Shown piece after piece: positions 1 to 64,000 of a stretch of DNA of 64,000 bases. The notes beneath the pieces were generated by a model. The model was not told the DNA's origin. It saw nothing but the letters and a program-made list of their open reading frames with translations, and did no database searches. Each line of letters opens with the position of its first letter. Positions within the stretch are counted from its first letter, which is position 1. Position numbers and translations under genes: made by a program. Source of the stretch: Methanosarcina sp. UBA5 (GTDB lineage: Archaea > Halobacteriota > Methanosarcinia > Methanosarcinales > Methanosarcinaceae); the NCBI RefSeq assembly GCF_002505485.1, contig NZ_DAVG01000099.1, forward strand, positions 7,561-71,560, read 5' to 3'.

Positions 1-256
1 GCTTTAATTCTTCAATCGCCTTGATAATATTTTTTCCGGTTCCGAGATAGTAATCCGGGTTCAGGGTTGAGATGTACTTTCCGTTGTCTACAAGTGGAAT
101 TAAGGCCAGAGTGCCGGTTTTCGGAGGTTTGATTCTCTTCAGGAGTTCAGTCGTATCCTTCCATTCATCTCCGTGAAGGCCTGCAACGAAGAGCCGAACT
201 GGTCTTCCGCAGCCGTAAACTTTCATCACGAAATCTGGACATGAATCTTGTCTCAT
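1..256 (-). CDS. conserved hypothetical protein, C-terminus beyond window edge (MRQDSCPDFVMKVYGCGRPVRLFVAGLHGDEW...; HxxE metallohydrolase-like motif)
   Basis: Manual reverse translation from the ATG (complement of 254-256) stays open to position 1. It is absent from the ORF track because it runs off the window. Family not recognised with certainty. Confidence 0.5.
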   Translation of the reverse strand, partial: MRQDSCPDFVMKVYGCGRPVRLFVAGLHGDEWKDTTELLKRIKPPKTGTLALIPLVDNGKYISTLNPDYYLGTGKNIIKAIEELK

Positions 257-327
257 TTCTGTACTTTCGTGCTTGCCGGAAAAAGAATCTTCGAAACTTT
301 CTTTTCCGTTTGAGTTTCCTTTTCCTT

Positions 328-416
328 TAGAATTCTCTATTGTTTCAGAATTCTCAATTCTATCAGAATTCCCTATTCCATCAGAATTCTCTCTTCTGTC
401 AGTATTCATCTGTTTC
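328..416. repeat. about 18-bp degenerate tandem repeat x5 (tcagaattctcNattcNN)
   Basis: Units read directly at 328-344, 345-362, 363-380, 381-398 and 399-416. They lie between the stop of the methyltransferase gene and the start of the partial gene at 256. Confidence 0.7.
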
Positions 417-422
417 GAGGCC

Positions 423-1133
423 TCAGAACTCCTTTTCTTCGGGCTGATCTTCTGTGAGCGGCTCATTCTCCTCGGGCAGGGGCTTTCTTGCGACCACATA
501 AATTTCCTGTTTTTTGGGATTGATGACCTGCTGAATTTCAAGCCCAAGGTTCTCGATTTTACTCAGGATGGGCTTTGGGTTCTTCTTTTTCGGGATTTTG
601 ATAACCTGCAGCAGCTTTCCCCCGGCTTTCAGCAGAGGCAGCACTCTCGAAAGCGCCTTGATTGAGTCCTCAGGTTCCAGAGTCATATCCGAAAGAATGA
701 CGTCTACGGGCTCTTCTGAGAGCAAATTCAGGGGTACCGTGAAGACATCTCCGAACATTATCTCAACGTTTTCCTTTTCGTATGCAATTTTTCCAAGTTC
801 GCTCCTGAAGTCCTTGCTAAATTCCATGCCTTTTACATGGCCTGCAATTTCTGAGGCAAAGAGAAGAAAGCCGCCTGCGCTGGATCCAAGGTCAAGCACT
901 TTATCTCCAGGTTTAAGAATCCCGCTTTCCTCCTGAATAAGCTTGAGTTTGAAATAGCCCTGAGGCTGGTCCAGGCCCTCAGTAACTTCGATTATATCAT
1001 CAGTAGACACGTCTCTGGAAGCCTTTTTTACCGCCGTGCCGTTTACCTTAACATTTCCGGCAAGGATAGCCGTCTTGGCTCGCCCCCTTGATTTGAAATG
1101 TCCCATATCTACAAGGTATGCATCCAGTCTCAT
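423..1133 (-). CDS. S4-domain plus FtsJ/TlyA-like SAM-dependent RNA methyltransferase
   Basis: 236-aa ORF with an N-terminal S4-like MRLDAYLV...SRGRAKTAILAGNVKVNG and a SAM motif VLDLGSSAGGF. The architecture resembles TlyA/FtsJ. Confidence 0.8.
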   Translation of the reverse strand: MRLDAYLVDMGHFKSRGRAKTAILAGNVKVNGTAVKKASRDVSTDDIIEVTEGLDQPQGYFKLKLIQEESGILKPGDKVLDLGSSAGGFLLFASEIAGHVKGMEFSKDFRSELGKIAYEKENVEIMFGDVFTVPLNLLSEEPVDVILSDMTLEPEDSIKALSRVLPLLKAGGKLLQVIKIPKKKNPKPILSKIENLGLEIQQVINPKKQEIYVVARKPLPEENEPLTEDQPEEKEF

Positions 1134-1502
1134 GGGGCATTGTATCGGCAGAGCCTGTATATATAGATAGTATTATAGATAGCAAGTCGGTGAGTGTTAT
1201 AGATAGCACAAGTTGATGAGTGTTGAATATTCTATTCTGGAAAATCCTGGCAATTGTTCTAATTTTAAGAATGCAAAAGTCATTTTTCCTGTATTAACAG
1301 CTCTCAGAGTAGCACATTGAAAGCTGGAATCAGACAGTAGTTTTAGTTTAACTTTGGGAGTGCGGAGGCACAGCGGGAAGTCCCCTTCCTCGGAGCGAAG
1401 CGACAGGTGGGGAATGAAAGCGCAGCCTCGCACAGTAGTAAATATAACTTCTAAACTTAATTAATCTATTTTTAGCGAAATCTATTTATCTCTTTAAAAC
1501 CT

Positions 1503-2637
1503 ATGGTGTGTAGTATGTTAAAAGCCTATAAGTATCGAATCTACCCAGATAATGATCAAGAAGAATTTATAAAAGTTCATTTTGGTGCGTGTAGATTCGT
1601 CTATAATTGGGCTTTAGAACAGAAAATAAAAACTTATGAGCAAAGTAAGAAATCAATATCAAGGCTTGACTTACAAAAAATATTAGTTCATGAAGTAAAA
1701 CCTTCTAACGAATGGCTAAAAAAGGCTAATTCTCAAGCGTTATTGGCATCCTTAGTAAATGTTGAATCAGCATTTACAAAATTCTTTAGAGAAAAAACAG
1801 GATTTCCTAAGTTCAAATCTAAGAAAAATCCAGTACAATCTTATCAGATGCCACAACATACAACATTATACTGTAGATTTTAATAGAAACGTTATCAAAC
1901 TTCCTAAGATCGTTGAAGTTAAAGCAGTTCTTCATAGACAGTTTGAAGGTACTATGAAAACTGCAACCATTTCAAGATCAAGTACCGGAAAGTACTTCAT
2001 ATCTATTCTAGTGGATGATGGAAAAGAACTTCCTGCAAAACAAAAGGTTTCAGAATCAACTGCCATAGGGATAGATGTAGGAATCAAAGATTTTGCAATT
2101 CTTTCTACAGGAGAAAAGGTTGAGAATCCTAAGTACCTTAAAAACTCTCTTAAAAGAATGAAATGCCTTCAAAAAAGAGTAAGTAGAAAAGATAAAGGTT
2201 CTAAAAATCGAGATAAAGCAAGACTACTACTTTCAAAAATCCATGAAAAAATAAGTAATCAGAGAAATGATTTCCAACACCAACTCTCTTCTAAACTTAT
2301 CCGCGAGAACCAAGCTATTGCGCTGGAAACTCTGAATGTAAAAGGTATGGTAAAAAACCACTGTCTAGCACAATCAATCGAAGATGCTGGGTGGTCAAGC
2401 TTTGTAACAAAGTTAGAATACAAAGCTGAATGGGCAGGTAAAACTATCTTAAGGATAGGACGGTTTGAGTCTTCTTCTAAAATATGCAATGTTTGTGGAT
2501 ACCACAATGGTAATCTAACCTTGAAAGATAGAGAATGGATCTGCCCGGATTGCAAAACAAAGCATGATAGAGACATCAATGCTGCAATTAATATCAAGAA
2601 GTTCTCTCTTCAAGATCAAAATCTTATAGTAATCTGA
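1503..2637 (+). pseudogene. tnpB: TnpB (OrfB) RNA-guided endonuclease, frameshifted by a 7-bp tandem duplication
   Basis: ORFs 1503-1883 and 1759-2637 are two halves of one TnpB. RuvC residues are intact (IGIDVG, ALETLN, HDRDINAAINI), as is the zinc finger CNVCG...CPDC. Removing one acaacat copy (1853-1859 or 1860-1866) restores ...MPQHYTVDFNRN... Confidence 0.9.
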
Positions 2638-2745
2638 CACCTACGGAACGTAGGGGATGGGCTTGTGGACTTGTGAACAATAGTTCGAGGGATGAAGCAA
2701 GAAACCCCTTCCTCGCCATCAGGCAGGGGGGTAGTTCACTGTTCA
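2560..2745 (+). ncRNA. candidate TnpB-associated omega/reRNA region (3' end of tnpB plus right end)
   Basis: Position is by analogy with characterised TnpB systems. Local hairpins are cctacg-gaa-cgtagg (2640-2654) and ccccttcct...agg..gggggg (2705-2731). There is no direct evidence of transcription. Confidence 0.3.
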
Positions 2746-3156
2746 AACTGAGGACTATTTTATGTCCTGACTCGATGATGAACAGGTAAAAATCTTATAC
2801 CCAGTACAACTTGTCATCTATGTGTTTGATCATATACAAGGTTCAAGAGCAGAGCGCGTACAGAGCTTCGAAATTATTTACAGTTTTATTATCTATCGTA
2901 AAGAAATAGATATACTTTTAAACAACTATTTTTTTATTTATTTTGTAATTGAGACTTATATTCATTTATCTGTTTCAATACAAGGTATTTTTCAAACAAG
3001 GTATTTCTAACAAATCAAGCTTGTATATACAGTGCTGTTTATAACTCATATTATGTGTACAGTTTACTTTATTGAACTTACTTAACTAACCTCTACTGCT
3101 TATGCTTCAGGCACGTGGCTTCATCCTGCAAATCTGGTGAGATAGTGTATCAAAAA

Positions 3157-4125
3157 ATGCTTCAAAAATTTACATCGTTGTTTCCCCTCTGGGCAGTTAT
3201 CTTATCGGCTGTCGCATATGTTTATCCTGAATACTTTGCTCCCCATCAGGTACTTATCGTACCTTTTCTAAGCCTGATTATGCTTGGGATGGGGGTAACC
3301 CTCTCAGTGGACAATTTCCTTGCAGTGTTGAAAAAACCGTCAGTGGTTATTCTGGGAACTTTAATGAAGTACACCATTATGCCACTTTCAGCATGGGTAG
3401 TGTGTTATGTTCTAAAACTGCCTGCCGATCTTATGACAGGTGTTATCCTGCTGGGCTGCTGTCCAGGCGGCACGGCTTCCAATGTGATCTGCTATCTTGC
3501 AAAAGGGGATGTGGCTCTTTCAATAGTCCTTACTTCGGTCTCTACCTTACTGGCTTTTCTGGCAACGCCTTTCCTTACCTGGGTTTTTATAGGTCAAACC
3601 GTGGAGGTCGATGTCATGGGCATGCTTGTAAGTGTTGTAAACGTAGTAGTTGTGCCTGTAGTGCTGGGACTTGCAATCAACTATTTCTTTGGGAAACAGA
3701 TAAATGCTGTCAGAGAGATCTTTCCTGCAATTTCAGCCGCTGCTATAGTGATTATTATTGCTGTGATTATAGGGACAAATAGCGCTAACCTTGAACAGAG
3801 CGGCCCGCTGGTACTGCTTGCAGTGATCCTGCATAATGGGCTTGGGCTTGCAGGTGGCTACTGGGTTTCAAAGGCTATGAAACTCAGTGAAATCGAAGCA
3901 AGGACCATTGCAATTGATACAGGCATGCAGAACTCCGGCCTGAGTGTTGCCCTTGCGATAAAACACTTTACGGCTGTGGCCGCGCTTCCGGGTGCGATTT
4001 TTAGCATATGGCACAACCTGTCCGGAGCTTTCCTTGCAGGGCACTGGTCAAAACAAAGTGTATCCGATCCCGATAAAAGTAAGATGCCTTCCAAAAAAGG
4101 CATTCATAGTAAGAAATTGGGGTGA
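3157..4125 (+). CDS. bile acid:sodium symporter (BASS) family transporter
   Basis: Polytopic membrane ORF with typical BASS sequence (LGCCPGGTASNV, DTGMQNSGL). ATG 3157 is preferred over the GTG at 3115 used by the ORF track. Confidence 0.85.
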   Translation: MLQKFTSLFPLWAVILSAVAYVYPEYFAPHQVLIVPFLSLIMLGMGVTLSVDNFLAVLKKPSVVILGTLMKYTIMPLSAWVVCYVLKLPADLMTGVILLGCCPGGTASNVICYLAKGDVALSIVLTSVSTLLAFLATPFLTWVFIGQTVEVDVMGMLVSVVNVVVVPVVLGLAINYFFGKQINAVREIFPAISAAAIVIIIAVIIGTNSANLEQSGPLVLLAVILHNGLGLAGGYWVSKAMKLSEIEARTIAIDTGMQNSGLSVALAIKHFTAVAALPGAIFSIWHNLSGAFLAGHWSKQSVSDPDKSKMPSKKGIHSKKLG

Positions 4126-4759
4126 AATCTGGAGATTTCACAAAAAAGAGGTTGGGAAGCAGGATAAATCCGGTGATCTCGCATAAGTTTCCCGGATTTT
4201 TCCTGTATTCATCTAATTTTCTTATCTTTATCGATTTCCATAATTTCTTCTCTTTCTCTTCATAATTTTTTTCTCTGCCAGTCTATCATATTTAACAATT
4301 TTGCATTATATTTATCAATTTTGCATTTCTGAAATTTCGTTTTTCGGCCTTTCAGCTTTCCAGGTCACTAAATATGTAAAAGTTTCAAATTTTGGAAGTA
4401 AGTTTACTTTTTGTTTCCTACTCAGTTCCAAGCCAGTTGAATGTAATATTAAAAATCACTATCTTTGAAACTATGGCTAGTTTTAGTATAAGTAGTTTAA
4501 AATAATTACGGGAATAATTATGTTATATAACGGGAGCAATAGGGCTTGTGGATGTGTTGCGGTATAGCGAGCTTACAGTCAAAAAGTAGTGTTATCTAAG
4601 CAGGAATTTTGTAGTTAACTTGATCACAACTTCTATTCAGTGTGATTTTGTACTCCAAATATGTATTCTATACTGCAAAATTAAGGATTCATACAAAGTT
4701 CAAATAAGCGTTTTTGCAGCTGTACTGTAAGGATTAAAATCTATAGGAGTTGAGGGGAA

Positions 4760-6844
4760 ATGGAGAAGGAGGGAGTAATATGTCTGTTCGCTTTTGGCAT
4801 CGTACTGGTTAACGCTCTAACCCTTGTAGTTTTTGGTTTTTCCGAAACCTCGATGAGTAATATAAGCACTTCGGAAAAGGAAAAAGCTTTCGACCCCGGA
4901 AGCATGAATCTCTCAGTAAAACCTGGAGACGACTTCTATGAGTATGCTGAGGGAGCCTGGATAAAAAACCACCCTGTGCCCCCGGACAAAACCCGATATG
5001 GAGAGTTTGCCATAGTAGAGGATAGGACTTATGACCGTGTCAAAAGAATAGTGGAGAGTGCAGCCAGTAACACCTCTGCTCCTGAGGGAAGCCTTGAGCA
5101 GAAGATCGGCAAGTTCTACAGCGTGGGAATGGATAATGCCACCATAGAAAAGCAGCGTCTTGACCCAATCAAAGACGAGATGAAGTTGATAGACAACATT
5201 TCCAATGCCTCCGATCTCCAGGCAGTCTCAACACAAATGATGGAGTATGGCATAAATCCCTTCTTCTCAATTTATGCTGCGCCCGACAAAAAGAACAGTA
5301 AAATCATGATTGCTACCCTTACTCAGGGAGGGCTAGGCCTTCCGGATAGAGATTTCTATTTCAGGCAGGACAATGAATCTATCAAAATTAGAGAACAGTA
5401 TTTGACTCACATTACCAGGATGTTCGTCTTCCTCGGCGATAGCTCAGAGATCGCTGAGAATAATGCCAGGACTGTAATGAGGATAGAAACCAGGCTGGCC
5501 AATGCATCCTTTACTAACGTGGACAACAACGATGAAGTCAAAACGTATAACAAGATGAGCCTTAAGGAGCTTCAGGCCTTTGCCCCAGGCATTAACTGGT
5601 ATTGCCTCTTTGACACTCTGGGTCGTCCGGACGTAGACGAGGTCAACGTTAGAAATCCTTCCTTCTTCAAGGAACTAAGCATTGTCCTTCAGGACGAGAG
5701 CATAGCTGATTGGAAGACCTTCCTGCGCTGGAAGCTGATTTTAGGGACCTCTCCTTATCTCAGCTCTGATGTAGAAGAGGAACACTTTGATTTTTATACG
5801 AAAAAACTCAATGGTCAGCAGGAAATGAAGCCCCGCTGGAAAAGGGTTATTGAAGCGGAAAACGAGGCCATAGGTGAGGCCGTAGGCCGTGTCTATGTGG
5901 ATAGATATTTTGATCAATGTTCCAGAGCCAGGATGCAGGAGATGGCATTCAACCTGAAAAAGGCCTTCCGGATGAGAATTCAAAACCTTACATGGATGGA
6001 GCCTGAAACCAGGAAAGAAGCCCTCAAAAAGCTTGAAGCTCTGGATGTACAGGTAGGCTATCCCGATGAATGGCTGAACTATTCGGAACTTGAGATTAAG
6101 AACGATTCATATGTCATGAATGTCCTCAGGGCCTCTAAATTCAAGTTCCATCACGGTCCAAGCGGTCTGGACGGAATAGGCCAACCTGTGAATCGTAAGC
6201 TGTGGGAAATGAATCCACAGGAGATTAACGCCTATGCAGATTACAATAAAATAATCATAGTCTTTCCGGCAGGCATTCTTCAGCCTCCTTTCTTCAATAA
6301 GGATGCTGATGAAGCTGCCAACTATGGTGCCATAGGTGCTATTATAGGACACGAGATGACTCATCACTTCGATAGTCAGGGAAGGAAGTTCGATGCAAGT
6401 GGAAATTTGACGGATTGGTGGACGCCAGAGGACGCCGATAGCTTCAACAAGAGCACTGAGGTTCTGGTGGACGAGTACAGCAGGTTCGAGGTCCTGCCCG
6501 GCTTAAACGTCAACGGCAACCTGACCCTGCCGGAGAACGTAGCAGACCTGGGCGGATTGACCATAGCCTATCACGCCTATAAGCTCTCATTGAAGAAGGA
6601 GCCGGAGATGATCGATGGATTCACTGGAGATCAGAGATTCTTCTTAAGCTTCACCCAGGTATGGAGGGAATCGGACACAAATGAATCCCTGAGGACGCTG
6701 ACATTGACTGATACCCACTCGCCAGCCAGGTTCAGGGTCAGTGGTGTGGTCTTCAACGTGCCTGAGTTTTACAGGGCATTTCCTGACGTGAATCCCTCAG
6801 ATAAACTCTACATACCAGAAAGTGAAAGGCCGGTGATCTGGTAA
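4760..6844 (+). CDS. M13 family zinc metallopeptidase (neprilysin/PepO-like) with N-terminal membrane anchor
   Basis: 694 aa with HEMTHHFD (HExxH), NAYADYN...FPAGILQPPFF and the C-terminal ENVADLGG motif typical of M13. The purine-rich ggagttgagggg precedes the ATG. Confidence 0.9.
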   Translation: MEKEGVICLFAFGIVLVNALTLVVFGFSETSMSNISTSEKEKAFDPGSMNLSVKPGDDFYEYAEGAWIKNHPVPPDKTRYGEFAIVEDRTYDRVKRIVESAASNTSAPEGSLEQKIGKFYSVGMDNATIEKQRLDPIKDEMKLIDNISNASDLQAVSTQMMEYGINPFFSIYAAPDKKNSKIMIATLTQGGLGLPDRDFYFRQDNESIKIREQYLTHITRMFVFLGDSSEIAENNARTVMRIETRLANASFTNVDNNDEVKTYNKMSLKELQAFAPGINWYCLFDTLGRPDVDEVNVRNPSFFKELSIVLQDESIADWKTFLRWKLILGTSPYLSSDVEEEHFDFYTKKLNGQQEMKPRWKRVIEAENEAIGEAVGRVYVDRYFDQCSRARMQEMAFNLKKAFRMRIQNLTWMEPETRKEALKKLEALDVQVGYPDEWLNYSELEIKNDSYVMNVLRASKFKFHHGPSGLDGIGQPVNRKLWEMNPQEINAYADYNKIIIVFPAGILQPPFFNKDADEAANYGAIGAIIGHEMTHHFDSQGRKFDASGNLTDWWTPEDADSFNKSTEVLVDEYSRFEVLPGLNVNGNLTLPENVADLGGLTIAYHAYKLSLKKEPEMIDGFTGDQRFFLSFTQVWRESDTNESLRTLTLTDTHSPARFRVSGVVFNVPEFYRAFPDVNPSDKLYIPESERPVIW

Positions 6845-6868
6845 AGTGATCACCGGAAGCCCTTTTTT
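6830..6868 (+). terminator. hairpin plus T6 tract at the 3' end of the M13 peptidase gene
   Basis: ccggtgatc (6830-6838) pairs with gatcaccgg (6848-6856) and is followed by tttttt (6863-6868). The hairpin overlaps the stop codon. Confidence 0.45.
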
Positions 6869-7056
6869 ACCAGTGGAGGCATGAACTGGAGCACCTATGA
6901 AAAAGTCTTGAACCCTAAAGGATAATATTTACTGTCAGCCTTATTCTGCTTTGAGATTATCAAATGAGCCGAAAAGGAGCCGGCAAAAGATAGGATGACC
7001 GGTCATCCGGGATAAGTTCGAGATTCTTTCGTGTTTTTAGTTTTCAGAGCATGTTT

Positions 7057-7593
7057 TTATCTTTGGAATTTGTTTTGTCCAAATCTTTTTACTAACCAGT
7101 GTATAGTCAGAACGACTATTACCCCCATCCCCAAAATTTCAGGAATGGAAGAGAGTGAAAAATTGAATTCAAAGGAATTTTCTAACATTTTTGTTAAATA
7201 TTCTATTCCAGTGAGATCGGTATGATCTCTGGGAAAACGTAATCCTAGCAGAGGCCAAAATAAAGTTTTAGGACTTGCCCACATCTGATCTTCCATAAGA
7301 TGGAAGAAAGAGCCTATAGAAAGAGAAATAATCCTGAGATCTCCTCTTTTTTTGTACAAATATAAACCTATCAGAGAAAAAATGAGAGAGAACAATAGAG
7401 TATGACCTATAATGCGTCCGTTTTCAAGGGTAGAAGCAAAGATAACTCTTCCTAGAGGTTTGTCTACTAAGTCAGGCAGAAGGGCTCCAATAACCAGGTA
7501 CTTAGGATCTATAGTAGTCCTTAGTCGAGGTATAAAAATTCCAAGTACAAAAAATACTCCCAACGTGACGCCAAGATGTCCAAAAAGTAGCAT
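7057..7593 (-). CDS. membrane-bound metal-dependent hydrolase (DUF457/YdjM-like)
   Basis: 178-aa hydrophobic ORF starting MLLFGHLGVTLG, with conserved His/Asp positions (PDLVDKPLG, GHTLLFS, FFHLMED). Confidence 0.65.
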   Translation of the reverse strand: MLLFGHLGVTLGVFFVLGIFIPRLRTTIDPKYLVIGALLPDLVDKPLGRVIFASTLENGRIIGHTLLFSLIFSLIGLYLYKKRGDLRIISLSIGSFFHLMEDQMWASPKTLFWPLLGLRFPRDHTDLTGIEYLTKMLENSFEFNFSLSSIPEILGMGVIVVLTIHWLVKRFGQNKFQR

Positions 7594-7840
7594 CGTAAAT
7601 TAAAGATACCTCTATAATATATAAATATTGTTGGTTCCTGATAGAACCTCATCAAAATAGCGATGCTTTGTTTAAAATATTTCTTAGCTATGAACAATAT
7701 AATCGTCGTACCGAATTAATATAGCTGAAATAACAACCATCCAAATCAAAGTTGCGCTGGCGCACCCCGCTGCAAGCAACAGGATACATTCGCGCCACCG
7801 CTCCAAATCCATTAAAGGAGACAATAATCCTAAACAATTT

Positions 7841-8077
7841 ATTACATTGGGAGCGCAGGGGGTCACGAATATCCTGTCCTTTATGTCGGGGATGAAGTGA
7901 CCCCTCGCCTCTTTTTGGTTTCGTTTAAACCTCTGTACCGTTGCTTCTTTGTAAAGTGAGGTTTCTTGGTATCGTGGTTACAAGAGTGGGAATGCAACTC
8001 TATATTAGGGAAACTTTGTTAAAAATACTATGCTTTTCCCAAGAAACCGGGCGGGCGGCCCGAAGCATACCCCATCC
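7841..8077 (+). repeat. dispersed 237-bp repeat, copy A
   Basis: 228/237 identical to the reverse complement of 27315-27551 by manual alignment. Contains the hairpin ggggtcac (7859-7866) / gtgacccc (7897-7904). Confidence 0.9.
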
Positions 8078-8132
8078 ACGCAGCAAGCTAGCAAGCTAGG
8101 GGGTATTCGACTGAAATGAAATTTTGATAACA

Positions 8133-8315
8133 ATGGAGGAGGGCAAGAGCTTGAATTATACAGTCCTGATTGAACAGGATGAAAATTGCATATATATTGC
8201 AAAAGTTCCTGATATACCGGGGGTGTTACACTCAAGGAAAAATATTATACAGATCATGGGGCGCATAAAAGAGGCGATTCAGGTTTGCCTTGAAGCCGAG
8301 CAGGATTTCATGTGA
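8133..8315 (+). CDS. hicB: HicB-like (UPF0150) antitoxin-family small protein, no adjacent hicA
   Basis: MEEGKSLNYTVLIEQDENCIYIAKVPDIPGV...IKEAIQVCLEAE matches the HicB N-domain pattern (YtvlieqdedGgyiA.vPdlPGc...eEAl.nikEAie.yle). ATG 8133 is in frame with the TTG at 8124. Confidence 0.6.
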   Translation: MEEGKSLNYTVLIEQDENCIYIAKVPDIPGVLHSRKNIIQIMGRIKEAIQVCLEAEQDFM

Positions 8316-9216
8316 AATTTGTGAATAATTCAGGAAAAAAGTTTGACGTTTATATGGACTTAGATTTTTTGTCTCACGCATTTTGTTTATCCGAAAGACT
8401 CCTGTGCACTATGCTTCAATCAACCTTTTAAGGCAAAAACATTGCTGTCGTTAAAGATATTAAAATAGTTCTTAATTTACAATGTAAAGCTGTGGATATG
8501 TTTCAAATTCTGAGTCTTCGTTTTCTGGTCTTTCTGGATTGTCTTTAGTCCTTTTACAAAGCTAATATCAATTTCAAAGACAAGAAAATAAGGAAATGCT
8601 GGCACCTCATCACTTATGTACTAATTTAACATATGTTTACTAAAATATTTTAAAGTCGATAATTATTTATATGATACGCATAATCTAGCCATCCGCTATA
8701 TGATTAAAAGTTCAAACTCCGCTCTTCTTGCAGTCTACCGATGTTTTTCCTCCTTCTTTTTTGGGACTAGTTCCTGTCTTAACAGGTTTATTCACGCTTG
8801 TTTGTGGAGAAAAATGATTATTCTGGACTGAAAGTATTGAAGACAAACAGATTAAAAATTAAAAGTAAAAACGTTATACAATTCAATATCGATGAACGCA
8901 ATCTACTGAGTATAAATTCAAAAAACCGGTTGTTTACTGCTTAATACTTTCACTCTGCTATATTACTCTATTAATAAAAAGTCTGCATTTTGCTATATGT
9001 ATCGAAAAACGGAGCAGTATGAAATCCGAAAATTGTCATCTTTGGTAGGAGTGAAATCAACTTTAGGTAATTATCACTACTTATTTATAATAATGTATAG
9101 AATTAACTGTCTGAACAGACGGCTTGATAAGTAAATTTCAGCTTTAAGCTTTTCAAAAAAGTTTCTTAAAATTCATAAGTTCATATTATTTCTGGATTTC
9201 TTAGATATCTAACATT

Positions 9217-9275
9217 AAAAATCCAGACTTTACTCTAATCTAAAATCCAGACTTTGCTCTAACTTAAAATCCACA
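9217..9275. repeat. 24-bp direct repeat x2.4 upstream of uvrA (aaaatccagactttRctctaaYtt)
   Basis: Read directly. The units end about 60 nt before the uvrA ATG. Confidence 0.65.
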
Positions 9276-9337
9276 ATTATTCCGACCTTAAATTCTCATC
9301 TAATCGATTCAACTGGACAAAAACCGAGAGAAGGAAA

Positions 9338-12300
9338 ATGAAAAATATTATTATTAAAGGGGCACGGGAACACAACCTGAAAAACATCACTGTGGAGCTC
9401 CCGCGGGACAAATTAATCGTTATTACAGGGGTTTCAGGCTCAGGGAAATCTACCCTGGCTTTTGACACAGTTTATGCCGAAGGGCAGCGGCGCTATGTGG
9501 AGTCACTCTCGGCTTATGCGCGGCAGTTCCTCGGGCTTATGAACAAGCCGGATGTGGACAGCATCGAAGGATTATCTCCGGCAATTTCCATTGAGCAGAA
9601 AACGACCTCAAAAAATCCCCGAAGTACGGTTGGGACAGTCACTGAAATCTATGATTACCTGAGGCTGCTTTTTGCAAGGATCGGCACCCCTTACTGCCCG
9701 ACCCACAATATAAAAATCGAGTCTCAGTCGCCTGAAAGGATTGCGGACAGCCTCAGCAGGGAATGTGAAGGCATGGTTACCATTCTTGCACCTATAGTCA
9801 GGCAGAAGAAAGGGACTTACCAGCACCTTTTCAGGGAACTAAATAGCGAAGGCTTCGCTCGGATGAGGGTAAACGGCGAGATTCACAGAACTGACGATGA
9901 GATTACCCTTGACCGTTACAAAAAGCATGATATCGAAGTCGTTATTGACCGGCTGGACCCCTCCGAAGACCGTTCCAGGCTCGTCGAAGCCTGTGAAAAT
10001 GCTCTCCAGAAAGCAGACGGGCTCTTAATTGCGGTTGATTCGGATGGAAAAGACCATCTATATTCCTCAAACATGGCCTGTCCGGTCTGTGGCATGGCTT
10101 TTGAAGAACTCCAGCCCAGGATGTTTTCCTTCAACAGTCCTTTTGGTGCCTGTGAAGCCTGCAATGGGCTCGGATTTAAGATGGAATTCGACCCTGACCT
10201 GATTATTCCGAATAAAAAGCTCTGCCTTGCAGACGGAGCTGTCGCTCTGTACAGGAACTACCTGGACAGTTACCGGAGCCAGCACCTGGCAGCCGTGGCA
10301 AAACATTTCGGTTTTGATATTTTTACTCCTATTGAGGCTCTCACGTCTGAGCAATATAACGTGCTAATGTATGGCTCGGACGAACTCATGCAGTTCGACA
10401 TGAGCATAAAAAACGGGGATGGTCATTGGTCTCATAAGGGTACTTGGGAAGGGCTAGTTCCGCAGTCTGAGAGGTTATACAGCCAGACAAAATCCGAATA
10501 CCGCCGAAAAGAACTCGAAAAATTCATGCAGGTCAAGCCCTGCCCGAAATGCGAAGGCAAGCGCCTGAAGGAAAAAGTGCTCGCAGTTAAGCTTGGCGGA
10601 AAGTCCATTGTAGACGTAACCAATCTCTCAATTCTGGAATGCATCCGTTTTTTTGAAAACGTGGAGCTCTCGGAAAAGGAAAAGGAGATCGCAAAGCAGG
10701 TCTTAAAGGAAATCCGGTCAAGACTTGGGTTCCTTGAACATGTGGGGCTAGTCTATCTTACCCTTTCCCGAGGTGCAGGTACCCTCTCAGGCGGAGAAGC
10801 CCAGCGAATCAGGCTGGCTACCCAGATTGGCTCAAACCTCATGGGCGTGCTCTATGTGCTCGATGAACCTTCAATAGGGCTGCACCAGAGAGACAACGAA
10901 CGGCTTATCCAGACCCTCCAGACCCTGCGAGACCTGGGAAATACACTAATAGTCGTGGAACATGATGAGGATACTATTCGGGCTGCGGACTATGTACTCG
11001 ATATAGGGCCTGGGGCAGGCGTGCGTGGAGGTTATGTAGTAGCCGAAGGCACACCTGAAGAGATCGAAAAGAACCCGGAATCTCTGACAGGCCAGTATCT
11101 CTCAGGAGAAAAACAGATAAAACCGCCTGCTCTTCGCCGTCGAAGCGAGGCGTTCATAAGACTTAAAGGGTGCAAGGCGAACAACCTGAAGGATATAGAC
11201 GTAAATATTCCAATAGGGGTCCTGACCGTAGTTACAGGCGTTTCAGGTTCCGGAAAATCCACGCTTATTTACGATACCCTGTACAAAGCCCTGACGAAGA
11301 AAATAAATAAATCAAGTGTAACGCCAGGGGACTATAACGAGCTGGTTTTCGATTCCGAGATCGACAAGGTAATCGTTATTGACCAGAGCCCTATCGGCAG
11401 AACGCCTCGCTCGAACCCTGCCACCTATACCAAGGTCTTTGATGCCATAAGGCAGGCTTTCGCCGAAACCAAGGAAGCCAAAATTCGGGGCTATAAGAAC
11501 GGGCGTTTCTCTTTCAACGTAAAAGGAGGGCGCTGTGAAGCCTGCCAGGGAGACGGACTGATCAAAATTGAAATGAATTTCCTGCCTGATGTTTACATTG
11601 AATGTGAGGAATGCAAGGGTACACGCTACAACCGGGAAACCCTCGAAGTAAAATACAGGGGCAAGTCGATTGCAGAAGTCCTGAATATGACAGTAGAAGA
11701 GGCTGCCGAACATTTCGAGAACATTCCTGCAATCAAAAACAAACTCGATACTCTAGTAAGAGTCGGGCTGGGCTATATCAAACTCGGCCAGAGCTCAACA
11801 ACGCTTTCCGGCGGGGAAGCACAGAGGATCAAGCTGACAAGAGAACTCTCCAAAAAATGTACAGGAAAGACGATTTATCTCCTTGATGAACCCACAACCG
11901 GTCTTCACTTCCATGACGTCAAAAAACTCCTCTCAGTTCTCAACAGGCTTGTGGCAAAAGGAAACACAGTGATTGTAATAGAGCATAATCTGGATGTGAT
12001 CAAATCAGCAGATTATATCATCGACCTTGGTCCCGAAGGCGGGGACGCAGGCGGAGAAATTATTGCTGAAGGAACTCCAGAGGAAATGTCCACGGTTCAG
12101 GGAAGCCATACTGCACGCTTCCTTGCTCCCAAACTTTCACAGTCATATCTCGATATGTCGGGAGAAGGTTCTTTTGAGGCTGTTTTCGAAGAAGGGGAAG
12201 ATTTTGAGGCCGATTATGAAGGTCTTGATGACGATCGAAATGATGATTCCGAAGACTTTGAAGACGATTCGGAGGAAGACTCCGAAGACTCCAGAGGTTT

Positions 12301-12352
12301 CAAGCACAATAAACACAGGGCCGATAAAACGTTTGAAGAGCAGTTGATTTAA
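9338..12352 (+). CDS. uvrA: excinuclease ABC subunit A, with about 70-aa acidic C-terminal extension
   Basis: Two ABC modules (GVSGSGKST twice, LSGGEAQR twice) and zinc-finger Cys pairs, 1004 aa. Confidence 0.97.
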
Positions 12353-12432
12353 ACTGGCGCAGTTGATTTTGGTAATTTAAGCTGATTTAAGCTCCCTTTA
12401 AAGATTTAAAAACTTGAATAAGAGGTTTAAAA

Positions 12433-13992
12433 ATGATTGACCTGGAGGCTCTTCCTCACCTGCCTGGCTGTTATCTTTTCAAGAACGAAGAAGGGATTGT
12501 GATTTACGTAGGCAAGGCAAAAGACCTTAAAAAACGGGTGAGCAGCTATTTCCAGAAACGAGACCATGACCCAAAAACCACGAGCCTTATAGAAGCTGTA
12601 AGGGGCCTTGATTTTATTGTCACGAGCACGGAAGTAGAGGCTTTCCTTCTAGAAAATACCCTTATCAAGAAACACTGGCCAAGGTACAATATTCTTCTAA
12701 AGGACTCAAAGCGGTATGCTTGCATTCATTTAACCGATGAAAAGTTTCCAAGGATCAGGCTTTCTAGGAAAAGGACAGACAACGGAAGCTTTTTCGGTCC
12801 CTTTGTCTCGGCAAAGGAAAGAGATTACATTTTTGAGGTTGTAAGAAAGACCTTCCAGCTCCGGACCTGCAAACAGATGCCAAAACGGGCCTGCCTCCGA
12901 TACCATATAGCGGCATGCAGCGGGCCCTGTATAGGCGCAATTTCCACGGAAGACTATGCCGAGAAAGTGAAGAAAGCTGCTTCTGTCCTTAAAGGCAATA
13001 TCAAAGAGCTTATCGAGTCAATGGAAAAAGAAATGAGGGAGCTGGCATCTCGGCAACAATTCGAGCAGGCCATGGCTCTGCGGGATGAGATTGCAGCTCT
13101 TGAGTACCTTCAGGAAAAGCAAAATATGGAGAGGCAAAAAAAGCATAACGAGGACATTTTGAACTATATTATCAGGGATGATACCGTTTATCTCATGCTT
13201 TTCAAGGTCTACAAAGGTACGCTTGAGGACAAACAGGACTTTGTCTTTGCCTTCGGGGAAAATTTCCTGGAAGAATTTCTTGTACAGTATTATTCCGAGA
13301 ATGAACCACCTGAAGAGCTGATCCTTCCCGAATCTCTTGAAGAGTCGTTTATTGATTTCCTCTCCCATGTCAAGGGAACAAAAGTAAAAGTTACAGTTCC
13401 GAAACAAGGAGAGAAAAAGGAACTTCTTGACCTTGCCCTGAAAAATGTTGAGATTGGCTTCTTCGGAGACCGGAAAAAGCTCGAAGCCCTGCAAAGTAAA
13501 CTCTCCCTTTCTAAACTTCCGAATGTTATAGAATGTTTCGATATATCTCACCTCTCAGGCACTGCTACGGTCGGCTCAATGGTGCAGTTCCGGGGAGGCA
13601 GGCCAGATAAACACAATTACCGCCGCTTTAAGATCGAGAGTGTTGAGGGAATTGACGATTTCGCTTCCATTGCCGAGGTTGTACGCAGGCGCTATTCCCG
13701 TTTGCTTGAGGATAAACACGATCTGCCTGACCTTATTATTATAGATGGGGGGAAAGGACAGCTCTCTTCAGCTTTTCAGGAGCTCAGAAAGCTTAAAATC
13801 AGGGTTCCTCTTATCTCGATAGCCAAACGGGAAGAAGAAATCTATGTGCCCGGAATCAAGTCTCCGCTTCCCATTAAAAAAGACGAGAAAGCCTCGCTCT
13901 TTGTCCAGGAAATCCGGGACGAGGCCCACAGGTTTGCAATTACCTACAACCGCCTGCTGAGGCAAAAATCATTGATTCCTAAAAATCAGTGA
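12433..13992 (+). CDS. uvrC: excinuclease ABC subunit C (short form lacking a recognisable C-terminal (HhH)2)
   Basis: GIY-YIG domain (GCYLFKNEEGIVIYVGKAKDLKKR), UVR motif (QQFEQAMALRDEIAALE) and RNase H-like endonuclease domain (IECFDISH...IIIDGGKGQL). The protein ends 15 aa after DEAHRFAITYNR. Confidence 0.93.
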   Translation: MIDLEALPHLPGCYLFKNEEGIVIYVGKAKDLKKRVSSYFQKRDHDPKTTSLIEAVRGLDFIVTSTEVEAFLLENTLIKKHWPRYNILLKDSKRYACIHLTDEKFPRIRLSRKRTDNGSFFGPFVSAKERDYIFEVVRKTFQLRTCKQMPKRACLRYHIAACSGPCIGAISTEDYAEKVKKAASVLKGNIKELIESMEKEMRELASRQQFEQAMALRDEIAALEYLQEKQNMERQKKHNEDILNYIIRDDTVYLMLFKVYKGTLEDKQDFVFAFGENFLEEFLVQYYSENEPPEELILPESLEESFIDFLSHVKGTKVKVTVPKQGEKKELLDLALKNVEIGFFGDRKKLEALQSKLSLSKLPNVIECFDISHLSGTATVGSMVQFRGGRPDKHNYRRFKIESVEGIDDFASIAEVVRRRYSRLLEDKHDLPDLIIIDGGKGQLSSAFQELRKLKIRVPLISIAKREEEIYVPGIKSPLPIKKDEKASLFVQEIRDEAHRFAITYNRLLRQKSLIPKNQ

Positions 13993-14091
13993 GTTCTTGA
14001 AAATTAAAAAGAATCTATCCCTTAATTGCCAACATGATTTATATATTTAAAATTTGATAATTACTATCTAATATTATAAGGTCTTGATTTT

Positions 14092-16104
14092 ATGAATCCT
14101 TCTGACCAAACGTCCCAGACGTCCTCTCAAAAATTCTCCGAAACAATACGAGATGCCCGATATTGGGACAGCCCGCAGTTTAAGCTGGTTTCCGATTTTG
14201 AACCCAAGGGTTCCCAGCCACAGGCAATCGAAAAACTTGTGGAGGGGCTGAAAAAAGGAAAGCAGTACCAGACCTTGCTTGGAGTAACAGGGTCAGGGAA
14301 GACATATACTGTTGCAAATGTTATAAATCAGGTCAGGAAACCGACCCTTGTTATTGCTCATAATAAAACCCTTGCCGCCCAGCTTTATAACGAATTCAAG
14401 GAGTTCTTCCCTGAAAACAGGGTAGAGTATTTTGTTTCCTATTACGACTACTATCAGCCTGAGTCCTATCTTCCTGCCAAGGACCAGTATATTGAAAAAG
14501 ATGCCCAGATTAACCCGAAAATCGAGCAAATGAGGCTTGCTGCCACTGCTTCCCTGATGTCGCGCCAGGACGTTATTGTAGTGGCATCCGTATCCTGTAT
14601 CTACGGGCTTGGCAATCCTGAAAATTTCCAGAAAATGGGATTTGAATTAAAAGTAGGAGATAAGGTTAAAAGAAAAGAAATCCTGCAAAAGCTCGTCGAG
14701 ATCCTGTTCGAGCGAAATGATCTTGAGCTTATGCCAGGGCGCTTCAGGGTAAAAGGGGATACCATTGACATTATTCCCGGGTATTTTGACAATATTATCC
14801 GGATTGAGCTCTTCGGAGACGAAGTAGACAGGATTTCTGAGGTGGATAAGCAAACTGGACAGAAGACAGAAGACATGGATTACTTTTTTGTTTATCCTGC
14901 CAGGCACTATGTAATTCCTGAGGATGAGCAGAAAAGTGCAATTCAGTCCATTCTCGAAGAGCTCGAAGAACACCTTCCTGAACTTGGGCTGCTCGAATCT
15001 CACAGGTTAAAGCAGCGCACGCTTTATGATATGGAAATGATTCAGGAAACCGGCAGTTGCAAGGGCATTGAAAACTATTCGCGGCACTTTGACCATCGCA
15101 AGTCGGGAGAGAAACCTTTCTGCTTGCTTGACTATTTCCCTGAGGATTTCCTGCTGGTTATTGATGAAAGCCACCAGACCATCCCGCAGCTTCATGGCAT
15201 GTACAATGGAGATCGCTCAAGGAAGAGGAGCCTTGTCGATTACGGGTTCAGGCTTCCCAGTGCCTACGATAACAGGCCTCTGAAGTTCGATGAGTTCGAG
15301 AAGTATATGAAAAATGTGATTTTTGTCTCGGCAACTCCTGCAGATTACGAAAGGGAGCACTCAGCCCAGATCGTGGAACAAATTATCCGCCCCACAGGGC
15401 TTGTTGACCCTGAAGTGGAAATTCGTCCTCTTGAAGGACAGGTCAGGGATGTTATGCAGGAAATTCAGAAAATTGTGGAAAGGGGAGATCGTGCCCTTGT
15501 GACCACTCTGACAAAAAAGCTTGCAGAAGAACTTACCGAATACCTTGCCAGGAATGAAATCAAAGCCCGTTACCTGCACTCGGACATTAAAACCATAGAA
15601 CGGACTGAGATTATTCGCGAACTGCGCCTTGGCAAGTTCGATGTCCTGGTCGGGATCAACCTGCTCAGGGAAGGGCTTGATATTCCGGAAGTGGGCTTTA
15701 TCGGCATCCTGGATGCGGATAAGGAAGGCTTTCTGAGGGATTCAAAGAGCCTGATCCAGATAATAGGTCGCGCAGCCCGGAACGCCAGCTCGAAGGTTGT
15801 CCTGTATGCCGACAACATGACCGATTCCATCAAAAAAGCCGTTAATGAGACCGAACGCCGTCGCTCCATGCAGATTGCCTATAATAAGGAACACGGCATC
15901 GTCCCGACAACTATCAGGAAACCCATCAGGGAAAAGGTCGTGGATATCACCGACACCAAACACATCCCGAAAACAGATATTCCCAATATGATTATCGAAT
16001 TGGAAACCGAAATGAAGGAAGCTGCTGATCGGCTGGACTTCGAGCGGGCAATCCAGGTAAGGGAAATGATAAAGAAGCTGGAGAAAGAGATCAAAGTAGC
16101 TTGA
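14092..16104 (+). CDS. uvrB: excinuclease ABC subunit B
   Basis: Helicase motifs (GVTGSGKT, DESH), a beta-hairpin region and a C-terminal UVR motif (LDFERAIQVREMIKKLE). Confidence 0.97.
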   Translation: MNPSDQTSQTSSQKFSETIRDARYWDSPQFKLVSDFEPKGSQPQAIEKLVEGLKKGKQYQTLLGVTGSGKTYTVANVINQVRKPTLVIAHNKTLAAQLYNEFKEFFPENRVEYFVSYYDYYQPESYLPAKDQYIEKDAQINPKIEQMRLAATASLMSRQDVIVVASVSCIYGLGNPENFQKMGFELKVGDKVKRKEILQKLVEILFERNDLELMPGRFRVKGDTIDIIPGYFDNIIRIELFGDEVDRISEVDKQTGQKTEDMDYFFVYPARHYVIPEDEQKSAIQSILEELEEHLPELGLLESHRLKQRTLYDMEMIQETGSCKGIENYSRHFDHRKSGEKPFCLLDYFPEDFLLVIDESHQTIPQLHGMYNGDRSRKRSLVDYGFRLPSAYDNRPLKFDEFEKYMKNVIFVSATPADYEREHSAQIVEQIIRPTGLVDPEVEIRPLEGQVRDVMQEIQKIVERGDRALVTTLTKKLAEELTEYLARNEIKARYLHSDIKTIERTEIIRELRLGKFDVLVGINLLREGLDIPEVGFIGILDADKEGFLRDSKSLIQIIGRAARNASSKVVLYADNMTDSIKKAVNETERRRSMQIAYNKEHGIVPTTIRKPIREKVVDITDTKHIPKTDIPNMIIELETEMKEAADRLDFERAIQVREMIKKLEKEIKVA

Positions 16105-16305
16105 GAGAAAAGTGACTTAAGGGAAAAATATCCTGAGAGGAAAGTAGCCTAAGAAGTAAATGGCCGAAGAGGTAAATAGTCAGAGAGAAAAAAGTAACCT
16201 GAAATGATGAGGAAACTTTTTATTCGTGAATATTTTTCCTCAATCAGTCATTTTCATATACTTCAAAAATCTACACATTGTAAAATGTGTTAGGTCACTC
16301 TAAAA

Positions 16306-16380
16306 AAGAATTATTTTTGAGGTTTATTCAGCTTTATTTACAAGATTAAATATAGTGTTAATGGTTTCTCGGTATAGATA
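16306..16380 (+). repeat. partial third copy of the intergenic element found at 34347-34588
   Basis: Shares gctttatttRc...aattaaatatagt with both units at 34.4 kb. Confidence 0.5.
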
Positions 16381-16418
16381 GGCCCTAATAAGGTCAGATT
16401 ACTGCCAGAAGACTGATC

Positions 16419-17765
16419 TTATTGTTTTGTAGGCTGGGAGAGTTCCTGAGAGTCTTCAAGAAGCACGAGTTCCTGCTTAGACTGTGAATCTACTGCCTGC
16501 GGAGATAATGTATTTTCCTTTTTTACGATAAACCTGAAATAACCAAGCCCAATCAGAAATACCGGATATATGACCTTCCAGGTAAATCCTGACGCCAGAA
16601 AGCTCAAAGACATAAGTGAAAGAACCGAAAAGGTCCATTTCTGCCAGCCTGTTTCTGTTTTCCAGTAAGCAATTATGATGAAGCCGCAGAGGAAAATAAA
16701 GTTCTGGTTTACGAGCAGCATCATAGCCGTAATGGGAACTTTGAAAAGATAGCAAACCGTAATCAGGGAAACTGACAGTGCATATAGAGTCACAAGACTG
16801 GATATTGGAATATTCCTTTTTGAGAGCTTTCCGAACACTGCGGGGAAAACACCTGTCCTGCCAGCTGCATAGATTAAACGGCTTGCAGTAAAGTTCCAGG
16901 AGCAGGCGTTTGCTGCAAGCACTACTATTATAAGCCATATCAGAAAATTTCCGCCTGGAGTAAAAAGGACAAGGCTGGATAGACCGGCAGCCCCTTTAAG
17001 GGAAACTCCTGTAACACTGGCTCCTACACTTATCAGGGCAAGTAAAACATAGATTGCAGCGACCAGAACGAAACTCAGCCAGTATAGGCGGGGAACGTTT
17101 TTTTCTGGGTCCTTCATCTCTCCAAGGGAAAAAGAAAGGTTTTCCCAGCCCAGGAAAGCCCAGAAAAGCAAGGCTGTAACATTCCACACTGTATTTGGGT
17201 TTACGTTTCCATGACCGCTCAGAGCTTCTCCAGCAATTCTCAGCCCGGAACCGAGAAAATCGAGGTTAAAGATAATAATCAGTCCTATAAGCAGAAAAAG
17301 TACAGTCAGTGCCAGATAGTTGATCAAAGTGATAGCTCTTATCCCAAATAGGTTTGAAATAAACATCAAGCTTACAAGAAGGATTGCACAAAAGGTTCCT
17401 CCCAATTCGGAGAGATTAAAAAGCTGTCGCATATATTCACTGCCAATAAAAGCAACGGCAGGAAGCCCAAAAAGGTAAGAACCGCTTACAAGATAAGAGA
17501 CCGAATATCTGCCCCCGGGTCCGACTGCTTTTTCTGCATAGCCGGCAAGCCCGGATGCCGAAGGGAATCTCAGGCCAAGCCTGGAGCAAATCTGGACCCT
17601 CGGAATGGTAACGAAGGTTATAAGGAGCCATCCAAGGATTGCTTCATGGACATTCCCCATGCTGAGAGCCAGGCCGGGCAGTGCGAGGATTCCTGTGCCT
17701 ATGAGCATGCAGATTGCAAGCCCTATTCCTTTCTTTAAAGTAATTGTTTTTTCAAGATCGGTCAT
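16419..17765 (-). CDS. APC-superfamily amino acid permease
   Basis: 448 aa with about 12 predicted TM segments. The N-terminal sequence is typical of amino acid/polyamine transporters. Confidence 0.8.
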   Translation of the reverse strand: MTDLEKTITLKKGIGLAICMLIGTGILALPGLALSMGNVHEAILGWLLITFVTIPRVQICSRLGLRFPSASGLAGYAEKAVGPGGRYSVSYLVSGSYLFGLPAVAFIGSEYMRQLFNLSELGGTFCAILLVSLMFISNLFGIRAITLINYLALTVLFLLIGLIIIFNLDFLGSGLRIAGEALSGHGNVNPNTVWNVTALLFWAFLGWENLSFSLGEMKDPEKNVPRLYWLSFVLVAAIYVLLALISVGASVTGVSLKGAAGLSSLVLFTPGGNFLIWLIIVVLAANACSWNFTASRLIYAAGRTGVFPAVFGKLSKRNIPISSLVTLYALSVSLITVCYLFKVPITAMMLLVNQNFIFLCGFIIIAYWKTETGWQKWTFSVLSLMSLSFLASGFTWKVIYPVFLIGLGYFRFIVKKENTLSPQAVDSQSKQELVLLEDSQELSQPTKQ

Positions 17766-18212
17766 TTTATCGTTAAGCCTATTTTATCCTAAAGTCAACT
17801 TAAGGGTAGTATGCTTACTTATATATAAGCAAGTGAGGGTCCTAGAAAAATCAATCTTTCCATCCAATAACCACACACGTATCCGTTAATAACCTAGTTG
17901 AATAGTACTTACTATATAAAATGGTTCATCGATTTATCGAATGAGAAGACACACCAGGGTTTACAAAAAAGGAATGGAAAAATTGATAAATACAGATCCT
18001 CGTCCCTGAACAGGCAAAAATAAGGTTTTTTCTTAAGCTTTATGTTCATCATTACCTCTTTGATGTAGAGGCTCGTTTTGTCCTGTTTTTACGGTTTTAT
18101 GACTAATTACAACCTTATGATAAATTATTTTAACAAATGTTGAAGTAGGTAATATAAAAAACTCAATAACAAAATTATCTAAGAGAATACTATTAATGAT
18201 TAAAATGCATTT

Positions 18213-18553
18213 TTAGATTTCATTGAATTCGATACTGATGCTACCTGCTTTTTTTACCAGGGATTTTGCAAGGAAACCGCTCTCCATTCTGCATAGGTTA
18301 AGTACTGCACAGGGTACAAGACAATTTGAAGAACAATCTGCTTCATGTGCCCTGTCAATAACATAATTGTTTTTGATATCCAGAATTTTTATCATGGGAC
18401 TTCCATGTGAGAAATTTTCTTTACCTTTGCACATGGGGTTTCGATGTCGACAATAATTTTATTTCCTTTTTTGCTTCCACGTATTTTGTGAACAAAACCA
18501 CAGAGATTCGAATTTACAGTAAATTCAGTCAACCTGTCACCTTCTTTATTCAT
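18213..18553 (-). pseudogene. small Cys-containing protein, frameshifted (family not named with confidence)
   Basis: The ATG at 18553 opens MNKEGDRLTEFTVNSNLCGFVHKIRG...TPCAKVKKISHMEVP*, which stops at 18392. The rest (ILDIKNNYVIDRAHEADCSSNCLVPCAVL...ISIEFNEI) continues in another frame as ORF 18213-18434. Confidence 0.5.
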
Positions 18554-18566
18554 TATTATCACAATT

Positions 18567-18588
18567 ACTTACTTGCATATAAGTAAAT
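18567..18588. promoter_or_regulatory. imperfect palindrome acttacttg-N4-taagtaaat (operator-like)
   Basis: 7/9 arm match. Shares the 12-mer tacttacttgca with the perfect copy at 18761-18772. Confidence 0.4.
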
Positions 18589-18593
18589 ATCAG

Positions 18594-18631
<38 letters not shown>

Positions 18632-18761
18632 AAAATTCAGTTTTCCAAAGAATATTCAAATTGAGAGGAAAATAGACAAAGGTAAAATTAATAGTCCAAA
18701 GACAATAAATTATTAAGTAATTAATCACAAGCGTCAATTTTATCTCTTAACGTTAAAAAAT

Positions 18762-18783
18762 ACTTACTTGCACACAAGTAAGT
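18762..18783. promoter_or_regulatory. perfect palindrome acttacttg-caca-caagtaagt (operator-like)
   Basis: 9-bp arms with a 4-nt spacer, in a divergent intergenic region. Confidence 0.5.
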
Positions 18784-18816
18784 TTCGTTTAAAATATAAA
18801 ATAATCAGAAACTCTA

Positions 18817-19607
18817 GTCATTGAAGTCGGGGAGCCTGAAGTTGAATGGTTTCCTATCTTTGCCAAGGTGCGCAGAATCCAGAGGATAACTCCGAAAGAA
18901 ATTAGGAAGAACATGGAGTTTAGGATAAGCGATTTCGGAATGTTTACGGATAAACACAAGCTGGAGCTTGAGGACTTGTAGGGTTCGGAGCATCAGAAGT
19001 TATGCTTACAGGCCTGAGTCGGGGTTTGCTTGATACAACCGTAACCGCCTGCGAAGGCGCAGGAACTGTAATTTCCAATAACTCAATCCTTGTTCAGGGC
19101 ATGGGCAGCAGGATGTCCGGACTTGTCGAAACCGAGCCGATTAACGGAATTATCAACGGGATTCAGGAACGCGGCGGGATCGTGCTTGACTCATCAACTG
19201 CAAAAATAGACCCGGTTGCAGGAGTTCGGAAGGCAGCAGAACTCGGTTACAAAAAAATTTCAGTAACCGTGGCTTTCGCTGAAACCGCAAAAGAATTAGG
19301 GAAACTTGAAGCCGAACTCGAGCTTGATTTAATATTAATTGGCGTACATGTTACAGGTTTAAACAAAGAGGAAGCCCAGACCCTGATTGAAAACGCTGAT
19401 ATTACAACCAGCTGCGCTTCAAAGTACATGAGAGATCTTGTAAAGTCTCTTGCCCAGGTAGGAGCTGCAGTTCTGCTTTTTGCCTTTACCCAGAAAGGAA
19501 AAGAACTTATGATTGAAAGGGCAAAGGATGTCAAAAGTCCACTTCTGATCAATACCATGCCTTTGCCTACATTGCCTGAAAACAAACAGCCAACAGAATT
19601 AAAGTAA
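18817..19607 (+). pseudogene. DUF2099 (methanogenesis-marker-8-like) paralogue, N-terminally truncated and frameshifted
   Basis: VIEVGEPEVEWFPIFAKVRRIQRITPKEIRKNMEF...KLELEDL* aligns to residues about 20-85 of the intact downstream paralogue. The frame then shifts near 18970-18978 to ...GFGASEVMLTGLSRGLLDTTVTACEGAGTV (ORF 19002-19607). No start codon; an in-frame TAA lies 5 codons upstream. Confidence 0.75.
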
Positions 19608-19924
19608 AACGAAAATTGAAGTAAAACGAATGAAAACGGTATAGACATCGTTATTACTTTTTTTACTTTACCTTTTTTAACCCTGTTCTTTAGCTTTTTA
19701 TTTAATGCTTCACTTTTCTTTCTTCTTTCGCTCTCTGTTCTTCTTTCTTATCTTCCTCCTTCTCTCCCAATACTCCATTTCATTAACAGATTTAAGATTT
19801 CAGCCTGAGCAAAAGTAAGATCAGGTCGTTTGTACGGTAGAATCACCATAGAAAGTTAGAATAATTAAGGCAAGAATCAGAATATCAAGTAATATTATTT
19901 TTGATTCCGGAAGGTGTGTTTCTA

Positions 19925-20776
19925 ATGCCTCACATAATGGAAATGATGGGTAAAGCCAGGGTAGTCGTAAAAGACGGAAAAGTGATAGAAGTCGGAGCTC
20001 CTGTAGTCGAATGGTGCCCACTTTTTGTCAAACTGCGGGGAGTCCAGAAGATGACTCCGGAAGAAATCCGGAAAAATATGGAGTCCCAGATCCGCGAGTT
20101 AGGAATGTTTACAGAGAATCGTAAGCTCGAATTTGAAACAACCGTTGTTGCCTTTGGTGCTTCAGAAATAATGATGAGCGGCCTCAATAGCGGCTTTATA
20201 GAAACAACTGTAACCGCCTGCGACGGTGCAGGGACTGTTATATCAGGCAATCCGGCTCTGGTTCAGGGAATTGGAGGTAGGATGTCCGGCCTAGTTGAAA
20301 CCGAACCAATAGATGCAGTTATTAAGGGAATTGAAGAGCGTGGAGGAACTGTGCTTGATCCCTCAACCGCAGCCATTGATCCGGCAAGTGGGGTAAGGAA
20401 AGCCGCCAAACTTGGCTACAGAAAGATCGCGGTAACCGTAGCCGACCTGAAAACCGCAAAAAACCTGAGAAAGCTTGAAATCGAACTCAGGCTTGACCTG
20501 ATAATAGTTGCCGTACATGTTACGGGAGTAAGCAAGGAAGAAGCTCAGGGGATTCTTGAAAACTCGGATATCGTAATCAGCTGTGCCTCCAGACACATAA
20601 GGGAACTTGCAAAGCCTCTAATGCAGGTAGCGGCCGCAATTCCGCTTTTTGCCCTTACCCAGAAAGGAAAAGAACTTGTGATTGAAAGGGCAAAGGACAT
20701 TCAGAGCCCAATTCTAATCAATACAACGAAGCTGCCTGTGCTCCCTGCACATAAACAGCCGAAAAATCTTGTTTAA
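19925..20776 (+). CDS. DUF2099 family protein (methanogenesis-marker-8-like)
   Basis: MPHIMEMMGKARVVVKDGKVIEVGAPVVEWCPLF...TTVTACDGAGTV...GRMSGLVETEP. ATG 19925 is preferred to the TTG at 19901. Confidence 0.75.
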   Translation: MPHIMEMMGKARVVVKDGKVIEVGAPVVEWCPLFVKLRGVQKMTPEEIRKNMESQIRELGMFTENRKLEFETTVVAFGASEIMMSGLNSGFIETTVTACDGAGTVISGNPALVQGIGGRMSGLVETEPIDAVIKGIEERGGTVLDPSTAAIDPASGVRKAAKLGYRKIAVTVADLKTAKNLRKLEIELRLDLIIVAVHVTGVSKEEAQGILENSDIVISCASRHIRELAKPLMQVAAAIPLFALTQKGKELVIERAKDIQSPILINTTKLPVLPAHKQPKNLV

Positions 20777-20941
20777 AGAAAGTAATTCAGGCAATAGTTT
20801 ATCTACTTTTTTATACTTGTTATGTAATATTCTTTTTAAATTTTATAATATATAAAAGGCTTTAAAATTCTATTGTGCTCCATATTTTCCGGGTGTAGAT
20901 TGAAGTGATAAACTACTACCTGAGGAACTGGTTTATGTTGA

Positions 20942-21076
20942 TTATTTTTCTTTCTTGCCCGGCTTGGATGGTTTTACATCCTTCTTTGACGGCTTATCGG
21001 CTGAAGCCTTTGCCTGCGGTTTTCCACCAGACGTACTAGCTTTTGAACTGTCGCCCATTGTAGGTTTTTTTGTCAT
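20942..21076 (-). CDS. possible 44-aa Lys-rich small protein (MTKKPTMGDSSKASTSGGKPQAKASADKPSKKDVKPSKPGKKEK)
   Basis: Manual translation; below the ORF-track size cut-off. No homology recognised. Confidence 0.3.
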   Translation of the reverse strand: MTKKPTMGDSSKASTSGGKPQAKASADKPSKKDVKPSKPGKKEK

Positions 21077-21373
21077 ATAGAAACCTCTCTATCTTAGTAT
21101 TTTATATGAGTAGTTAATTATTTAGTCTTAAAGTTATAAATAAGTTTCCAGCCCAAATAATTGTTTATTTATAAGACTTACGCGGCTGAACTGAGAAATC
21201 AATGGCATTAAATCCCAACTGTATAAACCACTGAACGAATTGTAACTCCGAATGTGCTTGATTGTATACTTCATGAAAAAAGTCGATGTTGAGAACTCTC
21301 TTGGTCAGGAGTTACGATGATGACTGTGTTTGATTTTGTACTATTTGTATATAATTCCTATACTTGCAAACAT

Positions 21374-24300
21374 TTAAGGTAAATTTGGAAATGTCCTGTG
21401 ATAAGGCTCATCACCCATATACTTTTTCCATTCCTCTGGTGTAAGATTCCGGGTTAAACGACTGCTAGCTTCATTTATAAGATTATCTATATTAAATATC
21501 CACAACCTTGCTTTATAGTCAGCACTCGCCGTTGCCATATATTTTCCATCAGGACTGAAAACAACATCATTTACCGGACCATTATGGTTCAGAACAGTAA
21601 TTTGTTTACCTTTAGATGTATCCCATACATGTGATGTACTGTCATTGCTTGCCGTTGCTACATATTTTCCATCAGGACTGAATACAACACTATATACTGG
21701 ACCATCATGGTTCAAAACAAAATATTTTTCACCTGTTGATACATTCCATAGACTTGCTGTGTTGTCCCAACTCGCCGTTGCGATGAATTTTCCATCAGGA
21801 CTGAAAACAACTTTAACCACCCTATCATAATGTCTTAGAACAGTAATTTGTTCACCCGTAGAAACATTCCATAAACGTGCTGTCTTGTCACGACTCGCCG
21901 TTGCGATGTATTTTCCATCAGGACTGAAAACAACTTTAACCACCCTATCATAATGTTTGAAAGGAACCAAAATTTGTTCACCTGTAAATGCATTCCACAA
22001 ACGTGCTGTTTTGTCAGAACTCGCCGTTGCGATGTATTTTCCATCAGGACTAAAAACAACATCATTTACCGAACCATTATGGTTCAGAACCAAAATTTGT
22101 TCACCTGTAGATGCATTCCATAAACGTGCTGTTTTGTCAGAACTCACCGTTGCAATATATTTTCCATCAGGGCTGAACACAACATTGTTTACCGGACCCT
22201 CATGGTTCAGAACAAAGATTTCTTTACCTGTAGAAACATTCCATACGTGACCCGTAGATGCATTCCACACGCGTGATGTATTGTCCCAACTCGCCGTTGC
22301 CATATATTTTCCATCAGGACTGAAAACAACATTACTCACTAAACCATTATGTTTGAGAGGAGCCAATATTTGTTCACCCGTAGATGCATCCCATAAACGT
22401 GATGTACTGTCATTGCTCGCTGTAGCGACGTATTTTCCATCAGGACTAAAAACAATTTTAAATACCTTATTATCATGGTTCAGAATATCATATTCTGTAG
22501 ATGCATCCCATAAACGTGATGTACTGTCATTGCTCGCTGTAGCGACGTATTCTCCATCAGGACTGAAAACAACGTTATTCACCACATCACCATGGTTCAG
22601 AACAAAGATTTGTTTACCTGTAGCTACATTCCATACTTGTGATGTACTGTCAGAACTCGCTGTTGCGATGTATTTTCCATCAGGGCTGAACGCAACATTG
22701 TTTACCGGACCCTCATGGTTCAGAACAGAAATTTCTTTACCTGTAGATGCATTCCATAAACATGCTGTGTTGTCATTGCTCGCCGTTGCGATATATTTTC
22801 CATCAGGGCTGAACGCAACGTTGTTTACCGAACCTTCATGGTTCAGAACAAAGATTTGTTTACCTGTAGATGCATTCCATAAACGTGCTGCTTTGCCATT
22901 GCTCGCCGTTGCGACGTATTTTCCATCAGGACTGAACATAACATTATTCACCCCGTCACCATGGTTCAGAACCACAACGCTATGAGGTATGAGTAATAAT
23001 CCCTGACGTATTAACCGATCAGCACCCAACATTAACTGATCAGCATCCAATGTCCTACTAATTCTGAATGATTCAATAGCAAGAAGGACACTTTTATCTA
23101 GATTTCTAGGATCTCCTTGTAGAAGGCTGGATTTTAAATTTAACTCATCTGAAACATGAGCTTCTCTCATCTCTGTCTCTGCCAGATACCAGTGATAGGT
23201 TGCAAATCCAGCTATAATTAAAATTATGAAGAAAGCTGCACCCATTTTCTTATTGCGGCTTCTGCTCAATTCTTTCTCTGCCTGTTCTTCCTTTGCCCGT
23301 TTCTTCTCTGCCAGTTCATCATTAAAAACCTTGTTAGAAAATAGTATCGGTTTGATAAACCTGTCGTGTGTCAGTTCATACCAGCGCGCACCTGCCCGCC
23401 ACTCTGCTCTAATAAGGTGCATGCTTTCAAGCACATCAATAGCTGCATTAGGAATCCCGCCAGTGAAATCGTGAGCCCGATACACCATCCCTCGCGTCCC
23501 CATTGTTGTTATCATCACTTCACCGCACAATCTGCGCAGACCCTCCTCATCAATGTGTGCCTTCTCTGCCGCTGCCCTTATAGCCTCTTCGTAAAATCTG
23601 TAAAGTTCCTGTTCTACATTACCATAGGTTTTCAGGTGCTGAAACGTTATTTGCCTTACATCTGGTGGTAACTCCCTCCAGAGGTTCTGGCATACTACCT
23701 GAAGTTGCACAGCTTCTATGAACTCTCCTTTTACCTCAGCGGTCTTGCCGGGCATTGTTTCAACTCGAATTGTTAGCAACTCATCGACAAGTTTTTCTGC
23801 TACGCCCTCTTCAAAAGAACGACCAGTATATTTTAACGGTCCTTTGATTGCTAGCAGTGCAGCCTCGCGGCGCAGACTCTCTACGTGAAAACGCGTCCGC
23901 AATCTGTCGGGCAGAAGATCTGCATAGGGATCTAGCTGAGCTATGAAATCCTCCCGCATGACAAAAACAACCCTTAAGAGAGGATCTGCTTCCAGAACAG
24001 TGCTTACTTGCTCAAAGAATCCGTCCCTATCTTTCCAGCGGTCCTGATACAAAGAGAATATTTCCTCAAACTGATCGAAGATGACGACACGAGGTAAAGG
24101 CATACCCTCTTCATCCTGCATACGACTCTGCCCATTCAAAAAATCAACAAGTTTCATTCTAGCCAGGCACTTAATATTACACTCACCTTCAGCCCAGCTT
24201 GTTAGGGTATTAAAGACGTATATATTCGAGATCTCATCAGTTTTTATGTTATTCAAAGGTGTACCTTTAACTCGTGCTACTGGCAGAACTTCGAACTGGT

Positions 24301-24499
24301 TTTCTTTCAAGAGAGGAATAAGCCCTGCATTGAAAAGTGAAGTCTTACCTGCACCCGACTGGGCATAGACGAGAACCAGATTATGTGCAATGACCAGGGA
24401 CAGGAGATCTCGAGCTTCACGGTCTCTTCCAAAAAAAATGAATTTATCTTCCAGTTCAAAAGGTCGAGGACCCACATAAGCCTGGAATTCAGGTCCCAC
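21374..24499 (-). CDS. nSTAND-type P-loop NTPase, single TM helix, 12 WD40 repeats (predicted sensor/switch of a conflict system)
   Basis: N-terminus AYVGPRPFELEDKFIFFGRDRE, Walker A AQSGAGKTS (24338-24364), Walker B VVIFDQFEE (24062-24088) and WYELTHDRFI. TM segment MGAAFFIILIIAGFATYHWY (23186-23245). Twelve FSPDGKY(I/V)ATAS.D.T..LW repeats. GTG start preceded by gggagg. Confidence 0.9.
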   Translation of the reverse strand: MGPEFQAYVGPRPFELEDKFIFFGRDREARDLLSLVIAHNLVLVYAQSGAGKTSLFNAGLIPLLKENQFEVLPVARVKGTPLNNIKTDEISNIYVFNTLTSWAEGECNIKCLARMKLVDFLNGQSRMQDEEGMPLPRVVIFDQFEEIFSLYQDRWKDRDGFFEQVSTVLEADPLLRVVFVMREDFIAQLDPYADLLPDRLRTRFHVESLRREAALLAIKGPLKYTGRSFEEGVAEKLVDELLTIRVETMPGKTAEVKGEFIEAVQLQVVCQNLWRELPPDVRQITFQHLKTYGNVEQELYRFYEEAIRAAAEKAHIDEEGLRRLCGEVMITTMGTRGMVYRAHDFTGGIPNAAIDVLESMHLIRAEWRAGARWYELTHDRFIKPILFSNKVFNDELAEKKRAKEEQAEKELSRSRNKKMGAAFFIILIIAGFATYHWYLAETEMREAHVSDELNLKSSLLQGDPRNLDKSVLLAIESFRISRTLDADQLMLGADRLIRQGLLLIPHSVVVLNHGDGVNNVMFSPDGKYVATASNGKAARLWNASTGKQIFVLNHEGSVNNVAFSPDGKYIATASNDNTACLWNASTGKEISVLNHEGPVNNVAFSPDGKYIATASSDSTSQVWNVATGKQIFVLNHGDVVNNVVFSPDGEYVATASNDSTSRLWDASTEYDILNHDNKVFKIVFSPDGKYVATASNDSTSRLWDASTGEQILAPLKHNGLVSNVVFSPDGKYMATASWDNTSRVWNASTGHVWNVSTGKEIFVLNHEGPVNNVVFSPDGKYIATVSSDKTARLWNASTGEQILVLNHNGSVNDVVFSPDGKYIATASSDKTARLWNAFTGEQILVPFKHYDRVVKVVFSPDGKYIATASRDKTARLWNVSTGEQITVLRHYDRVVKVVFSPDGKFIATASWDNTASLWNVSTGEKYFVLNHDGPVYSVVFSPDGKYVATASNDSTSHVWDTSKGKQITVLNHNGPVNDVVFSPDGKYMATASADYKARLWIFNIDNLINEASSRLTRNLTPEEWKKYMGDEPYHRTFPNLP
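21494..22981 (-). repeat. 126-bp (42-codon) tandem repeat array encoding the WD40 blades
   Basis: Runs of identical DNA occur between units, for example the 42-nt ccatcaggactgaaaacaactttaaccaccctatcataatgt at both 21793-21834 and 21919-21960. Confidence 0.9.
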
Positions 24500-24560
24500 T
24501 ATTGAAAGCCTCCCATCGCGTTCTCAATTCTGCGGAAAATTGTTGGCATTACTAACACCC
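24497..24560 (-). other. scar of a deleted SIR2 module: SIR2-gene leader plus first codons joined to SIR2-domain last codons
   Basis: 24497-24541 is 39/45 identical to 25629-25673. 24539-24560 is 21/22 identical to 26507-26528. The blocks abut at a shared att. Confidence 0.8.
24499..24549 (-). other. 16-codon upstream ORF (MPTIFRRIENAMGGFQ*) whose TAG overlaps the NTPase GTG start
   Basis: The ATG is the complement of 24547-24549. The stop TAG (24499-24501) shares one nt with the GTG (24497-24499). Confidence 0.35.
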
Positions 24561-25005
24561 TTCACAAAGTTTAAAATTCAAACTATTTATCCAATTGGAT
24601 AATAAGCAACGTTAATTTCAAATTCAGATCGTAAATTTTCTCGAAATTTAGAATTTGGTATCGAATACAAGGATTTCTGTCATAAAGTACTGTTTTTTAG
24701 CTGTACTTTTATTGAAAATGAATGTAAATACGGAAATAGCGAAAGAAAGGGACTTTAGGGGAGAATCGCTTCTTTGCTGCACGATGCGGCCTTCAGGATC
24801 AACTTTCAGGAAAAAGTTCTAAATATTTCCTTTCCTTATCCATGAACAAGTTCATTCTCCCCTTCTTGAGATGGAGAAATAAGCTATCTTCTTACCCCCG
24901 GATGCCCCTGCCGAAACATCACCCTTAAACCCCCGGAGCTTATTTGAACCTAGAATTTAAACGCCACTCCCATCGTCTCAATCCTTATTTGTTGAACTGT
25001 GACAA

Positions 25006-26517
25006 TTATGACTGATCCTTCTTTATTAAAACCGGTGTTAGATGCTCTGGAATACCATGTAGTTGAATTTGTACACACCCAAATCTATATGCTTCTTCAA
25101 TGCTACGCCCTCCTCCTAATGCCTGGTAAAAACCAATAGCGAAGGCGATAGCAGCTTTATCGCCGATTGCTTGGTTCATGCCAATGACATATTTGATGTG
25201 TTTGGCGATGGCTTTTGCCTGAATCTCTGCGTAACAAGCGTTCAAAACTACACAATTCACCTGACCACTAAATTGTTCAAACAATGCAGCCAACGCATCA
25301 GGCTCGATTGGGTGATTTTTCCCTTCCAGATCCTCAAAGCATAACGCACCAGTAGGTGTGCCGTGACCAGAAAAATGGACAATATACGGCTGTATATCAA
25401 GCAAAGCTTGGGATATATCTGATGGGCGAACTGACAATTGTGGCAATAATGTAAAGCGGTCCCGAAATTTAGCCAATTTCAGTTTTTCTTGAATCTCTCG
25501 AAATTCTTCACCAAGCCGCAGGCGAGATTCATTAGTGGGATCGGCTGCTAAGAAGAGTATCGAAACCTTATCGGTTTTTTCTTTAATTAGGAAAGCTTGC
25601 CTATTTTCGGCATTTATTTTTGTGATATCACTCTTGAAAGCCTCCCATCGTGTTTTCAATTCCTCGGCAAATTCGCTGCAATCGTGCCAGTATACCTGGA
25701 TATGAAGATCCTTATCAAAATAGCGATCCAGATATTTCTGAGCTTTTTCTTCAAGGGTATCGGAAACATTCCCTGGCACGATCTGCACGGATATGTGCTT
25801 TCTATTCTCACTTCTTCCGATGTAGTCATCAAGAATCCTGCAAAGAACACGGAAATCCCAATCAGTTACCTTGTAGCCTATAAGAAGAAGAGATGTGCCT
25901 CCAAATGCTTCCTGAATACGCGGCGGAAGCAGGTTTTGATCCTTTGAAACGGCAACAAGGAAGTCCAGATAGTTGTCCTCTGTTAGAACCAGTGACTCTG
26001 GTCTTTTATACCATCCATGGAGGTGATATACTAAAGGTTTGTCCGGAGTGGGATCGAAGTCTGATGACGTTGGTTTGCGTTGCCTGAGTTCTTCATTCCA
26101 CAGACATATTTCCTGGGTTGGTGCTTTGCCACGGCTTTTAAGAGCTTGCACCATAAGGTCATCGTAAGTTGTGGTAATATAAACTGGCAGTGGGAGATAG
26201 GCTAATACTCCGTGAATTTCATTACGAGCTTCAAAATATGTTGGTGTGACTTCTTCTGACAGTTCAGTGATTCTATTACAAATCTCATCCCTTGGAAACA
26301 TCTCGTCTTGGGTCACAGCCACAAACTGAGCCACCCGTGTCAAGTCGTCCGAGTCTTCCATTGGGTAGTCGTACTCTTCTGCCCATTCATTTGCAATCTG
26401 GGAAATAACAGAAATCTTTTCAGAACAGGCCCCAGATCCAAGAAAAGGAGTACACTTTCCATACTTGATTCTCTTAAGAAGAATGTCCCAATCCTTCTCT
26501 TCCAGCATTGTTGGCAC
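25006..26517 (-). CDS. SIR2-like (SIR2_2) domain fused to a CHAT/caspase-like peptidase domain
   Basis: SIR2 motifs are PFLGSGAC, ITTTYDD, VYHLHG, LTEDNYLDF and LLLIGYKVTDWD. The CHAT part is ILFLAADP...VHFSGHG (His codon 25363-25365)...VVLNACY (Cys codon 25234-25236). Start is ambiguous: GTG 26526, GTG 26517 or ATG 26508. Confidence 0.9.
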   Translation of the reverse strand: MPTMLEEKDWDILLKRIKYGKCTPFLGSGACSEKISVISQIANEWAEEYDYPMEDSDDLTRVAQFVAVTQDEMFPRDEICNRITELSEEVTPTYFEARNEIHGVLAYLPLPVYITTTYDDLMVQALKSRGKAPTQEICLWNEELRQRKPTSSDFDPTPDKPLVYHLHGWYKRPESLVLTEDNYLDFLVAVSKDQNLLPPRIQEAFGGTSLLLIGYKVTDWDFRVLCRILDDYIGRSENRKHISVQIVPGNVSDTLEEKAQKYLDRYFDKDLHIQVYWHDCSEFAEELKTRWEAFKSDITKINAENRQAFLIKEKTDKVSILFLAADPTNESRLRLGEEFREIQEKLKLAKFRDRFTLLPQLSVRPSDISQALLDIQPYIVHFSGHGTPTGALCFEDLEGKNHPIEPDALAALFEQFSGQVNCVVLNACYAEIQAKAIAKHIKYVIGMNQAIGDKAAIAFAIGFYQALGGGRSIEEAYRFGCVQIQLHGIPEHLTPVLIKKDQS

Positions 26518-26665
26518 TACTAACACCCCCCAAGAAGTTAAATTCTCTTCTCAATTTTTCTCGTGTTTATTTTCCCCACTCACCTTTCTTTCCACTCACC
26601 TGCTGTCTTGAAAGCAAATTAAAAATCAGGACACAGAATGGAAATGTTTTCAACTCCACAATTTC

Positions 26666-26992
26666 TCAACTTTTCCAGGTCAAAGTCACGTTAAAATTAG
26701 CGCCCGTACCCGCTGCTATAAACATACCGGCTTTTAAATCCATTGAAATGCCAAAAGAAACTTTAACTTCTTCCGGTTGCTTACTGAGATCTTTTAACCG
26801 ATTCAATACAGTATTAGCAACAGGCTTTACAATACCAAGCGATTCTTCAAATGTCTGATTTGTGATATTTACTATCTCACGAGATGTAGATGAACGTGAA
26901 ACACGAGTTATTTCCCCTTCAACTTCAGCCTCTTCTGCTTCTATTAATACAGTACTACCATCTTCCAGAGTTAATTTTACAAGGCGTTTCAT
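26666..26992 (-). CDS. Trypco2-like (CU044_2847-family-like) small protein
   Basis: 108 aa. MKRLVKLTLEDGSTVLIEAEE...EEVKVSFGISMDLKAGMFIAAGTGANFNVTLTWKS matches the family pattern as I recall it (vpLedGg.vlVEv...evEfGvkls.eaGa.iaka..eanfkVtl.W). Confidence 0.75.
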   Translation of the reverse strand: MKRLVKLTLEDGSTVLIEAEEAEVEGEITRVSRSSTSREIVNITNQTFEESLGIVKPVANTVLNRLKDLSKQPEEVKVSFGISMDLKAGMFIAAGTGANFNVTLTWKS

Positions 26993-27281
26993 AAAAAATC
27001 ACAGTTCTAAATATTTATTATTAAAGTGGTATTTTTATTGAATAATAAAAGGATATTTACTAATATAGGGAAAATAAGTATTGAACTAATGAGAAAAAGA
27101 AGTCAGAAATACAGATAAAAGAATAGTTATATACAATCTCATGCGTCATCGGTTAAGGAATCTATTAATGTTAAAAAAATGACTACTGCAATCATCTATG
27201 CATATCGATTTCAATTTCTAGGTTTACAGAAGCGGCAACAAAAATAACGCATTTCGTATAGATTGTATCTTAACCAAATAC

Positions 27282-27551
27282 AAATCAAATTGCATGCGGC
27301 CACCCCACCCTAAAGGATGGGGTATGCTTCGGGCCGCCCGCCCGGTTTCTTGGGAAGAGTTTAGTATCTTTAACAAAGTTTCCCCAATATAGAGTTGCAT
27401 TCCCACTCTTGTAACCATGATACCAAGAAACCTCACTTTACAAAGAAGCAACGGTACAGAGGTTTAAACGAAACCAAAAAGAGGCGAGGGTTCACTTCAT
27501 CCCCGACATAAAGGACAGGATATTCGTGACCCTCTGCGCTCCCGATGTAAT
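27282..27551 (-). repeat. dispersed repeat, copy B (237-bp core plus 33-bp 3' extension with hairpin)
   Basis: The core 27315-27551 is 96 percent identical to the reverse complement of copy A. The extension forms gcggcc...accccatcc-ttta-gggtggggt-ggccgc and is shared with copy C. Confidence 0.9.
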
Positions 27552-27708
27552 GAAAAGATATCTATGCCAATAAACTCTAAATTCCAGTCCTTCTGACCCA
27601 CTAAGTGGAAAACTTACTGGCAATTCCAAAATAATTTATGTAATAATCACTATAAAAAGGATAAATCAGTTCAAGCTCTCTCAGCACAGGTTTTTTCTGC
27701 AAGAAATT

Positions 27709-28134
27709 CTATTTTTTATCCTTGAGCTTTCCCAGTACTCCGAAGAAATCAAATTTGTTTTCAGAAGTTTTGCCTTCATTTTTGTTCTTTTCCATTTCAA
27801 ATCTTCTATCTATAATATATTCTCCAATCGGATTGACAAAACCCAGCAGAATTCCTAGCCCTGTAAAAATATAGATCACAGTAAAAATTTTCCCCAAATC
27901 CGTTTTAGGGGCAAAGTCCCCATAACCCACAGTTGCCAGGGTGATAACCGAAAAATAGAAAGAGTCAAGCCATCTCCAACCTTCGACCCTATGGTAAAAG
28001 ACAGTGCCCCCTGCGAGAGTTATCAAAGTTAAATAAAGGAGGGACCTGAACTTAGGATCTTTAAGCAGCGTTTTTAGTGTCTTTAGAAACATAAAGAATG
28101 TATAAAGAAAAGGAATCATTATCTTTCCCTCCAA
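27709..28134 (-). CDS. two-TM potassium channel (pore-only, TVGYGD filter)
   Basis: FYFSVITLATVGYGDFAP selectivity filter between two TM helices. The internal ATG at 28119 is an alternative start. Confidence 0.85.
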   Translation of the reverse strand: MEGKIMIPFLYTFFMFLKTLKTLLKDPKFRSLLYLTLITLAGGTVFYHRVEGWRWLDSFYFSVITLATVGYGDFAPKTDLGKIFTVIYIFTGLGILLGFVNPIGEYIIDRRFEMEKNKNEGKTSENKFDFFGVLGKLKDKK

Positions 28135-28223
28135 ACGTATTTTTCTTCTGAGATTAAAACGAAATTTGTGAAAGCTGTAAATTCGGACTTACTGAGAGCT
28201 GATACCATTAACTAATACCGCTG

Positions 28224-29639
28224 TTAGAAACGTGGGCTTTCGATCCGGTCCCATTTTCTGAAGCTCTGTCCGAGCAGGTAGAGGGCAAGAGGCACCAGCA
28301 GGAGGTTTACAAGCACATAGTACGGACCAAACATTGAGAGGATAACGTTCACCAGCAGGAGCGGCATGACTGAGAGCGTGTATACAGCGAAAGTCCTGCC
28401 GTTATAGAGATTTATGGAAGGAGAAAGCCCTGTTAGGTAAATAAGTATTGAAACCATGTAAAGCGAAATTGAGAGGAAAAGCAGCAGCGTTGGCAGCAGA
28501 AATGCAGGGTCTTTTTTAAGGGTGAGCAGGATCAGAAGTATAAACGGAACAAGATTCAGGAAAAGGTAACTGTTGAGTTTGTTCCTTATCATGTCCGAAA
28601 CTTTCAGGGGAAAGAAAGCATACGAGGTAAAGATATCGTATTCTGTAAGCCAGTTATACATTGAAGAGGAAAGTACTCCCAGAACAAGGGAAATCAGAAT
28701 TAGAATATTTAAAGCCGGGAGAACCTTTCCCAAGGCTGAAAGAAGCATCCAGATAAGAGCCGCAGGCAGCAGGAACGAGAAGATTAACTTTCCGAATCCT
28801 CCCTCACTCCTTTTCAGGTCAAGGAAATCCTTTGCGACGAAAGCTGCATACCTGTATGAACCAAACTTCCCGCAAAGCCTGGAAAATGAGTTTGGGAAGC
28901 TCTTTTTCGCCTGGGGGAAGTCCACCTTCAGGAAAAACAGGGATAAAGCCGAAGGAATGATTATAAGCCCAGAGGAAAGCAGAAACTGGCTTTTTGAGGA
29001 AAGCAGGAAAAAAGAGAGGCTTGGCAGGCTATAAAATATTCCTGAATCCAGATTTCCAGAAATAGAAAGCAGGAAAACGCAGCCAGCCAGCAAACCCAAA
29101 GTCAGCAGCTTTCCGGAATGGGCATAAATAGTAGATAAGAAAAATACCAGGGAAAGCCCGATCATAAAGGAAAGAGAAAGGGTCAGGAGAAGGAAGAGAA
29201 GGGTAAAAGGAAAATGGAAGTTTCCTGCCGGGATAAGGGCTGCAGCAAGCGCAAAACCTGCAACGAAAGGCAGCACATAGAGGGCAAAGTAATATACGAC
29301 ATCTTTTACAAGGAAGTTTGCAAAGATTAATCTCTCGGAAACAGGAAGCGTCCTTGAAGAATATGCTATCATGCTTGCCTGCCCGAAACGCCGGTTCATA
29401 AACTCCCTGCCCATAAGCCCGAAAGCTCCTACCATGCTTCCCAGAAGCAAAAAAAAGTAATGCATCCCGAGCGCAATCTGGGCATAGGTAAAGATTTCCC
29501 TAAAAATTGGCAGAACCAGGCTTACGAAGAAGGTGAAGAGAAAGATAAAGACCGGAAAGAGAGAAAAACCATTGTTTCCGAAAAGATTTGAATGCATTCG
29601 CCATTCTTCTTTAAGCATGCTTTTAAAGATATCAAACAT
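28224..29639 (-). CDS. polytopic membrane protein, probable permease partner of the adjacent ABC ATPase
   Basis: 471 aa with more than 10 hydrophobic segments, co-oriented downstream of the ABC ATPase gene. Confidence 0.6.
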   Translation of the reverse strand: MFDIFKSMLKEEWRMHSNLFGNNGFSLFPVFIFLFTFFVSLVLPIFREIFTYAQIALGMHYFFLLLGSMVGAFGLMGREFMNRRFGQASMIAYSSRTLPVSERLIFANFLVKDVVYYFALYVLPFVAGFALAAALIPAGNFHFPFTLLFLLLTLSLSFMIGLSLVFFLSTIYAHSGKLLTLGLLAGCVFLLSISGNLDSGIFYSLPSLSFFLLSSKSQFLLSSGLIIIPSALSLFFLKVDFPQAKKSFPNSFSRLCGKFGSYRYAAFVAKDFLDLKRSEGGFGKLIFSFLLPAALIWMLLSALGKVLPALNILILISLVLGVLSSSMYNWLTEYDIFTSYAFFPLKVSDMIRNKLNSYLFLNLVPFILLILLTLKKDPAFLLPTLLLFLSISLYMVSILIYLTGLSPSINLYNGRTFAVYTLSVMPLLLVNVILSMFGPYYVLVNLLLVPLALYLLGQSFRKWDRIESPRF

Positions 29640-29804
29640 AAAATCCCTGCCAGTTTTAGTCTCGCTTTTGTGCTATTTTTACACTCATTTTTGTCACTTT
29701 TACTTATATTTCCAGGCAATTTTTATTTTTAGGCAATTTCTACCCTTACCTTTGTTCCAGCTTGCGGATTATACATAATAAGAGAATCTCACACCCCTAT
29801 TCTG

Positions 29805-30554
29805 TTATGCATATTGTGCAGGTATGCTCAGACCGGTGCCAGAATTCCCTGGTCTGCTTACTAAATCCAGAAAGAAATCTTCAAAGTTTCTTCTCTGAAG
29901 GGTAGGATCGTCCAGGCGGCCTGTATAGACCAGTTTTCCTTTGTAAATGATCCCAATACTGGTACAGATCTGTTTTGCAATCTCGAGGATATGTGTCGAA
30001 ATAAAAACTGTTCCTCCGTTTTTCACATAGCCTGCGAGAAAATCCTTTACTTTTCTCTGAATTACAGGATCCAGGTTGATTAGAGGCTCATCGATAATTG
30101 CGAGTTCCGGTTCATGCAGGAAAGCCTGGGCAAACATCAATTTTTGTCTTGTACCTCTTGAGAGGTCTTTGCATAGTGAATTTTTCTGGTCTCCGAAATC
30201 CAGGAATTCGAACCATTTTTCACAGGTTTTCTCATAGCTTTCCATTTTCCGGATCTTTGCAACGAAGTAGAGGTATTCTTCTGCTGTCAAAAAACTTGGT
30301 GGGGTTTCCTGCTCAGGAACAATGCCTGCAAGTTCGCGTACTCGAATCGGGTCTTCAAGTACATCCACGCCGTGTACCCTAACTGAGCCGGAGGTTGGTT
30401 TTATCTGGCCTGTAAGCATCCTGATCATAGTTGTTTTTCCTGACCCGTTAGGACCCAGAAGCCCAAAAAGCTCACCTTTTCCAATCGAAAAGGAAATGTC
30501 ATTTACTGCCTTTGTACTTCCGTAGAATTTAAAAATATTTCTTACTTCAATCAT
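29805..30554 (-). CDS. ABC transporter ATP-binding protein
   Basis: MIEVRNIFKFYG..., Walker A GPNGSGKTT, signature LSRGTRQK and Walker B LAIIDEP. ATG 30554 is preferred to the longer ORF-track start at 30602. Confidence 0.88.
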   Translation of the reverse strand: MIEVRNIFKFYGSTKAVNDISFSIGKGELFGLLGPNGSGKTTMIRMLTGQIKPTSGSVRVHGVDVLEDPIRVRELAGIVPEQETPPSFLTAEEYLYFVAKIRKMESYEKTCEKWFEFLDFGDQKNSLCKDLSRGTRQKLMFAQAFLHEPELAIIDEPLINLDPVIQRKVKDFLAGYVKNGGTVFISTHILEIAKQICTSIGIIYKGKLVYTGRLDDPTLQRRNFEDFFLDLVSRPGNSGTGLSIPAQYA

Positions 30555-30620
30555 CTTTAAGTCTCCTGAAAGCCCGTTATTTACAGGCAAATGAAGGTAC
30601 AATGCCAGTCATAGAGTAAA

Positions 30621-30803
30621 TTAGGCTAAATTAAATAAATTATATCAAATTAAACTAAACATGAACAAATTAGACTAATTTGGAATATTAATAGATATAT
30701 TAGAGTAAATAAAAGTAAATTGGGCTAAATATATACATATATCGTTTAATTTATGTTTAGTCTAATTTGGACTAATCAGATTGATTAGACTAAATTGGAC
30801 TAA
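30621..30803. promoter_or_regulatory. cluster of 9-bp palindromes TT(A/G)GNCTAA upstream of the ABC operon
   Basis: ttaggctaa 30621-30629, ttagactaa 30670-30678, ttagtctaa 30757-30765 and ttagactaa 30785-30793, plus ttggactaa at 30767-30775 and 30795-30803. Confidence 0.5.
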
Positions 30804-31219
30804 ATAATAAAGATAATTCTAAATTAAATTGCAGAGTAGGTCAAGAGTCAGTAATTTTTCCCAGAAAGCATCAGATTGAACAAGGATTAAGATTGAACCT
30901 TTAACATTCATTAGATAATTTTTTAGTTTTGCTCATTTAATTAAAATTTTCAATGTTAAAGAGTATTCTGCAAAAATATATAAAAGAGTTTCGTACACTA
31001 CTTTCTAATCAAAAATCCGGTTTAAAATTATTATTTGGATTCTACCAAGATTTCGTTTTCAACCAGAACGCGAAAATGTTATGAAAGGGCTTGTTACAAG
31101 CCCGTGGATAAAGTAAAATTATAAGAATTTATCAGAGTCTTAATTAATAATATTTAAAATTATATAAGATGATTTCTGTTACATAAAAATGACTTTTTCC
31201 TTTTCCCGGCTTTTCTTTC

Positions 31220-31579
31220 TCAGGCCCGCACTCTTAACTTAGAAGAACTTCCCGAAGAAAATCCCTCGCTTACCGGGCTCAAAGCATTAAGTTCACTTGC
31301 AGTCTCGTTTAGAGAAAGCATAAAGTCCGTTCTGATCCTGAAAATGAGCTCTTCAGGTTCTACGCAGCAAAATAGAGTAGGCTCACCCTCAATTATCCAG
31401 ACATATCCTTTTTTCTCCATTCCCCTGAGAATTCTATAGATTTTGGGCCTTGGGACTCCGGCATTTTCTGCAATTTCACTGGCTCGTGCCTGCTTAAGAC
31501 GGACAAGTACTGCGTAGATTTTAGCTTCGTTTCCGGTAAAACCCAGCTTTTGAAGATTTTCTACAATTTTAAGAGCCAC
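31220..31579 (-). CDS. TrmB-family HTH transcriptional regulator (N-domain only)
   Basis: LGFTGNEAKIYAVLVRLKQARASEIAENAGVPRPKIYRILRGMEKKGYV is typical of the TrmB wHTH. Confidence 0.75.
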   Translation of the reverse strand: MALKIVENLQKLGFTGNEAKIYAVLVRLKQARASEIAENAGVPRPKIYRILRGMEKKGYVWIIEGEPTLFCCVEPEELIFRIRTDFMLSLNETASELNALSPVSEGFSSGSSSKLRVRA

Positions 31580-31616
31580 TTTATTTTCCTCCTTTTACCC
31601 AATTCTCTAGTTAAAT

Positions 31617-32081
31617 TCATCTAACTTGTTGGCTGGCAGCCTTTCTTAAGATCCTCACCATTGTCTCAAGACTCTTAACATAATCTTCTGTATCCTTTTC
31701 ATCTACAAGCTTAAGCAGCTCATCGATAATCTGGTTAGAATAGTTATAGCACTCCAATCCTTTTTCAGTCAGAGAAACGAGTACTTTCCTTCGATCTTCA
31801 GGGTCAGTTTTTCGAAAAACCATCCCTTTTTTCTCCAAATCATCTACCATTCGGGTGAGGCTGCTTTTATCCATACCTGTGTACTTCCCTATGGTTGAGG
31901 GCATGATTTCACCTTCCATGCCTATGATCTTGATTACTACAGGCTGATTCTTGCTTAGATTCTTAAATTTGCTACTGATTTTCTTCTGAAAAGTCTGTTC
32001 AAAAATCAAGTTATCAAGAGCATCTCTTTCCATCATCAGAAGAATTATTTTCTTCAGCGTTGCTTCGTCCATTTTTTCCAC
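31617..32081 (-). CDS. MarR-family transcriptional regulator
   Basis: 154 aa with the wHTH MPSTIGKYTGMDKSSLTRMVDDLEKKGMVFRKTDPEDRRKVLVSLTEKG. Confidence 0.8.
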   Translation of the reverse strand: MEKMDEATLKKIILLMMERDALDNLIFEQTFQKKISSKFKNLSKNQPVVIKIIGMEGEIMPSTIGKYTGMDKSSLTRMVDDLEKKGMVFRKTDPEDRRKVLVSLTEKGLECYNYSNQIIDELLKLVDEKDTEDYVKSLETMVRILRKAASQQVR

Positions 32082-32165
32082 TGTTCCTCTTCATATCTGA
32101 TTATATAATCATAAACATATTTTTGAAGTAAATAATTTCCGAATGTATAATGAATCATAAAATAA

Positions 32166-32211
32166 TATTGATTTTTCAATTATATGAAATTAAATAATTG
32201 AAAAATCAATA
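32166..32211. promoter_or_regulatory. 18-bp perfect inverted repeat with 10-nt spacer (candidate MarR operator)
   Basis: tattgatttttcaattat (32166-32183) and ataattgaaaaatcaata (32194-32211), about 85 nt upstream of the marR start in a divergent intergenic region. Confidence 0.6.
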
Positions 32212-32609
32212 GTTGATAAATCAACAATGCTATAAACATATTTAAGCTTCACGGTTTACCTGCACACAAAAATGATTAAGATGCAAAAACTGATTGCTTC
32301 AGTTCTATATATAAAAAATTAAATTGTATGTCATTTGAACTCAAAAACTCGTTAACGAAAAGCTAATTAGAAGAAAAGGCTTCAGAAACCACTTAAAGCA
32401 TAAAATAGGAAGCTAGATTTCCAGAAATTAATTTTTTGGAAAATGAGTTTTCACAAAATGAAATACGATTAAAAGGTTTAAAATAGAATCAGGCTAAAGA
32501 CTTAAACTTGGCTGCAAAATTAATTTTACTCTGAACTTGTCCCACTATCACCCTCTGCCTTGGAGGCCTATCCCTGAAAGAAAAGCTTCTTGAGATCAAA
32601 TCTGCATTT

Positions 32610-34094
32610 ATGGCCTATTTTAAAGAGCGGGAAGCCGAGATCAATGGTTCTCTCCTTGCCGTGTTGTCCGGGGAAAACCTCCTCTTCCTCGGTCCGCCTG
32701 GAACGGCAAAAACCCAGCTTGCGAAAAGTATCTGCCAGTTAATCGAAGGCGGAAATTTCTTCAATTATCTCCTGACAAGTTTTTCCACCCCTGAAGAGCT
32801 CTTTGGTCCGCTTTCCTTAAAAGCCCTGGAAGAAGATGAATTCCGCCGGAAAATTAACGGCTGCCTCCCGACTGCTCATGTTGCTTTGTTGGACGAGATT
32901 TTTAAAGCAAGCAGTGCGATCCTTAACAGCCTCCTGACCATTCTCAATGAGCACAAATACCATAACGGGAGAGAGCTTGTAGATGTACCACTGCTCTCGG
33001 TTTTCGGGGCATCTAATGAGTTTCCTGATGAAAACGAGAGTCTTGAAGCCCTTTATGACCGCTTTTTATTCAGGTACAGTCTCGCATATATTCAGGACGA
33101 AGGGAATTTCCGGGACCTCCTTTTCAGGAGCCATGACGAGTTCGAACCTGCTGCAAGTCTCATTATTTCTGCAATATACGAACTTCGGGCACGTGCAAAA
33201 GATCTGCCTGTTGACCCTGACGTTGAGGTCATTATAACTGAGCTTCGAAAAAACCTCCAGCTTCAGGAGATTGAAATCTCGGACCGGCGCTGGAAGAAAA
33301 TTATTGAGGTGCTTAGGGTTGCGGCTTGCAGTAGCGAGTGCCCGACTGTGGACAGGACAATGGTGCTCCTGCTTCAGCACATGCTCTGGAACCTTCCCGA
33401 AGAGCGGGAAACCATAAGGAAAACCGTCTTTGAGTTCGCAATCTCAGGTGGTATTAATACGGAAAAACTGCGTCAGGAAGCCGAAGACCTTCAGACTGTA
33501 GTAAGCATTGCCCTGAAAAACGAACTTCCTGTAAAGATTGTCTGCGACAGCTGCGGAGAAGAATTCCGGCTGAGGCAGGAAATTGAAACTCACCATATTT
33601 CCCACCCGAATCACAGCTATACGCTTAAAATGGAAGGATCTTCAAGGATCTATCCTTATGACAACCTTGTGAGAGAAATTGATTCGCTCCAGGAATCGGC
33701 TGGAGAAGCGAGCACACTGCCCCAGGTCCAGAAAGAAATTTTTGAAAAAGAATTGGAAGCCCTGGCCGATCGTCTGGAACGCGTAAAATACAGGCTTGAA
33801 GCCGAAAGGGAACTTCTCAAAAACCTGATGGATACGAATATCTGGCTCTCGACGCTTGACAGAAACGAAGCTCTCCTCCTGCACGATACCCGAAGTATCG
33901 AATTATCCGAGCTCAATGACCTTATCTCAAAAAGCCGGTCAATGCTCGGACTGCAGAACAGACAGAGGCAACCTGAACCGCAGCCTGCAAAAGGAGCAGG
34001 AAAAAGAGAAATGGAAAAAATTTCCATATCCGATTCGGGCAGCAATGTTAATAGTTTTATGAAAGGTCTTAGCTCCCGATTTAAGCTCAGATAA
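32610..34094 (+). CDS. MoxR/RavA-like AAA+ ATPase with embedded classical C2H2 zinc finger and coiled-coil C-terminus
   Basis: Walker A GPPGTAKT, Walker B ALLDEIF and sensor region SLLTILNE. C-x2-C-x3-F-x5-I-x2-H-x3-H lies at 33543-33605. The in-frame upstream sequence (...LKEKLLEIKSAF) lacks a canonical start, so the N-terminus is uncertain. Confidence 0.8.
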   Translation: MAYFKEREAEINGSLLAVLSGENLLFLGPPGTAKTQLAKSICQLIEGGNFFNYLLTSFSTPEELFGPLSLKALEEDEFRRKINGCLPTAHVALLDEIFKASSAILNSLLTILNEHKYHNGRELVDVPLLSVFGASNEFPDENESLEALYDRFLFRYSLAYIQDEGNFRDLLFRSHDEFEPAASLIISAIYELRARAKDLPVDPDVEVIITELRKNLQLQEIEISDRRWKKIIEVLRVAACSSECPTVDRTMVLLLQHMLWNLPEERETIRKTVFEFAISGGINTEKLRQEAEDLQTVVSIALKNELPVKIVCDSCGEEFRLRQEIETHHISHPNHSYTLKMEGSSRIYPYDNLVREIDSLQESAGEASTLPQVQKEIFEKELEALADRLERVKYRLEAERELLKNLMDTNIWLSTLDRNEALLLHDTRSIELSELNDLISKSRSMLGLQNRQRQPEPQPAKGAGKREMEKISISDSGSNVNSFMKGLSSRFKLR

Positions 34095-34346
34095 TGAGTC
34101 CATACCAAAATCAATTCTATTCCCAAATCGTTAAATTTTGAGGACTATTTTTAATGGCCAGAAACTCGACTGGTTATTCAGAATGCAAAATTCAGAAGAC
34201 TATTTTAGAGTTTTGGAAACAATTCAATGAGGCTAATTAGGGCTCTTTGCTTATGGGTTGAAGCATTTTTCTGTAAGTTGCATTAAAATACTTTCTTTAA
34301 TATTATAATATAGTAGTCAAAAAAAATCTCTGAATTGAATAAATAT

Positions 34347-34588
34347 ATCCTCAAAAAATGATTAATTTTTTAAAGTCTATTAAGCTTTATTTGCCCAATT
34401 AAATATAGTATCAGTCCTTTCTCAACTAAGGTATATTCATTAAACAATTTATTTGCTATTTAGATAGATCCTTCAAAAGATGATTAGTTTTTTAAGGACC
34501 ATTAAAGCTTATTTACCCAATTAAACGTAGTGCCAGTCTCTCCCCAATTAATGTACATTTATTAAACAATTTATTTATTATTTAGAGG
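34347..34588. repeat. about 121-bp tandem direct repeat x2 (diverged)
   Basis: The units start at 34347 and 34468 and share atccYtcaaaaRatgattaRtttttt...agctttatttRcccaattaaaYRtagt...attaaacaatttattt. Confidence 0.7.
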
Positions 34589-34740
34589 GCTTAAGCGCTC
34601 CAATTAATTGATTAAACATCGTTTTTTCCTCACTTTTATCATTTAACTTCTTCTGGATGAAAATGGCATCATACGCCTTAACTATAAATAATCATAAATT
34701 GTGAGCAAATAAAGGTTACATCTTGGCAATTTATCAATTT

Positions 34741-34848
34741 TAAAGATTATTATAAATTATTTCTCTAAAAAATGATATTTAGAGTGCACATTTTTAAAGA
34801 TTATTATAAATTATTTCTCTAAAAAATGATATTTAGAGTGCACATTTT
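34741..34848. repeat. perfect 54-bp tandem duplication
   Basis: 34741-34794 equals 34795-34848. Each unit contains the inverted repeat ctctaaa...tttagag. Confidence 0.95.
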
Positions 34849-34958
34849 TTGGGGAAATCCTATATGCATATCTATTGCCCAAAATAAGCACTCTATGTCC
34901 TTAGTTTTAACGCTTATTTGGGAGGATCCTACATTTTACAGTACTGTTATTTCCTTCT

Positions 34959-35022
34959 CCCTCTCTTCCTTTATCCCTCTCTTCCTTTATCCCTCTCTTC
35001 CTATATCCCCCTCTTCCTTTTA
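34959..35022. repeat. 16-bp polypyrimidine tandem repeat x4 (ccctctcttcctttat)
   Basis: Units at 34959, 34975, 34991 and 35007. The array abuts the stop codon of the minus-strand hydrolase gene. Confidence 0.9.
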
Positions 35023-35025
35023 TTT

Positions 35026-36525
35026 TTACTGCGTATGTTCCGAGATCCAATTTCCTATAATTTCCAGAGCAGCCGGAGAAATTGTTTCTTCGATTTTTGC
35101 GTATTCTGAGGGAGACCCTGTTTTAGCGGTCTGGAATAAATGGTTAAGGCCTGGTAGCTCTTTAACTGTATAGTCTTTATTGCCACCTGCTTTGAGAGCT
35201 TCATCTATGGCTCTGAGGTTTTCTTCAGGTGGAACCTGAAGGTCTTTTTCGCCGGTTATTGCAAGGACCGGGCACTTTACCTTCATCAAGGTAGGGGCGG
35301 GGTCGTATGTCAGGAAAAAGCGCAGCCAGGGCGAGATCAGATTCTGGACCTGAGCATTAACCCGAGCGTCAAGGTCATCTTCAGAGTAACCTGAATTCTT
35401 TTTCTCCTCTTCGCTCATGTTTTCCACCTCATTAATTATAAGTTTGCGAAGTTTTTCTGCGGCTATAGTTTCATTTTGTTCTTCTTTTATCACAGAGTAC
35501 ATGCTTTTCATAAGCGCATCATTCCGGGCTATAGTTTCATTGTCTACCCCTTCTGCCCTGTAAATCAGGTCATTCTGGAGGTACGAAATCTCTTCCCCGG
35601 TAATTCCCTGACCAGCCATGAGTACAATGAATGCGATATCTGGAGACTTTACTGCTACCATAGGTGCAATTAGCCCTCCTTCACTGTGTCCAATAAGTCC
35701 TATTCGGCTTGGATCTATCTCTTTGCGATTTTTGAGGTATTCAACTCCTGTGAGTACATCCTCAGCAAAGTCCTCAGTTGTAGCCTGTGAAACGTTTCCA
35801 GTCGAACCTCCAATACCTCGATCATCGACCCGAAGCACCGCAATTCCCTGGCGTGTCAGATAGTCCGAAAGTACAAGGAACGGGCGATGCCCCGCAATTT
35901 CCTCATTACGATTTTGCTGGCCTGAGCCTGTTATGAGTATGACTGCCGGGAAAGGCCCCTCTGACCGGGGAAGAGTTAACGTTCCTGCCAGTTTCACTCC
36001 TGCTTCTTTGTTTTCATAAACAACTTCCTCTTCAGTATATGGATAAGGCTTTACAGGGTCTTGCTCTCGGTGTGTATCAGGAGTCTTCTCAATTCTGTTA
36101 AGCACAAGCGGAAAAGCTGATCCTGCCTGTTTCCATTCTCCTTCTATTGTTTTGTTATTCTCCTGATATATCCCTTCAAAACTTCCACCTATGGATTTTA
36201 CTCCAAGGTTCAAGTTACCGTCTTTATAACTAGCGCTTTCAACAGGTATGCTGCTTATTCCCTGATCAGGGCTGTCCATGCTGGCGTTGATAGATCCATC
36301 AGGATTAGTAGAAATATTGAACACAATTCTTAACTCCAACCCACCTGGGACTGTTAAATTTCCCATCCAGATGCCTTCTATATCCTTGAGATCTCCAGCA
36401 CTCTCATTTTTTGTGTCATTTAGTTGTGAACTCTCTTGGTGTGACCCATCTGACTGCGAACTGCATCCAAGGCCCGCTATAGTAATGCTTAATAAGAATA
36501 CGCAAATTACGATTTTACTTTTCAT
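35026..36525 (-). CDS. secreted alpha/beta hydrolase (S9/dienelactone-hydrolase-like), probable lipoprotein
   Basis: Signal plus lipobox MKSKIVICVFLLSITIAGLGC and nucleophile elbow GHSEGG. The ORF track starts 9 codons earlier at 36552. Confidence 0.75.
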   Translation of the reverse strand: MKSKIVICVFLLSITIAGLGCSSQSDGSHQESSQLNDTKNESAGDLKDIEGIWMGNLTVPGGLELRIVFNISTNPDGSINASMDSPDQGISSIPVESASYKDGNLNLGVKSIGGSFEGIYQENNKTIEGEWKQAGSAFPLVLNRIEKTPDTHREQDPVKPYPYTEEEVVYENKEAGVKLAGTLTLPRSEGPFPAVILITGSGQQNRNEEIAGHRPFLVLSDYLTRQGIAVLRVDDRGIGGSTGNVSQATTEDFAEDVLTGVEYLKNRKEIDPSRIGLIGHSEGGLIAPMVAVKSPDIAFIVLMAGQGITGEEISYLQNDLIYRAEGVDNETIARNDALMKSMYSVIKEEQNETIAAEKLRKLIINEVENMSEEEKKNSGYSEDDLDARVNAQVQNLISPWLRFFLTYDPAPTLMKVKCPVLAITGEKDLQVPPEENLRAIDEALKAGGNKDYTVKELPGLNHLFQTAKTGSPSEYAKIEETISPAALEIIGNWISEHTQ

Positions 36526-37039
36526 GATACCTTTTCTCTCACATTTTTTCATTTGTCTTTTTATCTTTTGAATTTATTTTTAAACTTTTTGGTTTGTACT
36601 TTAATAATTATTAACTAGTGATTAAAATCCTAGTTGTTACAGCTTCAACTAACTTAATATGTTTATAATCGAAGCAGCTCAGTAAATTGAAGTAATCATA
36701 AATGAAATAATGTTTTTTAATAAAATATAAAAAGAATATAAAATAAAAAGAATAAATTAAACGAACATAAAATAAATTAAAAATTTTGAAAAAATAATTT
36801 TTAGAAAAAGGAATTTTTGGAAAAACTTTGTGGAAAGGTTTAAAATATGCTGCAAAACTTTCTCTGGGAAAACAGAAAGATTATTCTAAGAAATACTAAC
36901 TGCAGCAAGGTCCGGTTTTAGGGTTACTAATTGTATACAGTTTCCGGATTCATTTGAAAGGATTATTTAAGAAAGATTACCTAACAGAGGTCATTTAACA
37001 GCATAGATTATTTCACAGGAATAACAAAGGAAAAGTTTT

Positions 37040-37708
37040 TCAGGCTTCAAGCTCATGAAATTCCTGATCTTTCAGTTCTTTTTTCCTTATACTTTCTCTA
37101 AGCAGGTCGAGCACTTCTTCATCCGAAACATCGTACCATCTCTCGTAAGCCTGGGCAACAGCCTTGAAATAGGCAGGAGTCTCAAGCACCACAAGCTCAT
37201 CTACCTTTTCTTTAAGCTCTTCTGCAACCTCTCTACCTGCTACAGGCACTGCAACCACGATTTTTCCGGCTTTCCTGTTTTTACAAAGCTCAATGGCTGC
37301 TCGCATTGTAGAGCCCATTGCAATGCCGTCATCAATAAGAATTACGTTTCTTCCCGCAAGCTCGAGCAGGGGATTTCCTCCTCTGAGAGCTTTTATCCGC
37401 CTTTCAATCTCAGCGATTTGCTCCTTTTTTATCCGTTCAATGGTTTCTCCTGAAAGCCAGTAATGTGCATTTTCTAAAATAAATGTGCTCCCGTTCTCTG
37501 CTATTGCCCCGAATCCTGCTTCAGGATTGTCCGGAAAAGGCAGTTTTCTTGCAATAATGAGAGAAAAATCGGCATTCAGCTTCGCTGCAACCTGCAGTCC
37601 AACTTCTACCCCTCCGCGTGGAATAGCAAGAATAATCGGATTTTTTGTCCTGTACTTTTCAAGAGCTTTTGCAAGCTTTTCCCCTGCATCTTTACGGTTT
37701 TTGAACAT
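37040..37708 (-). CDS. phosphoribosyltransferase-family protein
   Basis: PRPP-binding loop VILIDDGIAMGSTM and N-terminal FKNRKDAGEKLA...AIPRGGV. Confidence 0.8.
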   Translation of the reverse strand: MFKNRKDAGEKLAKALEKYRTKNPIILAIPRGGVEVGLQVAAKLNADFSLIIARKLPFPDNPEAGFGAIAENGSTFILENAHYWLSGETIERIKKEQIAEIERRIKALRGGNPLLELAGRNVILIDDGIAMGSTMRAAIELCKNRKAGKIVVAVPVAGREVAEELKEKVDELVVLETPAYFKAVAQAYERWYDVSDEEVLDLLRESIRKKELKDQEFHELEA

Positions 37709-37805
37709 AACTCCACCTCCTATTCAAAAATTACCCCTATTTTCGTATAAACGTCAAAGCAAATTATTCTTAAAAAATTATTTTTATAATGTACAAATAT
37801 CAAAA

Positions 37806-38537
37806 TCAAACTATCCTCATAGGCCGCCTGTAAACTTCGACTGAAGAGCCTGAAGGAAGGGTCGTTTCTGGTAAACAAAGTTCCAGCACCTTTTTTGCAA
37901 CATCTTCAGGTTTGAGAACAGGCTCATCGGTATGCAGTGAACGGTACATGCTGGTATCCACGCTTGCAGGGCAAACCGCATATATCTGAACCCCGCCTCC
38001 TACTTCGTAAGCAAGAGACTCTGTAAAACCAATTACTGCAAATTTTGAAGCGCAGTATATCGAAAGCTTCGGTATGCCATGCTTTCCTGCTCCTGAAGAT
38101 ATATTTACGATTCTGCCTTCACCCCTTTTAAGCAGATGGGGAAGAGCATACTTTGCGCAGAAAAACATACCTTTCACATTTGTATCCATAATCTCATTGT
38201 ATTCTTCGGTTGAAGTCTCCACAAGATATTTCCTATATGCAATTCCTGCATTGTTTACGAGGATATCAATTCTTCCAAAAGCATTCACTGCCTTTGAAAC
38301 CATACCAATGACCTCCTCTTCTTTTCGAATGTCAGTCTTTATCGCAAGAGCCTTTCTACCTTCCCTTTCCACCAACCTGGCAGTTTCTCGAATTTCTCTT
38401 TCGGTTCTTGCGACAATTACAATATTGGCTCCTTCTCCTGCCAGTGACAGGCAGATGGCCCTGCCAATTCCTCTTCCCCCACCGGTTACAATGGCTGTCT
38501 GGCCTCTCAATCTCATAGCAGTCACTTTAACAGTCAT
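37806..38537 (-). CDS. short-chain dehydrogenase/reductase (FabG-like)
   Basis: TGGGRGIG, NNAG and the YCASK catalytic motif. Confidence 0.9.
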   Translation of the reverse strand: MTVKVTAMRLRGQTAIVTGGGRGIGRAICLSLAGEGANIVIVARTEREIRETARLVEREGRKALAIKTDIRKEEEVIGMVSKAVNAFGRIDILVNNAGIAYRKYLVETSTEEYNEIMDTNVKGMFFCAKYALPHLLKRGEGRIVNISSGAGKHGIPKLSIYCASKFAVIGFTESLAYEVGGGVQIYAVCPASVDTSMYRSLHTDEPVLKPEDVAKKVLELCLPETTLPSGSSVEVYRRPMRIV

Positions 38538-38738
38538 TTAATTAATTATCAAGCAGGATAACGATATAATTTTGGAAGCAATATTTCTGAACTGCATCAA
38601 GAGCTATCTATCTCTTAAAAGGAAAAGGGAATACTGGCAAAAGGTGCTAAGAAGACCTGGCAAAAAGATAATGTAGATATTATAAGTCTGCCAGAACTGC
38701 TCTCTAATTGCCAGAGATTACCCTTCGGGTTTCAATCA

Positions 38739-39449
38739 TTAAAGCTGAGGGATTGGAGGAACCTGTATCTCAATTATCTTACCCGATGTAACTTTTGAAT
38801 CAGGCGAGGCAAGTTCCAGCACCTTTTCCGCAATATGCTCGGGTTTGAGTGGGGGCCTGTCTGAATAGATCGACCTGTACATATCCGTATCTACAGCGCC
38901 CGGGCAGACCGAATAGACTTTTATTTCTCCTTCAAGCTCGGCTGCAACGGACTCCGTCATGCCATTTACCCCAAACTTTGAGGCACAGTATACGGAAAAA
39001 TCCGGAAGCCCATGCAATCCTCCTACTGAGGATATATTGATGATTTTTCCATTTTTGCTCTCTCTGAGATATGGAATCGCATACTTTGTGCAGAGAAAGA
39101 CTCCTTTTAAGTTGGTATCCATGATTTTTTCATACTCTTGAAGGGTGGTCTCTTCCAACCTCTTCTTGTAGGCCACTCCCGCATTGTTGATAAGAATATC
39201 AAGCCTGCCGCATTTGTCAATTGTCATTGAAACCAGGCGTCTTACATCCTCTTCACTCCGCACGTCAGCCCGGATAGCGAGGGCTTTACTGCCCATTGCT
39301 TTTAATTTATCCATTGTATCTTTTATTTCATTCTCGTTTCTTGCTGTAATGATAACATTTGCTCCCTCTTTTGCCAGAGCAAGGCAGATAGCTCTTCCTA
39401 TCCCCCTGCTCCCCCCGGTTACAAGAGCTGTTTGGCCTGCTAAACTCAT
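38739..39449 (-). CDS. short-chain dehydrogenase/reductase (FabG-like), tandem paralogue
   Basis: TGGSRGIG, NNAG and YCASK. Clearly paralogous to 37806-38537. Confidence 0.9.
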   Translation of the reverse strand: MSLAGQTALVTGGSRGIGRAICLALAKEGANVIITARNENEIKDTMDKLKAMGSKALAIRADVRSEEDVRRLVSMTIDKCGRLDILINNAGVAYKKRLEETTLQEYEKIMDTNLKGVFLCTKYAIPYLRESKNGKIINISSVGGLHGLPDFSVYCASKFGVNGMTESVAAELEGEIKVYSVCPGAVDTDMYRSIYSDRPPLKPEHIAEKVLELASPDSKVTSGKIIEIQVPPIPQL

Positions 39450-40082
39450 TGCTACCCCTTTTATCCGTTTATTTTTATCTAATTATTTTTTATTAAATAA
39501 AAGATAAAATGTAGAAAAAAGGGATATATTTTTGGAAATTAAGTTTCTGAATAAAGGTTCTTCTCGCGAGAATGAGCTTTTTGTTATTCTCAATTTCTTA
39601 GGTTGTCAGCCTTTTATTTAGAATTCTGGTGCGAATTCAGGCAGATGAATAATATTTCGTTTTGGGTTGTACCACTCTTGATGTGCGTAAAGCCTACACA
39701 CTTCGATGTACCACATGTAGGTGATGAGTAATATGTCAAAAAAGCGTGCGATGCTTGCCCTTTGGAATGGTATTGAGTAGTGTTTCTTATTCATGCGGCG
39801 TAAGAATTCTAACATCCTTAACATAGAGGTGGAGATCTTCAGGGTCTTTCTGGTACCCTGACACTGCATATCTGTTTTCCATTAATACTCACTGTATAGC
39901 TTTATTGAAACCGATGAAGCAAGCTTAATGCATGTCACATTTTGTTCGAACAGTGCATATGAGATTATGTGAAGATCTCCCCATCAGCCCTGAGAAGATG
40001 GAAGAAGCTTTGAAGTTAATCCAGATTTGACGAGTCGAGTATAAGAAGAATTTATGAATACACTGAATATATAACAATCCTC

Positions 40083-40697
40083 ATGTTTGTGTCATCTATA
40101 TCCCTTTCTGGTTGTGCAGACGTCGGAAATGGTACACTAAATAAGAATGAAATATCTATAGTGTGTATGGGTGATTCCATCACATACGGTTTTTGTGGAA
40201 ACGGAACTTCATATCCTGCAATATTGCAATCACGATTGTCTGGAGCAGTAATATACAACGCTGGTGAGTGCGGAGATCAGACTTACGAGATGCTAGCTAG
40301 GTTTGACAGAGATGTAATATCACACCATCCAAATTTTGTTATAATAATGGGCGGAATCAATGACCTTCTTCTTGGACAGCCTGAACAGTTTATTGAAGGC
40401 GATCTGGCTGCAATGTGCAAGAATTCCACACAAAATGGAATTACACCAGCACTTTGCTCAATCACGCCAATGACTTATGTTTCACAGAATTTAAAAATAA
40501 AAACAAACAACCTGAACAACTGGATTATATCATATTCAAATGCACAAGGCTATAAAGTGATAGATTTCCACTCTGTGCTGGACGATGGTCATGACAATCT
40601 GAGGCAAGAGTACGATTCTGGAGACGGGTGCCATCCAAACGCTCTTGGTTATGTTGCTATGGGAAATTCGATTGACATCAATTTGTTTAAACACTAG
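40083..40697 (+). CDS. SGNH/GDSL-family hydrolase
   Basis: Block I CMGDSITYG, block III GGINDL and block V DGCHPN. Confidence 0.78.
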   Translation: MFVSSISLSGCADVGNGTLNKNEISIVCMGDSITYGFCGNGTSYPAILQSRLSGAVIYNAGECGDQTYEMLARFDRDVISHHPNFVIIMGGINDLLLGQPEQFIEGDLAAMCKNSTQNGITPALCSITPMTYVSQNLKIKTNNLNNWIISYSNAQGYKVIDFHSVLDDGHDNLRQEYDSGDGCHPNALGYVAMGNSIDINLFKH

Positions 40698-40857
40698 AAG
40701 TAACTGGTGCCGTCAGCGGTTCGAAAAATGGAAACAGCTGCAAAAATAGTGATCACATCGTAGGACCTATTATATTAACATTTGAGGTCAATACTTTCAC
40801 ATAGCTCAGATGAACCTTTTAACCATTACTCAATATTTCCTTCTGAGGTTGGTTAAA

Positions 40858-41313
40858 ATGGACACATCAGAGAAGTATATCAGAATGTGCTCACTAACGA
40901 AGGAAATTCAGCGGAAATGGGTATCCCAATCCGGTGATTTTGTTTATAATCCTGCTTTTGAAAAAGTTGAGGTTTTACTCGATCTTGGAAACAATTCTAT
41001 TAATTATATCTGGCTACCAAGACAAGATCAACTTCAAGAAATCTGTATCGCATTTTTTATGCATAATCTGAGGATATCGAAATTCGAAGCATTCTTACGA
41101 TTTTTGGAATGGTACTCTGGACGCCTTAGATATACTTTCGAACATGGACTCAAGAATGGAAACGATTTCATAGACTCAGGAGAAGAACTTTTGTTAAACC
41201 GTGCAATGATAATGATGCACTGGAAAAAATGGGACGGAGAAAATTGGGTAAAAGCTTTAGAAGGATATAAATCATCAGGGAAAATTCCCGCAAAAAATTC
41301 TAATTACTTCTAG
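40858..41313 (+). CDS. hypothetical protein
   Basis: 151-aa ORF from an internal ATG (the ORF track starts at 40810). No family recognised. Confidence 0.4.
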   Translation: MDTSEKYIRMCSLTKEIQRKWVSQSGDFVYNPAFEKVEVLLDLGNNSINYIWLPRQDQLQEICIAFFMHNLRISKFEAFLRFLEWYSGRLRYTFEHGLKNGNDFIDSGEELLLNRAMIMMHWKKWDGENWVKALEGYKSSGKIPAKNSNYF

Positions 41314-41471
41314 GTTGGATCTAAAAAGGATTAGCGGTAGAGAACGCAGATTCAAAAAAAGATAGTAATTATCGTATTTCAAAATGTTTTCCTGTTATTA
41401 CAGTATGTCGAAAATTTTTTACCCTAGCAACGCGAAGCATTATTTGATAATCTGACATTCACGTTATACTT

Positions 41472-41732
41472 TTACTCAAGGTACTGGCGATCAATATAAC
41501 AGTACTTCCAGTCCTCACCAGGCTCGAAAGATTCGATCACGGGATGCCTAGTTTCTTCAAAGTGCTTTGTTGCGTGTTTATTTTTTGACTGGTCACAGCA
41601 GCCCACGTGTCCGCAGGTCAGGCAAATTCTCAGGTGCACCCAGCTATCTCCATTTTTCAGGCACTCTTCACATCCCTTTGAACCTTGTTCTATGTTCTTA
41701 ATTTTTATCATATTCCTGTGTGTACAGACCAT
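41472..41732 (-). CDS. UBP-type zinc-finger protein
   Basis: CEEC...WVHLRICLTCGHVGCCDQSKNKHATKHF..THP matches the Znf-UBP pattern. Confidence 0.8.
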   Translation of the reverse strand: MVCTHRNMIKIKNIEQGSKGCEECLKNGDSWVHLRICLTCGHVGCCDQSKNKHATKHFEETRHPVIESFEPGEDWKYCYIDRQYLE

Positions 41733-41801
41733 AGTGTTTCCCCCATCTCCTTTTCCTTTTTACTTTTATCTTTATAGCTTTAAAAATAAGCAGTATTGGA
41801 A

Positions 41802-42638
41802 TTATGTAACAGTAACCTTGGTAAACCTCCACCTTGCAATAAGAAACATTATTCCCGCAAAAGCCAGGAGAGCCAGGAAGGAAACAAGCATTTCTCCCTG
41901 AGTGTAAGTATAACGGAGCCCGATTGACGAGAAATCGCTTCCTATTGCAAAATACCTGATTCCGCTGACAAGGTGTGTGAGTGGGTTGACTGTGGACAGG
42001 GTCCGGAGTACTGGAGGAAAGGAATTCGCAGGATAAAGTGCATTGCTCGTGAAAAAGAAAGGCATGGTAAGCAAGGTTATTACGGCCTGCATTCCTTCCG
42101 GGCTTTCCATTGTTATTGCTATTGCGGCTGAAAGGAAAAGAAACCCGAGAGAAAATGTCCCTATAAAAAGCATGATCCCAAAGAGTGAGACCAAAATCTG
42201 TGCTGCTGTGTAGCCTTCAAAAAACTGGACTCCAAGCAGAAGCCCAAAAACCATGATCACAGTGGCCTGAATAAAGGATTTTGTCATGGCTGAAAGCCCT
42301 ATCCCTATGATTATATGGATTCGTGGCAGAGGGCTTGAGAGGGTCTCCCGCATGAGCCCCCAATTTTTGTCAAATAGCAGCACTGTCCCCCCAAAAAGAC
42401 TTGTAAAAAGCGTGGTCATGGCAATAACACCTGCACCTATAAAAGTCAGATAGCCCACAGCCCTCACCCCTGGAATAACTGGCATGGTTGCAGTCAACCT
42501 TTCAAAGTTGTTTGACATTGCTACTCCAAAAAAAGCTAGCCAGAGTGCAGGCTGGACAAGGGAAGTAAACAGGAGAGTGCGGAATCGGACAAACCTTAGC
42601 ATATCCCGCCAGTATATGGTAAGAAAGCCTTTATGCAT
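41802..42638 (-). CDS. ABC-2 type transporter permease
   Basis: 278 aa with six hydrophobic segments, 3 nt downstream of the ABC ATPase stop. Confidence 0.85.
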   Translation of the reverse strand: MHKGFLTIYWRDMLRFVRFRTLLFTSLVQPALWLAFFGVAMSNNFERLTATMPVIPGVRAVGYLTFIGAGVIAMTTLFTSLFGGTVLLFDKNWGLMRETLSSPLPRIHIIIGIGLSAMTKSFIQATVIMVFGLLLGVQFFEGYTAAQILVSLFGIMLFIGTFSLGFLFLSAAIAITMESPEGMQAVITLLTMPFFFTSNALYPANSFPPVLRTLSTVNPLTHLVSGIRYFAIGSDFSSIGLRYTYTQGEMLVSFLALLAFAGIMFLIARWRFTKVTVT

Positions 42639-42641
42639 CTC

Positions 42642-43636
42642 TTAACGCCCTCCTGATTTTACCACGACGGTTTTTTCGGTTCCGGTATCTCTGAGCTCCC
42701 TTCCGGTATAGTGAACAAAAACGTCATCCATTGAAGGCTTTTTGAGGTTTACGGCCCTGATCTTAATTCCCCCGTTCCGAAGTTTATCCATGATCTCAGG
42801 CAGCAGGTAGGTACCATCCACATTGACCATGACAATTATTCCTTTTGACTTGTCTCGAATCCCTTTTACAGTACCAAGTTTCCTCAGAATATCTGAAGCT
42901 TCCTGGTTATCGCTTGTTTCCAGATATATAACATCCTGTCCAAGTGCATTTTTTAATTCCCAGGGTTTGCCTGTGGCAATTATCTGTCCGTGATCTATAA
43001 TGCTAATATAATCGCTGAGCTGGTCGGCTTCGTCCATGTAATGAGTTGTCAGGAAAATGGTTGTGCCCTGCCGGTTGATGTCCCGCACGTAATCCCAGAT
43101 TCTTATCCTTGTCTGAGGGTCAAGCCCAATTGTAGGTTCGTCCATAAAAAGCACTTTCGGGCGGGTCATCAATCCTCTTGCAATCTCAAGCCTGCGTTTC
43201 ATTCCACCGCTCAGGTACCTTGTCAGGACATCACTCTTTGCTTCAAGCTCGACCAGACTGAGCAATTCATCCACACGCGCCTTCCTTTGAGCTTTTGGCA
43301 TTGAATAGAGCCTTCCGTGGTATTCCAGAGTCTCCCTCACGGTCATGTCCCTGTCAAGAGTCAACTCCTGAAAGACAATCCCTATCGATTCCCTCACTTT
43401 TTCAGGCTCGGTTCTCAAATCATGGCCTGCAATAGTTACTCTTCCTTTCTGCATAGGCAGGAGAGTGATAAGAATATTAATTGCAGTACTCTTCCCAGCC
43501 CCATTTGGCCCGAGAAACGAGAAAATTTCCCCTCTCCGGACTACAAAACTAATATTATCGACGGCTTTTACCTCGCCGAAAGAATACTCAAGGTCATTTA
43601 CCTCTATGATATTGTCTTCCAGAACAAGTACCCCAT
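42642..43636 (-). pseudogene. ABC transporter ATP-binding protein whose ATG is out of frame by one nt (frameshift in a G4 run, or non-canonical start)
   Basis: The frame is open from 43712 to 42642 and encodes ...EDNIIEVNDLEYSFGEVKAV...GPNGAGKST (Walker A, 43485-43511). It has no ATG/GTG/TTG before the Met at 43454. The ATG at 43634-43636 is +1 relative to this frame. Confidence 0.6.
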
Positions 43637-43848
43637 TTACCTTTTCCCTTAGAAAGATTGAACCTTCAGTGATAAATAGATTTTTTGCTGAAAGGATACT
43701 CTTTATGTATTTTCCGGAAAATTAAATTAAAAAAAGTAAGGTCAGTATTAAATTTCAATCAGTCCGAACTATTTTGAATCAATCTTGAGTACATGGACAG
43801 ATTTTTCCAATATCGTGACCGAATCTTTTGATACCGGAATATCGGATA

Positions 43849-45021
43849 TTATCTCTTGAAAGTGATATATTCCCTCAAATCCGATTTCAGAATCCTTTCA
43901 ATCTCTTCCCAGTTACTGTCTCTGGTTTCGGTAAACATGTACCCAAAGTAGCCGCGTTTTTCATGATCCGCTTTTCTAAGTTCCAGGGGCTTTTCGAAGT
44001 CCGAAAGCAATTTTTCGTAATCAAAAGCCTGTACATCATTCAAATTGAGGTCTTCTGATTTGTTCAACATAACAAGGCAGAAGCTCTTCCCCTCTTTATC
44101 TGCAAGAATTTTGTCCCATTCCGGCTCAAGCTGTTCCAAAAAATACCTGTAAGTACTAATCCCATATGCAAAATATGCAATATCAGTCCCGCACAAGCCG
44201 GCAAAGCGCATCGGGTTCAATTCAATCGGTTGGATTTTCCTGTCCTCCGCTATTCTAAGTTCTATGTGAAGGGGAAAATTTCTGAGCCCGGCCAGCTTTC
44301 CTATCTCCTTTAAAAGATCCTCAATAGCTTCCCTGTAGGTTTCTATAACCGTTTTCGAAGTAAAATACACCCTGTCACTGACATCGTTTTCCGAAGAAAA
44401 GATGTGTTTGAAAATATTGAGGACTACAGGCTTTCCCTCGCGATTGAAATAAGCATCAACCGCAAACTCGTCCCCTTCGACATTTCCCTCGATAATGAAA
44501 TTCTCCACATTCAGGACCTGCGCCGGATAGAGCTCTTTGATCTCTTCAACTTCAGCTTTTATGGACTTCAGTACCGAATCCCATTCCTCGTTGGTGGAAA
44601 CCTTATGTACACCGAGGCTGAAAAATCCCACAGCAGGCTTTATTATAAACGGTTTTTCGATTTCTTCAACCCGGATCTCGTCAAGCTCTTCAAATTTAGC
44701 ACTCTTAAAATATAATTCGGGGTAGAGCCTTTCCAGCAATTCCCTGAACTTGACTTTGTTCTTGAAAAGCTCGATTTTCTCAGGCAACCCTGTAAAGCCC
44801 AAATTTTCCGAAATCCAGCCAATAGAGTTTTCGGAATTAGAATAAAGAGAAAACTCACCCTTTTCTTTTATTACTTTGATAAACTCAGCTTCTTCAAGAA
44901 GCCTCAGCTCTTTTTCAGTCTTCAGTCCGGCTGCCATTTCATTTTTTAAAACAGGAATCTGCAATTCCGCAGCAGTATTTTTCAATAATTCGGAGACGTA
45001 GGGGTGGTCGAGAATTAACAT
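43849..45021 (-). CDS. ATP-grasp domain protein
   Basis: PFIIKPAVGFFSLGVHKV, EGDEFAVDAYF and HIELRI...IELNPMRFAG match ATP-grasp fold motifs. Confidence 0.72.
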   Translation of the reverse strand: MLILDHPYVSELLKNTAAELQIPVLKNEMAAGLKTEKELRLLEEAEFIKVIKEKGEFSLYSNSENSIGWISENLGFTGLPEKIELFKNKVKFRELLERLYPELYFKSAKFEELDEIRVEEIEKPFIIKPAVGFFSLGVHKVSTNEEWDSVLKSIKAEVEEIKELYPAQVLNVENFIIEGNVEGDEFAVDAYFNREGKPVVLNIFKHIFSSENDVSDRVYFTSKTVIETYREAIEDLLKEIGKLAGLRNFPLHIELRIAEDRKIQPIELNPMRFAGLCGTDIAYFAYGISTYRYFLEQLEPEWDKILADKEGKSFCLVMLNKSEDLNLNDVQAFDYEKLLSDFEKPLELRKADHEKRGYFGYMFTETRDSNWEEIERILKSDLREYITFKR

Positions 45022-45247
45022 TTTTCTAACCTTTCTTATTGTCTTTCAGTTTGAAGCCTGAAGCCAGATAATAAGAGAGGTTGGTAATATTTTTTGTGGA
45101 ATATATTTGAATGAGCAGTTCATATTCTTTTTATGAGCTAATCCAAAACTCAATCAACGCTGAACAGTACTAAACAACTTATTGTTTTTATAAACCAGTA
45201 GAAGAATGCCGATTATTGAAGCTCACTAGAGGGTTCATAATTTTAAA

Positions 45248-46207
45248 TTAAAACTTTTCAGGGAAAACCTCAACTATTTTCATTTTGTTACCAGACATTA
45301 TAAGTTCGACTTCTCTTGTCATCATTTTAGTAGAGTTATTCCTCCTAGGAGGTATGTAAAGTATCCCATTTTTTATTCCAGAGGCGTTTATATATGTGAA
45401 TAATTGATCCTTACCGTAATTTAGTAAAGTATCAACAGATTTTGTTGGGTTTTTTATTTCAATCAACAATGAACTTTCACCTTTTCTGACCAAGAAATCT
45501 GCATATAACCTGCGTTCTCCATCAATAACCGCGTATTCTGGAATCACTTCAATTTGCTCATCTGCAGAACTTAAGTATGCATTAAGCTTACCCATTAACT
45601 CCCTTTCAAAATACTTAGGCATTGTAGCGCCTCTCATTATTGAAGGGGAATCATTAGAAAATGTAATTAAAAGTTGACTGACCTGTTCGACTAGGCTTTT
45701 ATCTTGAGCTTGTTTTGATGGAACAATTCCTAGTTTTGACAACTCTACTTTTTCTTGATCATATGCTTTCTTCCCTATCATTTGGTCGAGAAGTATATTA
45801 AAAAAAGCACATATGTTTACTACAGCAAGGAACGCTTCTTGTTCGGAAAAGTATAATTTGTAATCATGAGTCGATTTATTCCTCCATTCTTCACGATAGT
45901 TAGTAAAAAGAGATAACACCCTTTCCTGTAGTATTGCATTTTGTTCAAGATATTGTTCTATTTTGTATGGAGTCAATTTTTCAGGTTGATTACCTGTAAG
46001 GACTCTATATGCTTCTTTCAGTGAACCTTCAAAGGCTTGGTTTGATCGATAAACAACATCCGTAAAAAGATAATCTTCTCCTTGTTTTTCTCTCTCAAAG
46101 TGACGTTCAGCTGTTTCGAGATGTAAAATAACACTCTTTAGACCTTGGGAAATCTCTGTATCTGAGAAGAAACTACATTTATCATTTATCAATTTCAATA
46201 AATCCAT
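45248..46207 (-). CDS. HEPN-like (RNxxxHxY) N-domain fused to a PD-(D/E)xK nuclease-like C-domain
   Basis: WRNKSTHDY is encoded at 45866-45883. YADFLVRKGESSLLIEIKN (D-x12-E-x-K) is encoded at 45452-45499. The gene is AT-rich. Confidence 0.6.
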   Translation of the reverse strand: MDLLKLINDKCSFFSDTEISQGLKSVILHLETAERHFEREKQGEDYLFTDVVYRSNQAFEGSLKEAYRVLTGNQPEKLTPYKIEQYLEQNAILQERVLSLFTNYREEWRNKSTHDYKLYFSEQEAFLAVVNICAFFNILLDQMIGKKAYDQEKVELSKLGIVPSKQAQDKSLVEQVSQLLITFSNDSPSIMRGATMPKYFERELMGKLNAYLSSADEQIEVIPEYAVIDGERRLYADFLVRKGESSLLIEIKNPTKSVDTLLNYGKDQLFTYINASGIKNGILYIPPRRNNSTKMMTREVELIMSGNKMKIVEVFPEKF

Positions 46208-46434
46208 GATATCATCTTTTAGCCTGACACTATTTGGTAAAAACTACCTTAAAAATTGAACTTATGCTTTAATGATATTATTTTCAAATTTTTTATATTT
46301 CTTATTATAAAGGATATAACTTTTGAATCAGTAAGATAATATAGTATTCTCAGAAGTAGCAGCATATTAAGACTGTGATTTAACTCGACGAAGTCCTTAA
46401 TTATATAGCTCATAGTATAAGTGAGAGCAATAAT

Positions 46435-46803
46435 ATGAAAATCCTTCAAACCCTCTCCCGCCTCTATATAAACGACCTTAACTCAGCCCTTCAATTCTAC
46501 GGAGAACTCTTAGGCTCCCCCGCAGCCATGCGCTTTGCAATCCCACCAATCGGCCTGGAACTGGCTCAAATAAGATCTATTTTGCTCATAGCCGGCTCGG
46601 ATGAAGCTCTGAAACCCTTCAGAAGCACGCAAGCTACGTTTCTTGTAGATTCTCTCGATGAATTCAAGGCTTATCTGGAAGAAAAAGGTGCAGAAATTCT
46701 CCGGGGTCCGGATAAGGTCCCAACAGGCAGGAATATGACAGTAAAGCATCTCGACGGCTCGGTAATAGAATACGTGGAACATTCAAACTGGCCTGAAAAA
46801 TAA
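46435..46803 (+). CDS. VOC (glyoxalase/bleomycin-resistance) family protein
   Basis: 122 aa with a typical betaalphabetabetabeta module (LYINDLNSALQFY...GRNMTVKHLDGSVIEYVEH). Confidence 0.7.
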   Translation: MKILQTLSRLYINDLNSALQFYGELLGSPAAMRFAIPPIGLELAQIRSILLIAGSDEALKPFRSTQATFLVDSLDEFKAYLEEKGAEILRGPDKVPTGRNMTVKHLDGSVIEYVEHSNWPEK

Positions 46804-47029
46804 AAAACAAGCTATGAATTCAAAAATCCTGCTCCAGAGTCAATATTTTAATTTTCTTCACTCGGGCAGGAAAGGTTTTAAACTTATAAATTAACGGAAT
46901 CTACAACTCATAATCAGGGTTTTATAAATTTGATGGGATCGCCACCAAACTTTACTATCACTGATAATATCACTGATAATGTTACTGTCATTGATTCAGT
47001 AATCCAGGAGTTTTCAAGAGGGGGTAATC

Positions 47030-48055
47030 ATGGTAAGCACTAGCTTTACGCGGGATGTTCAGTTTCCACCTTTGCCACTTGAAGAATGGGAAGATACGAA
47101 GAATACGCTGCATCTATTCCTGCAAATCGTGGGAAAGGTCAAGCTTGCGCTGTTTCCAAAAATGAACCACTGGTGGCATGCGCCTTTTTATGTTTCCGTG
47201 CGTGGGCTCACGACTGGACCTATTCCTTACGAGGACATGACTTTTGAGATGGAATTTAATTTCCGGGACAAGGAACATGTTTTAAGAATAGAAACGAGTG
47301 AAGGGGACTTAAAAACCGTGTCTTTAAAAGGGCTTTCGGTTGCCGTATTTTATGACAAGGTATTTTCAAGTTTGAGCGAGCTCGGGATCATGGTAGGCAT
47401 CAAGCCGGTGCCATATGATATGCCTGGAGTGAGTACCGAACCTTTTCCGTCCGATTATCAGCACACTGCCTATGACGAAGAATATGTGAACCGGTTCTGG
47501 AAAATCCTTGTGCAGGTCTCTTCCATTTTTCAGGTTTTCAGGGGCTGGTTTACAGGGAAAAGTTCGCCTGTGCACTTTTTCTGGCATCACGCCGACCTTG
47601 CCCTTACTCTGTTTTCAGGCAGGCTTGCTCCGGTAAGAGAAGGGGCAAACCCTGTAGAACTTGAGGCTTCCTCGCATGAAATGATTAGCTTCGGGTTCTG
47701 GGCTGGAGACCAGAACATAAGGGAACCGGCTTTTTATGCGTATATGCACCCCCAGCCTGCGGGTTTCATGAATGAGCCGCTAAGCCCGAAAGAAGCTTTC
47801 TGGAGTCACCAGGCCGGGCTTGCGCTTCTAAGGTATGAAGATGTCCGAAATGCAGCAGATTCGCCGGAAAAAGCGGTTCTGGACTTTCTTGAAAGCGTGT
47901 ATCAGGCAGGAGCAAAAAGGGCAAACTGGGATAGTGAGGCTCTCAGGCTTCCGTCATCCGAAAAGCAACTTAAGGAGCAATCAAAGGAAAAAGCTCAAAA
48001 GCAGCACAAAGAGCAGGCGGATATTTTGGAAAAGCTGGAAAGGCCGGATATCTGA
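47030..48055 (+). CDS. DUF5996-like conserved hypothetical protein
   Basis: FPPLPLEEWEDTKNTLHLFLQIVGKVKLALFPKMNHWWHAPFYVSVRGLTTGPIP resembles DUF5996 as I recall it. Confidence 0.6.
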   Translation: MVSTSFTRDVQFPPLPLEEWEDTKNTLHLFLQIVGKVKLALFPKMNHWWHAPFYVSVRGLTTGPIPYEDMTFEMEFNFRDKEHVLRIETSEGDLKTVSLKGLSVAVFYDKVFSSLSELGIMVGIKPVPYDMPGVSTEPFPSDYQHTAYDEEYVNRFWKILVQVSSIFQVFRGWFTGKSSPVHFFWHHADLALTLFSGRLAPVREGANPVELEASSHEMISFGFWAGDQNIREPAFYAYMHPQPAGFMNEPLSPKEAFWSHQAGLALLRYEDVRNAADSPEKAVLDFLESVYQAGAKRANWDSEALRLPSSEKQLKEQSKEKAQKQHKEQADILEKLERPDI

Positions 48056-48488
48056 ATTTAAAATTAGAAGATTGAGGGGTGCTTTTGCCCGTTTTTTCCT
48101 TCGTGTTTTCTTTAATTTTCCTTTTTCACTCTATATTGAATTTTTAAGAGATTTTTTATTTCATTATAGTCGTTTTTCAACTGGAAACCATGTTTAATCA
48201 GTATAAACCATAAAAAACCTGTATTTAAAGCCTGTATCATAAAAAAGTGATTTTTAATCTCTATATGTGTATTAAATGAGTTAAATATAGTTTAATTCAT
48301 GATTAAAGCTTTAGAAAAACTTATTTTACTAATATAACAGTTTTCAAACTAGGTTTATTATAAGTATATTTATATTTAATCCAGCTAATATTAAAATTAT
48401 CAATTAACAGGTACCTGCAAAACAGTTAAGTAATTCTTTCCAAAGCCGAGAGGTCAAGTAGAAGTTGCAGGTGCATGAAGATCTTAAG

Positions 48489-48623
48489 TTAGCGAGTTTA
48501 AGGGTTGATTTCAGATTGGTTAGTTTAAGGATTGAATTCAGGTTAGTGAATTTAAGGATTGAGTTCAGGTTAGTGAGTTTAGGATCTGAATTCGAGTTCG
48601 TGAGTTCAAAAGTTGGGTTTCTT
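48489..48623. repeat. 27-bp tandem repeat x5
   Basis: Units start at 48489, 48516, 48543, 48570 and 48597 (ttagtgaRtttaaggattgaRttcagg consensus). Confidence 0.9.
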
Positions 48624-48760
48624 ACTCGAAGTCCGAACATCGCAGGTTTGTAAGATTATCACAGGTTTATAAGCAGAAAATTTAAAAATCAAAGATTTTG
48701 GAATAAAACGTTTTCACACTCTCTATATTACTTTTAATTGAACAAATCAGGAGTTAATCT

Positions 48761-49096
48761 ATGATATACAAAAAGTTTGGTAGAGTAAAAAATACTTTTG
48801 CTATTTTGCTGGTACTTTGCTTTGTATTGTCAGTAACGGCTTCAGCAGCAAGCGCAGCTGGTAATAGTAAGAATAATGATGGCTACAGCGATGGTTATAA
48901 AAAAGGTTATGGAGATGGCGGAGAACAGGGCCAGATAGACTGTAACAAATATGGAAGCAGAGAAGCTCTTTCAAAAATTCCTTCTCCTTCCAATGATAAC
49001 AGGTGGACCCAAAACTACAAAGACAGTTATAATAGAGGGTACCAAAAAGGATACATCGACGGTTACAATGGAAATAGGTATACATGCCTAAAATAA
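48761..49096 (+). CDS. small secreted Gly/Tyr-rich protein
   Basis: Signal peptide FAILLVLCFVLSVTASAASAA followed by GY.(D/K)GY repeats. Confidence 0.6.
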   Translation: MIYKKFGRVKNTFAILLVLCFVLSVTASAASAAGNSKNNDGYSDGYKKGYGDGGEQGQIDCNKYGSREALSKIPSPSNDNRWTQNYKDSYNRGYQKGYIDGYNGNRYTCLK

Positions 49097-49655
49097 AGGA
49101 TAAAAGCTTTTGAATCCAAAATGAAAAGGTTAATTCCTGATACAAAACTATCAGAATAGAGGATTTTATGTAAGAACTCCTGTTTTATTGATCTTATTTA
49201 GTAACGCTGTCAGTCTTCCTGTTAAATGATACGGTTTTGCGGTCCATTTGATGATTTTGTTTGTTAATTTTTTAAAATTTATCCACTTTAATAAAAGTGG
49301 AAGGTTTAGCAAAGCAGGATCAGAGCACTGTATCGGTTTTATTGTTTTATTTAAATTGAAATAAATAATAAACGATATATTTATTTATCATCTGTACTTA
49401 CTTAATTGTAGGCTATAGCCATAATAGTCTATAAACATGGGGGAAGGTGCTCAGTGAGCCGGGCTTTAAATTCTATATTTGATTTCTCAGGAGCAATCTT
49501 GAAACGTGCTCATAATAGCAAAATTCATTTTAGATATGGGGCGAGTTATTGAAATTATCCGGAAAAACGGACATATATTCAATATTCAAAAAAATTTAGA
49601 GATATCTTATGCTCACAACTTTTAGCAGCGGATCCCCATAACCTCGACTTACAAC

Positions 49656-49741
49656 ACTAGATTTACTGGGAATACTGGATTAACTGGGAATACTGGATTA
49701 ACTGGGAATACTGGATTAACTGGGAATACTGGATTAACTGG
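49656..49741. repeat. 18-bp tandem repeat x4.8 (actggattaactgggaat), ending 5 nt before an ATG
   Basis: One diverged unit (49656-49673), three perfect units (49674-49727) and a 14-nt partial unit. Confidence 0.95.
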
Positions 49742-49746
49742 TAGAG

Positions 49747-50682
49747 ATGATCTTGAGGTTCTACATCCTTTGCACTGCTGCTTTACTAGCTTTAGGGGTA
49801 TCTCCCACTTCAGGGGTACCTTTCTTAGCAGACAGCAACATCACTGCAACAATCCATGGGGCAACATATGCATGGGATACCTTTGAACCCCTAAATGATA
49901 CTGTAATTAGTATCAATTCCAATCCTCCTCAATCAGTATTGGCAAAAAACGGCACTTATTCCTTTGAACTCGGACCCGGAGACTACGTCATTACAGCCAG
50001 GTATTACCGGAACAACACCATTATTTATTCAAAAGAAACAACTTTGAAGATTGAAGAGGAAGGAAACTATGTCTTCGATCTCCTGCTTTATCCGGTCTCC
50101 GGAAATCCGGTAACTGAAGCAGTCGAAGACGAAATAAGTAATGTCAATCCCACCGAAAAAACCAGGACTGACTTTTTTACTGTAAGTTGCCTGCCAGTAG
50201 CCTTCATGGTTCTTTTTCTGCTTGGCGGAGGTTATAAACTTTCCAGGAAGTGGAAAAAGATGAAAATAAACAGGTCTCAGGAAGAAAAGCTCAATACATC
50301 TGGACTTCTGGCAAATGCCCTTGGTAAAAGCCCTGGTTCTGGAGTGAAGCCGGGTTTCGGAAACCTTGGAGAGGTAGTCTCAGCAAATGAGTTGGTAATA
50401 GATTCAGGAGAGCCAGGAATAAAAATTGCAAATAATTCCAAAATTGAGCCTGCTGATTTAAGAGAACTCCCTCTTCCATCTGATTTACGAGAAGTCTTGG
50501 ATATGATTCGGGGCCACAGAGGTAGAATTACGCAAAAGGATCTCCGCAGCAGGCTGGAGTATTCCGAAGTAAAAATTAGCCTCCTGCTTTCAGAACTGGA
50601 AAAGAGAGGATTAATTAAGAAGTTCAAGCACGGACGTGAGAATATTGTAACTTTAACAGATGAGGAGCGCAGGGGAAGCTAA
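49747..50682 (+). CDS. membrane-anchored winged-helix transcriptional regulator (COG2512-like) with extracytoplasmic CarboxypepD_reg-like domain
   Basis: Signal/anchor, then GTYSFELGPGDYVITARY, a TM segment (FTVSCLPVAFMVLFLLGGGY) and the C-terminal wHTH ITQKDLRSRLEYSEVKISLLLSELEKRGLIKK. Confidence 0.7.
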   Translation: MILRFYILCTAALLALGVSPTSGVPFLADSNITATIHGATYAWDTFEPLNDTVISINSNPPQSVLAKNGTYSFELGPGDYVITARYYRNNTIIYSKETTLKIEEEGNYVFDLLLYPVSGNPVTEAVEDEISNVNPTEKTRTDFFTVSCLPVAFMVLFLLGGGYKLSRKWKKMKINRSQEEKLNTSGLLANALGKSPGSGVKPGFGNLGEVVSANELVIDSGEPGIKIANNSKIEPADLRELPLPSDLREVLDMIRGHRGRITQKDLRSRLEYSEVKISLLLSELEKRGLIKKFKHGRENIVTLTDEERRGS

Positions 50683-50920
50683 CTATACGACCAGCAAAAA
50701 TGCAACATAATGTAATATAATATGTAATGGTAATAATATGTAATGATAATGTAAAAGAAAAGAGAATCAGGGAGAGTTCACTTTGTTCCTCAGGGTAGAG
50801 AACTCATAAATCTCCCCACTTCCTGAGCAGTAAGAACCCTACTGCTCTTGGTCTTACTGCTTTTTAATTAAAACTATTTTTTAATCCAGATCGTTTTCTC
50901 TTTAATCCAGATAATTGTTT

Positions 50921-51110
50921 TTAATCCAAAGAGGTGTATCGCTAAGTAATTACTGTCTTAATTTACAGCCAACTCTGATCATTTGTTTCAGTGTTATCTA
51001 TTACAATCCTCATGAGATTTGTTGTAACCTCCAAACCATTTCATATACATTTCAGACTGCCAGAAAATTCCCAGTATCTTTTTCATTTCAACACATAACC
51101 CACTCCCGAG
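50921..51110 (-). pseudogene. internally deleted remnant of a paralogue of the 51203-51577 secreted-protein gene
   Basis: 51060-51110 matches the 5'UTR, ATG and first 8 codons of the intact gene (atgaaaaagatactgggaatttt). 50921-50990 matches its 3' flank (tttaatccaaRgRgtgtat...attacagcca). Confidence 0.55.
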
Positions 51111-51202
51111 TTTAATCGAAACTGCTTTTAATCCAGATTGCTGCTTGTTTAATCCAAGGGGTGTATGACGAGATAATTATCGTCTCATATTACAGCCAGT
51201 TA

Positions 51203-51577
51203 TCATCTGCTTCCATAGTGGCTGCTATAACTCCTGTAGGACTCGTAATACTCGTAGTAGTAGCTATAGAATTTGTTGTAATAACCGTAGAACGTTTTAT
51301 AGCTGACAAACCAACTTATATACATTTTATACCATTTTTTGTACTCGTTGCCATGTTTCTTATTGCCCCACTTTCTCTTGTCGTTATCCCACTTTCTCTT
51401 GTCGTTGTCCCACTTAATCTTGTCTTTGTTCCACTTAATCCTGTCATGGTTGTCAAATTTGTTCCTGTTGTCGTCCCGCTTGTGCCTGTCATTGTCCCAA
51501 GGTGCTGCACTTACTGATGCAACTGTCACTGACAGTACAAAACAGACTGCCAGGAAAATTCCCAGTATCTTTTTCAT
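51203..51577 (-). CDS. small secreted protein with KWDNDKR repeats and a Tyr-rich C-terminus
   Basis: MKKILGIFLAVCFVLSVTVASVSAA signal peptide (paralogous to that of 48761-49096). RBS-like ggagtgagg upstream; ATG 51577 is preferred to 51595. Confidence 0.65.
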   Translation of the reverse strand: MKKILGIFLAVCFVLSVTVASVSAAPWDNDRHKRDDNRNKFDNHDRIKWNKDKIKWDNDKRKWDNDKRKWGNKKHGNEYKKWYKMYISWFVSYKTFYGYYNKFYSYYYEYYESYRSYSSHYGSR

Positions 51578-51600
51578 TTCCAACACGTACCTCACTCCAG

Positions 51601-51736
51601 AAATTTATTTAACTTTATTATTATTTTTATTTTCTATTTATTCTGTTTATTCTGTTGTTTATTCTGTTAAATTTATTTAACTTTATTATTATTTTTATTT
51701 TCTATTTATTCTGTTTATTCTGTTGTTTATTCTGTT
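51601..51736. repeat. perfect 68-bp tandem duplication in the promoter/5' region of the secreted-protein gene
   Basis: 51601-51668 equals 51669-51736, checked base by base. Confidence 0.95.
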
Positions 51737-52880
51737 ATTACTCACTTATTACTCGGCTTTGTTTTATACCTTGAATTACCTGCTTAATTTACCTGTTCTG
51801 GTTGTCTTGCCGACTACCTGCGACTTGACAATTCTAAAATTCGCTAGATTAAATATAAATATACTTATACCAAAAAATAGCTTAAAAGGGTTTAATTAAT
51901 AAAATAACCATTTTAAATGGTTTAATTAATAAAATAAAGGTTTTTAAAATTTAAAAGTTATTTTTATCCATATATAATGTGTTTAATACTTATAAACCGC
52001 CTTAACTTCGGGCTTTCAAGGCGAGTTGTTGAAAACTGAGGTACATAAATTTCCCTACATTTTCCAGAATATCTGATCGTATTTGTTTTTCAAATTTGAG
52101 CAGCAATTTACTTTATAGTTGTGTCTTCTAAATGCCTTTGCTGATATCAATTAAGCAATTTTACCTTAAATATGGGGTTTTTTTATGAAAAAAGAAACTA
52201 AGTGGAAGCTTTTAAAGCAAATATGATTTTATAAACTTTAAATTTAATCTATAATGGGGTCTAGCACATATAACATGAAAAAAGCTCCTTAAAATCCTTA
52301 TATTTTCAAAAAAAGCGATAAATTTACTTGTTTATTTTTCTAAGCGCAAACATAAAAAATTACTTTACAATTGTTGAAAGCATAAGAACTGTGCGATACG
52401 CAGCTTAACTGAAAAACCAATAGCATGAGCTTAAAAACTCTTTATCATTCCTGCTGATCCACTGGATGTGGTAAGGTTCAAGAACCTCAACCCGGTTGCA
52501 CCAAGCATTTTATGGTTAGGTACGTGCGTTTTCGGATGGATATTCGTGAAAAAAATCTAATAAATCTGGCAGCTTTGGTGAAGAACAGGCTAGCTGATGG
52601 TCTTTTAAGGTAAAGTGGTAATTTATTTTTCAGGAACTGGATATTCTCTTCATGTAACGAAAAATGCAAAAACGAATTGCAAAACAGATCCAATACCAGT
52701 TTTAAGCCTTTGATTATCTTCCTGGGCATTCCGTTCAGATCGAATTTAAATCTATGTGAAATCACATGACGAAGAAAATGAAAAATGTTCTAACAATACG
52801 AGAAAGCAGGTGCATTCTGGACAAAGAATACTGAAAATAAAAGAGATTGAATAATAAAAGAGGTTAAATATGGTATTAAT

Positions 52881-52925
52881 GGGGATTGGGCATCCGGTTA
52901 TTGGGGAGTTGGGGGGTATGGGGGG
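52881..52925 (+). other. G-quadruplex-prone tract (five G-runs of 3-6)
   Basis: G-runs at 52881-84, 52888-90, 52903-06, 52911-16 and 52920-25 in an otherwise AT-rich intergenic region. Confidence 0.4.
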
Positions 52926-53242
52926 TTATTAAAAAGAGTTAAAAGGTCTCTTATGACCTTCCCAGATGCCCAATAGCCTAGAGTACTTCATAATATATAA
53001 ACTTAAAGATTTAATCGCATATTGGCTAAACATGATCAAATATTGTAAAAAATAAACCGGTGCAAAGTGGGCTCTGATATTAAGGTGGGAACTTTCAATA
53101 AAAACCTCAAAATTATAGCAGCTTGTGATGCCAGCTTCAGATTTACGGTCTCCAGATCTAGCGTAATGTTCAGGAGCAATATCCGTATATGATGTGTTGT
53201 TTTCAGAAATTAGTGTGAGAAACTGAATCTAAAAGCCGGATA

Positions 53243-53399
53243 TAAATCATTTTTAATTTAAAATCTTAATAATCAACGGTTTTAAGGATGAGACATCATC
53301 CACTGCTGTGTTCCAGATGGCTTCAAGATCAAGACCAAAATCGCCGGACCATTTTGTCGCGCAATCCGGACATTTCTCTCCATGGAATCTCTGGATGTT
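53243..53399 (-). pseudogene. HepT (DUF86/HEPN) toxin remnant, 5'-truncated and frameshifted
   Basis: Reverse translation gives HPEIPWREMSGLRDKMV, then a frame change to GDFGLDLEAIWNTAVDDVSSLKPLIIKILN*. Compare the HepT pattern PEIPWr.i.GlRN...H.Yf.vDleivW..v..dlP.L. Confidence 0.55.
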
Positions 53400-53416
53400 T
53401 TATTTTTAAAGGGCTA

Positions 53417-53469
53417 CCCGAAAGCATACCTCATCCTTTAGGGTAGGGTGACCGCTCGCAAGTTGATTT
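53417..53469 (+). repeat. dispersed repeat, copy C (3'-terminal 53-bp fragment)
   Basis: cccgaaagcatacctcatcctttagggtagggtgaccgctcgcaagttgatttt aligns with the 3' end of copy B (reverse complement of 27282-27335). Confidence 0.7.
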
Positions 53470-53748
53470 TACTCGAATTCAACCCACATTACAACCATAC
53501 TTTCTTCTGATATTAGAGTTCTGTTTTTATGGAATCTTACTTCCTCTTGATATTGGATTTTTACTTCCGTTTGAAATTATATTTTTATTTCTTTCATGTT
53601 GCAATAGTACTTTCTGAACGTCTATCTGAAAAATTCGGTTCTTCACAAAAAATATGAAGTATACCTGTTATATACTAAAAAGGAAAGAAATCTGCAACAG
53701 GCAGAAACTTATCCCATAAACATAAAATACAGCTAAAGGGGGGTTAGC

Positions 53749-55119
53749 TTGAAGTTTGAACGAATTAAATCGGAAGGGTTGGCTCATCTTTCTTATTTCA
53801 TTGGCTCGGAAGATGAAGCCATAGTGATCGACCCTCGAAGAGACTGTCAGGTCTATGCCGAGCTTGCCAGAAGAGAAGGTATGAATATAAAATATATTTT
53901 TGAAACCCACAGAAATGAGGACTACATAATCGGTTCCCTGGAACTGAAGAAGCTTACAGGTGCAGAGATTTATCACGGTCATGGAGTGAATTTCAAATAT
54001 GGAAACTATTTGAATGAAGGCAAGGAGTTCGATTTTGGATCAATGAAGCTGATGGCTTTACATACTCCAGGCCACACCGACGAGAGTATGTCCTATGCCC
54101 TGACAGACCTTGATACAGGAAAAGAGCCAGTAATGGTTTTTACAGGAGATGCCCTGTTCGTAGGCGATACCGGAAGAACCGATCTGTATGGTCCGGAGGA
54201 AGCTCCAAGGCTGGCAGCAAATCTCTATGACAGCATATTTAACAAAATCCTTCCCCTGGGAGATGGAGTAATACTATGTCCTGCGCATGGTGCAGGCTCG
54301 GTTTGTGGGGGAGCTATCGCCAAAAGGGACTACAGTACGCTCGGACTTGAGCGTATCCAGAATCCTGCTCTGCAGAAGACAAAAAAGGAAGAGTTTATCA
54401 AGTTCAAACTTGAAGAGCAGCTTGAGTTTCCTCCTTACTTCATGAAAATGGAACAGTACAACCTGCAGGGCCCTCCTCTGCTGCAGGATCTGCCAGTTCC
54501 AAAACTGTTTTCACCTGAGGAGTTCAGGGTAGAAATGGAAAAAGGGGCAGTGGTCGTGGATACGCGCATGCCACATTCTTTTGGAGGAGCGCATATAAGA
54601 AACTCCTATAGCATCTGGCTCGGAGGAGTACCTTCATTTGCCGGCTGGTTGCTTCCTTATAATAAACCTATACTCGTCGTGCTAGAAGAAAAAGAACATC
54701 TTGAAACCGCTGCAAGGTATCTGATCCGTCTGGGTTATGACAATATAGCGGGTTTTTTGAAAGGCGGAATTGCAGCCTGGTATATGAAAGCCTTACCAGT
54801 AGACGGATTTAATTTTATCTCTGTCCATGATCTGAAGAATGAACTGGAGAAGCACGAGGAAATGACACTACTTGATGTAAGGAAGAAGAAAGAATGGGCT
54901 GAGGGACACATTCAGGGAGCTAAACATATATACATTGGGGAGCTTGAGGAAAATCTGGATCAGGTCCCGAAGGATTCTCGGGTAATTGTTTATTGTGACA
55001 GTTCCAGGCGTTCCAGTATAGCAGCTTCGATTTTGAAAAAGCACGGCTATAATAACGTATATAATGTGCTTGGCAGCATGACTGCATGGAAGAATGCCGG
55101 ATATGGCACAGTAAAATGA
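53749..55119 (+). CDS. MBL-fold hydrolase fused to two rhodanese domains (persulfide dioxygenase/sulfurtransferase-like)
   Basis: HTPGHTDES, CPAHG, and a C-terminal rhodanese active-site loop YCDSSRRS. TTG start at 53749 preceded by aaagggggg. Confidence 0.85.
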   Translation: MKFERIKSEGLAHLSYFIGSEDEAIVIDPRRDCQVYAELARREGMNIKYIFETHRNEDYIIGSLELKKLTGAEIYHGHGVNFKYGNYLNEGKEFDFGSMKLMALHTPGHTDESMSYALTDLDTGKEPVMVFTGDALFVGDTGRTDLYGPEEAPRLAANLYDSIFNKILPLGDGVILCPAHGAGSVCGGAIAKRDYSTLGLERIQNPALQKTKKEEFIKFKLEEQLEFPPYFMKMEQYNLQGPPLLQDLPVPKLFSPEEFRVEMEKGAVVVDTRMPHSFGGAHIRNSYSIWLGGVPSFAGWLLPYNKPILVVLEEKEHLETAARYLIRLGYDNIAGFLKGGIAAWYMKALPVDGFNFISVHDLKNELEKHEEMTLLDVRKKKEWAEGHIQGAKHIYIGELEENLDQVPKDSRVIVYCDSSRRSSIAASILKKHGYNNVYNVLGSMTAWKNAGYGTVK

Positions 55120-55196
55120 CCTTATTTTTTGCTCTAATCCACACTCAGAAAAGGAATTTAGAAATCTTTATATTCTCTTTCTTTTTTTAATCTACC

Positions 55197-56381
55197 ATGG
55201 TTTTACATGTTCCTCACATTCTTCTTCCAAAGGATAATTGGGAAAAGTGGGCAGTGATTGCCTGTGATCAGCACACTCAGGATCTGGAATACTGGAAAAG
55301 AGTTGAAGAATTTATTGGAAATGCTCCTTCTACTTTTAATTTAATTTATCCGGAAATATATCTTCCTCTCGATGAAAATAGAGTAAATAAGATTCATAAA
55401 ACTCTAAGTGACTACAAAGATCTTCTTGTTGATCACGGCCCCTGCTTTATTCTCGTAAGGCGTTCGGTCTCAGGTAAGGAAAGAACCGGGCTTGTGGTTG
55501 CGGTCGACCTGGAAGAATACCAGTTCAACGGGTCAGACTCGTTTATCAAACCAACGGAAGGCACTATTAAAGAAAGGCTTCCCGCAAGAGTCAGGATAAG
55601 GGAAAACGCGGAATTAGAACTTTCTCATATATTAGTTTTATACGATGATCCTTATTTCTCGGTTATTCCCAGAAACCCTGATGATTTTGTTTGTGAAGAG
55701 GACAAGGTTTATGATTTTGATCTGATGGAAAATGGCGGCCACATCATGGGTTACAGGATCAGTAATGAAAAGATAATTAAAGAAATTTCGGAGAAAATCC
55801 TGAACCTGGGCCTCCTTCTTGTTGGTGATGGAAACCACAGCCTTGCTGCTGCAAAGAGCTTCTGGGAACAAATTAAAGGGACCGTACAGGCCGATCATCC
55901 TGCAAGGTATGCAATGGTTGAGCTTGTAAATGTTCACGACCCCGGGCTTTCCTTTGAACCGATTCACAGGGTTGTAAGCGGAATTGACCCTGAAGAGCTG
56001 CTTAAAAAATTCAATGCAAGGATCGAAGAAGGCATGGTCTGCTATTCACATGCCGATTTTCCAGCCTCAGGACATTCAATAGGGTTTGTTACAAAAGATA
56101 GGTCTGGTGTATTGGTTTTTGATAATCCTGTGTACGACCTTGAGGTCGAAACCCTTGACGAGGTCATTGACAATTATTCAATCGAATATGAGCATGATCC
56201 CGAAGTCGTGGAAAAACTTGGAAAAAAGCAGGGTAATATAGGTTTCTTCCTTCCCTCTTTAAAAAAGAAAGATTTCTTTTCTCTAATTAAAAAGAAAGGG
56301 GTTCTTCCGAGAAAATCGTTTTCCCTTGGGAAGGAAAATGAGAAGAGATATTATATCGAAGCCAAAAAGATTGTTCCATAA
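55197..56381 (+). CDS. conserved hypothetical protein (possibly DUF1015-like; assignment uncertain)
   Basis: 394-aa ORF. The motif LLVGDGNHSLAAAK is reminiscent of the DUF1015 ADGHHR motif, but the N-terminus does not fit my recollection of that family. Confidence 0.6.
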   Translation: MVLHVPHILLPKDNWEKWAVIACDQHTQDLEYWKRVEEFIGNAPSTFNLIYPEIYLPLDENRVNKIHKTLSDYKDLLVDHGPCFILVRRSVSGKERTGLVVAVDLEEYQFNGSDSFIKPTEGTIKERLPARVRIRENAELELSHILVLYDDPYFSVIPRNPDDFVCEEDKVYDFDLMENGGHIMGYRISNEKIIKEISEKILNLGLLLVGDGNHSLAAAKSFWEQIKGTVQADHPARYAMVELVNVHDPGLSFEPIHRVVSGIDPEELLKKFNARIEEGMVCYSHADFPASGHSIGFVTKDRSGVLVFDNPVYDLEVETLDEVIDNYSIEYEHDPEVVEKLGKKQGNIGFFLPSLKKKDFFSLIKKKGVLPRKSFSLGKENEKRYYIEAKKIVP

Positions 56382-56934
56382 GGTTTTGTGCCCTGTGGTT
56401 TCTTTCTATTTTCTTTTTACTCTTGCTTATTTTTTATTATTCTGATTTACTTTTTAGTATCTTTACTTACTTTTTATTATCCTTACTTACGTTTCATTAC
56501 CTTTTAATTACTTCTCATTACTTTCCTTTACTTTTTATTATCTTTCCTTACCTACCGTTATCTTTTACTACCTTTCGTTATTTTCTTTAACTCTTCTTAT
56601 TTTTTCTTCCTCTTCATTTTTAGACTCGATATGGCGCTAATTTTTCATTTTCAGAATGAAACGATACTGTGGTTTCATGAAGTTTTGGACTTGCATATTT
56701 ATCTTAGTGCCTTCGTTTAATTACTGTTTCAGTGTCTGACTGCAGAACCCGATGCTGTTTAATTGCGATAAACAGGAAGGACTTAGAATATCCATATATA
56801 ATCTTAAAAGGGACGATTTCAATTAAAAAAATGTGTCCATTTATAACAAAGTGACTTACTTTGACAGTCAAATTATAAATACCTTCAATCTAATAATTGA
56901 TTTATTGGCTAAATAATCACTGGGGGAGTGAAAT

Positions 56935-57090
56935 ATGGCGGATTTGATATATCTTGCTGTGGTCTTTCTGGTATTAGCATTGATTGCATATATACTGGGC
57001 GCACGGGGAATTGCCGGTTTCTCAATGGAGATTGCAAAGTGGCTCGTTATAATCTTTATTATACTTGCAATCATCTCGTTCCTATTATGA
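56935..57090 (+). CDS. DUF1328 (UPF0391/YtjA-like) 51-aa membrane protein
   Basis: Manual translation gives [54 protein letters not shown]-like gggggag lies 8 nt upstream. It is below the ORF-track cut-off, and the track lists only a wrong-frame ORF here. Confidence 0.7.
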
Positions 57091-57535
57091 CGGCAGCCTT
57101 AACGAAGTTAACACTGGTTCAAGATAGCTTATGCACTAGGGGTGATAGAGAGTAATATCAGTATCAAAAAATCAAAGCCAGTTTACTTTTCCTCGACTTT
57201 TGCCTGACAATTACTCCTCAGGCATATCGAAAATTAGTTTGTTTGCTTTTCTTCTCAATTAAGACGGCTCATATTAATTGATTCATTATTAGACCTTTTA
57301 TATTTTTTAGACCAGTCGGGCTAGCTTATATCGGGTTTCTTTGATTAATTTTATCCCGGTTGTATAAATGTTAACTCAGGTTGAGTAGTTTAACTGATAC
57401 TTTTTTAAGTTATCTTCTCGCATGAATACTAGTAATATAGTTTAATTATAATTTGTACCATAATTTGTACCAATATACTTATATTACTTTATATTAATTC
57501 CCGGTAAACTAATCGAAGTATCACCCATACTTTGA

Positions 57536-59032
57536 ATGTACTGGGGAATTAAATTGAACAGGTTAACTATTTTACTGGCAGTCTTTCTTCTCTTAACACT
57601 GGGCTCGGGTATCGGAGCGGCGGGTGAGATTTACGTCCAGCCTGGAGATTCGATACAAACCGCATTGAATAATGCAGTCTCAGGTGATGTAATTATCTTA
57701 AAACCCGGAATCTATACCGAAAATATCAAAATAGACAAAGATAACCTTGTAATATCTTCGGAATCCAGGAATCCTGATGACACGATAATTACGGCTAAGA
57801 GCTCAGACAATTATGTAATCTCCTTGCAGGCCGATAACGTGAAAATTAGCGGACTTGGGATTACAGGAACAAAAAACAGCTATACAGGAATATATCTCTC
57901 AGGATGTAATAACTGCATCATTGAGAATAACAAAATCCTGAACAACGGTTATGGAATTTATCTTTTGAACTCAAAAGGCAATACGCTCTCAAATAACATG
58001 GTTACGAACAACGGAGAATATGGGATCTTATTATCGGCCTCGACCAATAATACCCTCTCTGGAAATATGGCTTCGGATAATAATGGTACTGGCATCCATA
58101 TCAGCACTTCCGACAGTAACACGCTTACGGGCAATAATGTATCCTCAAACGACGTTTACGGCCTTTTCGTCTGCCCAGAGAGTGATGACAATCTGATTTA
58201 TAATAACTATTTTAACAACACCGTTAATACAGAGATTCAAAATGGAGTCGGAAACGCCTACAACACAACAAAGACCGAAGGAAAGAACATTGTCGGCGGT
58301 TCCTACCTTGGAGGCAATTTCTGGGCAGAACCTGGAGGTACAGGTTTCTCAGAAACCGCAGTTGATGAGGATGGAGACGGAATTGCAGATTTCGGGTACA
58401 GACTCGCGCAGAGCACCTACTCTGACCAGTTACCCCTTATTTCGTCTTCCAGGCCGAAGCAACCTATACCTCCGGTAGCAAACTTCAAAATGGATAATAG
58501 CAATGGTCCTGCTCCTCTTTTAGTTCGGTTTACCGACCTCTCCAAAAATGCAGATTCGTGGAGCTGGGATTTTGAAAGTGACGGGAAAATCGACTCTACT
58601 GAGGAAAATCCGGTTCATGTGTTTACGACAATCGGAACTTACACTGTTACCCTCAGCGTTACAAATAAAAATGGAGCAGCTTCAAAAACTGCCGCAGTAA
58701 TTGTTACGCACCCTGTTGAAAACGGTCCCGGGAACAATACAACCGAGAATTACGAAACAGGTGAAAATGCAACAGGCGCAGATGGAAGTATCGGTAATGT
58801 AACCAAAGTTGTCGAAGCAGGCGGCAATGGGACCTCTTACAACCAAACTAACGATTCAAAGCCTGGATCGGAAGCTGCCGACTTTAATGGAGGGGATAAT
58901 GTAGATATAAACACTTCAAGTGTCGAATACGCACTTGAAAATAAAACAGACGCTCCAGGGTTTGAAATCGTTTACGGAGCTATTTCCCTGCTTGCCGTGT
59001 TCCTGTACAAAAAAGTAAAACCAAGAAATTAA
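57536..59032 (+). CDS. cell-surface protein: parallel beta-helix (NosD/PbH1) repeats, PKD domain and PGF-CTERM anchor
   Basis: Signal peptide, repeated N..I..N...GI.L motifs and a PKD domain (PVANF...GPAPLLVRFTD...GTYTVTLSVTN). The C-terminal APGFEIVYGAISLLAVFLYKK is an archaeosortase (PGF-CTERM) signal. Confidence 0.82.
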   Translation: MYWGIKLNRLTILLAVFLLLTLGSGIGAAGEIYVQPGDSIQTALNNAVSGDVIILKPGIYTENIKIDKDNLVISSESRNPDDTIITAKSSDNYVISLQADNVKISGLGITGTKNSYTGIYLSGCNNCIIENNKILNNGYGIYLLNSKGNTLSNNMVTNNGEYGILLSASTNNTLSGNMASDNNGTGIHISTSDSNTLTGNNVSSNDVYGLFVCPESDDNLIYNNYFNNTVNTEIQNGVGNAYNTTKTEGKNIVGGSYLGGNFWAEPGGTGFSETAVDEDGDGIADFGYRLAQSTYSDQLPLISSSRPKQPIPPVANFKMDNSNGPAPLLVRFTDLSKNADSWSWDFESDGKIDSTEENPVHVFTTIGTYTVTLSVTNKNGAASKTAAVIVTHPVENGPGNNTTENYETGENATGADGSIGNVTKVVEAGGNGTSYNQTNDSKPGSEAADFNGGDNVDINTSSVEYALENKTDAPGFEIVYGAISLLAVFLYKKVKPRN

Positions 59033-60039
59033 ATGAAAATGGCAGCTGAATCAAGTACAAACGACAACTGAATTCAGCAAAAACGATAACTGAACCGAAT
59101 AGAATTAATGAACCGAATAGAATTAACAAAAATTAACTAGCATAGAGGGTTTTAAACCTCCATTTTTCTTTTTTATGTGGCTTTGAAGGCAAATTGAAAA
59201 GTCTTGTGAACTCTTATTTACCAAATACTGACGAAGACGCTTATTTCTCCGGTATTGATGAATATCTATTTATATACAAATTGAATCATAATAATTCTAG
59301 CAGGTCATTTAAAAAACATTTTGAAAAGTTATAATAAATTGCCAAAACGATTGATAATTATATTTTTAAAGTTCACTCTCGAGATATCCCTATCTCCGGA
59401 AACGTTTTCTCTACCCTGACTGCACTTGAATAACAACAGTAAAAACTCCTCTGTGCCAGGAGTTCTTCTGACCGAATAAAAGAAATTTTGATTATCCGTA
59501 ATGGGTAAGTCGGATTTTCAGAGAATGTCAGACCTCTTTGAGGGCTTATTTCCTCAATTTGGAGCTTTGTATTACTTTGAAAAATGCCTCCGGTTGAAAG
59601 CTTCAAAAGCCAAAAACCAACATTCAGTCGATTCCTGACAGGAAACATATTAAATAAGGTTTCCTTCAGGACGCTATTTTACCTTATTATGATAATATCA
59701 GAATGATCCCGTAAAGCTTTTATATTTAGTCGATGAGGTACTTCGTAGAAATCTGAGGGGAACTTTAAATAATATTTAATGAGTTTCTTTCCTTCAAGTT
59801 TCAGAAAAAACGACATAATCCGGAATTAGCTCTGCCATCCCTGAGATAGCTAAATTGGTTACGGACGTTTATTGAGTCAAAAAGGAAAAAGGCTCGACGA
59901 GCTTCGTAAGCCGATCCAGGAATGCAAAAACAGATTCCGAGCTTCGAAGAGCAGACAAGATGTCTGTTGAACTAAGAAGCAAATCAGCAGAAGCAAATCA
60001 GAATTAACGCAAGGAGGGTAAAACCCATACCCGCCTTCC

Positions 60040-60385
60040 ATAACCCAACTCTGAATCTTACCCGAGATTCACCCTGCAATTCACAAGATCCTACCCGGGA
60101 TCTAACCCAAAACCAACCTGCGATCAACCTAAATCCAACCTGCGATCCAACAGGAGTCCTTCGGATTCAACCCAAAATCCAACCTGCGATCCAACAACAG
60201 TTTTCCCGGATTCAACCCAAGATCCAGCTTCGAACATTCGGGACCCAACCGAGGATTAACTCAAGATCCGCATTCGAGCCAGTTCGGGACCCAGCAGGAC
60301 TCAACCCTTGGTCCAACCTTGGAAGTTAACCCCGAGATCCAATCGAAGATTTAGCTCCGATCCAATCCAAAAGGTCGTAAGAAAT
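60040..60385. repeat. degenerate about 45-bp repeats rich in (g)atccaacc / caacccaaRatcca
   Basis: Read directly, for example ggattcaacccaaaatccaacctgcgatccaaca followed by ggattcaacccaagatccagcttcgaaca. No long ORF on either strand. Confidence 0.55.
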
Positions 60386-60773
60386 CATGCAGCTTATCAA
60401 GAAACCCGAAATAGACCTTGTCTTGGAAGCTCAGAAAGGAGCAGCCAGACAAAAAATTGAGCAAAAAGACCGATACACAGACAAATTTAAAACTTACAGT
60501 TGTTTAAGGGAATTCGAAACAGCTAACTTTGAAACCCTAAACTCCGAAATGAGATTTTTCATTACATACCGTAACAGTACCCTATCTAGTAGTACCTGCA
60601 AGGCTGAGAAACCAGACTTACCTTTCCTGCAAACTGCAAAGAAAGACGTATCAGGCTTTAACCTGCAGTTGACTGAGAACATTTTACAAGTAGTTACTGG
60701 CAAGGCAACCGAATATTGCTCCTGTCTGTTGACCCAGGAAGTCGGGAACTAACCGCAATAAAACGGTGTTAAC

Positions 60774-62327
60774 ATGTCAGTTAACGACTCGGTCAACCGG
60801 ATAGTGACAGGTTCCGGCGTAATACTTGCAGGAACCCTTATCGGAATGCTTCTCGACATCATTACTAAAAAAGTGCTCACATCACATCTCTCGCCAGCAG
60901 ATTTTGGCACATATGCCCTTGCACTTACCATAATTTCAATTACAGGTGCAGTCGCAACCCTTGGACTCAATGAAGGCGTGCCAAGATATATTGCGTTCTT
61001 CAGAGGCAGGCATGAGGAACAGAAGGTACATGAATTAATAATCTCAGCCATGCTTATGGGCTTGATTGCAGGCTTGCTTTCAATTCTAATATCACCTTCC
61101 CTGTTCCAAACTCTGGCAGGAAATGGCTTTGACGCACAGGGCAAAGTCCTGTCCGTAGTGAAGACCCTTATCTTTGCGGTTCCATTTACCATACTCCTGA
61201 ACCTGACAGTAGCAATCTACAGAGGATTCGACCGTACGAATGTTAACATGTATTTCTATAACATTATAAGGCCGGTATCTTTACTTGGGTTTGCTGCAGT
61301 CGCCGTATTCATCAAGGCTTCCTTGAAGGGAGTCGTGTTTGCGGATCTGCTTTCAATGGTCTTTACTTTCGGCATAATGTCTGTGTACTTCATAAAGAAG
61401 CCGCCAATCAAGCAGACAGTCAGGCAGGAACGGAAAATTCAATTCGGTGACACAACCAGGCAATTAATAAGGCATTCGTTCCCACTCCTGATAACTGCAA
61501 CTCTGCTCAACATCATGAGCTGGATAGACACAATAATGCTCGGCTATTTTAAGTCGGCTGAAATTGTTGGAATTTACAATGCAGTGTACCCTCTTGTAGG
61601 TTTCCTGTCTCTGGTAGTATCCTCCATGGGTTTTGTGTATGTCCCTGTTACATCCAGACTCTGGGGCCAAAACGATACTGCACCCCTCGGCTCAATCTAT
61701 GCGGTAATAACTAAATGGTGCTTCCTGCTTACATTTCCTCTCTTTGCGTTGATATTCGTGTATCCCGAATACTTTATCACGAGACTCTACGGAGCGCAAT
61801 ATGTAATTGGCGCCACGGCTCTGCGTATCCTTGCTCTAGGATTCATAGCAAATTCGTATTTTGGATTTAATTATCATACCCTTTTAGCCTCTGGGGACTC
61901 GGATTTCCTTATGAAGTGCTCAGTAGCAAGTGCAGGCATCAATGTTGTCATCAACTTCATGCTTATACCTGAGTATGGCATGGTAGGTGCGGCTATAGGG
62001 ACTGCGGTATCCTTTGCATCAATCGAAGTCCTGATGACTTTAAGGGCTTGGAAGAAGCAGAATATGCATCCATTCACTTCGACATATAGGAAATTGACTT
62101 TGATTGTTTTCCTTATAGTTGTGTCCATGCTCGAAGCCAAGAACATTCATTTGCTTACCGGAGCAACTTGGGAATACGCAGCTTTCATAGTTGGGTATTT
62201 CCTGATTGTCCACAGAGCAAGAATACTTGACAATAATGAAATGAAAATGATAAGCGAGATTCGGAAGAATATCAGGTACAACATTAGCCTCCACATCCCC
62301 GAACCACTTAAAACCCTTGCATCATGA
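60774..62327 (+). CDS. polysaccharide/oligosaccharide flippase (MOP/Wzx-like)
   Basis: 517 aa with about 14 TM segments and sequence typical of polysaccharide biosynthesis proteins. Confidence 0.8.
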   Translation: MSVNDSVNRIVTGSGVILAGTLIGMLLDIITKKVLTSHLSPADFGTYALALTIISITGAVATLGLNEGVPRYIAFFRGRHEEQKVHELIISAMLMGLIAGLLSILISPSLFQTLAGNGFDAQGKVLSVVKTLIFAVPFTILLNLTVAIYRGFDRTNVNMYFYNIIRPVSLLGFAAVAVFIKASLKGVVFADLLSMVFTFGIMSVYFIKKPPIKQTVRQERKIQFGDTTRQLIRHSFPLLITATLLNIMSWIDTIMLGYFKSAEIVGIYNAVYPLVGFLSLVVSSMGFVYVPVTSRLWGQNDTAPLGSIYAVITKWCFLLTFPLFALIFVYPEYFITRLYGAQYVIGATALRILALGFIANSYFGFNYHTLLASGDSDFLMKCSVASAGINVVINFMLIPEYGMVGAAIGTAVSFASIEVLMTLRAWKKQNMHPFTSTYRKLTLIVFLIVVSMLEAKNIHLLTGATWEYAAFIVGYFLIVHRARILDNNEMKMISEIRKNIRYNISLHIPEPLKTLAS

Positions 62328-62651
62328 TTTGATTTCGGTGCGAAGAAAGCCGGCACCCCTTCTATTTGAAGAGGATCAGAAACCCGAAACTTCACAAATT
62401 AAAGTGAAAAAAGTCGAAAAGAAGATACAGACAGTACTAGAGCTCATCCAGAACTCATCCCAAAACCAATTTTAGTCTCAAAATCAGTGAGAGTTTCAGA
62501 ACTATTTTTCATGATCCGAAACTCGATTGATTATTTCAAATACGAGAGTTAGAGAAGCAATTTTGAGTTTTGGGATCAACTCAAAATTAACATCATAAGA
62601 TCTCAAAGTTCTAACCAATAATAATCACGAGAGATTTACTTTTGCTTGATT

Positions 62652-63494
62652 TCACTCATTTAGTGAGTCGGTTCTAACTTTTTTCAGAAATACAACCGTA
62701 TTATTAACTGGAGGTTCCGGCTGAACCCTTAAATATTCTTCAAATCCGGAAGGCAACTTGAATAAAGAACCACCGTCCAGAACTCTTCGAATACCCTTTT
62801 CATAGAGGCGATAGGAGACTTTACTTCCCACAGACAGGACTTTTGCGATCTGTTCGAACACTTCTCTTTTGGGTTCAGCCTGGGCAGCGACCATGTAAAG
62901 CTCACAGACGGATTCAAGTGGCAAGCTGAAGTGGTTTCCTTCTATTATCTGGATTCTTTTGGAAAGTCCTAGATGGTCAATTACCTTGCGAGAGATGCAA
63001 GCTCTTTCTCTTTCCTGTTCAATTCCGATTCCCTGAAGATCATATTCATGACATAGCACTATCAAACTCAGGGGGAGGGGGCCACTTCCAAGAAAAAGAA
63101 CATGGTCTTCTGGTTTGAGGCCGGAATCTGTATATTCGGTTCTAGCAAGCTGTAAGTAATTTGAATAAAAGGTGAAATTCTGAAGGGTTTCCCAAGGATT
63201 TGGGCTTTCAATGAGGCTTTTTGCTTCTTCTATTTCAAGTTTGAGATTGTATAAAAATCTAAAGTTTGAAATTGAAGTCGTCAAAGAGTCAAATTCCGGA
63301 CTTTTAAGGATCATCTCTGTGGATGCTTCATCCATATCCAGGGCAGTGAGTTCATCTAATCTTTGAAATATCTCCTGCAATTCAGCAGAGGAACTTTCCA
63401 GAATATCTCTCTCTTCAAGATCCTTCACACGGTTATGAATCTGCTGAAGTTCAGCAATTAAGAGTGCGGTCTCAATTTTTGGAATGTTACTCAC
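62652..63494 (-). CDS. nicotianamine synthase-like protein
   Basis: The SAM-binding core VLFLGSGPLPLSLIVL follows an N-terminal helical region, as in archaeal NAS-like enzymes. Confidence 0.65.
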   Translation of the reverse strand: MSNIPKIETALLIAELQQIHNRVKDLEERDILESSSAELQEIFQRLDELTALDMDEASTEMILKSPEFDSLTTSISNFRFLYNLKLEIEEAKSLIESPNPWETLQNFTFYSNYLQLARTEYTDSGLKPEDHVLFLGSGPLPLSLIVLCHEYDLQGIGIEQERERACISRKVIDHLGLSKRIQIIEGNHFSLPLESVCELYMVAAQAEPKREVFEQIAKVLSVGSKVSYRLYEKGIRRVLDGGSLFKLPSGFEEYLRVQPEPPVNNTVVFLKKVRTDSLNE

Positions 63495-64000
63495 ACTCCA
63501 GGAAGATCAGGGTGTTGTTTACCTTTCCATCGGGATAAATTTCTTTTATTTTTCGGAACCCTTTGATATATTCTGGTTTTACTGGCCAATAAAGCAACTG
63601 CCTCATACCGCTATAGTCACGGTAGCACACTGAAATAGGTTTTTCAGATTCTGGTTTTCGATTTTTTATAATCGAATGGAGGTTCCTGAAAATACGTTGT
63701 TTAGGTTCAGCGAGCCCTGCTATCAGCACAGAGTCCCAGTCGAGATCAGCAAGTGAGTTTTCGTCACCCTCGATAATACTGATTTCTTTTTCGAGGCCAA
63801 AATGTTTTACACAGCTTTTTGCCAGAGCCACTGCTTCTGGATCCTGATCTATGCCGATGCAGCGAATTCCGTATAGTTTACTAAAAAACAGTAAGGTGAT
63901 AGGAAGGGGGCCGCAGCCTAGAAATGCCAGTATTTTAATTTGGGAAGAGTTTTGGACATGGATTTTAATCATATCTTCGTATCTAGCATAGAGGGAAAAA
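63487..64000 (-). CDS. nicotianamine synthase-like protein, paralogue, N-terminus beyond window edge
   Basis: ILAFLGCGPLPITLLF core. The frame stays open upstream of the listed Met (FSLYARYEDMIKI...) to the window end. The stop overlaps the next gene's start by 8 nt. Confidence 0.65.
   Translation of the reverse strand, partial: FSLYARYEDMIKIHVQNSSQIKILAFLGCGPLPITLLFFSKLYGIRCIGIDQDPEAVALAKSCVKHFGLEKEISIIEGDENSLADLDWDSVLIAGLAEPKQRIFRNLHSIIKNRKPESEKPISVCYRDYSGMRQLLYWPVKPEYIKGFRKIKEIYPDGKVNNTLIFLECE

What the first reader, a model, noticed from the sequence alone, without database searches (positions are those of the whole stretch)
21494..22981. WD40 sensor is a highly internally conserved 126-bp tandem array with fresh indel scars
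The 12 blades share long stretches of identical DNA, for example a 42-nt exact match at 21793-21834 and 21919-21960. Amino-acid differences concentrate at a few positions per blade: NH.G.V..V and AS.D.T...W, with N/S/W/R/A, N/S/K/Y and R/C/Q/S/H variants.

Two irregularities look like unequal-recombination products. One is a 24-nt partial duplication giving ...VWNASTGHVWNVSTGKEI (22227-22270). The other is a shortened linker, DASTEYDILNH (about 22483-22500).

This is the pattern described for the HIC WD40/TPR repeats of fungal and bacterial NLR-like STAND proteins. There, repeat shuffling generates new recognition specificities.
Basis: partly seen in the sequence, partly recalled or inferred. 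Interest (0 to 1): 0.62.

Follow-up and report, generated by a model that had tools for sequence, protein, structure and literature searches.

The report
Repetitive WD40 sensor in archaeal STAND
The region is the 12-blade WD40 tail of a membrane-anchored nSTAND1 ATPase in a Methanosarcina-family archaeon, a known kind of variable-surface repeat sensor, but the two "fresh scars" are old conserved features and the blade count itself (12 or 14) is uncertain.

Summary
The array is real. It has 12 WD40 units at 21467-22966 (minus strand) inside a 1041-aa gene: nSTAND1 NTPase, one TM helix, then WD40. The gene lies downstream of Trypco1 and SIR2/CHAT-like genes in a Methanosarcinaceae genome.

Several details are off. 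The period is 123 bp, not 126. The quoted exact match is really 47 nt at offset 123. Units share 76% DNA and 64% amino-acid identity, below the fungal HIC threshold of 85%.

Variation does sit on the predicted top face. The WDSP hotspot positions R1-2, R1 and D-1 are unit positions 5, 7 and 23. Omega there is about 0.8-1.1, against 0.07-0.27 for the scaffold. This shows relaxed or diversifying constraint; positive selection is not proven.

Both "scars" are old. The short linker is present in every orthologue. The 8-codon duplication is shared by three lineages, and its two copies are only 75% identical.

The recent event lies elsewhere. An independent contig with 100% identical flanks carries a 246-bp duplication of units 2-3, giving 14 units. 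Unitig depth in the best-matching run is 1.7-3x over those units. The window's 12 units may therefore be an assembly collapse or a true polymorphism.

Orthologues have 12-16 units. This is a new member of a known kind.

The parts
21374..24499 (-). Whole gene, 1041 aa: nSTAND1 NTPase, TM helix, 12 WD40 units, conserved C-terminal tail
   Evidence: ORF and translation. Pfam PF20703 scores 131 bits against a cut-off of 27.1; PF00400 matches 12 stretches. The AF2 model has mean pLDDT 86.
23552..24478 (-). nSTAND1 NTPase domain (aa 8-316), with Walker A motif SGAGKTS
   Evidence: S48, G49, G51, K52 and S54 are invariant in 36 homologues.
23183..23239 (-). Predicted single TM helix (aa 421-439). The N-side flank is K/R-rich (5 versus 1).
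   Evidence: Hydropathy scan of 36 homologues; most have a stronger TM helix at the same place. AF2 predicts a helix at aa 424-460.
22967..22984 (-). Strand HSVVVL ahead of unit 1; a likely 'velcro' D-strand that closes a blade
   Evidence: DSSP strand E509-512. Unit 12 lacks a D strand and is followed by a helix.
21467..22966 (-). WD40 array of 12 units. u1 22844-22966; u2 22721-22843; u3 22598-22720; u4 22481-22597; u5 22355-22480; u6 22208-22354; u7 22085-22207; u8 21959-22084; u9 21836-21958; u10 21713-21835; u11 21590-21712; u12 21467-21589.
22598..22843 (-). Units 2-3: a 246-bp pair whose copy number is uncertain. It is single here and tandemly duplicated in contig L083, whose flanks are identical. 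A 33-nt exact repeat (22591-22623 = 22837-22869) sits at its borders.
   Evidence: Unitig depth in run X1 is 28-48 here against 15-18 in the flanks.
22481..22498 (-). Short linker TEYDIL (unit 4 has 39 aa): a conserved landmark that splits the array into an N-part and a C-part
   Evidence: Present in L081 u6, L002 u6, L001 u8 and P0006 u4. A 37-aa form is present in L003 and L004.
22223..22270 (-). Old tandem duplication of 8 codons (VWNASTGH / VWNVSTGK) in the C-D loop of unit 6
   Evidence: TRF period 24. The two copies match at 18 of 24 nt. The duplication is shared with L081 and L002 (39-42 of 48 nt identical between lineages) and is absent in L001. AF2 pLDDT is below 50 at aa 750-757.
21787..21833 (-). 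47-nt exact match with 21910-21956: a conversion tract that makes the variable loop of unit 9 identical to that of unit 10 (HYDRVVKVVF)
   Evidence: The orthologue L081 keeps a different unit 11 (HYGWVTNVVF). In the tree WIN_09 groups with WIN_10 and L081_12.
22380..22434 (-). 55-nt exact match with 22497-22551: a conversion tract between units 5 and 4 (ATASNDSTSRLWDAST)
   Evidence: L081 u6 differs from its u7 at this place.
21377..21466 (-). Conserved helical C-terminal tail (SSRLTRNLTPEEWKKYMGDEPYHRTFPNLP)
   Evidence: Conserved in all full-length orthologues. AF2 helices at aa 1004-1014 and 1021-1028.
25006..26526 (-). Upstream partner gene: SIR2_2 domain fused to a CHAT-like domain (506 aa), the presumed effector
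   Evidence: Pfam PF13289 E 3e-24 and PF12770 E 1e-6. PADLOC ThsA-type SIR2 and chat models hit. A SIR2 gene lies directly upstream of the NTPase in 10 of 11 related loci.
26666..26992 (-). Trypco1 domain protein (108 aa)
   Evidence: Pfam PF19493 E 3e-22. Conserved in L002 (89% identity) and L083.

Best explanation
The array is the ligand-sensing domain of a single-copy, membrane-anchored nSTAND1 (STAND-class) NTPase of a Methanosarcinaceae archaeon. The gene forms a conflict or defence-type module with an upstream SIR2/CHAT-like effector and a Trypco1 protein.

Each 41-aa unit is one propeller blade. It has an almost invariant scaffold (H..V..V.FSPDGKY.ATAS.D.T...W) and a handful of free positions. 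These lie in the D-A loop, at the start of strand A and in the B-C loop, and together they form the top face.

The array evolves by slow unit turnover:
- A conserved backbone of positional orthologues (units 5, 6, 8, 10, 11, 12, plus the short-linker landmark).
- Short gene-conversion tracts (u9 from u10, and between u4 and u5).
- Gain or loss of units in two-unit (246-bp) steps by unequal homologous recombination at short identical stretches, mainly in the N-terminal half.

Inferred, not shown: ligand binding on the variable face triggers NTP-dependent oligomerisation and activates the SIR2-type (NAD-consuming) effector, as in Avs, NLR and NWD systems. The positive-inside rule suggests that the NTPase is cytoplasmic and the WD40 part lies outside the membrane.
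For: Architecture and neighbours:
- A SIR2 gene directly upstream of the NTPase is conserved from Methanosarcinaceae to Anaerolineae and Acidobacteriota.
- The genome holds a single copy.
- The closest solved structures are the Nostoc WRAP double propeller 2ymu (E 6e-135; Foldseek rank 1) and Apaf-1.

Position of the variable residues:
- Variable columns are unit positions 3, 4, 5, 7, 8, 23, 25, 28 and 39.
- DSSP of the AF2 model puts positions 2-5 in the D-A loop and 23-25 in the B-C loop.
- The pattern V-R1-R2-V and the residue before the tetrad Asp (PMC3419727) identify positions 5, 7 and 23 as the R1-2, R1 and D-1 top-face hotspots.
- The same x-positions appear in the consensus of 36 homologues.

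Selection:
- Between positional orthologues (window versus L081), omega is 0.77 at the variable codons and 0.07 at the scaffold. Fisher p is 1e-12.

Turnover:
- Unit counts are 12, 12, 14, 16, 16 and 16 in orthologues.
- The unit tree shows cross-genome positional clades plus genome-specific clusters.
- There is a 12 versus 14 unit difference on 100% identical flanks.
Against: - Omega at the variable sites is about 1, not above 1, so neutral relaxation explains them equally well.
- No coordinates of the model were available. Top-face placement rests on secondary structure plus published rules, not on measured solvent exposure.
- No function has been tested for any nSTAND1-WD40 protein.
- No Avs or NLR model in PADLOC matches the protein.
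- If the WD40 part is outside the cell, the usual model of a cytoplasmic STAND sensing phage proteins does not apply directly.
- Two of eight Methanosarcinaceae orthologues are frameshifted relics without the array, so the gene is dispensable.
Confidence: 0.68

Rival explanations
1. The copy number in the window is an assembly artefact. The real array in this strain has 14 or more units, and the assembler collapsed a 246-bp, 98.8% identical tandem duplication of units 2-3. The rest of the finding stands, but '12 blades' is wrong.
For: - Contig L083 from another assembly is 100% identical over about 14 kb of flanks and over the whole gene. The only differences are the duplication and three SNPs at 22658, 22820 and 22831.
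- Logan unitigs of the best-holding run X1 carry exactly those three variants.
- Those unitigs have depth 28-48 over 22594-22866, against 15-18 in the flanks.
- The duplication borders coincide with a 33-nt exact repeat.
- The 12-unit form has no junction of its own, so short k-mers cannot tell the two forms apart.
- 14 blades (7+7) is the canonical double propeller, as in 2ymu.
Against: - Unitig depths are summed over multi-mapping pieces and are noisy. The bridging unitig 22698-22742 has only 27.8.
- A real deletion by unequal crossing-over would give exactly the window's sequence.
- Orthologues with 12 units exist (L002, P0006).
- It is not known whether X1 is the source sample.
Confidence: 0.45
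2. The array reflects neutral amplification, differentiation and decay of a young propeller (the Lupas model), with no adaptive diversification. Blades were amplified fairly recently, surface loops drift because they are unconstrained, and the gene is on its way to loss in some lineages.
For: - Omega is about 1 at the variable sites.
- Within-array synonymous divergence (0.40) is only slightly above the between-species value (0.30).
- L007 and L016 are pseudogenised orthologues.
- Pereira and Lupas 2022 describe this cycle and frequent disruption in WRAP-type proteins.
Against: - The variable positions coincide with the three experimentally defined binding hotspots, not with all loops. The bottom loops hold only about 12% of the column entropy, against about 45% for the top-face positions.
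- The scaffold is under strong purifying selection (omega 0.07).
- The landmark architecture is kept across lineages.
- Conserved linkage to SIR2 effectors across phyla argues for a maintained function.
Confidence: 0.2
3. The protein is not an anti-virus sensor. It is an outward-facing cell-surface recognition or signalling protein, for example for kin or aggregate recognition in multicellular Methanosarcina. The WD40 face would bind a partner on neighbouring cells.
For: - A TM helix with a K/R-rich N flank is conserved in most homologues. This predicts a cytoplasmic NTPase and an extracytoplasmic propeller.
- Kaur et al. 2020 note that such systems track multicellular habit, including Methanosarcina.
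- Fungal NWD/HET WD40 NLRs act in allorecognition.
Against: - The topology is only predicted. The hydrophobicity of the window's helix is modest (KD 1.76).
- The SIR2/CHAT/Trypco1 neighbourhood is typical of abortive-infection type conflict systems.
- No secretion signal or S-layer anchoring motif was looked for or seen.
Confidence: 0.12

Closest known systems
WRAP, the recently amplified WD40 propellers of cyanobacterial STAND proteins (Npun_R6612, PDB 2ymu; Dunin-Horkawicz 2014; Pereira and Lupas 2022, PMC9218822)
   Same: - The same blade lineage (FSPDG..IA[ST]AS.D.T.[KR]LWN).
- Best PDB match by sequence (E 6e-135) and by fold.
- C-terminal to a STAND ATPase.
- Median blade identity of 63% passes their cut-off of above 60%.
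- Relatives show disruption and decay.
   Different: - Npun_R6612 blades are above 90% identical with no synonymous changes. Here identity is 64% with dS about 0.4.
- The host is an archaeon.
- The NTPase is of the nSTAND1 clade and carries a TM helix.
- The partner is a SIR2/CHAT gene, not a TIR-STAND gene.
HIC WD40 repeats of fungal NWD/HET-E/D/R NLRs (Paoletti 2007; Dyrka 2014, PMC4986451)
   Same: - STAND NTPase plus WD40 array.
- Variability confined to a few top-face positions per repeat.
- Repeat-number differences.
- Conversion tracts.
   Different: - The threshold of at least 85% identity over at least 100 aa is not met (best 75%).
- There is no paralogue family to exchange with.
- Omega is not above 1.
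- Most units are stable positional orthologues.
nSTAND1 conflict systems with Trypco and effector neighbours (Kaur, Burroughs, Iyer, Aravind 2020/2021, PMC7159879, PMC8195603)
   Same: - PF20703 NTPase.
- Trypco1 neighbour.
- Caspase-like (CHAT) and NAD-targeting effector domains.
- Occurrence in Methanosarcina, which those authors note for related systems.
   Different: - Trypco1 was defined as a partner of trypsin-like peptidases. Here it sits beside a SIR2/CHAT-like protein.
- No EAD adaptor pair was identified.
- No vWA-MoxR couple is in the operon, although a bpMoxR gene lies 8 kb away.
Apaf-1 and Avs-type STAND sensors
   Same: NTPase followed by tandem WD40 propellers. Apaf-1 is the second-best fold match. 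The system logic resembles the SIR2-STAND Avs5.
   Different: - No Avs model in PADLOC matches.
- The effector is a separate gene.
- A TM helix separates the NTPase from the sensor.

Membership tests
Fungal-type HIC repeats (Dyrka et al. 2014) | At least 85% identity between repeats over at least 100 aa | tested here: not met
   The best ungapped 100-aa self-match is 75%. Mean unit identity is 64% and the maximum is 83%. The definition comes from PMC4986451.
Fungal-type HIC repeats (Dyrka et al. 2014) | Repeat-number polymorphism between strains | tested here: inconclusive
   12 versus 14 units on 100% identical flanks, but assembly collapse cannot be excluded. Orthologous species carry 12-16 units.
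Fungal-type HIC repeats (Dyrka et al. 2014) | Positive diversifying selection at top-face codons | tested here: inconclusive
   Omega is 0.77-1.1 at the variable codons and 0.07-0.27 at the scaffold. The difference is significant (p 1e-12), but omega is not above 1.
Fungal-type HIC repeats (Dyrka et al. 2014) | Concerted evolution within and between paralogous genes | tested here: not met
   The genome has only one nSTAND1 gene and one such array. Units do not cluster by genome: 29 label changes against 30.1 when shuffled. Only local conversion tracts are seen.
Highly repetitive beta-propellers / WRAP branch (Pereira and Lupas 2022) | Median blade-to-blade identity above 60%, with at least 2 consecutive blades | tested here: met
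   Median identity is 63.4% over 66 pairs. The cut-off is from PMC9218822.
Highly repetitive beta-propellers / WRAP branch (Pereira and Lupas 2022) | WD40-superfamily blades related to Npun_R6612, placed C-terminal to a STAND ATPase | tested here: met
   2ymu is the best hit by phmmer (E 6e-135) and by Foldseek. nSTAND1 lies N-terminal.
Highly-Repetitive WD40 (Hu et al. 2017) | Internal identity of at least 0.7 | tested here: not met
   Identity is 0.64-0.66, which falls in their 'moderately repetitive' band of 0.4-0.7. Their exact window method was not reproduced.
nSTAND1 NTPase conflict systems (Kaur et al. 2020/2021) | NTPase domain matching PF20703 above the gathering score, with an intact P-loop | tested here: met
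   131 bits against a cut-off of 27.1. GAGKTS is invariant in 36 homologues.
nSTAND1 NTPase conflict systems (Kaur et al. 2020/2021) | Neighbouring effector and adaptor genes | tested here: met
   SIR2_2 plus CHAT-like, and Trypco1, lie upstream on the same strand. The SIR2 linkage is conserved in relatives.
nSTAND1 NTPase conflict systems (Kaur et al. 2020/2021) | Shared effector-associated domain (EAD) linking NTPase and effector | not tested
   Pfam reported no EAD domain at E up to 0.01. No dedicated EAD profiles were searched.
Avs (antiviral STAND) families | Match to Avs1-5 profile models | tested here: not met
   PADLOC 2.0 gives only HEAT-ARM_XIII (on the WD region) and a weak mad8 hit.

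The most novel reading that the evidence does not exclude
The 12- and 14-unit forms are both real. They would coexist in one clonal Methanosarcina population because the array switches in two-blade (246-bp) steps at 33-nt identical stretches. That would make it a contingency-locus-like mechanism that re-tiles an outward-facing WD40 sensor of a membrane-spanning STAND NTPase. It would be an archaeal, extracellular-sensing variant of NLR-type receptors.
Probability: 0.15. Interest if true: 0.65.

Novelty: new member of a known kind. Interest (0 to 1): 0.36.

Why it matters
Internally repetitive WD40 sensors on STAND NTPases have been described for cyanobacteria, other bacteria and fungi. This case shows the same design in a methanogenic archaeon, probably acquired from bacteria: the nearest non-archaeal relatives are Anaerolineae at about 50% identity.

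It offers a clean natural series. Arrays of 12, 14 and 16 blades are built around a fixed landmark, which allows slow unit turnover to be separated from point variation at binding hotspots.

There is also a practical point. Blade counts in short-read assemblies of such genes cannot be trusted without long reads.

If the conserved TM helix really puts the propeller outside the cell, the family would be a transmembrane STAND receptor. That arrangement is unusual and is testable in genetically tractable Methanosarcina strains.

Tried and rejected
- The quoted 42-nt match does not hold as given. It was replaced by an exhaustive exact-repeat scan.
- I looked for paralogous arrays in the genome as partners for concerted evolution. 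There are none; only an unrelated 28%-identical WD40 gene on contig C35.
- I looked for model coordinates to compute surface exposure. None are exposed to the Python box, so the mapping relies on DSSP plus published rules.
- I tried to lay run X1 on the 14-unit contig L083.
- Joints seen in soil metagenomes X2, X3 and X6 were not used. They have low depth, short sides and 90% likeness, and k=31 unitigs in a repeat are unreliable.
- I considered the 8-aa insert as the remnant of a deleted unit. I rejected this because the residue after TG varies (H, R, S) and the two 8-codon copies align as a simple tandem duplication.
- P0005 (7 units) versus P0003 (14 units) at the same locus, with 97.8% identical flanks, could be a real deletion or a MEGAHIT collapse. 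This is left open.
- No small ORF or other element was found in the 506-bp gap upstream of the gene. The only signal is a weak 13-aa SIR2-like match.
Full report
**What is there**

The finding lies inside one ORF on the minus strand, 21374-24499, encoding 1041 aa. Pfam gives an nSTAND1 NTPase at aa 8-316 (131 bits against a cut-off of 27.1) and twelve WD40 stretches (E 5e-112). Between them lie a charged coiled segment and one hydrophobic helix at aa 421-439.

Anchoring on the SPDG motif gives 12 units at aa 512-1011, window 21467-22966. Nine units have 41 aa (123 bp), two have 42 aa, one has 39 aa (unit 4...DASTEYDIL) and one has 49 aa (unit 6, with VWNASTGH/VWNVSTGK). Tandem Repeats Finder reports periods of 123, 246-249 and 369, not 126.

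**Check of the quoted details**

The pair 21793-21834 / 21919-21960 is not identical. The true match is 47 nt, 21787-21833 = 21910-21956, at offset 123. The longest exact repeat is 55 nt, 22380-22434 = 22497-22551.

Pairwise unit identity averages 76% for DNA (range 59-88%) and 64% for protein (range 44-83%). The median protein identity is 63%, and the best 100-aa self-match is 75%.

The array is therefore much more self-similar than ordinary WD40 proteins. It passes the above-60% cut-off of Pereira and Lupas for 'highly repetitive' propellers (PMC9218822). It misses the at-least-85%-over-100-aa definition of fungal HIC repeats (PMC4986451). It falls in the 'moderately repetitive' band of Hu et al. 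2017 (PMC5587647).

**Where the variation sits**

Among units 1-11 the invariant scaffold is H2, V6, F11-S-P-D-G15, A19, T20, S22 and W30. The most variable columns are unit positions 5, 3, 39, 7, 23, 28, 8 and 25.

The AF2 model of the full protein was built from an alignment of 36 homologues and has mean pLDDT 86. Its DSSP places positions 2-5 in the D-A loop, 6-11 in strand A, 12-16 in the A-B loop, 17-22 in strand B, 23-25 in the B-C loop and 26-31 in strand C.

The published rule for WD40 top-face hotspots uses the pattern (V/L/I)-R1-R2-(V/L/I) and the residue before the tetrad Asp (PMC3419727). Applied here, it maps R1-2, R1 and D-1 to unit positions 5, 7 and 23.

About 45% of the total column entropy lies in the ten positions of the D-A loop, R1/R2 and the B-C loop. 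About 12% lies in the ten bottom-loop positions (computed). The consensus of 36 family members shows 'x' at the same positions.

I could not obtain model coordinates. The top-face clustering is therefore supported by secondary structure plus established rules, not by measured exposure.

**Selection**

I ran Nei-Gojobori counts on the first 34 codons of each unit.

| Comparison | Omega, 8 variable codons | Omega, scaffold |
|---|---|---|
| Within the array | 1.10 | 0.25 |
| Window units 4-12 vs L081 units 6-14 (positional orthologues; an independent test) | 0.77 | 0.07 |
| Window vs L001 | 1.06 | 0.27 |

For the L081 comparison there were 32 nonsynonymous differences in 176 sites at the variable codons, against 11 in 545 at the scaffold (Fisher p 1e-12). 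The NTPase domain has omega 0.20-0.26.

The variable positions are thus free of constraint while the scaffold is strongly constrained. Omega is not above 1, so diversifying selection is compatible with the data but not shown.

Within-array synonymous divergence (0.40) is only a little above that between orthologous units of different species (0.30). This implies amplification or homogenisation not much older than these species splits.

**Organism and relatives**

The NTPase half finds its best matches in Methanosarcinaceae:
- L001, 86% identity.
- L002, 82%.
- Methanosarcina hadiensis L003, 79%.
- L004, L006, L007 and L016.

The next best are Anaerolineae and Acidobacteriota at 47-50%. The host is therefore an archaeon that probably acquired the gene from bacteria. 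The genome (3.8 Mb, 40% GC) has one copy only.

**The two 'scars'**

The short linker is present in every orthologue with an array:

| Orthologue | Unit | Sequence |
|---|---|---|
| L081 (P0003) | 6 | DASTEYDIL |
| L002 | 6 | DASTESNVL |
| L001 | 8 | DASTESDVL |
| P0006 | 4 | DAFTESDVL |
| L003, L004 | 37-aa form | |

It divides every array into a variable N-part of 4, 6 or 8 units and a C-part of 8 units (6 in L002). It is a conserved landmark, not a fresh deletion.

The 8-codon duplication is shared by the window, L081 and L002 and is absent from L001 and P0006. Its two copies are only 18-19 of 24 nt identical within each genome. The 48-nt segment is 81-88% identical between genomes. It predates those lineages. 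AF2 models it as a low-confidence loop (aa 750-757, pLDDT below 50). 'Fresh indel scars' is therefore refuted.

**What does change**

Unit numbers in orthologues are 12 (window, L002, P0006), 14 (L081) and 16 (L001, L003, L004). All are even.

A maximum-likelihood tree of 54 units from four genomes shows supported cross-genome clades for positional orthologues:
- window u5 with L081 u7, L002 u7 and L001 u9.
- u6 with L002 u8 and L001 u10.
- u10 with L081 u12.
- u11 with L081 u13.
- u12 with L081 u14, L001 u16 and L002 u12.

It also shows genome-specific clusters: window u2/u3/u7; L081 u2/u4/u5; L001 u5/u12. Genome labels are not clustered overall (29 changes against 30.1 when shuffled), so there is no wholesale concerted evolution.

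The two long exact matches are conversion tracts. Window u9 carries u10's variable loop (HYDRVVK), where L081 u11 has HYGWVTN. Window u4 carries u5's NDSTSRLWDAST, where L081 u6 has NDKTACLWDAST.

**A truly recent event, and an assembly caveat**

The 90% cluster of the protein holds a second member, P0122, of 1123 aa. Its contig L083 comes from a JGI metagenome and has the same gene order.

L083 is 100% identical to the window over about 14 kb of flanks and over the whole gene, with two exceptions. One is a 246-bp tandem duplication of units 2-3. The other is three SNPs at window positions 22658, 22820 and 22831. The duplication borders coincide with a 33-nt exact repeat, 22591-22623 = 22837-22869. 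This is the signature of unequal homologous exchange.

In the public run that holds most of the stretch (X1, 0.92 of words), Logan unitigs carry exactly these three variants. Their depth is 28-48 across 22594-22866, against 15-18 for unique unitigs elsewhere in the array and in the flanks.

Two readings remain open. The strain may have 14 or more units and the window's assembly collapsed the duplicate. Or both forms exist. The 12-unit form has no junction of its own, so k=31 unitigs cannot decide.

Elsewhere in the array the longest exact repeat is 55 nt and unique unitig depth is flat. I see no sign of collapse outside units 2-3.

A second pair, P0003 (14 units) and P0005 (7 units), sits at one locus with 97.8% identical flanks. 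It may be a real deletion or a collapse.

**Context and likely mechanism**

Upstream on the same strand lie a 506-aa SIR2_2 plus CHAT-like protein and a Trypco1 protein. PADLOC matches the former to ThsA-type SIR2 and chat models. A SIR2 gene lies directly upstream of the NTPase in 10 of 11 related loci, including bacterial ones. In some relatives it abuts the start codon.

nSTAND1 and Trypco1 were defined in predicted conflict systems of multicellular prokaryotes, with Methanosarcina named among the few archaea (PMC8195603, PMC7159879).

The closest solved structures are the Nostoc WRAP double propeller 2ymu and Apaf-1.

By analogy, which is inference and not shown here, the variable face binds a ligand, the NTPase oligomerises and the SIR2-type effector is switched on.

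A conserved TM helix with a K/R-rich N-side flank occurs in most homologues. It suggests the propeller is outside the membrane, which would make this a transmembrane STAND receptor. This is only a prediction.

Two of eight Methanosarcinaceae orthologues are frameshifted relics lacking the array. This fits the turnover described for WRAP-type genes.

**Verdict**

The general interpretation holds: a STAND-linked WD40 sensor with a variable top face and changing repeat number. The 'fresh scars' and the HIC label do not hold.

The kind of thing is already well described, so this is a new, archaeal member of a known kind. The useful additions are the conserved landmark architecture, the two-unit step changes, and the 12-versus-14 discrepancy that calls the window's blade count into question.

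Noticed in passing
window 23183-23239, and homologues in alignment A1: A single TM helix between NTPase and WD40 is conserved in most nSTAND1-WD40 homologues, bacterial ones included. The N flank is K/R-rich (5-7 residues against 0-4). This predicts a cytoplasmic NTPase and an extracytoplasmic propeller.
   Followed up: partly
L007 8001-9192 and L016 8001-9154: In two Methanosarcinaceae species the orthologous NTPase is broken by frameshifts (frames 3, 2, 1 and 1, 2). No WD40 array follows. These are decaying copies.
   Followed up: partly
L081 6001-9366 versus L082 2881-5358: The same locus in two metagenomes (flanks 97.8% identical) encodes 14 versus 7 WD40 units. The 7-unit form needs two jumps (u2 to u4 to u9). 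It is either a real deletion or a short-read collapse.
   Followed up: partly
window 24510-24548: A weak 13-aa match (69% identity, E 0.002) to the C-terminus of the stand-alone SIR2 gene that abuts the NTPase in relatives. The window keeps only the SIR2/CHAT fusion 500 bp upstream.
   Followed up: partly
window 32610-34094: A bpMoxR-type AAA ATPase (PF20030, E 1e-51), a family defined in MoxR-vWA-beta-propeller ternary conflict systems. It lies 8 kb from the nSTAND1 module. No vWA partner was looked for.
   Followed up: no
window 19002-19607 and 19901-20776: Two adjacent DUF2099 genes. The first lacks about 80 N-terminal residues of the family profile. This is a tandem duplicate with one truncated copy.
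   Followed up: no
all orthologous arrays: Unit totals are always even (12, 14, 16). The C-part after the short linker has 8 units in 6 of 7 arrays. TRF scores the 246-bp period as high as the 123-bp one. This hints at a two-blade unit of change or a structural constraint.
   Followed up: partly
window 22034-22184 in runs X2, X3, X6: Soil metagenomes hold unitigs identical to the window over units 9-12. They also hold a minor unitig with 13 differences in 151 nt over units 7-8. This may be a mosaic strain variant or another organism.
   Followed up: no

Follow-up and report, generated by a model that had tools for sequence, protein, structure and literature searches.

The 5′ region of the nSTAND1 NTPase-WD40 gene, positions 24489-24651 of the 64-kb window (the whole stretch of DNA analyzed), is very probably the relic left by deletion of a stand-alone SIR2 gene. 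The relic would now serve as the 5′ region of the NTPase gene, and the loss may have gone with a shift of effector to SIR2-CHAT and Trypco1. Judged from the alignments, it is the scar of a lost stand-alone SIR2 coding sequence, removed by one internal deletion of about 830-835 nt. An earlier note on this DNA had seen here a SIR2 module deleted from the NTPase gene. The loss of SIR2 coding sequence by one deletion of ~830 nt is retained from that proposal, while the lost part was a separate gene and not a domain.

The scar and the genes around it

Both sequence matches on which the earlier note was based were reproduced by local alignment. Positions 24497-24541 were identical to 25629-25673 at 39 of 45 positions, ungapped (Smith-Waterman score 60), and 24539-24579 aligned to 26507-26545 over 41 columns with one 2-nt gap (score 46), including a core 22-mer with 21/22 identities. 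Dinucleotide-preserving shuffles of the entire window on both strands (n = 60) gave scores of 24.9 ± 2.3 and 25.6 ± 2.4, with a maximum of 33, compared with the real 60 and 46. When 24440-24760 was used as the query for blastn-short, the two known sites and no further copies of the block were found in the 64 kb. The two blocks do abut as described, meeting at 24539|24538, and the paralogue segment 25674-26506 (833 nt) is absent between them. At the scar, SIR2 is reduced to its first 11 nt and its last 50 nt (Table 1), and the final 11 nt of the tail overlap the NTPase ORF. The SIR2 frame reads ...RTRWEAFNSGT and then TGA at 24491-24489, 8 nt within the NTPase ORF. No SIR2_2 domain (PF13289) is left at the scar, as judged by the GxG NAD loop, the Asn of TTNYD and the His of HG, and tblastn with the operon SIR2 found nothing beyond the tail in 24500-25005. 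A weak third copy of the tail motif, ATTGAGA.CGATGGGAG, is located just past the SIR2-CHAT stop. It exceeded the shuffles significantly in the window and in L085 alone, L006 having a plain hairpin there, and was considered as a record of CHAT insertion.

Table 1. Features of the window, and operon SIR2 genes of related loci in the numbering of each locus.
Feature	Position	Strand	Description
nSTAND1 NTPase-WD40 gene, intact	21374..24499	-	1041 aa, GTG start; Pfam
Tail relic	24489..24538	-	last 16 codons (..FSAELRTRWEAFNSGT) and TGA of the old SIR2
Upstream ORF	24499..24549	-	16 codons (MPTIFRRIENAMGGFQ*), made by the out-of-frame junction; predicted
GGGAGG, Shine-Dalgarno-like motif	24509..24514	-	9 nt before the NTPase GTG; predicted function
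Head relic	24539..24549	-	ATG 24549-24547 plus 8 nt (CCAACAAT), from the stand-alone SIR2
Leader, presumed promoter of the old SIR2-NTPase operon	24550..24651	-	now NTPase 5′ region; orthologue alignment
SIR2-CHAT gene	25006..26526	-	likely start GTG 26517 or ATG 26508; Pfam
Paralogous tail copy	25629..25673	-	encodes EFAEELKTRWEAFKS, C-terminal helix of the SIR2 domain
Paralogous head copy	26507..26545	-	ribosome-binding site and first codons of SIR2-CHAT
Trypco1 (Pepco) gene	26666..26992	-	directly upstream of SIR2-CHAT; Pfam Trypco1 E=2.6e-22
SIR2 gene, L001	5109-6011		SIR2_2 E=5e-25; NTPase start 5998
SIR2 gene, L003	5088-6011		SIR2_2 E=3e-26; NTPase start 6001
SIR2 gene, L081	4118-5011		NTPase start 5001
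SIR2 gene, L088	4120-5004		NTPase start 5001
SIR2 gene, L082	1973-2881		NTPase start 2881

The identities given before to the two large genes were confirmed. The NTPase gene matched nSTAND1 (E=1.1e-37) and WD40 (E=5e-112) in Pfam. Membership in nSTAND1 was judged by the Pfam gathering score, the N-terminal YVGxxPF..FFGR and Walker A; PF20703 matched residues 8-316 with 131 bits against a cut-off of 27.1, and Walker A (GAGKTS) lies at 24355-24338. Among relatives of the NTPase the effectors vary and include TIR, peptidase S24, FGE-sulfatase and TPR.

The SIR2-CHAT gene matched SIR2_2 (E=2.9e-24) and CHAT (E=1.4e-6), and its PDB matches were 8tl0 for CHAT and 7uxt, which has TTNYD, for SIR2. In the CHAT domain the His (FSGHG, 25374-25360) and the Cys (LNACY, 25245-25231) are both present, the Cys being residue 431 of the 506-aa ORF. 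In the SIR2 domain the His is kept and the catalytic Asn is replaced by Thr (TTTYDD, 26175-26158), so that the residue pair of an active SIR2 NADase (Asn of TTNYD and His of xHG) is incomplete. In ThsA these two residues are N112 and H152. TTTYDD is the SIR2-CHAT form of the window clade, and both catalytic SIR2 residues are kept in four SIR2-CHAT alleles (L002, L006, L012 and L097). As far as the genes alone are concerned, the locus holds a Pepco/Trypco1-protease module, Trypco1 adjoining a CHAT domain with His and Cys motifs. Trypco1 is presumed to be both the substrate of the CHAT protease and its effector; the gene is syntenic in L084, L086, L092 and L002.

A separate SIR2 gene in related loci

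Directly upstream of the nSTAND1 NTPase gene, over 30 related loci of archaea and bacteria carry a stand-alone SIR2 gene (~300 aa) whose stop usually overlaps the NTPase start by 4-14 nt. With SIR2-CHAT as tblastn query against 80 loci, which were centred on NTPase relatives, SIR2 sequence matching residues 1-297 ended no more than a few bases from the NTPase start. The taxa with such an upstream SIR2 include Methanosarcinaceae (L001, L003 and L017), Anaerolineae, Acidobacteriota, Planctomycetota, Pontibacter and others. From these relatives the two-gene operon was defined as a ~300-aa SIR2 ORF followed on the same strand by an nSTAND1 NTPase gene, whose start it reaches or overlaps. It was found in L001, L003, L081, L082, L088, L090, L095, L097, L098 and many bacterial loci, and the window has lost the SIR2 ORF. 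In the Methanosarcinaceae operons the two ORFs, as called, abut or have a few bases in common (1 to 14 nt), and the intact operons of L001, L003 and L081 have the same stop/start overlap as the scar. The stand-alone operon SIR2 proteins retain TTNYDD and HLHG, and the C-terminal helix F..EL..RW, encoded by the tail block, is conserved even in bacteria.

Methanosarcina hadiensis (L003) has the gene order of the window with an intact SIR2: SIR2-CHAT, SIR2, NTPase. Window 24652-24544 aligned to L003 5015-5120 and window 24543-24444 to L003 5956-6056; the stretch missing from the window is L003 5121-5955 (835 nt). Outside the two conserved blocks, a global alignment run with cheap gap extension gave mostly noise, above all against L001, and the block-level result alone was used. 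The leader of L001 is of another type than that of the window. Over the 39 nt before the NTPase start (24538-24500), the tail matched L084 at 37/39 and L004 at 37/38 positions, both being 3′ ends of operon SIR2 genes, compared with 32/37 for the in-genome copy at 25629-25673. The head relic aligned to the starts of orthologous operon SIR2 genes (GTGCCAACAATGCTGG in L085, ATGCCAAATATACTGG in L002 and L003). The 113 nt of leader plus head aligned over the full length to orthologues only (L085 102/113, L002 96/104, L097 97/108), and only the last ~40 nt of it to the SIR2-CHAT leader. The relic is thus closer to the orthologous operon SIR2 than to the paralogue, indicating that the operon SIR2 was its true source, and not SIR2-CHAT, with which the scar had originally been compared.

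The ancestor proposed before was a single polypeptide of SIR2, linker, NTPase and WD40 behind a leader, which lost its N-terminal SIR2 domain by deletion. Avs5 does have an N-terminal SIR2 fused to a STAND NTPase (PMC11897194), and in P0051 a SIR2 is fused C-terminally to an nSTAND1 NTPase. However, P0051, the sole fusion found, has the opposite domain order; the search of relatives returned no fusion in the order SIR2-NTPase. In 0 of ~40 loci with an upstream SIR2 was it part of the NTPase ORF, and SIR2 was a separate ORF in another frame in every relative examined. The scar frame ends with its own TGA, and the NTPase N-terminus, M/V-[GVA]-PEFQAYVGP, is a conserved start in all close homologues (P0001-P0013). 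Such an ancestor is therefore highly unlikely. Recombination at a conserved linker, offered before as an equivalent reading, leaves the scar unexplained, but part of it fits SIR2-CHAT, which is a SIR2 gene copy reading through its former stop into CHAT; the SIR2-CHAT of L002 still carries the NTPase start GTGGTACC.

It is similarly improbable that gene conversion or patchy duplication copied short SIR2-CHAT patches to the place ahead of the NTPase. The head CCAACAAT equals that of the in-genome SIR2-CHAT and differs from L002 (CCAAATAT) and L003 (CCAGATAT), but the operon SIR2 of the orthologue L085 also has the head CCAACAATGCTGG. Moreover, the tail and 100 nt of leader match the orthologous operon SIR2 better than the paralogue, the leader types of the scar and of SIR2-CHAT differ, and syntenic loci carry an intact or partly deleted SIR2 at exactly the position of the scar. 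A generic regulatory element, that is, a promoter or ribosome-binding-site box shared by unrelated genes, might be suspected from the GGGAGG in the tail and from the weak third copy after the SIR2-CHAT stop. Yet there are no extra copies in the 64 kb, the block encodes the conserved SIR2 helix, and in other genomes it was found only as the 3′ end of SIR2 before orthologous NTPases and not in front of unrelated genes, which makes this explanation scarcely credible. An assembly or sequencing artefact, to which nothing specific points, has a next to negligible chance. The junction is identical base for base in L101, a JGI metagenome contig of independent origin that shares 99.2% identity with the window over 10.7 kb and differs from it at 0.8% of flanking positions, and also in L102, a Logan assembly (100% identical). 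No record was an exact match to the window NTPase protein, whether V or M was taken as its first residue; the Trypco1 protein, looked up instead, did find a match.

The deletion junction and the NTPase 5′ region

Comparison with orthologous loci shows that the stand-alone SIR2 gene was lost by a single internal deletion of ~835 nt with 1-4 nt of junction homology. It fused SIR2 codon 4 to codon ~284 and spared the leader, the ATG with the next 8 nt and, at the other end, the 16 final codons and the stop. The deletion is out of frame, whether 833 or 835 nt are counted. The 3-nt att microhomology described before holds for an ancestor like the SIR2-CHAT paralogue or L085 (head CCAACAATGCTGG), but only 1 nt of it is left if the ancestor had a tail like that of L084, the closest relative (GATTTTTCCG; L084-type GATTTTT). 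With a GAATTT tail, the form of most orthologues, it is 3-4 nt (AAT/AATT). Because the length varies with the ancestor assumed, the junction homology can be given only as 1-4 nt. Recombination between tandem SIR2 copies was considered as a cause and rejected, because CHAT and the spacer would then be missing and the remaining SIR2 would be a chimera, neither of which is seen.

The relic would act as the 5′ region of the NTPase gene, bringing with it the promoter and leader of the old operon and providing the ribosome-binding site GGGAGG, which lies inside the old C-terminal SIR2 codons. GGGAGG is kept in the window and in 14 of 16 aligned relatives, every deletion allele included. It is mutated only in L007, where the NTPase itself is broken, and in L082, which has AGAGG at a rearranged junction. 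The TAG of the predicted upstream ORF (24501-24499) and the NTPase GTG share one base, and this arrangement would keep a termination-reinitiation coupling like that of the old overlap. The leader contains a perfect 16-nt palindrome (24587-24602). A scan of 23500-27500 matched no Rfam family, so the conserved leader is explained by no known RNA element. The tail may have been kept because the deletions are young, and not by selection.

Repeated SIR2 loss and the effector of the locus

Among Methanosarcinaceae alleles with an upstream SIR2-CHAT gene, this SIR2 is degraded in 8/10, seven by deletions with their own breakpoints and one by internal disruption. Own breakpoints were found in L006, L012, L084, L085, L086 and L092, all of which keep at least the last 45 nt with GGGAGG. 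The association of SIR2-CHAT presence with SIR2 loss was weak over all alleles (Fisher p = 0.07) and gave p = 0.015 for the loci with an intact NTPase alone, for alleles that are not phylogenetically independent and among which larger deletions may have engulfed earlier smaller ones. SIR2 was lost at 5/5 loci with an intact Trypco1 and at 3/5 loci without it, by our own estimate a trend that is not significant. Together, gene content and catalytic motifs suggest a possible effector switch from the NADase to the CHAT protease with Trypco1/Pepco. The WD40 sensor NTPase would be left without a catalytically competent SIR2 NADase partner, the sole remaining SIR2 being the Asn-to-Thr domain of the neighbouring SIR2-CHAT; the output would thus probably be the CHAT protease acting on the adjacent Trypco1/Pepco. 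The stand-alone SIR2 gene would have turned dispensable or costly. In L002, L006 and L012, where the operon SIR2 is degraded and SIR2-CHAT keeps both catalytic residues, its loss may be simple redundancy and not a switch of effector type.

The SIR2/NTPase pair corresponds to no named system in PADLOC or NCBIfam, where only weak ThsA-, Dsr- and chat-type domain matches were obtained. The ancestral operon shares the logic of Avs5 (AVAST type 5), which couples an NADase effector of the SIR2_2 type with a STAND NTPase that has a C-terminal sensor (PMC11897194, PMC12931631). However, Avs5 combines these parts in one polypeptide, with the SIR2 at the N-terminus, and belongs to another STAND clade, whereas this locus type has a separate SIR2 gene with stop/start overlap and an nSTAND1 NTPase that carries a WD40 propeller; the window, moreover, has lost the SIR2 gene. 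The locus thus lacks the one-polypeptide architecture of SIR2, STAND and sensor, and no PADLOC Avs model matched. The clear nSTAND1, the repeat sensor and the variable effectors of relatives resemble the nSTAND1 conflict systems (Kaur, Burroughs, Iyer, Aravind 2021, eLife, PMC8195603; PF20703). The passages of that paper on nSTAND1 and SIR2 contain no SIR2 gene overlapping the NTPase start, and the word Methanosarcina is absent from its text. As in Pepco (Trypco1/2)-protease modules, a small Trypco1 gene lies just upstream of a protease-domain gene, beside a STAND sensor (bioRxiv 10.1101/2025.11.14.688446; PMC7159879, Kaur et al. 2020). Pepco has been described as a protease-activated toxin, and cleavage to the toxic form was described for other members (bioRxiv 10.1101/2025.11.14.688446). 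Here, on the other hand, the CHAT protease follows a probably inactive SIR2, in a gene separate from the STAND NTPase. With regard to the SIR2 NADase effectors (ThsA of Thoeris, DSR1/DSR2), ThsA-type SIR2 gave the best PADLOC/PDB matches and the stand-alone copies keep TTNYD and HG, but the SIR2 parts have no SLOG or DSR sensor region, and they scored far under the cut-offs of these families, Dsr2 for instance giving 18.6 bits against 1400.

The scar itself is a case of ordinary gene decay, and the evolutionary pattern that goes with it is of moderate interest. The internal deletion, the 1-4 nt of homology and the persistence of both termini are those of short-homology relics in ordinary prokaryotic pseudogene decay. 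What differs is that the same gene was lost repeatedly, with distinct breakpoints in sister lineages, and that the last ~45 nt were always kept. In annotation terms, GTG 24499 is the start of an intact NTPase gene, and the stretch upstream is a remnant of a SIR2 gene, not a piece of a fusion protein. Together with its relatives, the locus gives a natural series that leads from intact SIR2 through in-frame mini-SIR2 forms and terminal relics to the total absence of the gene. It illustrates how STAND immune operons exchange their effector genes while the sensor persists, and it points to the few bases that must survive, a predicted ribosome-binding site embedded in the upstream gene.

SIR2 catalysis appears to have decayed with fused effectors in three settings, C-terminal CHAT in Methanosarcina, N-terminal CHAT in bacteria and N-terminal TIR in Pontibacter. 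It is conceivable, although we hold it at less than even chances, that the SIR2 fold is primarily a docking or oligomerisation handle tying effectors to the nSTAND1 NTPase, whose own catalysis decays once another effector is fused. The Methanosarcina lineages would then be caught in a switch from NAD depletion to a CHAT protease working with Pepco, and the stand-alone SIR2, by then superfluous, would have been deleted on at least five separate occasions, always with sparing of the 45 nt in which the ribosome-binding site of the NTPase lies. The apparent loss of SIR2 catalysis in fusions with CHAT or TIR provides a testable idea on how effectors encoded by separate genes dock to nSTAND1 NTPases.

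The SIR2 relic and its overlapping ancestor

All genes involved are on the minus strand. Region 24440-24660 was aligned with 24900-26800 by Smith-Waterman. The match of 24497-24541 to 25629-25673 was ungapped and 39/45 identical (score 60), just as the earlier note had counted, and its second block was returned as 24539-24579 against 26507-26545 (41 columns, one 2-nt gap, score 46). The chance expectation, for which the note had asked, was taken from 60 dinucleotide-preserving shuffles of the whole window on both strands, which gave best scores of ~25 +/- 2.3 and at most 33. The scar blocks had no additional copy within the 64 kb, and no Rfam family matched the scar region.

Relative to the SIR2-CHAT paralogue, 833 nt are absent, as previously stated; this length is not a multiple of three. 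The NTPase start GTG (24499-24497) has one base in common with the TAG of a 16-codon ORF. The frame with the match to SIR2 gives ..QFSAELRTRWEAFNSGT and terminates 8 nt into the NTPase ORF, at TGA 24491-24489. When a SIR2 frame carries a stop of its own that runs over the start of the following gene, this marks a pair of overlapping genes and not a domain linker. Every one of the closest NTPase homologues (Methanosarcina-type, 65-88% identity) begins with M-[VGA]-PEFQAYVGP, which is encoded here from GTG 24499, indicating that the window NTPase gene is complete.

One genome per species was scanned with the N-terminal part of the NTPase, and 80 loci were collected. In tblastn of the window SIR2-CHAT on these loci, a SIR2 (residues ~1-297) ended a few bases from the NTPase start in Methanosarcinaceae, Anaerolineae, Acidobacteriota, Planctomycetota, Pontibacter, Caldilineaceae, Cupriavidus and others. 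ORF calls gave a separate ~300-aa SIR2 gene (the operon SIR2), its stop overlapping or abutting the NTPase start, in the five related loci tabulated below; no locus among the 80 and the relatives compared carried SIR2 and NTPase within one ORF. In M. hadiensis (L003) the window gene order is present with SIR2-CHAT, SIR2 and NTPase all intact, the operon SIR2 being 307 aa long (Pfam E=3e-26). The core idea of the earlier note, a SIR2 deletion scar, is correct. Its ancestral architecture, SIR2 fused to the NTPase, is wrong; the ancestor was an overlapping upstream gene. By itself, the scar is an ordinary gene relic left by ordinary decay of a defence gene.

Features of the window and SIR2/NTPase gene pairs called in related loci (L numbers)
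Feature	Coordinates	Strand	Remarks
nSTAND1 NTPase, then at least 12 WD40 repeats	21374-24499	-	ORF, 1041 aa, GTG start
Relic and NTPase start		-	...gaagggtgttagta ATG CCA ACA AT/T TTC CGC AGA ATT GAG AAC GCG ATG GGA GGC TTT CAA TAG TG GGA CCT GAA TTC CAG GCT TAT GTG GGT CCT... (slash, junction)
16-codon ORF	ATG 24549 to TAG 24501-24499	-	read from sequence
SIR2-CHAT	25006-26526	-	ORF, 506 aa; SIR2_2 aa 115-261, CHAT aa 341-481
Trypco1	26666-26992		Pfam E=2.6e-22; immediately upstream with SIR2-CHAT
Small Ion_trans_2 channel protein	27709-28134	-	syntenic in L084, L086, L092, L101
471-aa protein, no Pfam match	28224-29639	-	syntenic in L084, L086, L092, L101
ABC ATPase	29805-30602	-	syntenic with the locus in L084, L086, L092, L101
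bpMoxR AAA ATPase	32610-34094	+	MoxR of MoxR-vWA-beta-propeller ternary conflict systems
L001	SIR2 5109-6011; NTPase start 5998		ORF call
L003	SIR2 5088-6011; NTPase start 6001		ORF call
L081	SIR2 4118-5011; NTPase start 5001		ORF call
L088	SIR2 4120-5004; NTPase start 5001		ORF call
L082	SIR2 1973-2881; NTPase start 2881		ORF call

Window 24652-24544 aligned to L003 5015-5120 (leader and first codons) and 24543-24444 to L003 5956-6056 (last codons and NTPase start), leaving L003 5121-5955 (835 nt) without counterpart in the window. By sequence comparison, the relic is orthologous and not copied from the neighbouring SIR2-CHAT. The 39 nt before GTG matched L084 at 37/39 and L004 at 37/38, compared with 32/37 for SIR2-CHAT. 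The 113-nt leader and head matched end to end upstream of the orthologous operon SIR2 (L085 102/113, L002 96/104, L097 97/108), whereas the SIR2-CHAT leader, of a different type, aligned to the last ~40 nt only. The head CCAACAAT, seemingly paralogue-specific, is also the operon SIR2 head in L085. A 3-nt att microhomology had been proposed at the junction; the homology there comes to 3-4 nt or to 1 nt, according to the relative whose tail serves as the ancestral sequence. The identical junction, base for base, was present in L101 (JGI metagenome contig, 99.2% identical over 10.7 kb) and L102 (Logan contig, 100% identical), indicating that it is not an artefact and is older than the split of those strains. 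It was absent from all more distant relatives.

Repeated loss of the operon SIR2 and its surviving ends

Alleles were pooled from the genome loci, from contigs carrying the closest protein homologues and from metagenomes scanned for the conserved pattern of tail and start. Ten distinct alleles had SIR2-CHAT upstream.

State of the operon SIR2 in alleles with SIR2-CHAT upstream
Allele	Operon SIR2
L003	intact
L097, second copy	intact
window (= L101, L102)	ATG + 8 nt joined to last 16 codons
L084 (= L089, L093, L100)	in-frame, aa ~8-95 + ~186-297
L092 (= L096)	in-frame, aa 8-64 + 222-307
L006	in-frame, aa 1-64 + 265-306
L085 (= L091)	aa 1-~85 + last 15 codons
L012	aa 1-~50 + ~20 codons; start codon lost
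L086 (= L087)	last 18 codons only; leader gone too
L002	internally disrupted

The breakpoints differ between alleles, indicating at least one own event per allele. Neither L084 nor L092 is derivable from the other, and neither L085 nor L086 can be the source of the window allele, which has bases missing from them or is missing bases that they have. Smaller earlier deletions may have been overwritten by larger ones. Without SIR2-CHAT in the available flank were seven intact alleles (L001, L081, L082, L088, L090-type, L095, L098), L004 with a truncated operon SIR2, and L007 and L017 with SIR2 and NTPase both frameshifted. The association of SIR2-CHAT presence with operon SIR2 loss (Fisher's exact p = 0.07 for all alleles, p = 0.015 where the NTPase is intact) is no more than suggestive, since related alleles are not independent.

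Several other rearrangements were seen at these loci. At L004 5070-5282 unrelated sequence has taken the place of the SIR2 5' part. This yields a 70-aa ORF that opens with a fragment matching a winged-helix domain (PF22977) at 26.6 bits, slightly below the 27-bit gathering cut-off, and closes with the final ~48 SIR2 codons. Trypco1 is truncated in L085 (2573-2680, aa 73-108 left) and fragmented in L012 (90-429), indicating that accessory genes of the locus decay too, not SIR2 alone. L097 804-9367 (JGI20225J20221_1002721) carries tandem systems, SIR2 and NTPase followed by SIR2-CHAT, intact SIR2 and NTPase, which plausibly illustrates the duplicated state that gave rise to a window-type locus.

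The block ...GAATTGAGAAC.CGATGGGAGG.TTTCAAT. stands directly before the NTPase start in the window and 14/16 aligned relatives, all deletion alleles included; the two exceptions are L007, where the NTPase itself is broken, and L082, where the junction is rearranged. The three independent 3' breakpoints of the window, L085 and L086 cluster in ~12 nt immediately 5' of this block. Within it, GGGAGG lies 9 nt ahead of GTG, embedded in the SIR2 codons W-E-A-F; we take it, from archaeal Shine-Dalgarno usage, to be the ribosome-binding site of the NTPase. Deletions extending further in would presumably silence the NTPase and hence not be recovered. The retained leader (24550-24651) presumably contains the operon promoter. 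In L086, which lost the leader, the gap between SIR2-CHAT and the NTPase is just 154 nt, making their co-transcription likely there. The 16-codon ORF, ending TAGTG, would permit coupled reinitiation, as the old gene overlap did; it is absent from the other alleles, so the feature is probably incidental. The leader also contains a 16-nt perfect palindrome, TTATCCAATTGGATAA, at 24587-24602, ~40 nt 5' of the relic ATG. Since the relatives show TTATCCAATTGGAGAA or a similar sequence here, the full symmetry is peculiar to the lineage of the window, L101 and L102 included.

SIR2-CHAT, catalytic residues and neighbouring genes

By its sequence, SIR2-CHAT too derives from an operon SIR2. The SIR2-CHAT of L002, L006 and L012 reads ...WEAFN(R/N/H)(G/S)T followed by I.KD, and the L002 DNA retains ...CAATCGTGGTACC, the NTPase start, up to the former TGA. 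This descent accounts for the earlier observation that homology stops exactly where the genes diverge into CHAT and NTPase. Just past the SIR2-CHAT stop (25006-25008), at ~24950-24987 (-), is a degenerate third tail-motif copy, ATTGAGA-CGATGGGAG..TTTAAAT, where L085 also retains AATTCCAGG (NTPase codons 4-6). It exceeded shuffles in the window and L085 only, and in L006 a perfect hairpin occupies the spot; the copy may date from the joining of CHAT or be a terminator hairpin.

Catalytic motifs were tabulated for every SIR2-like ORF in the collected loci. Stand-alone ~300-aa SIR2 proteins kept TTNYDD and HLHG. In SIR2-CHAT the window has TTTYDD (26158-26175, -), and its clade (window, L084, L085, L086, L092) reads T/S-T-T-YDD, the Asn being lost; L003 SIR2-CHAT has lost the His (HLYG in place of HLHG). 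Bacterial upstream genes with N-terminal CHAT (CHAT-SIR2 fusions in L008, L010, L015, L016, L020, L021, L025, L026 and L039) or N-terminal TIR (TIR-SIR2 in L013) have SIR2 without the HG His and often without the Asn, indicating that the SIR2 fold may be a non-catalytic adaptor. Two tandem SIR2 genes precede the NTPase in bacterial L011 (4203-5993) and L014 (3792-5975): the distal copy keeps Asn and His, and the NTPase-adjacent copy has lost Asn (TTAYDD) or both residues (TTTYYD, HLYG). This pattern supports, without proving, that the SIR2 fold would couple effectors to the NTPase, its chemistry being dispensable once another effector is attached. In L002, L006 and L012, SIR2-CHAT keeps both residues, and operon SIR2 loss there may be plain redundancy.

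Trypco1 is syntenic in L084, L086, L092 and L002. Kaur et al. 2020 (PMC7159879) were the first to note that Trypco1/2 co-occurs with peptidases; renamed Pepco, it is reported to be a small effector activated when a neighbouring protease cleaves it (bioRxiv 10.1101/2025.11.14.688446). The window CHAT keeps its His (FSGHG) and Cys (LNACY) motifs, which align with the solved CHAT protein 8tl0. Since no catalytically complete SIR2 is left in the window locus, we infer that its output is now proteolytic, by CHAT with Pepco.

The window NTPase has 1041 aa against 1123 aa in 99.2%-identical L101 (8494-11865). The 82-aa difference equals two 41-aa WD40 repeats, indicating that sensor repeat number varies between very close strains; at window 22226-22267 (-), where the L101 alignment breaks, the array has an irregular repeat junction, WNASTG/HVWNVSTG. 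Two adjacent DUF2099 genes lie at 19002-19607 and 19901-20776 (+); the match of the first is confined to positions 81-257 of the 257-position profile, indicating an N-terminally truncated duplicate.

Relation to known systems

The window NTPase is a bona fide member of nSTAND1 (PF20703), the clade that Kaur et al. 2021 (PMC8195603) named. The ancestral operon resembles Avs5 (SIR2-STAND-sensor; PMC11897194, PMC12931631) in working logic. However, it has separate genes, an nSTAND1 NTPase and a WD40 sensor, and matched none of the Avs models in PADLOC, which places it outside the Avs5 family. No model in PADLOC or NCBIfam names the SIR2/nSTAND1 pair. The single event is ordinary; the finding is somewhat lifted by the recurrent, breakpoint-distinct loss of one gene, by the retention of the ribosome-binding-site block in every case and by dead SIR2 domains beside other effectors.
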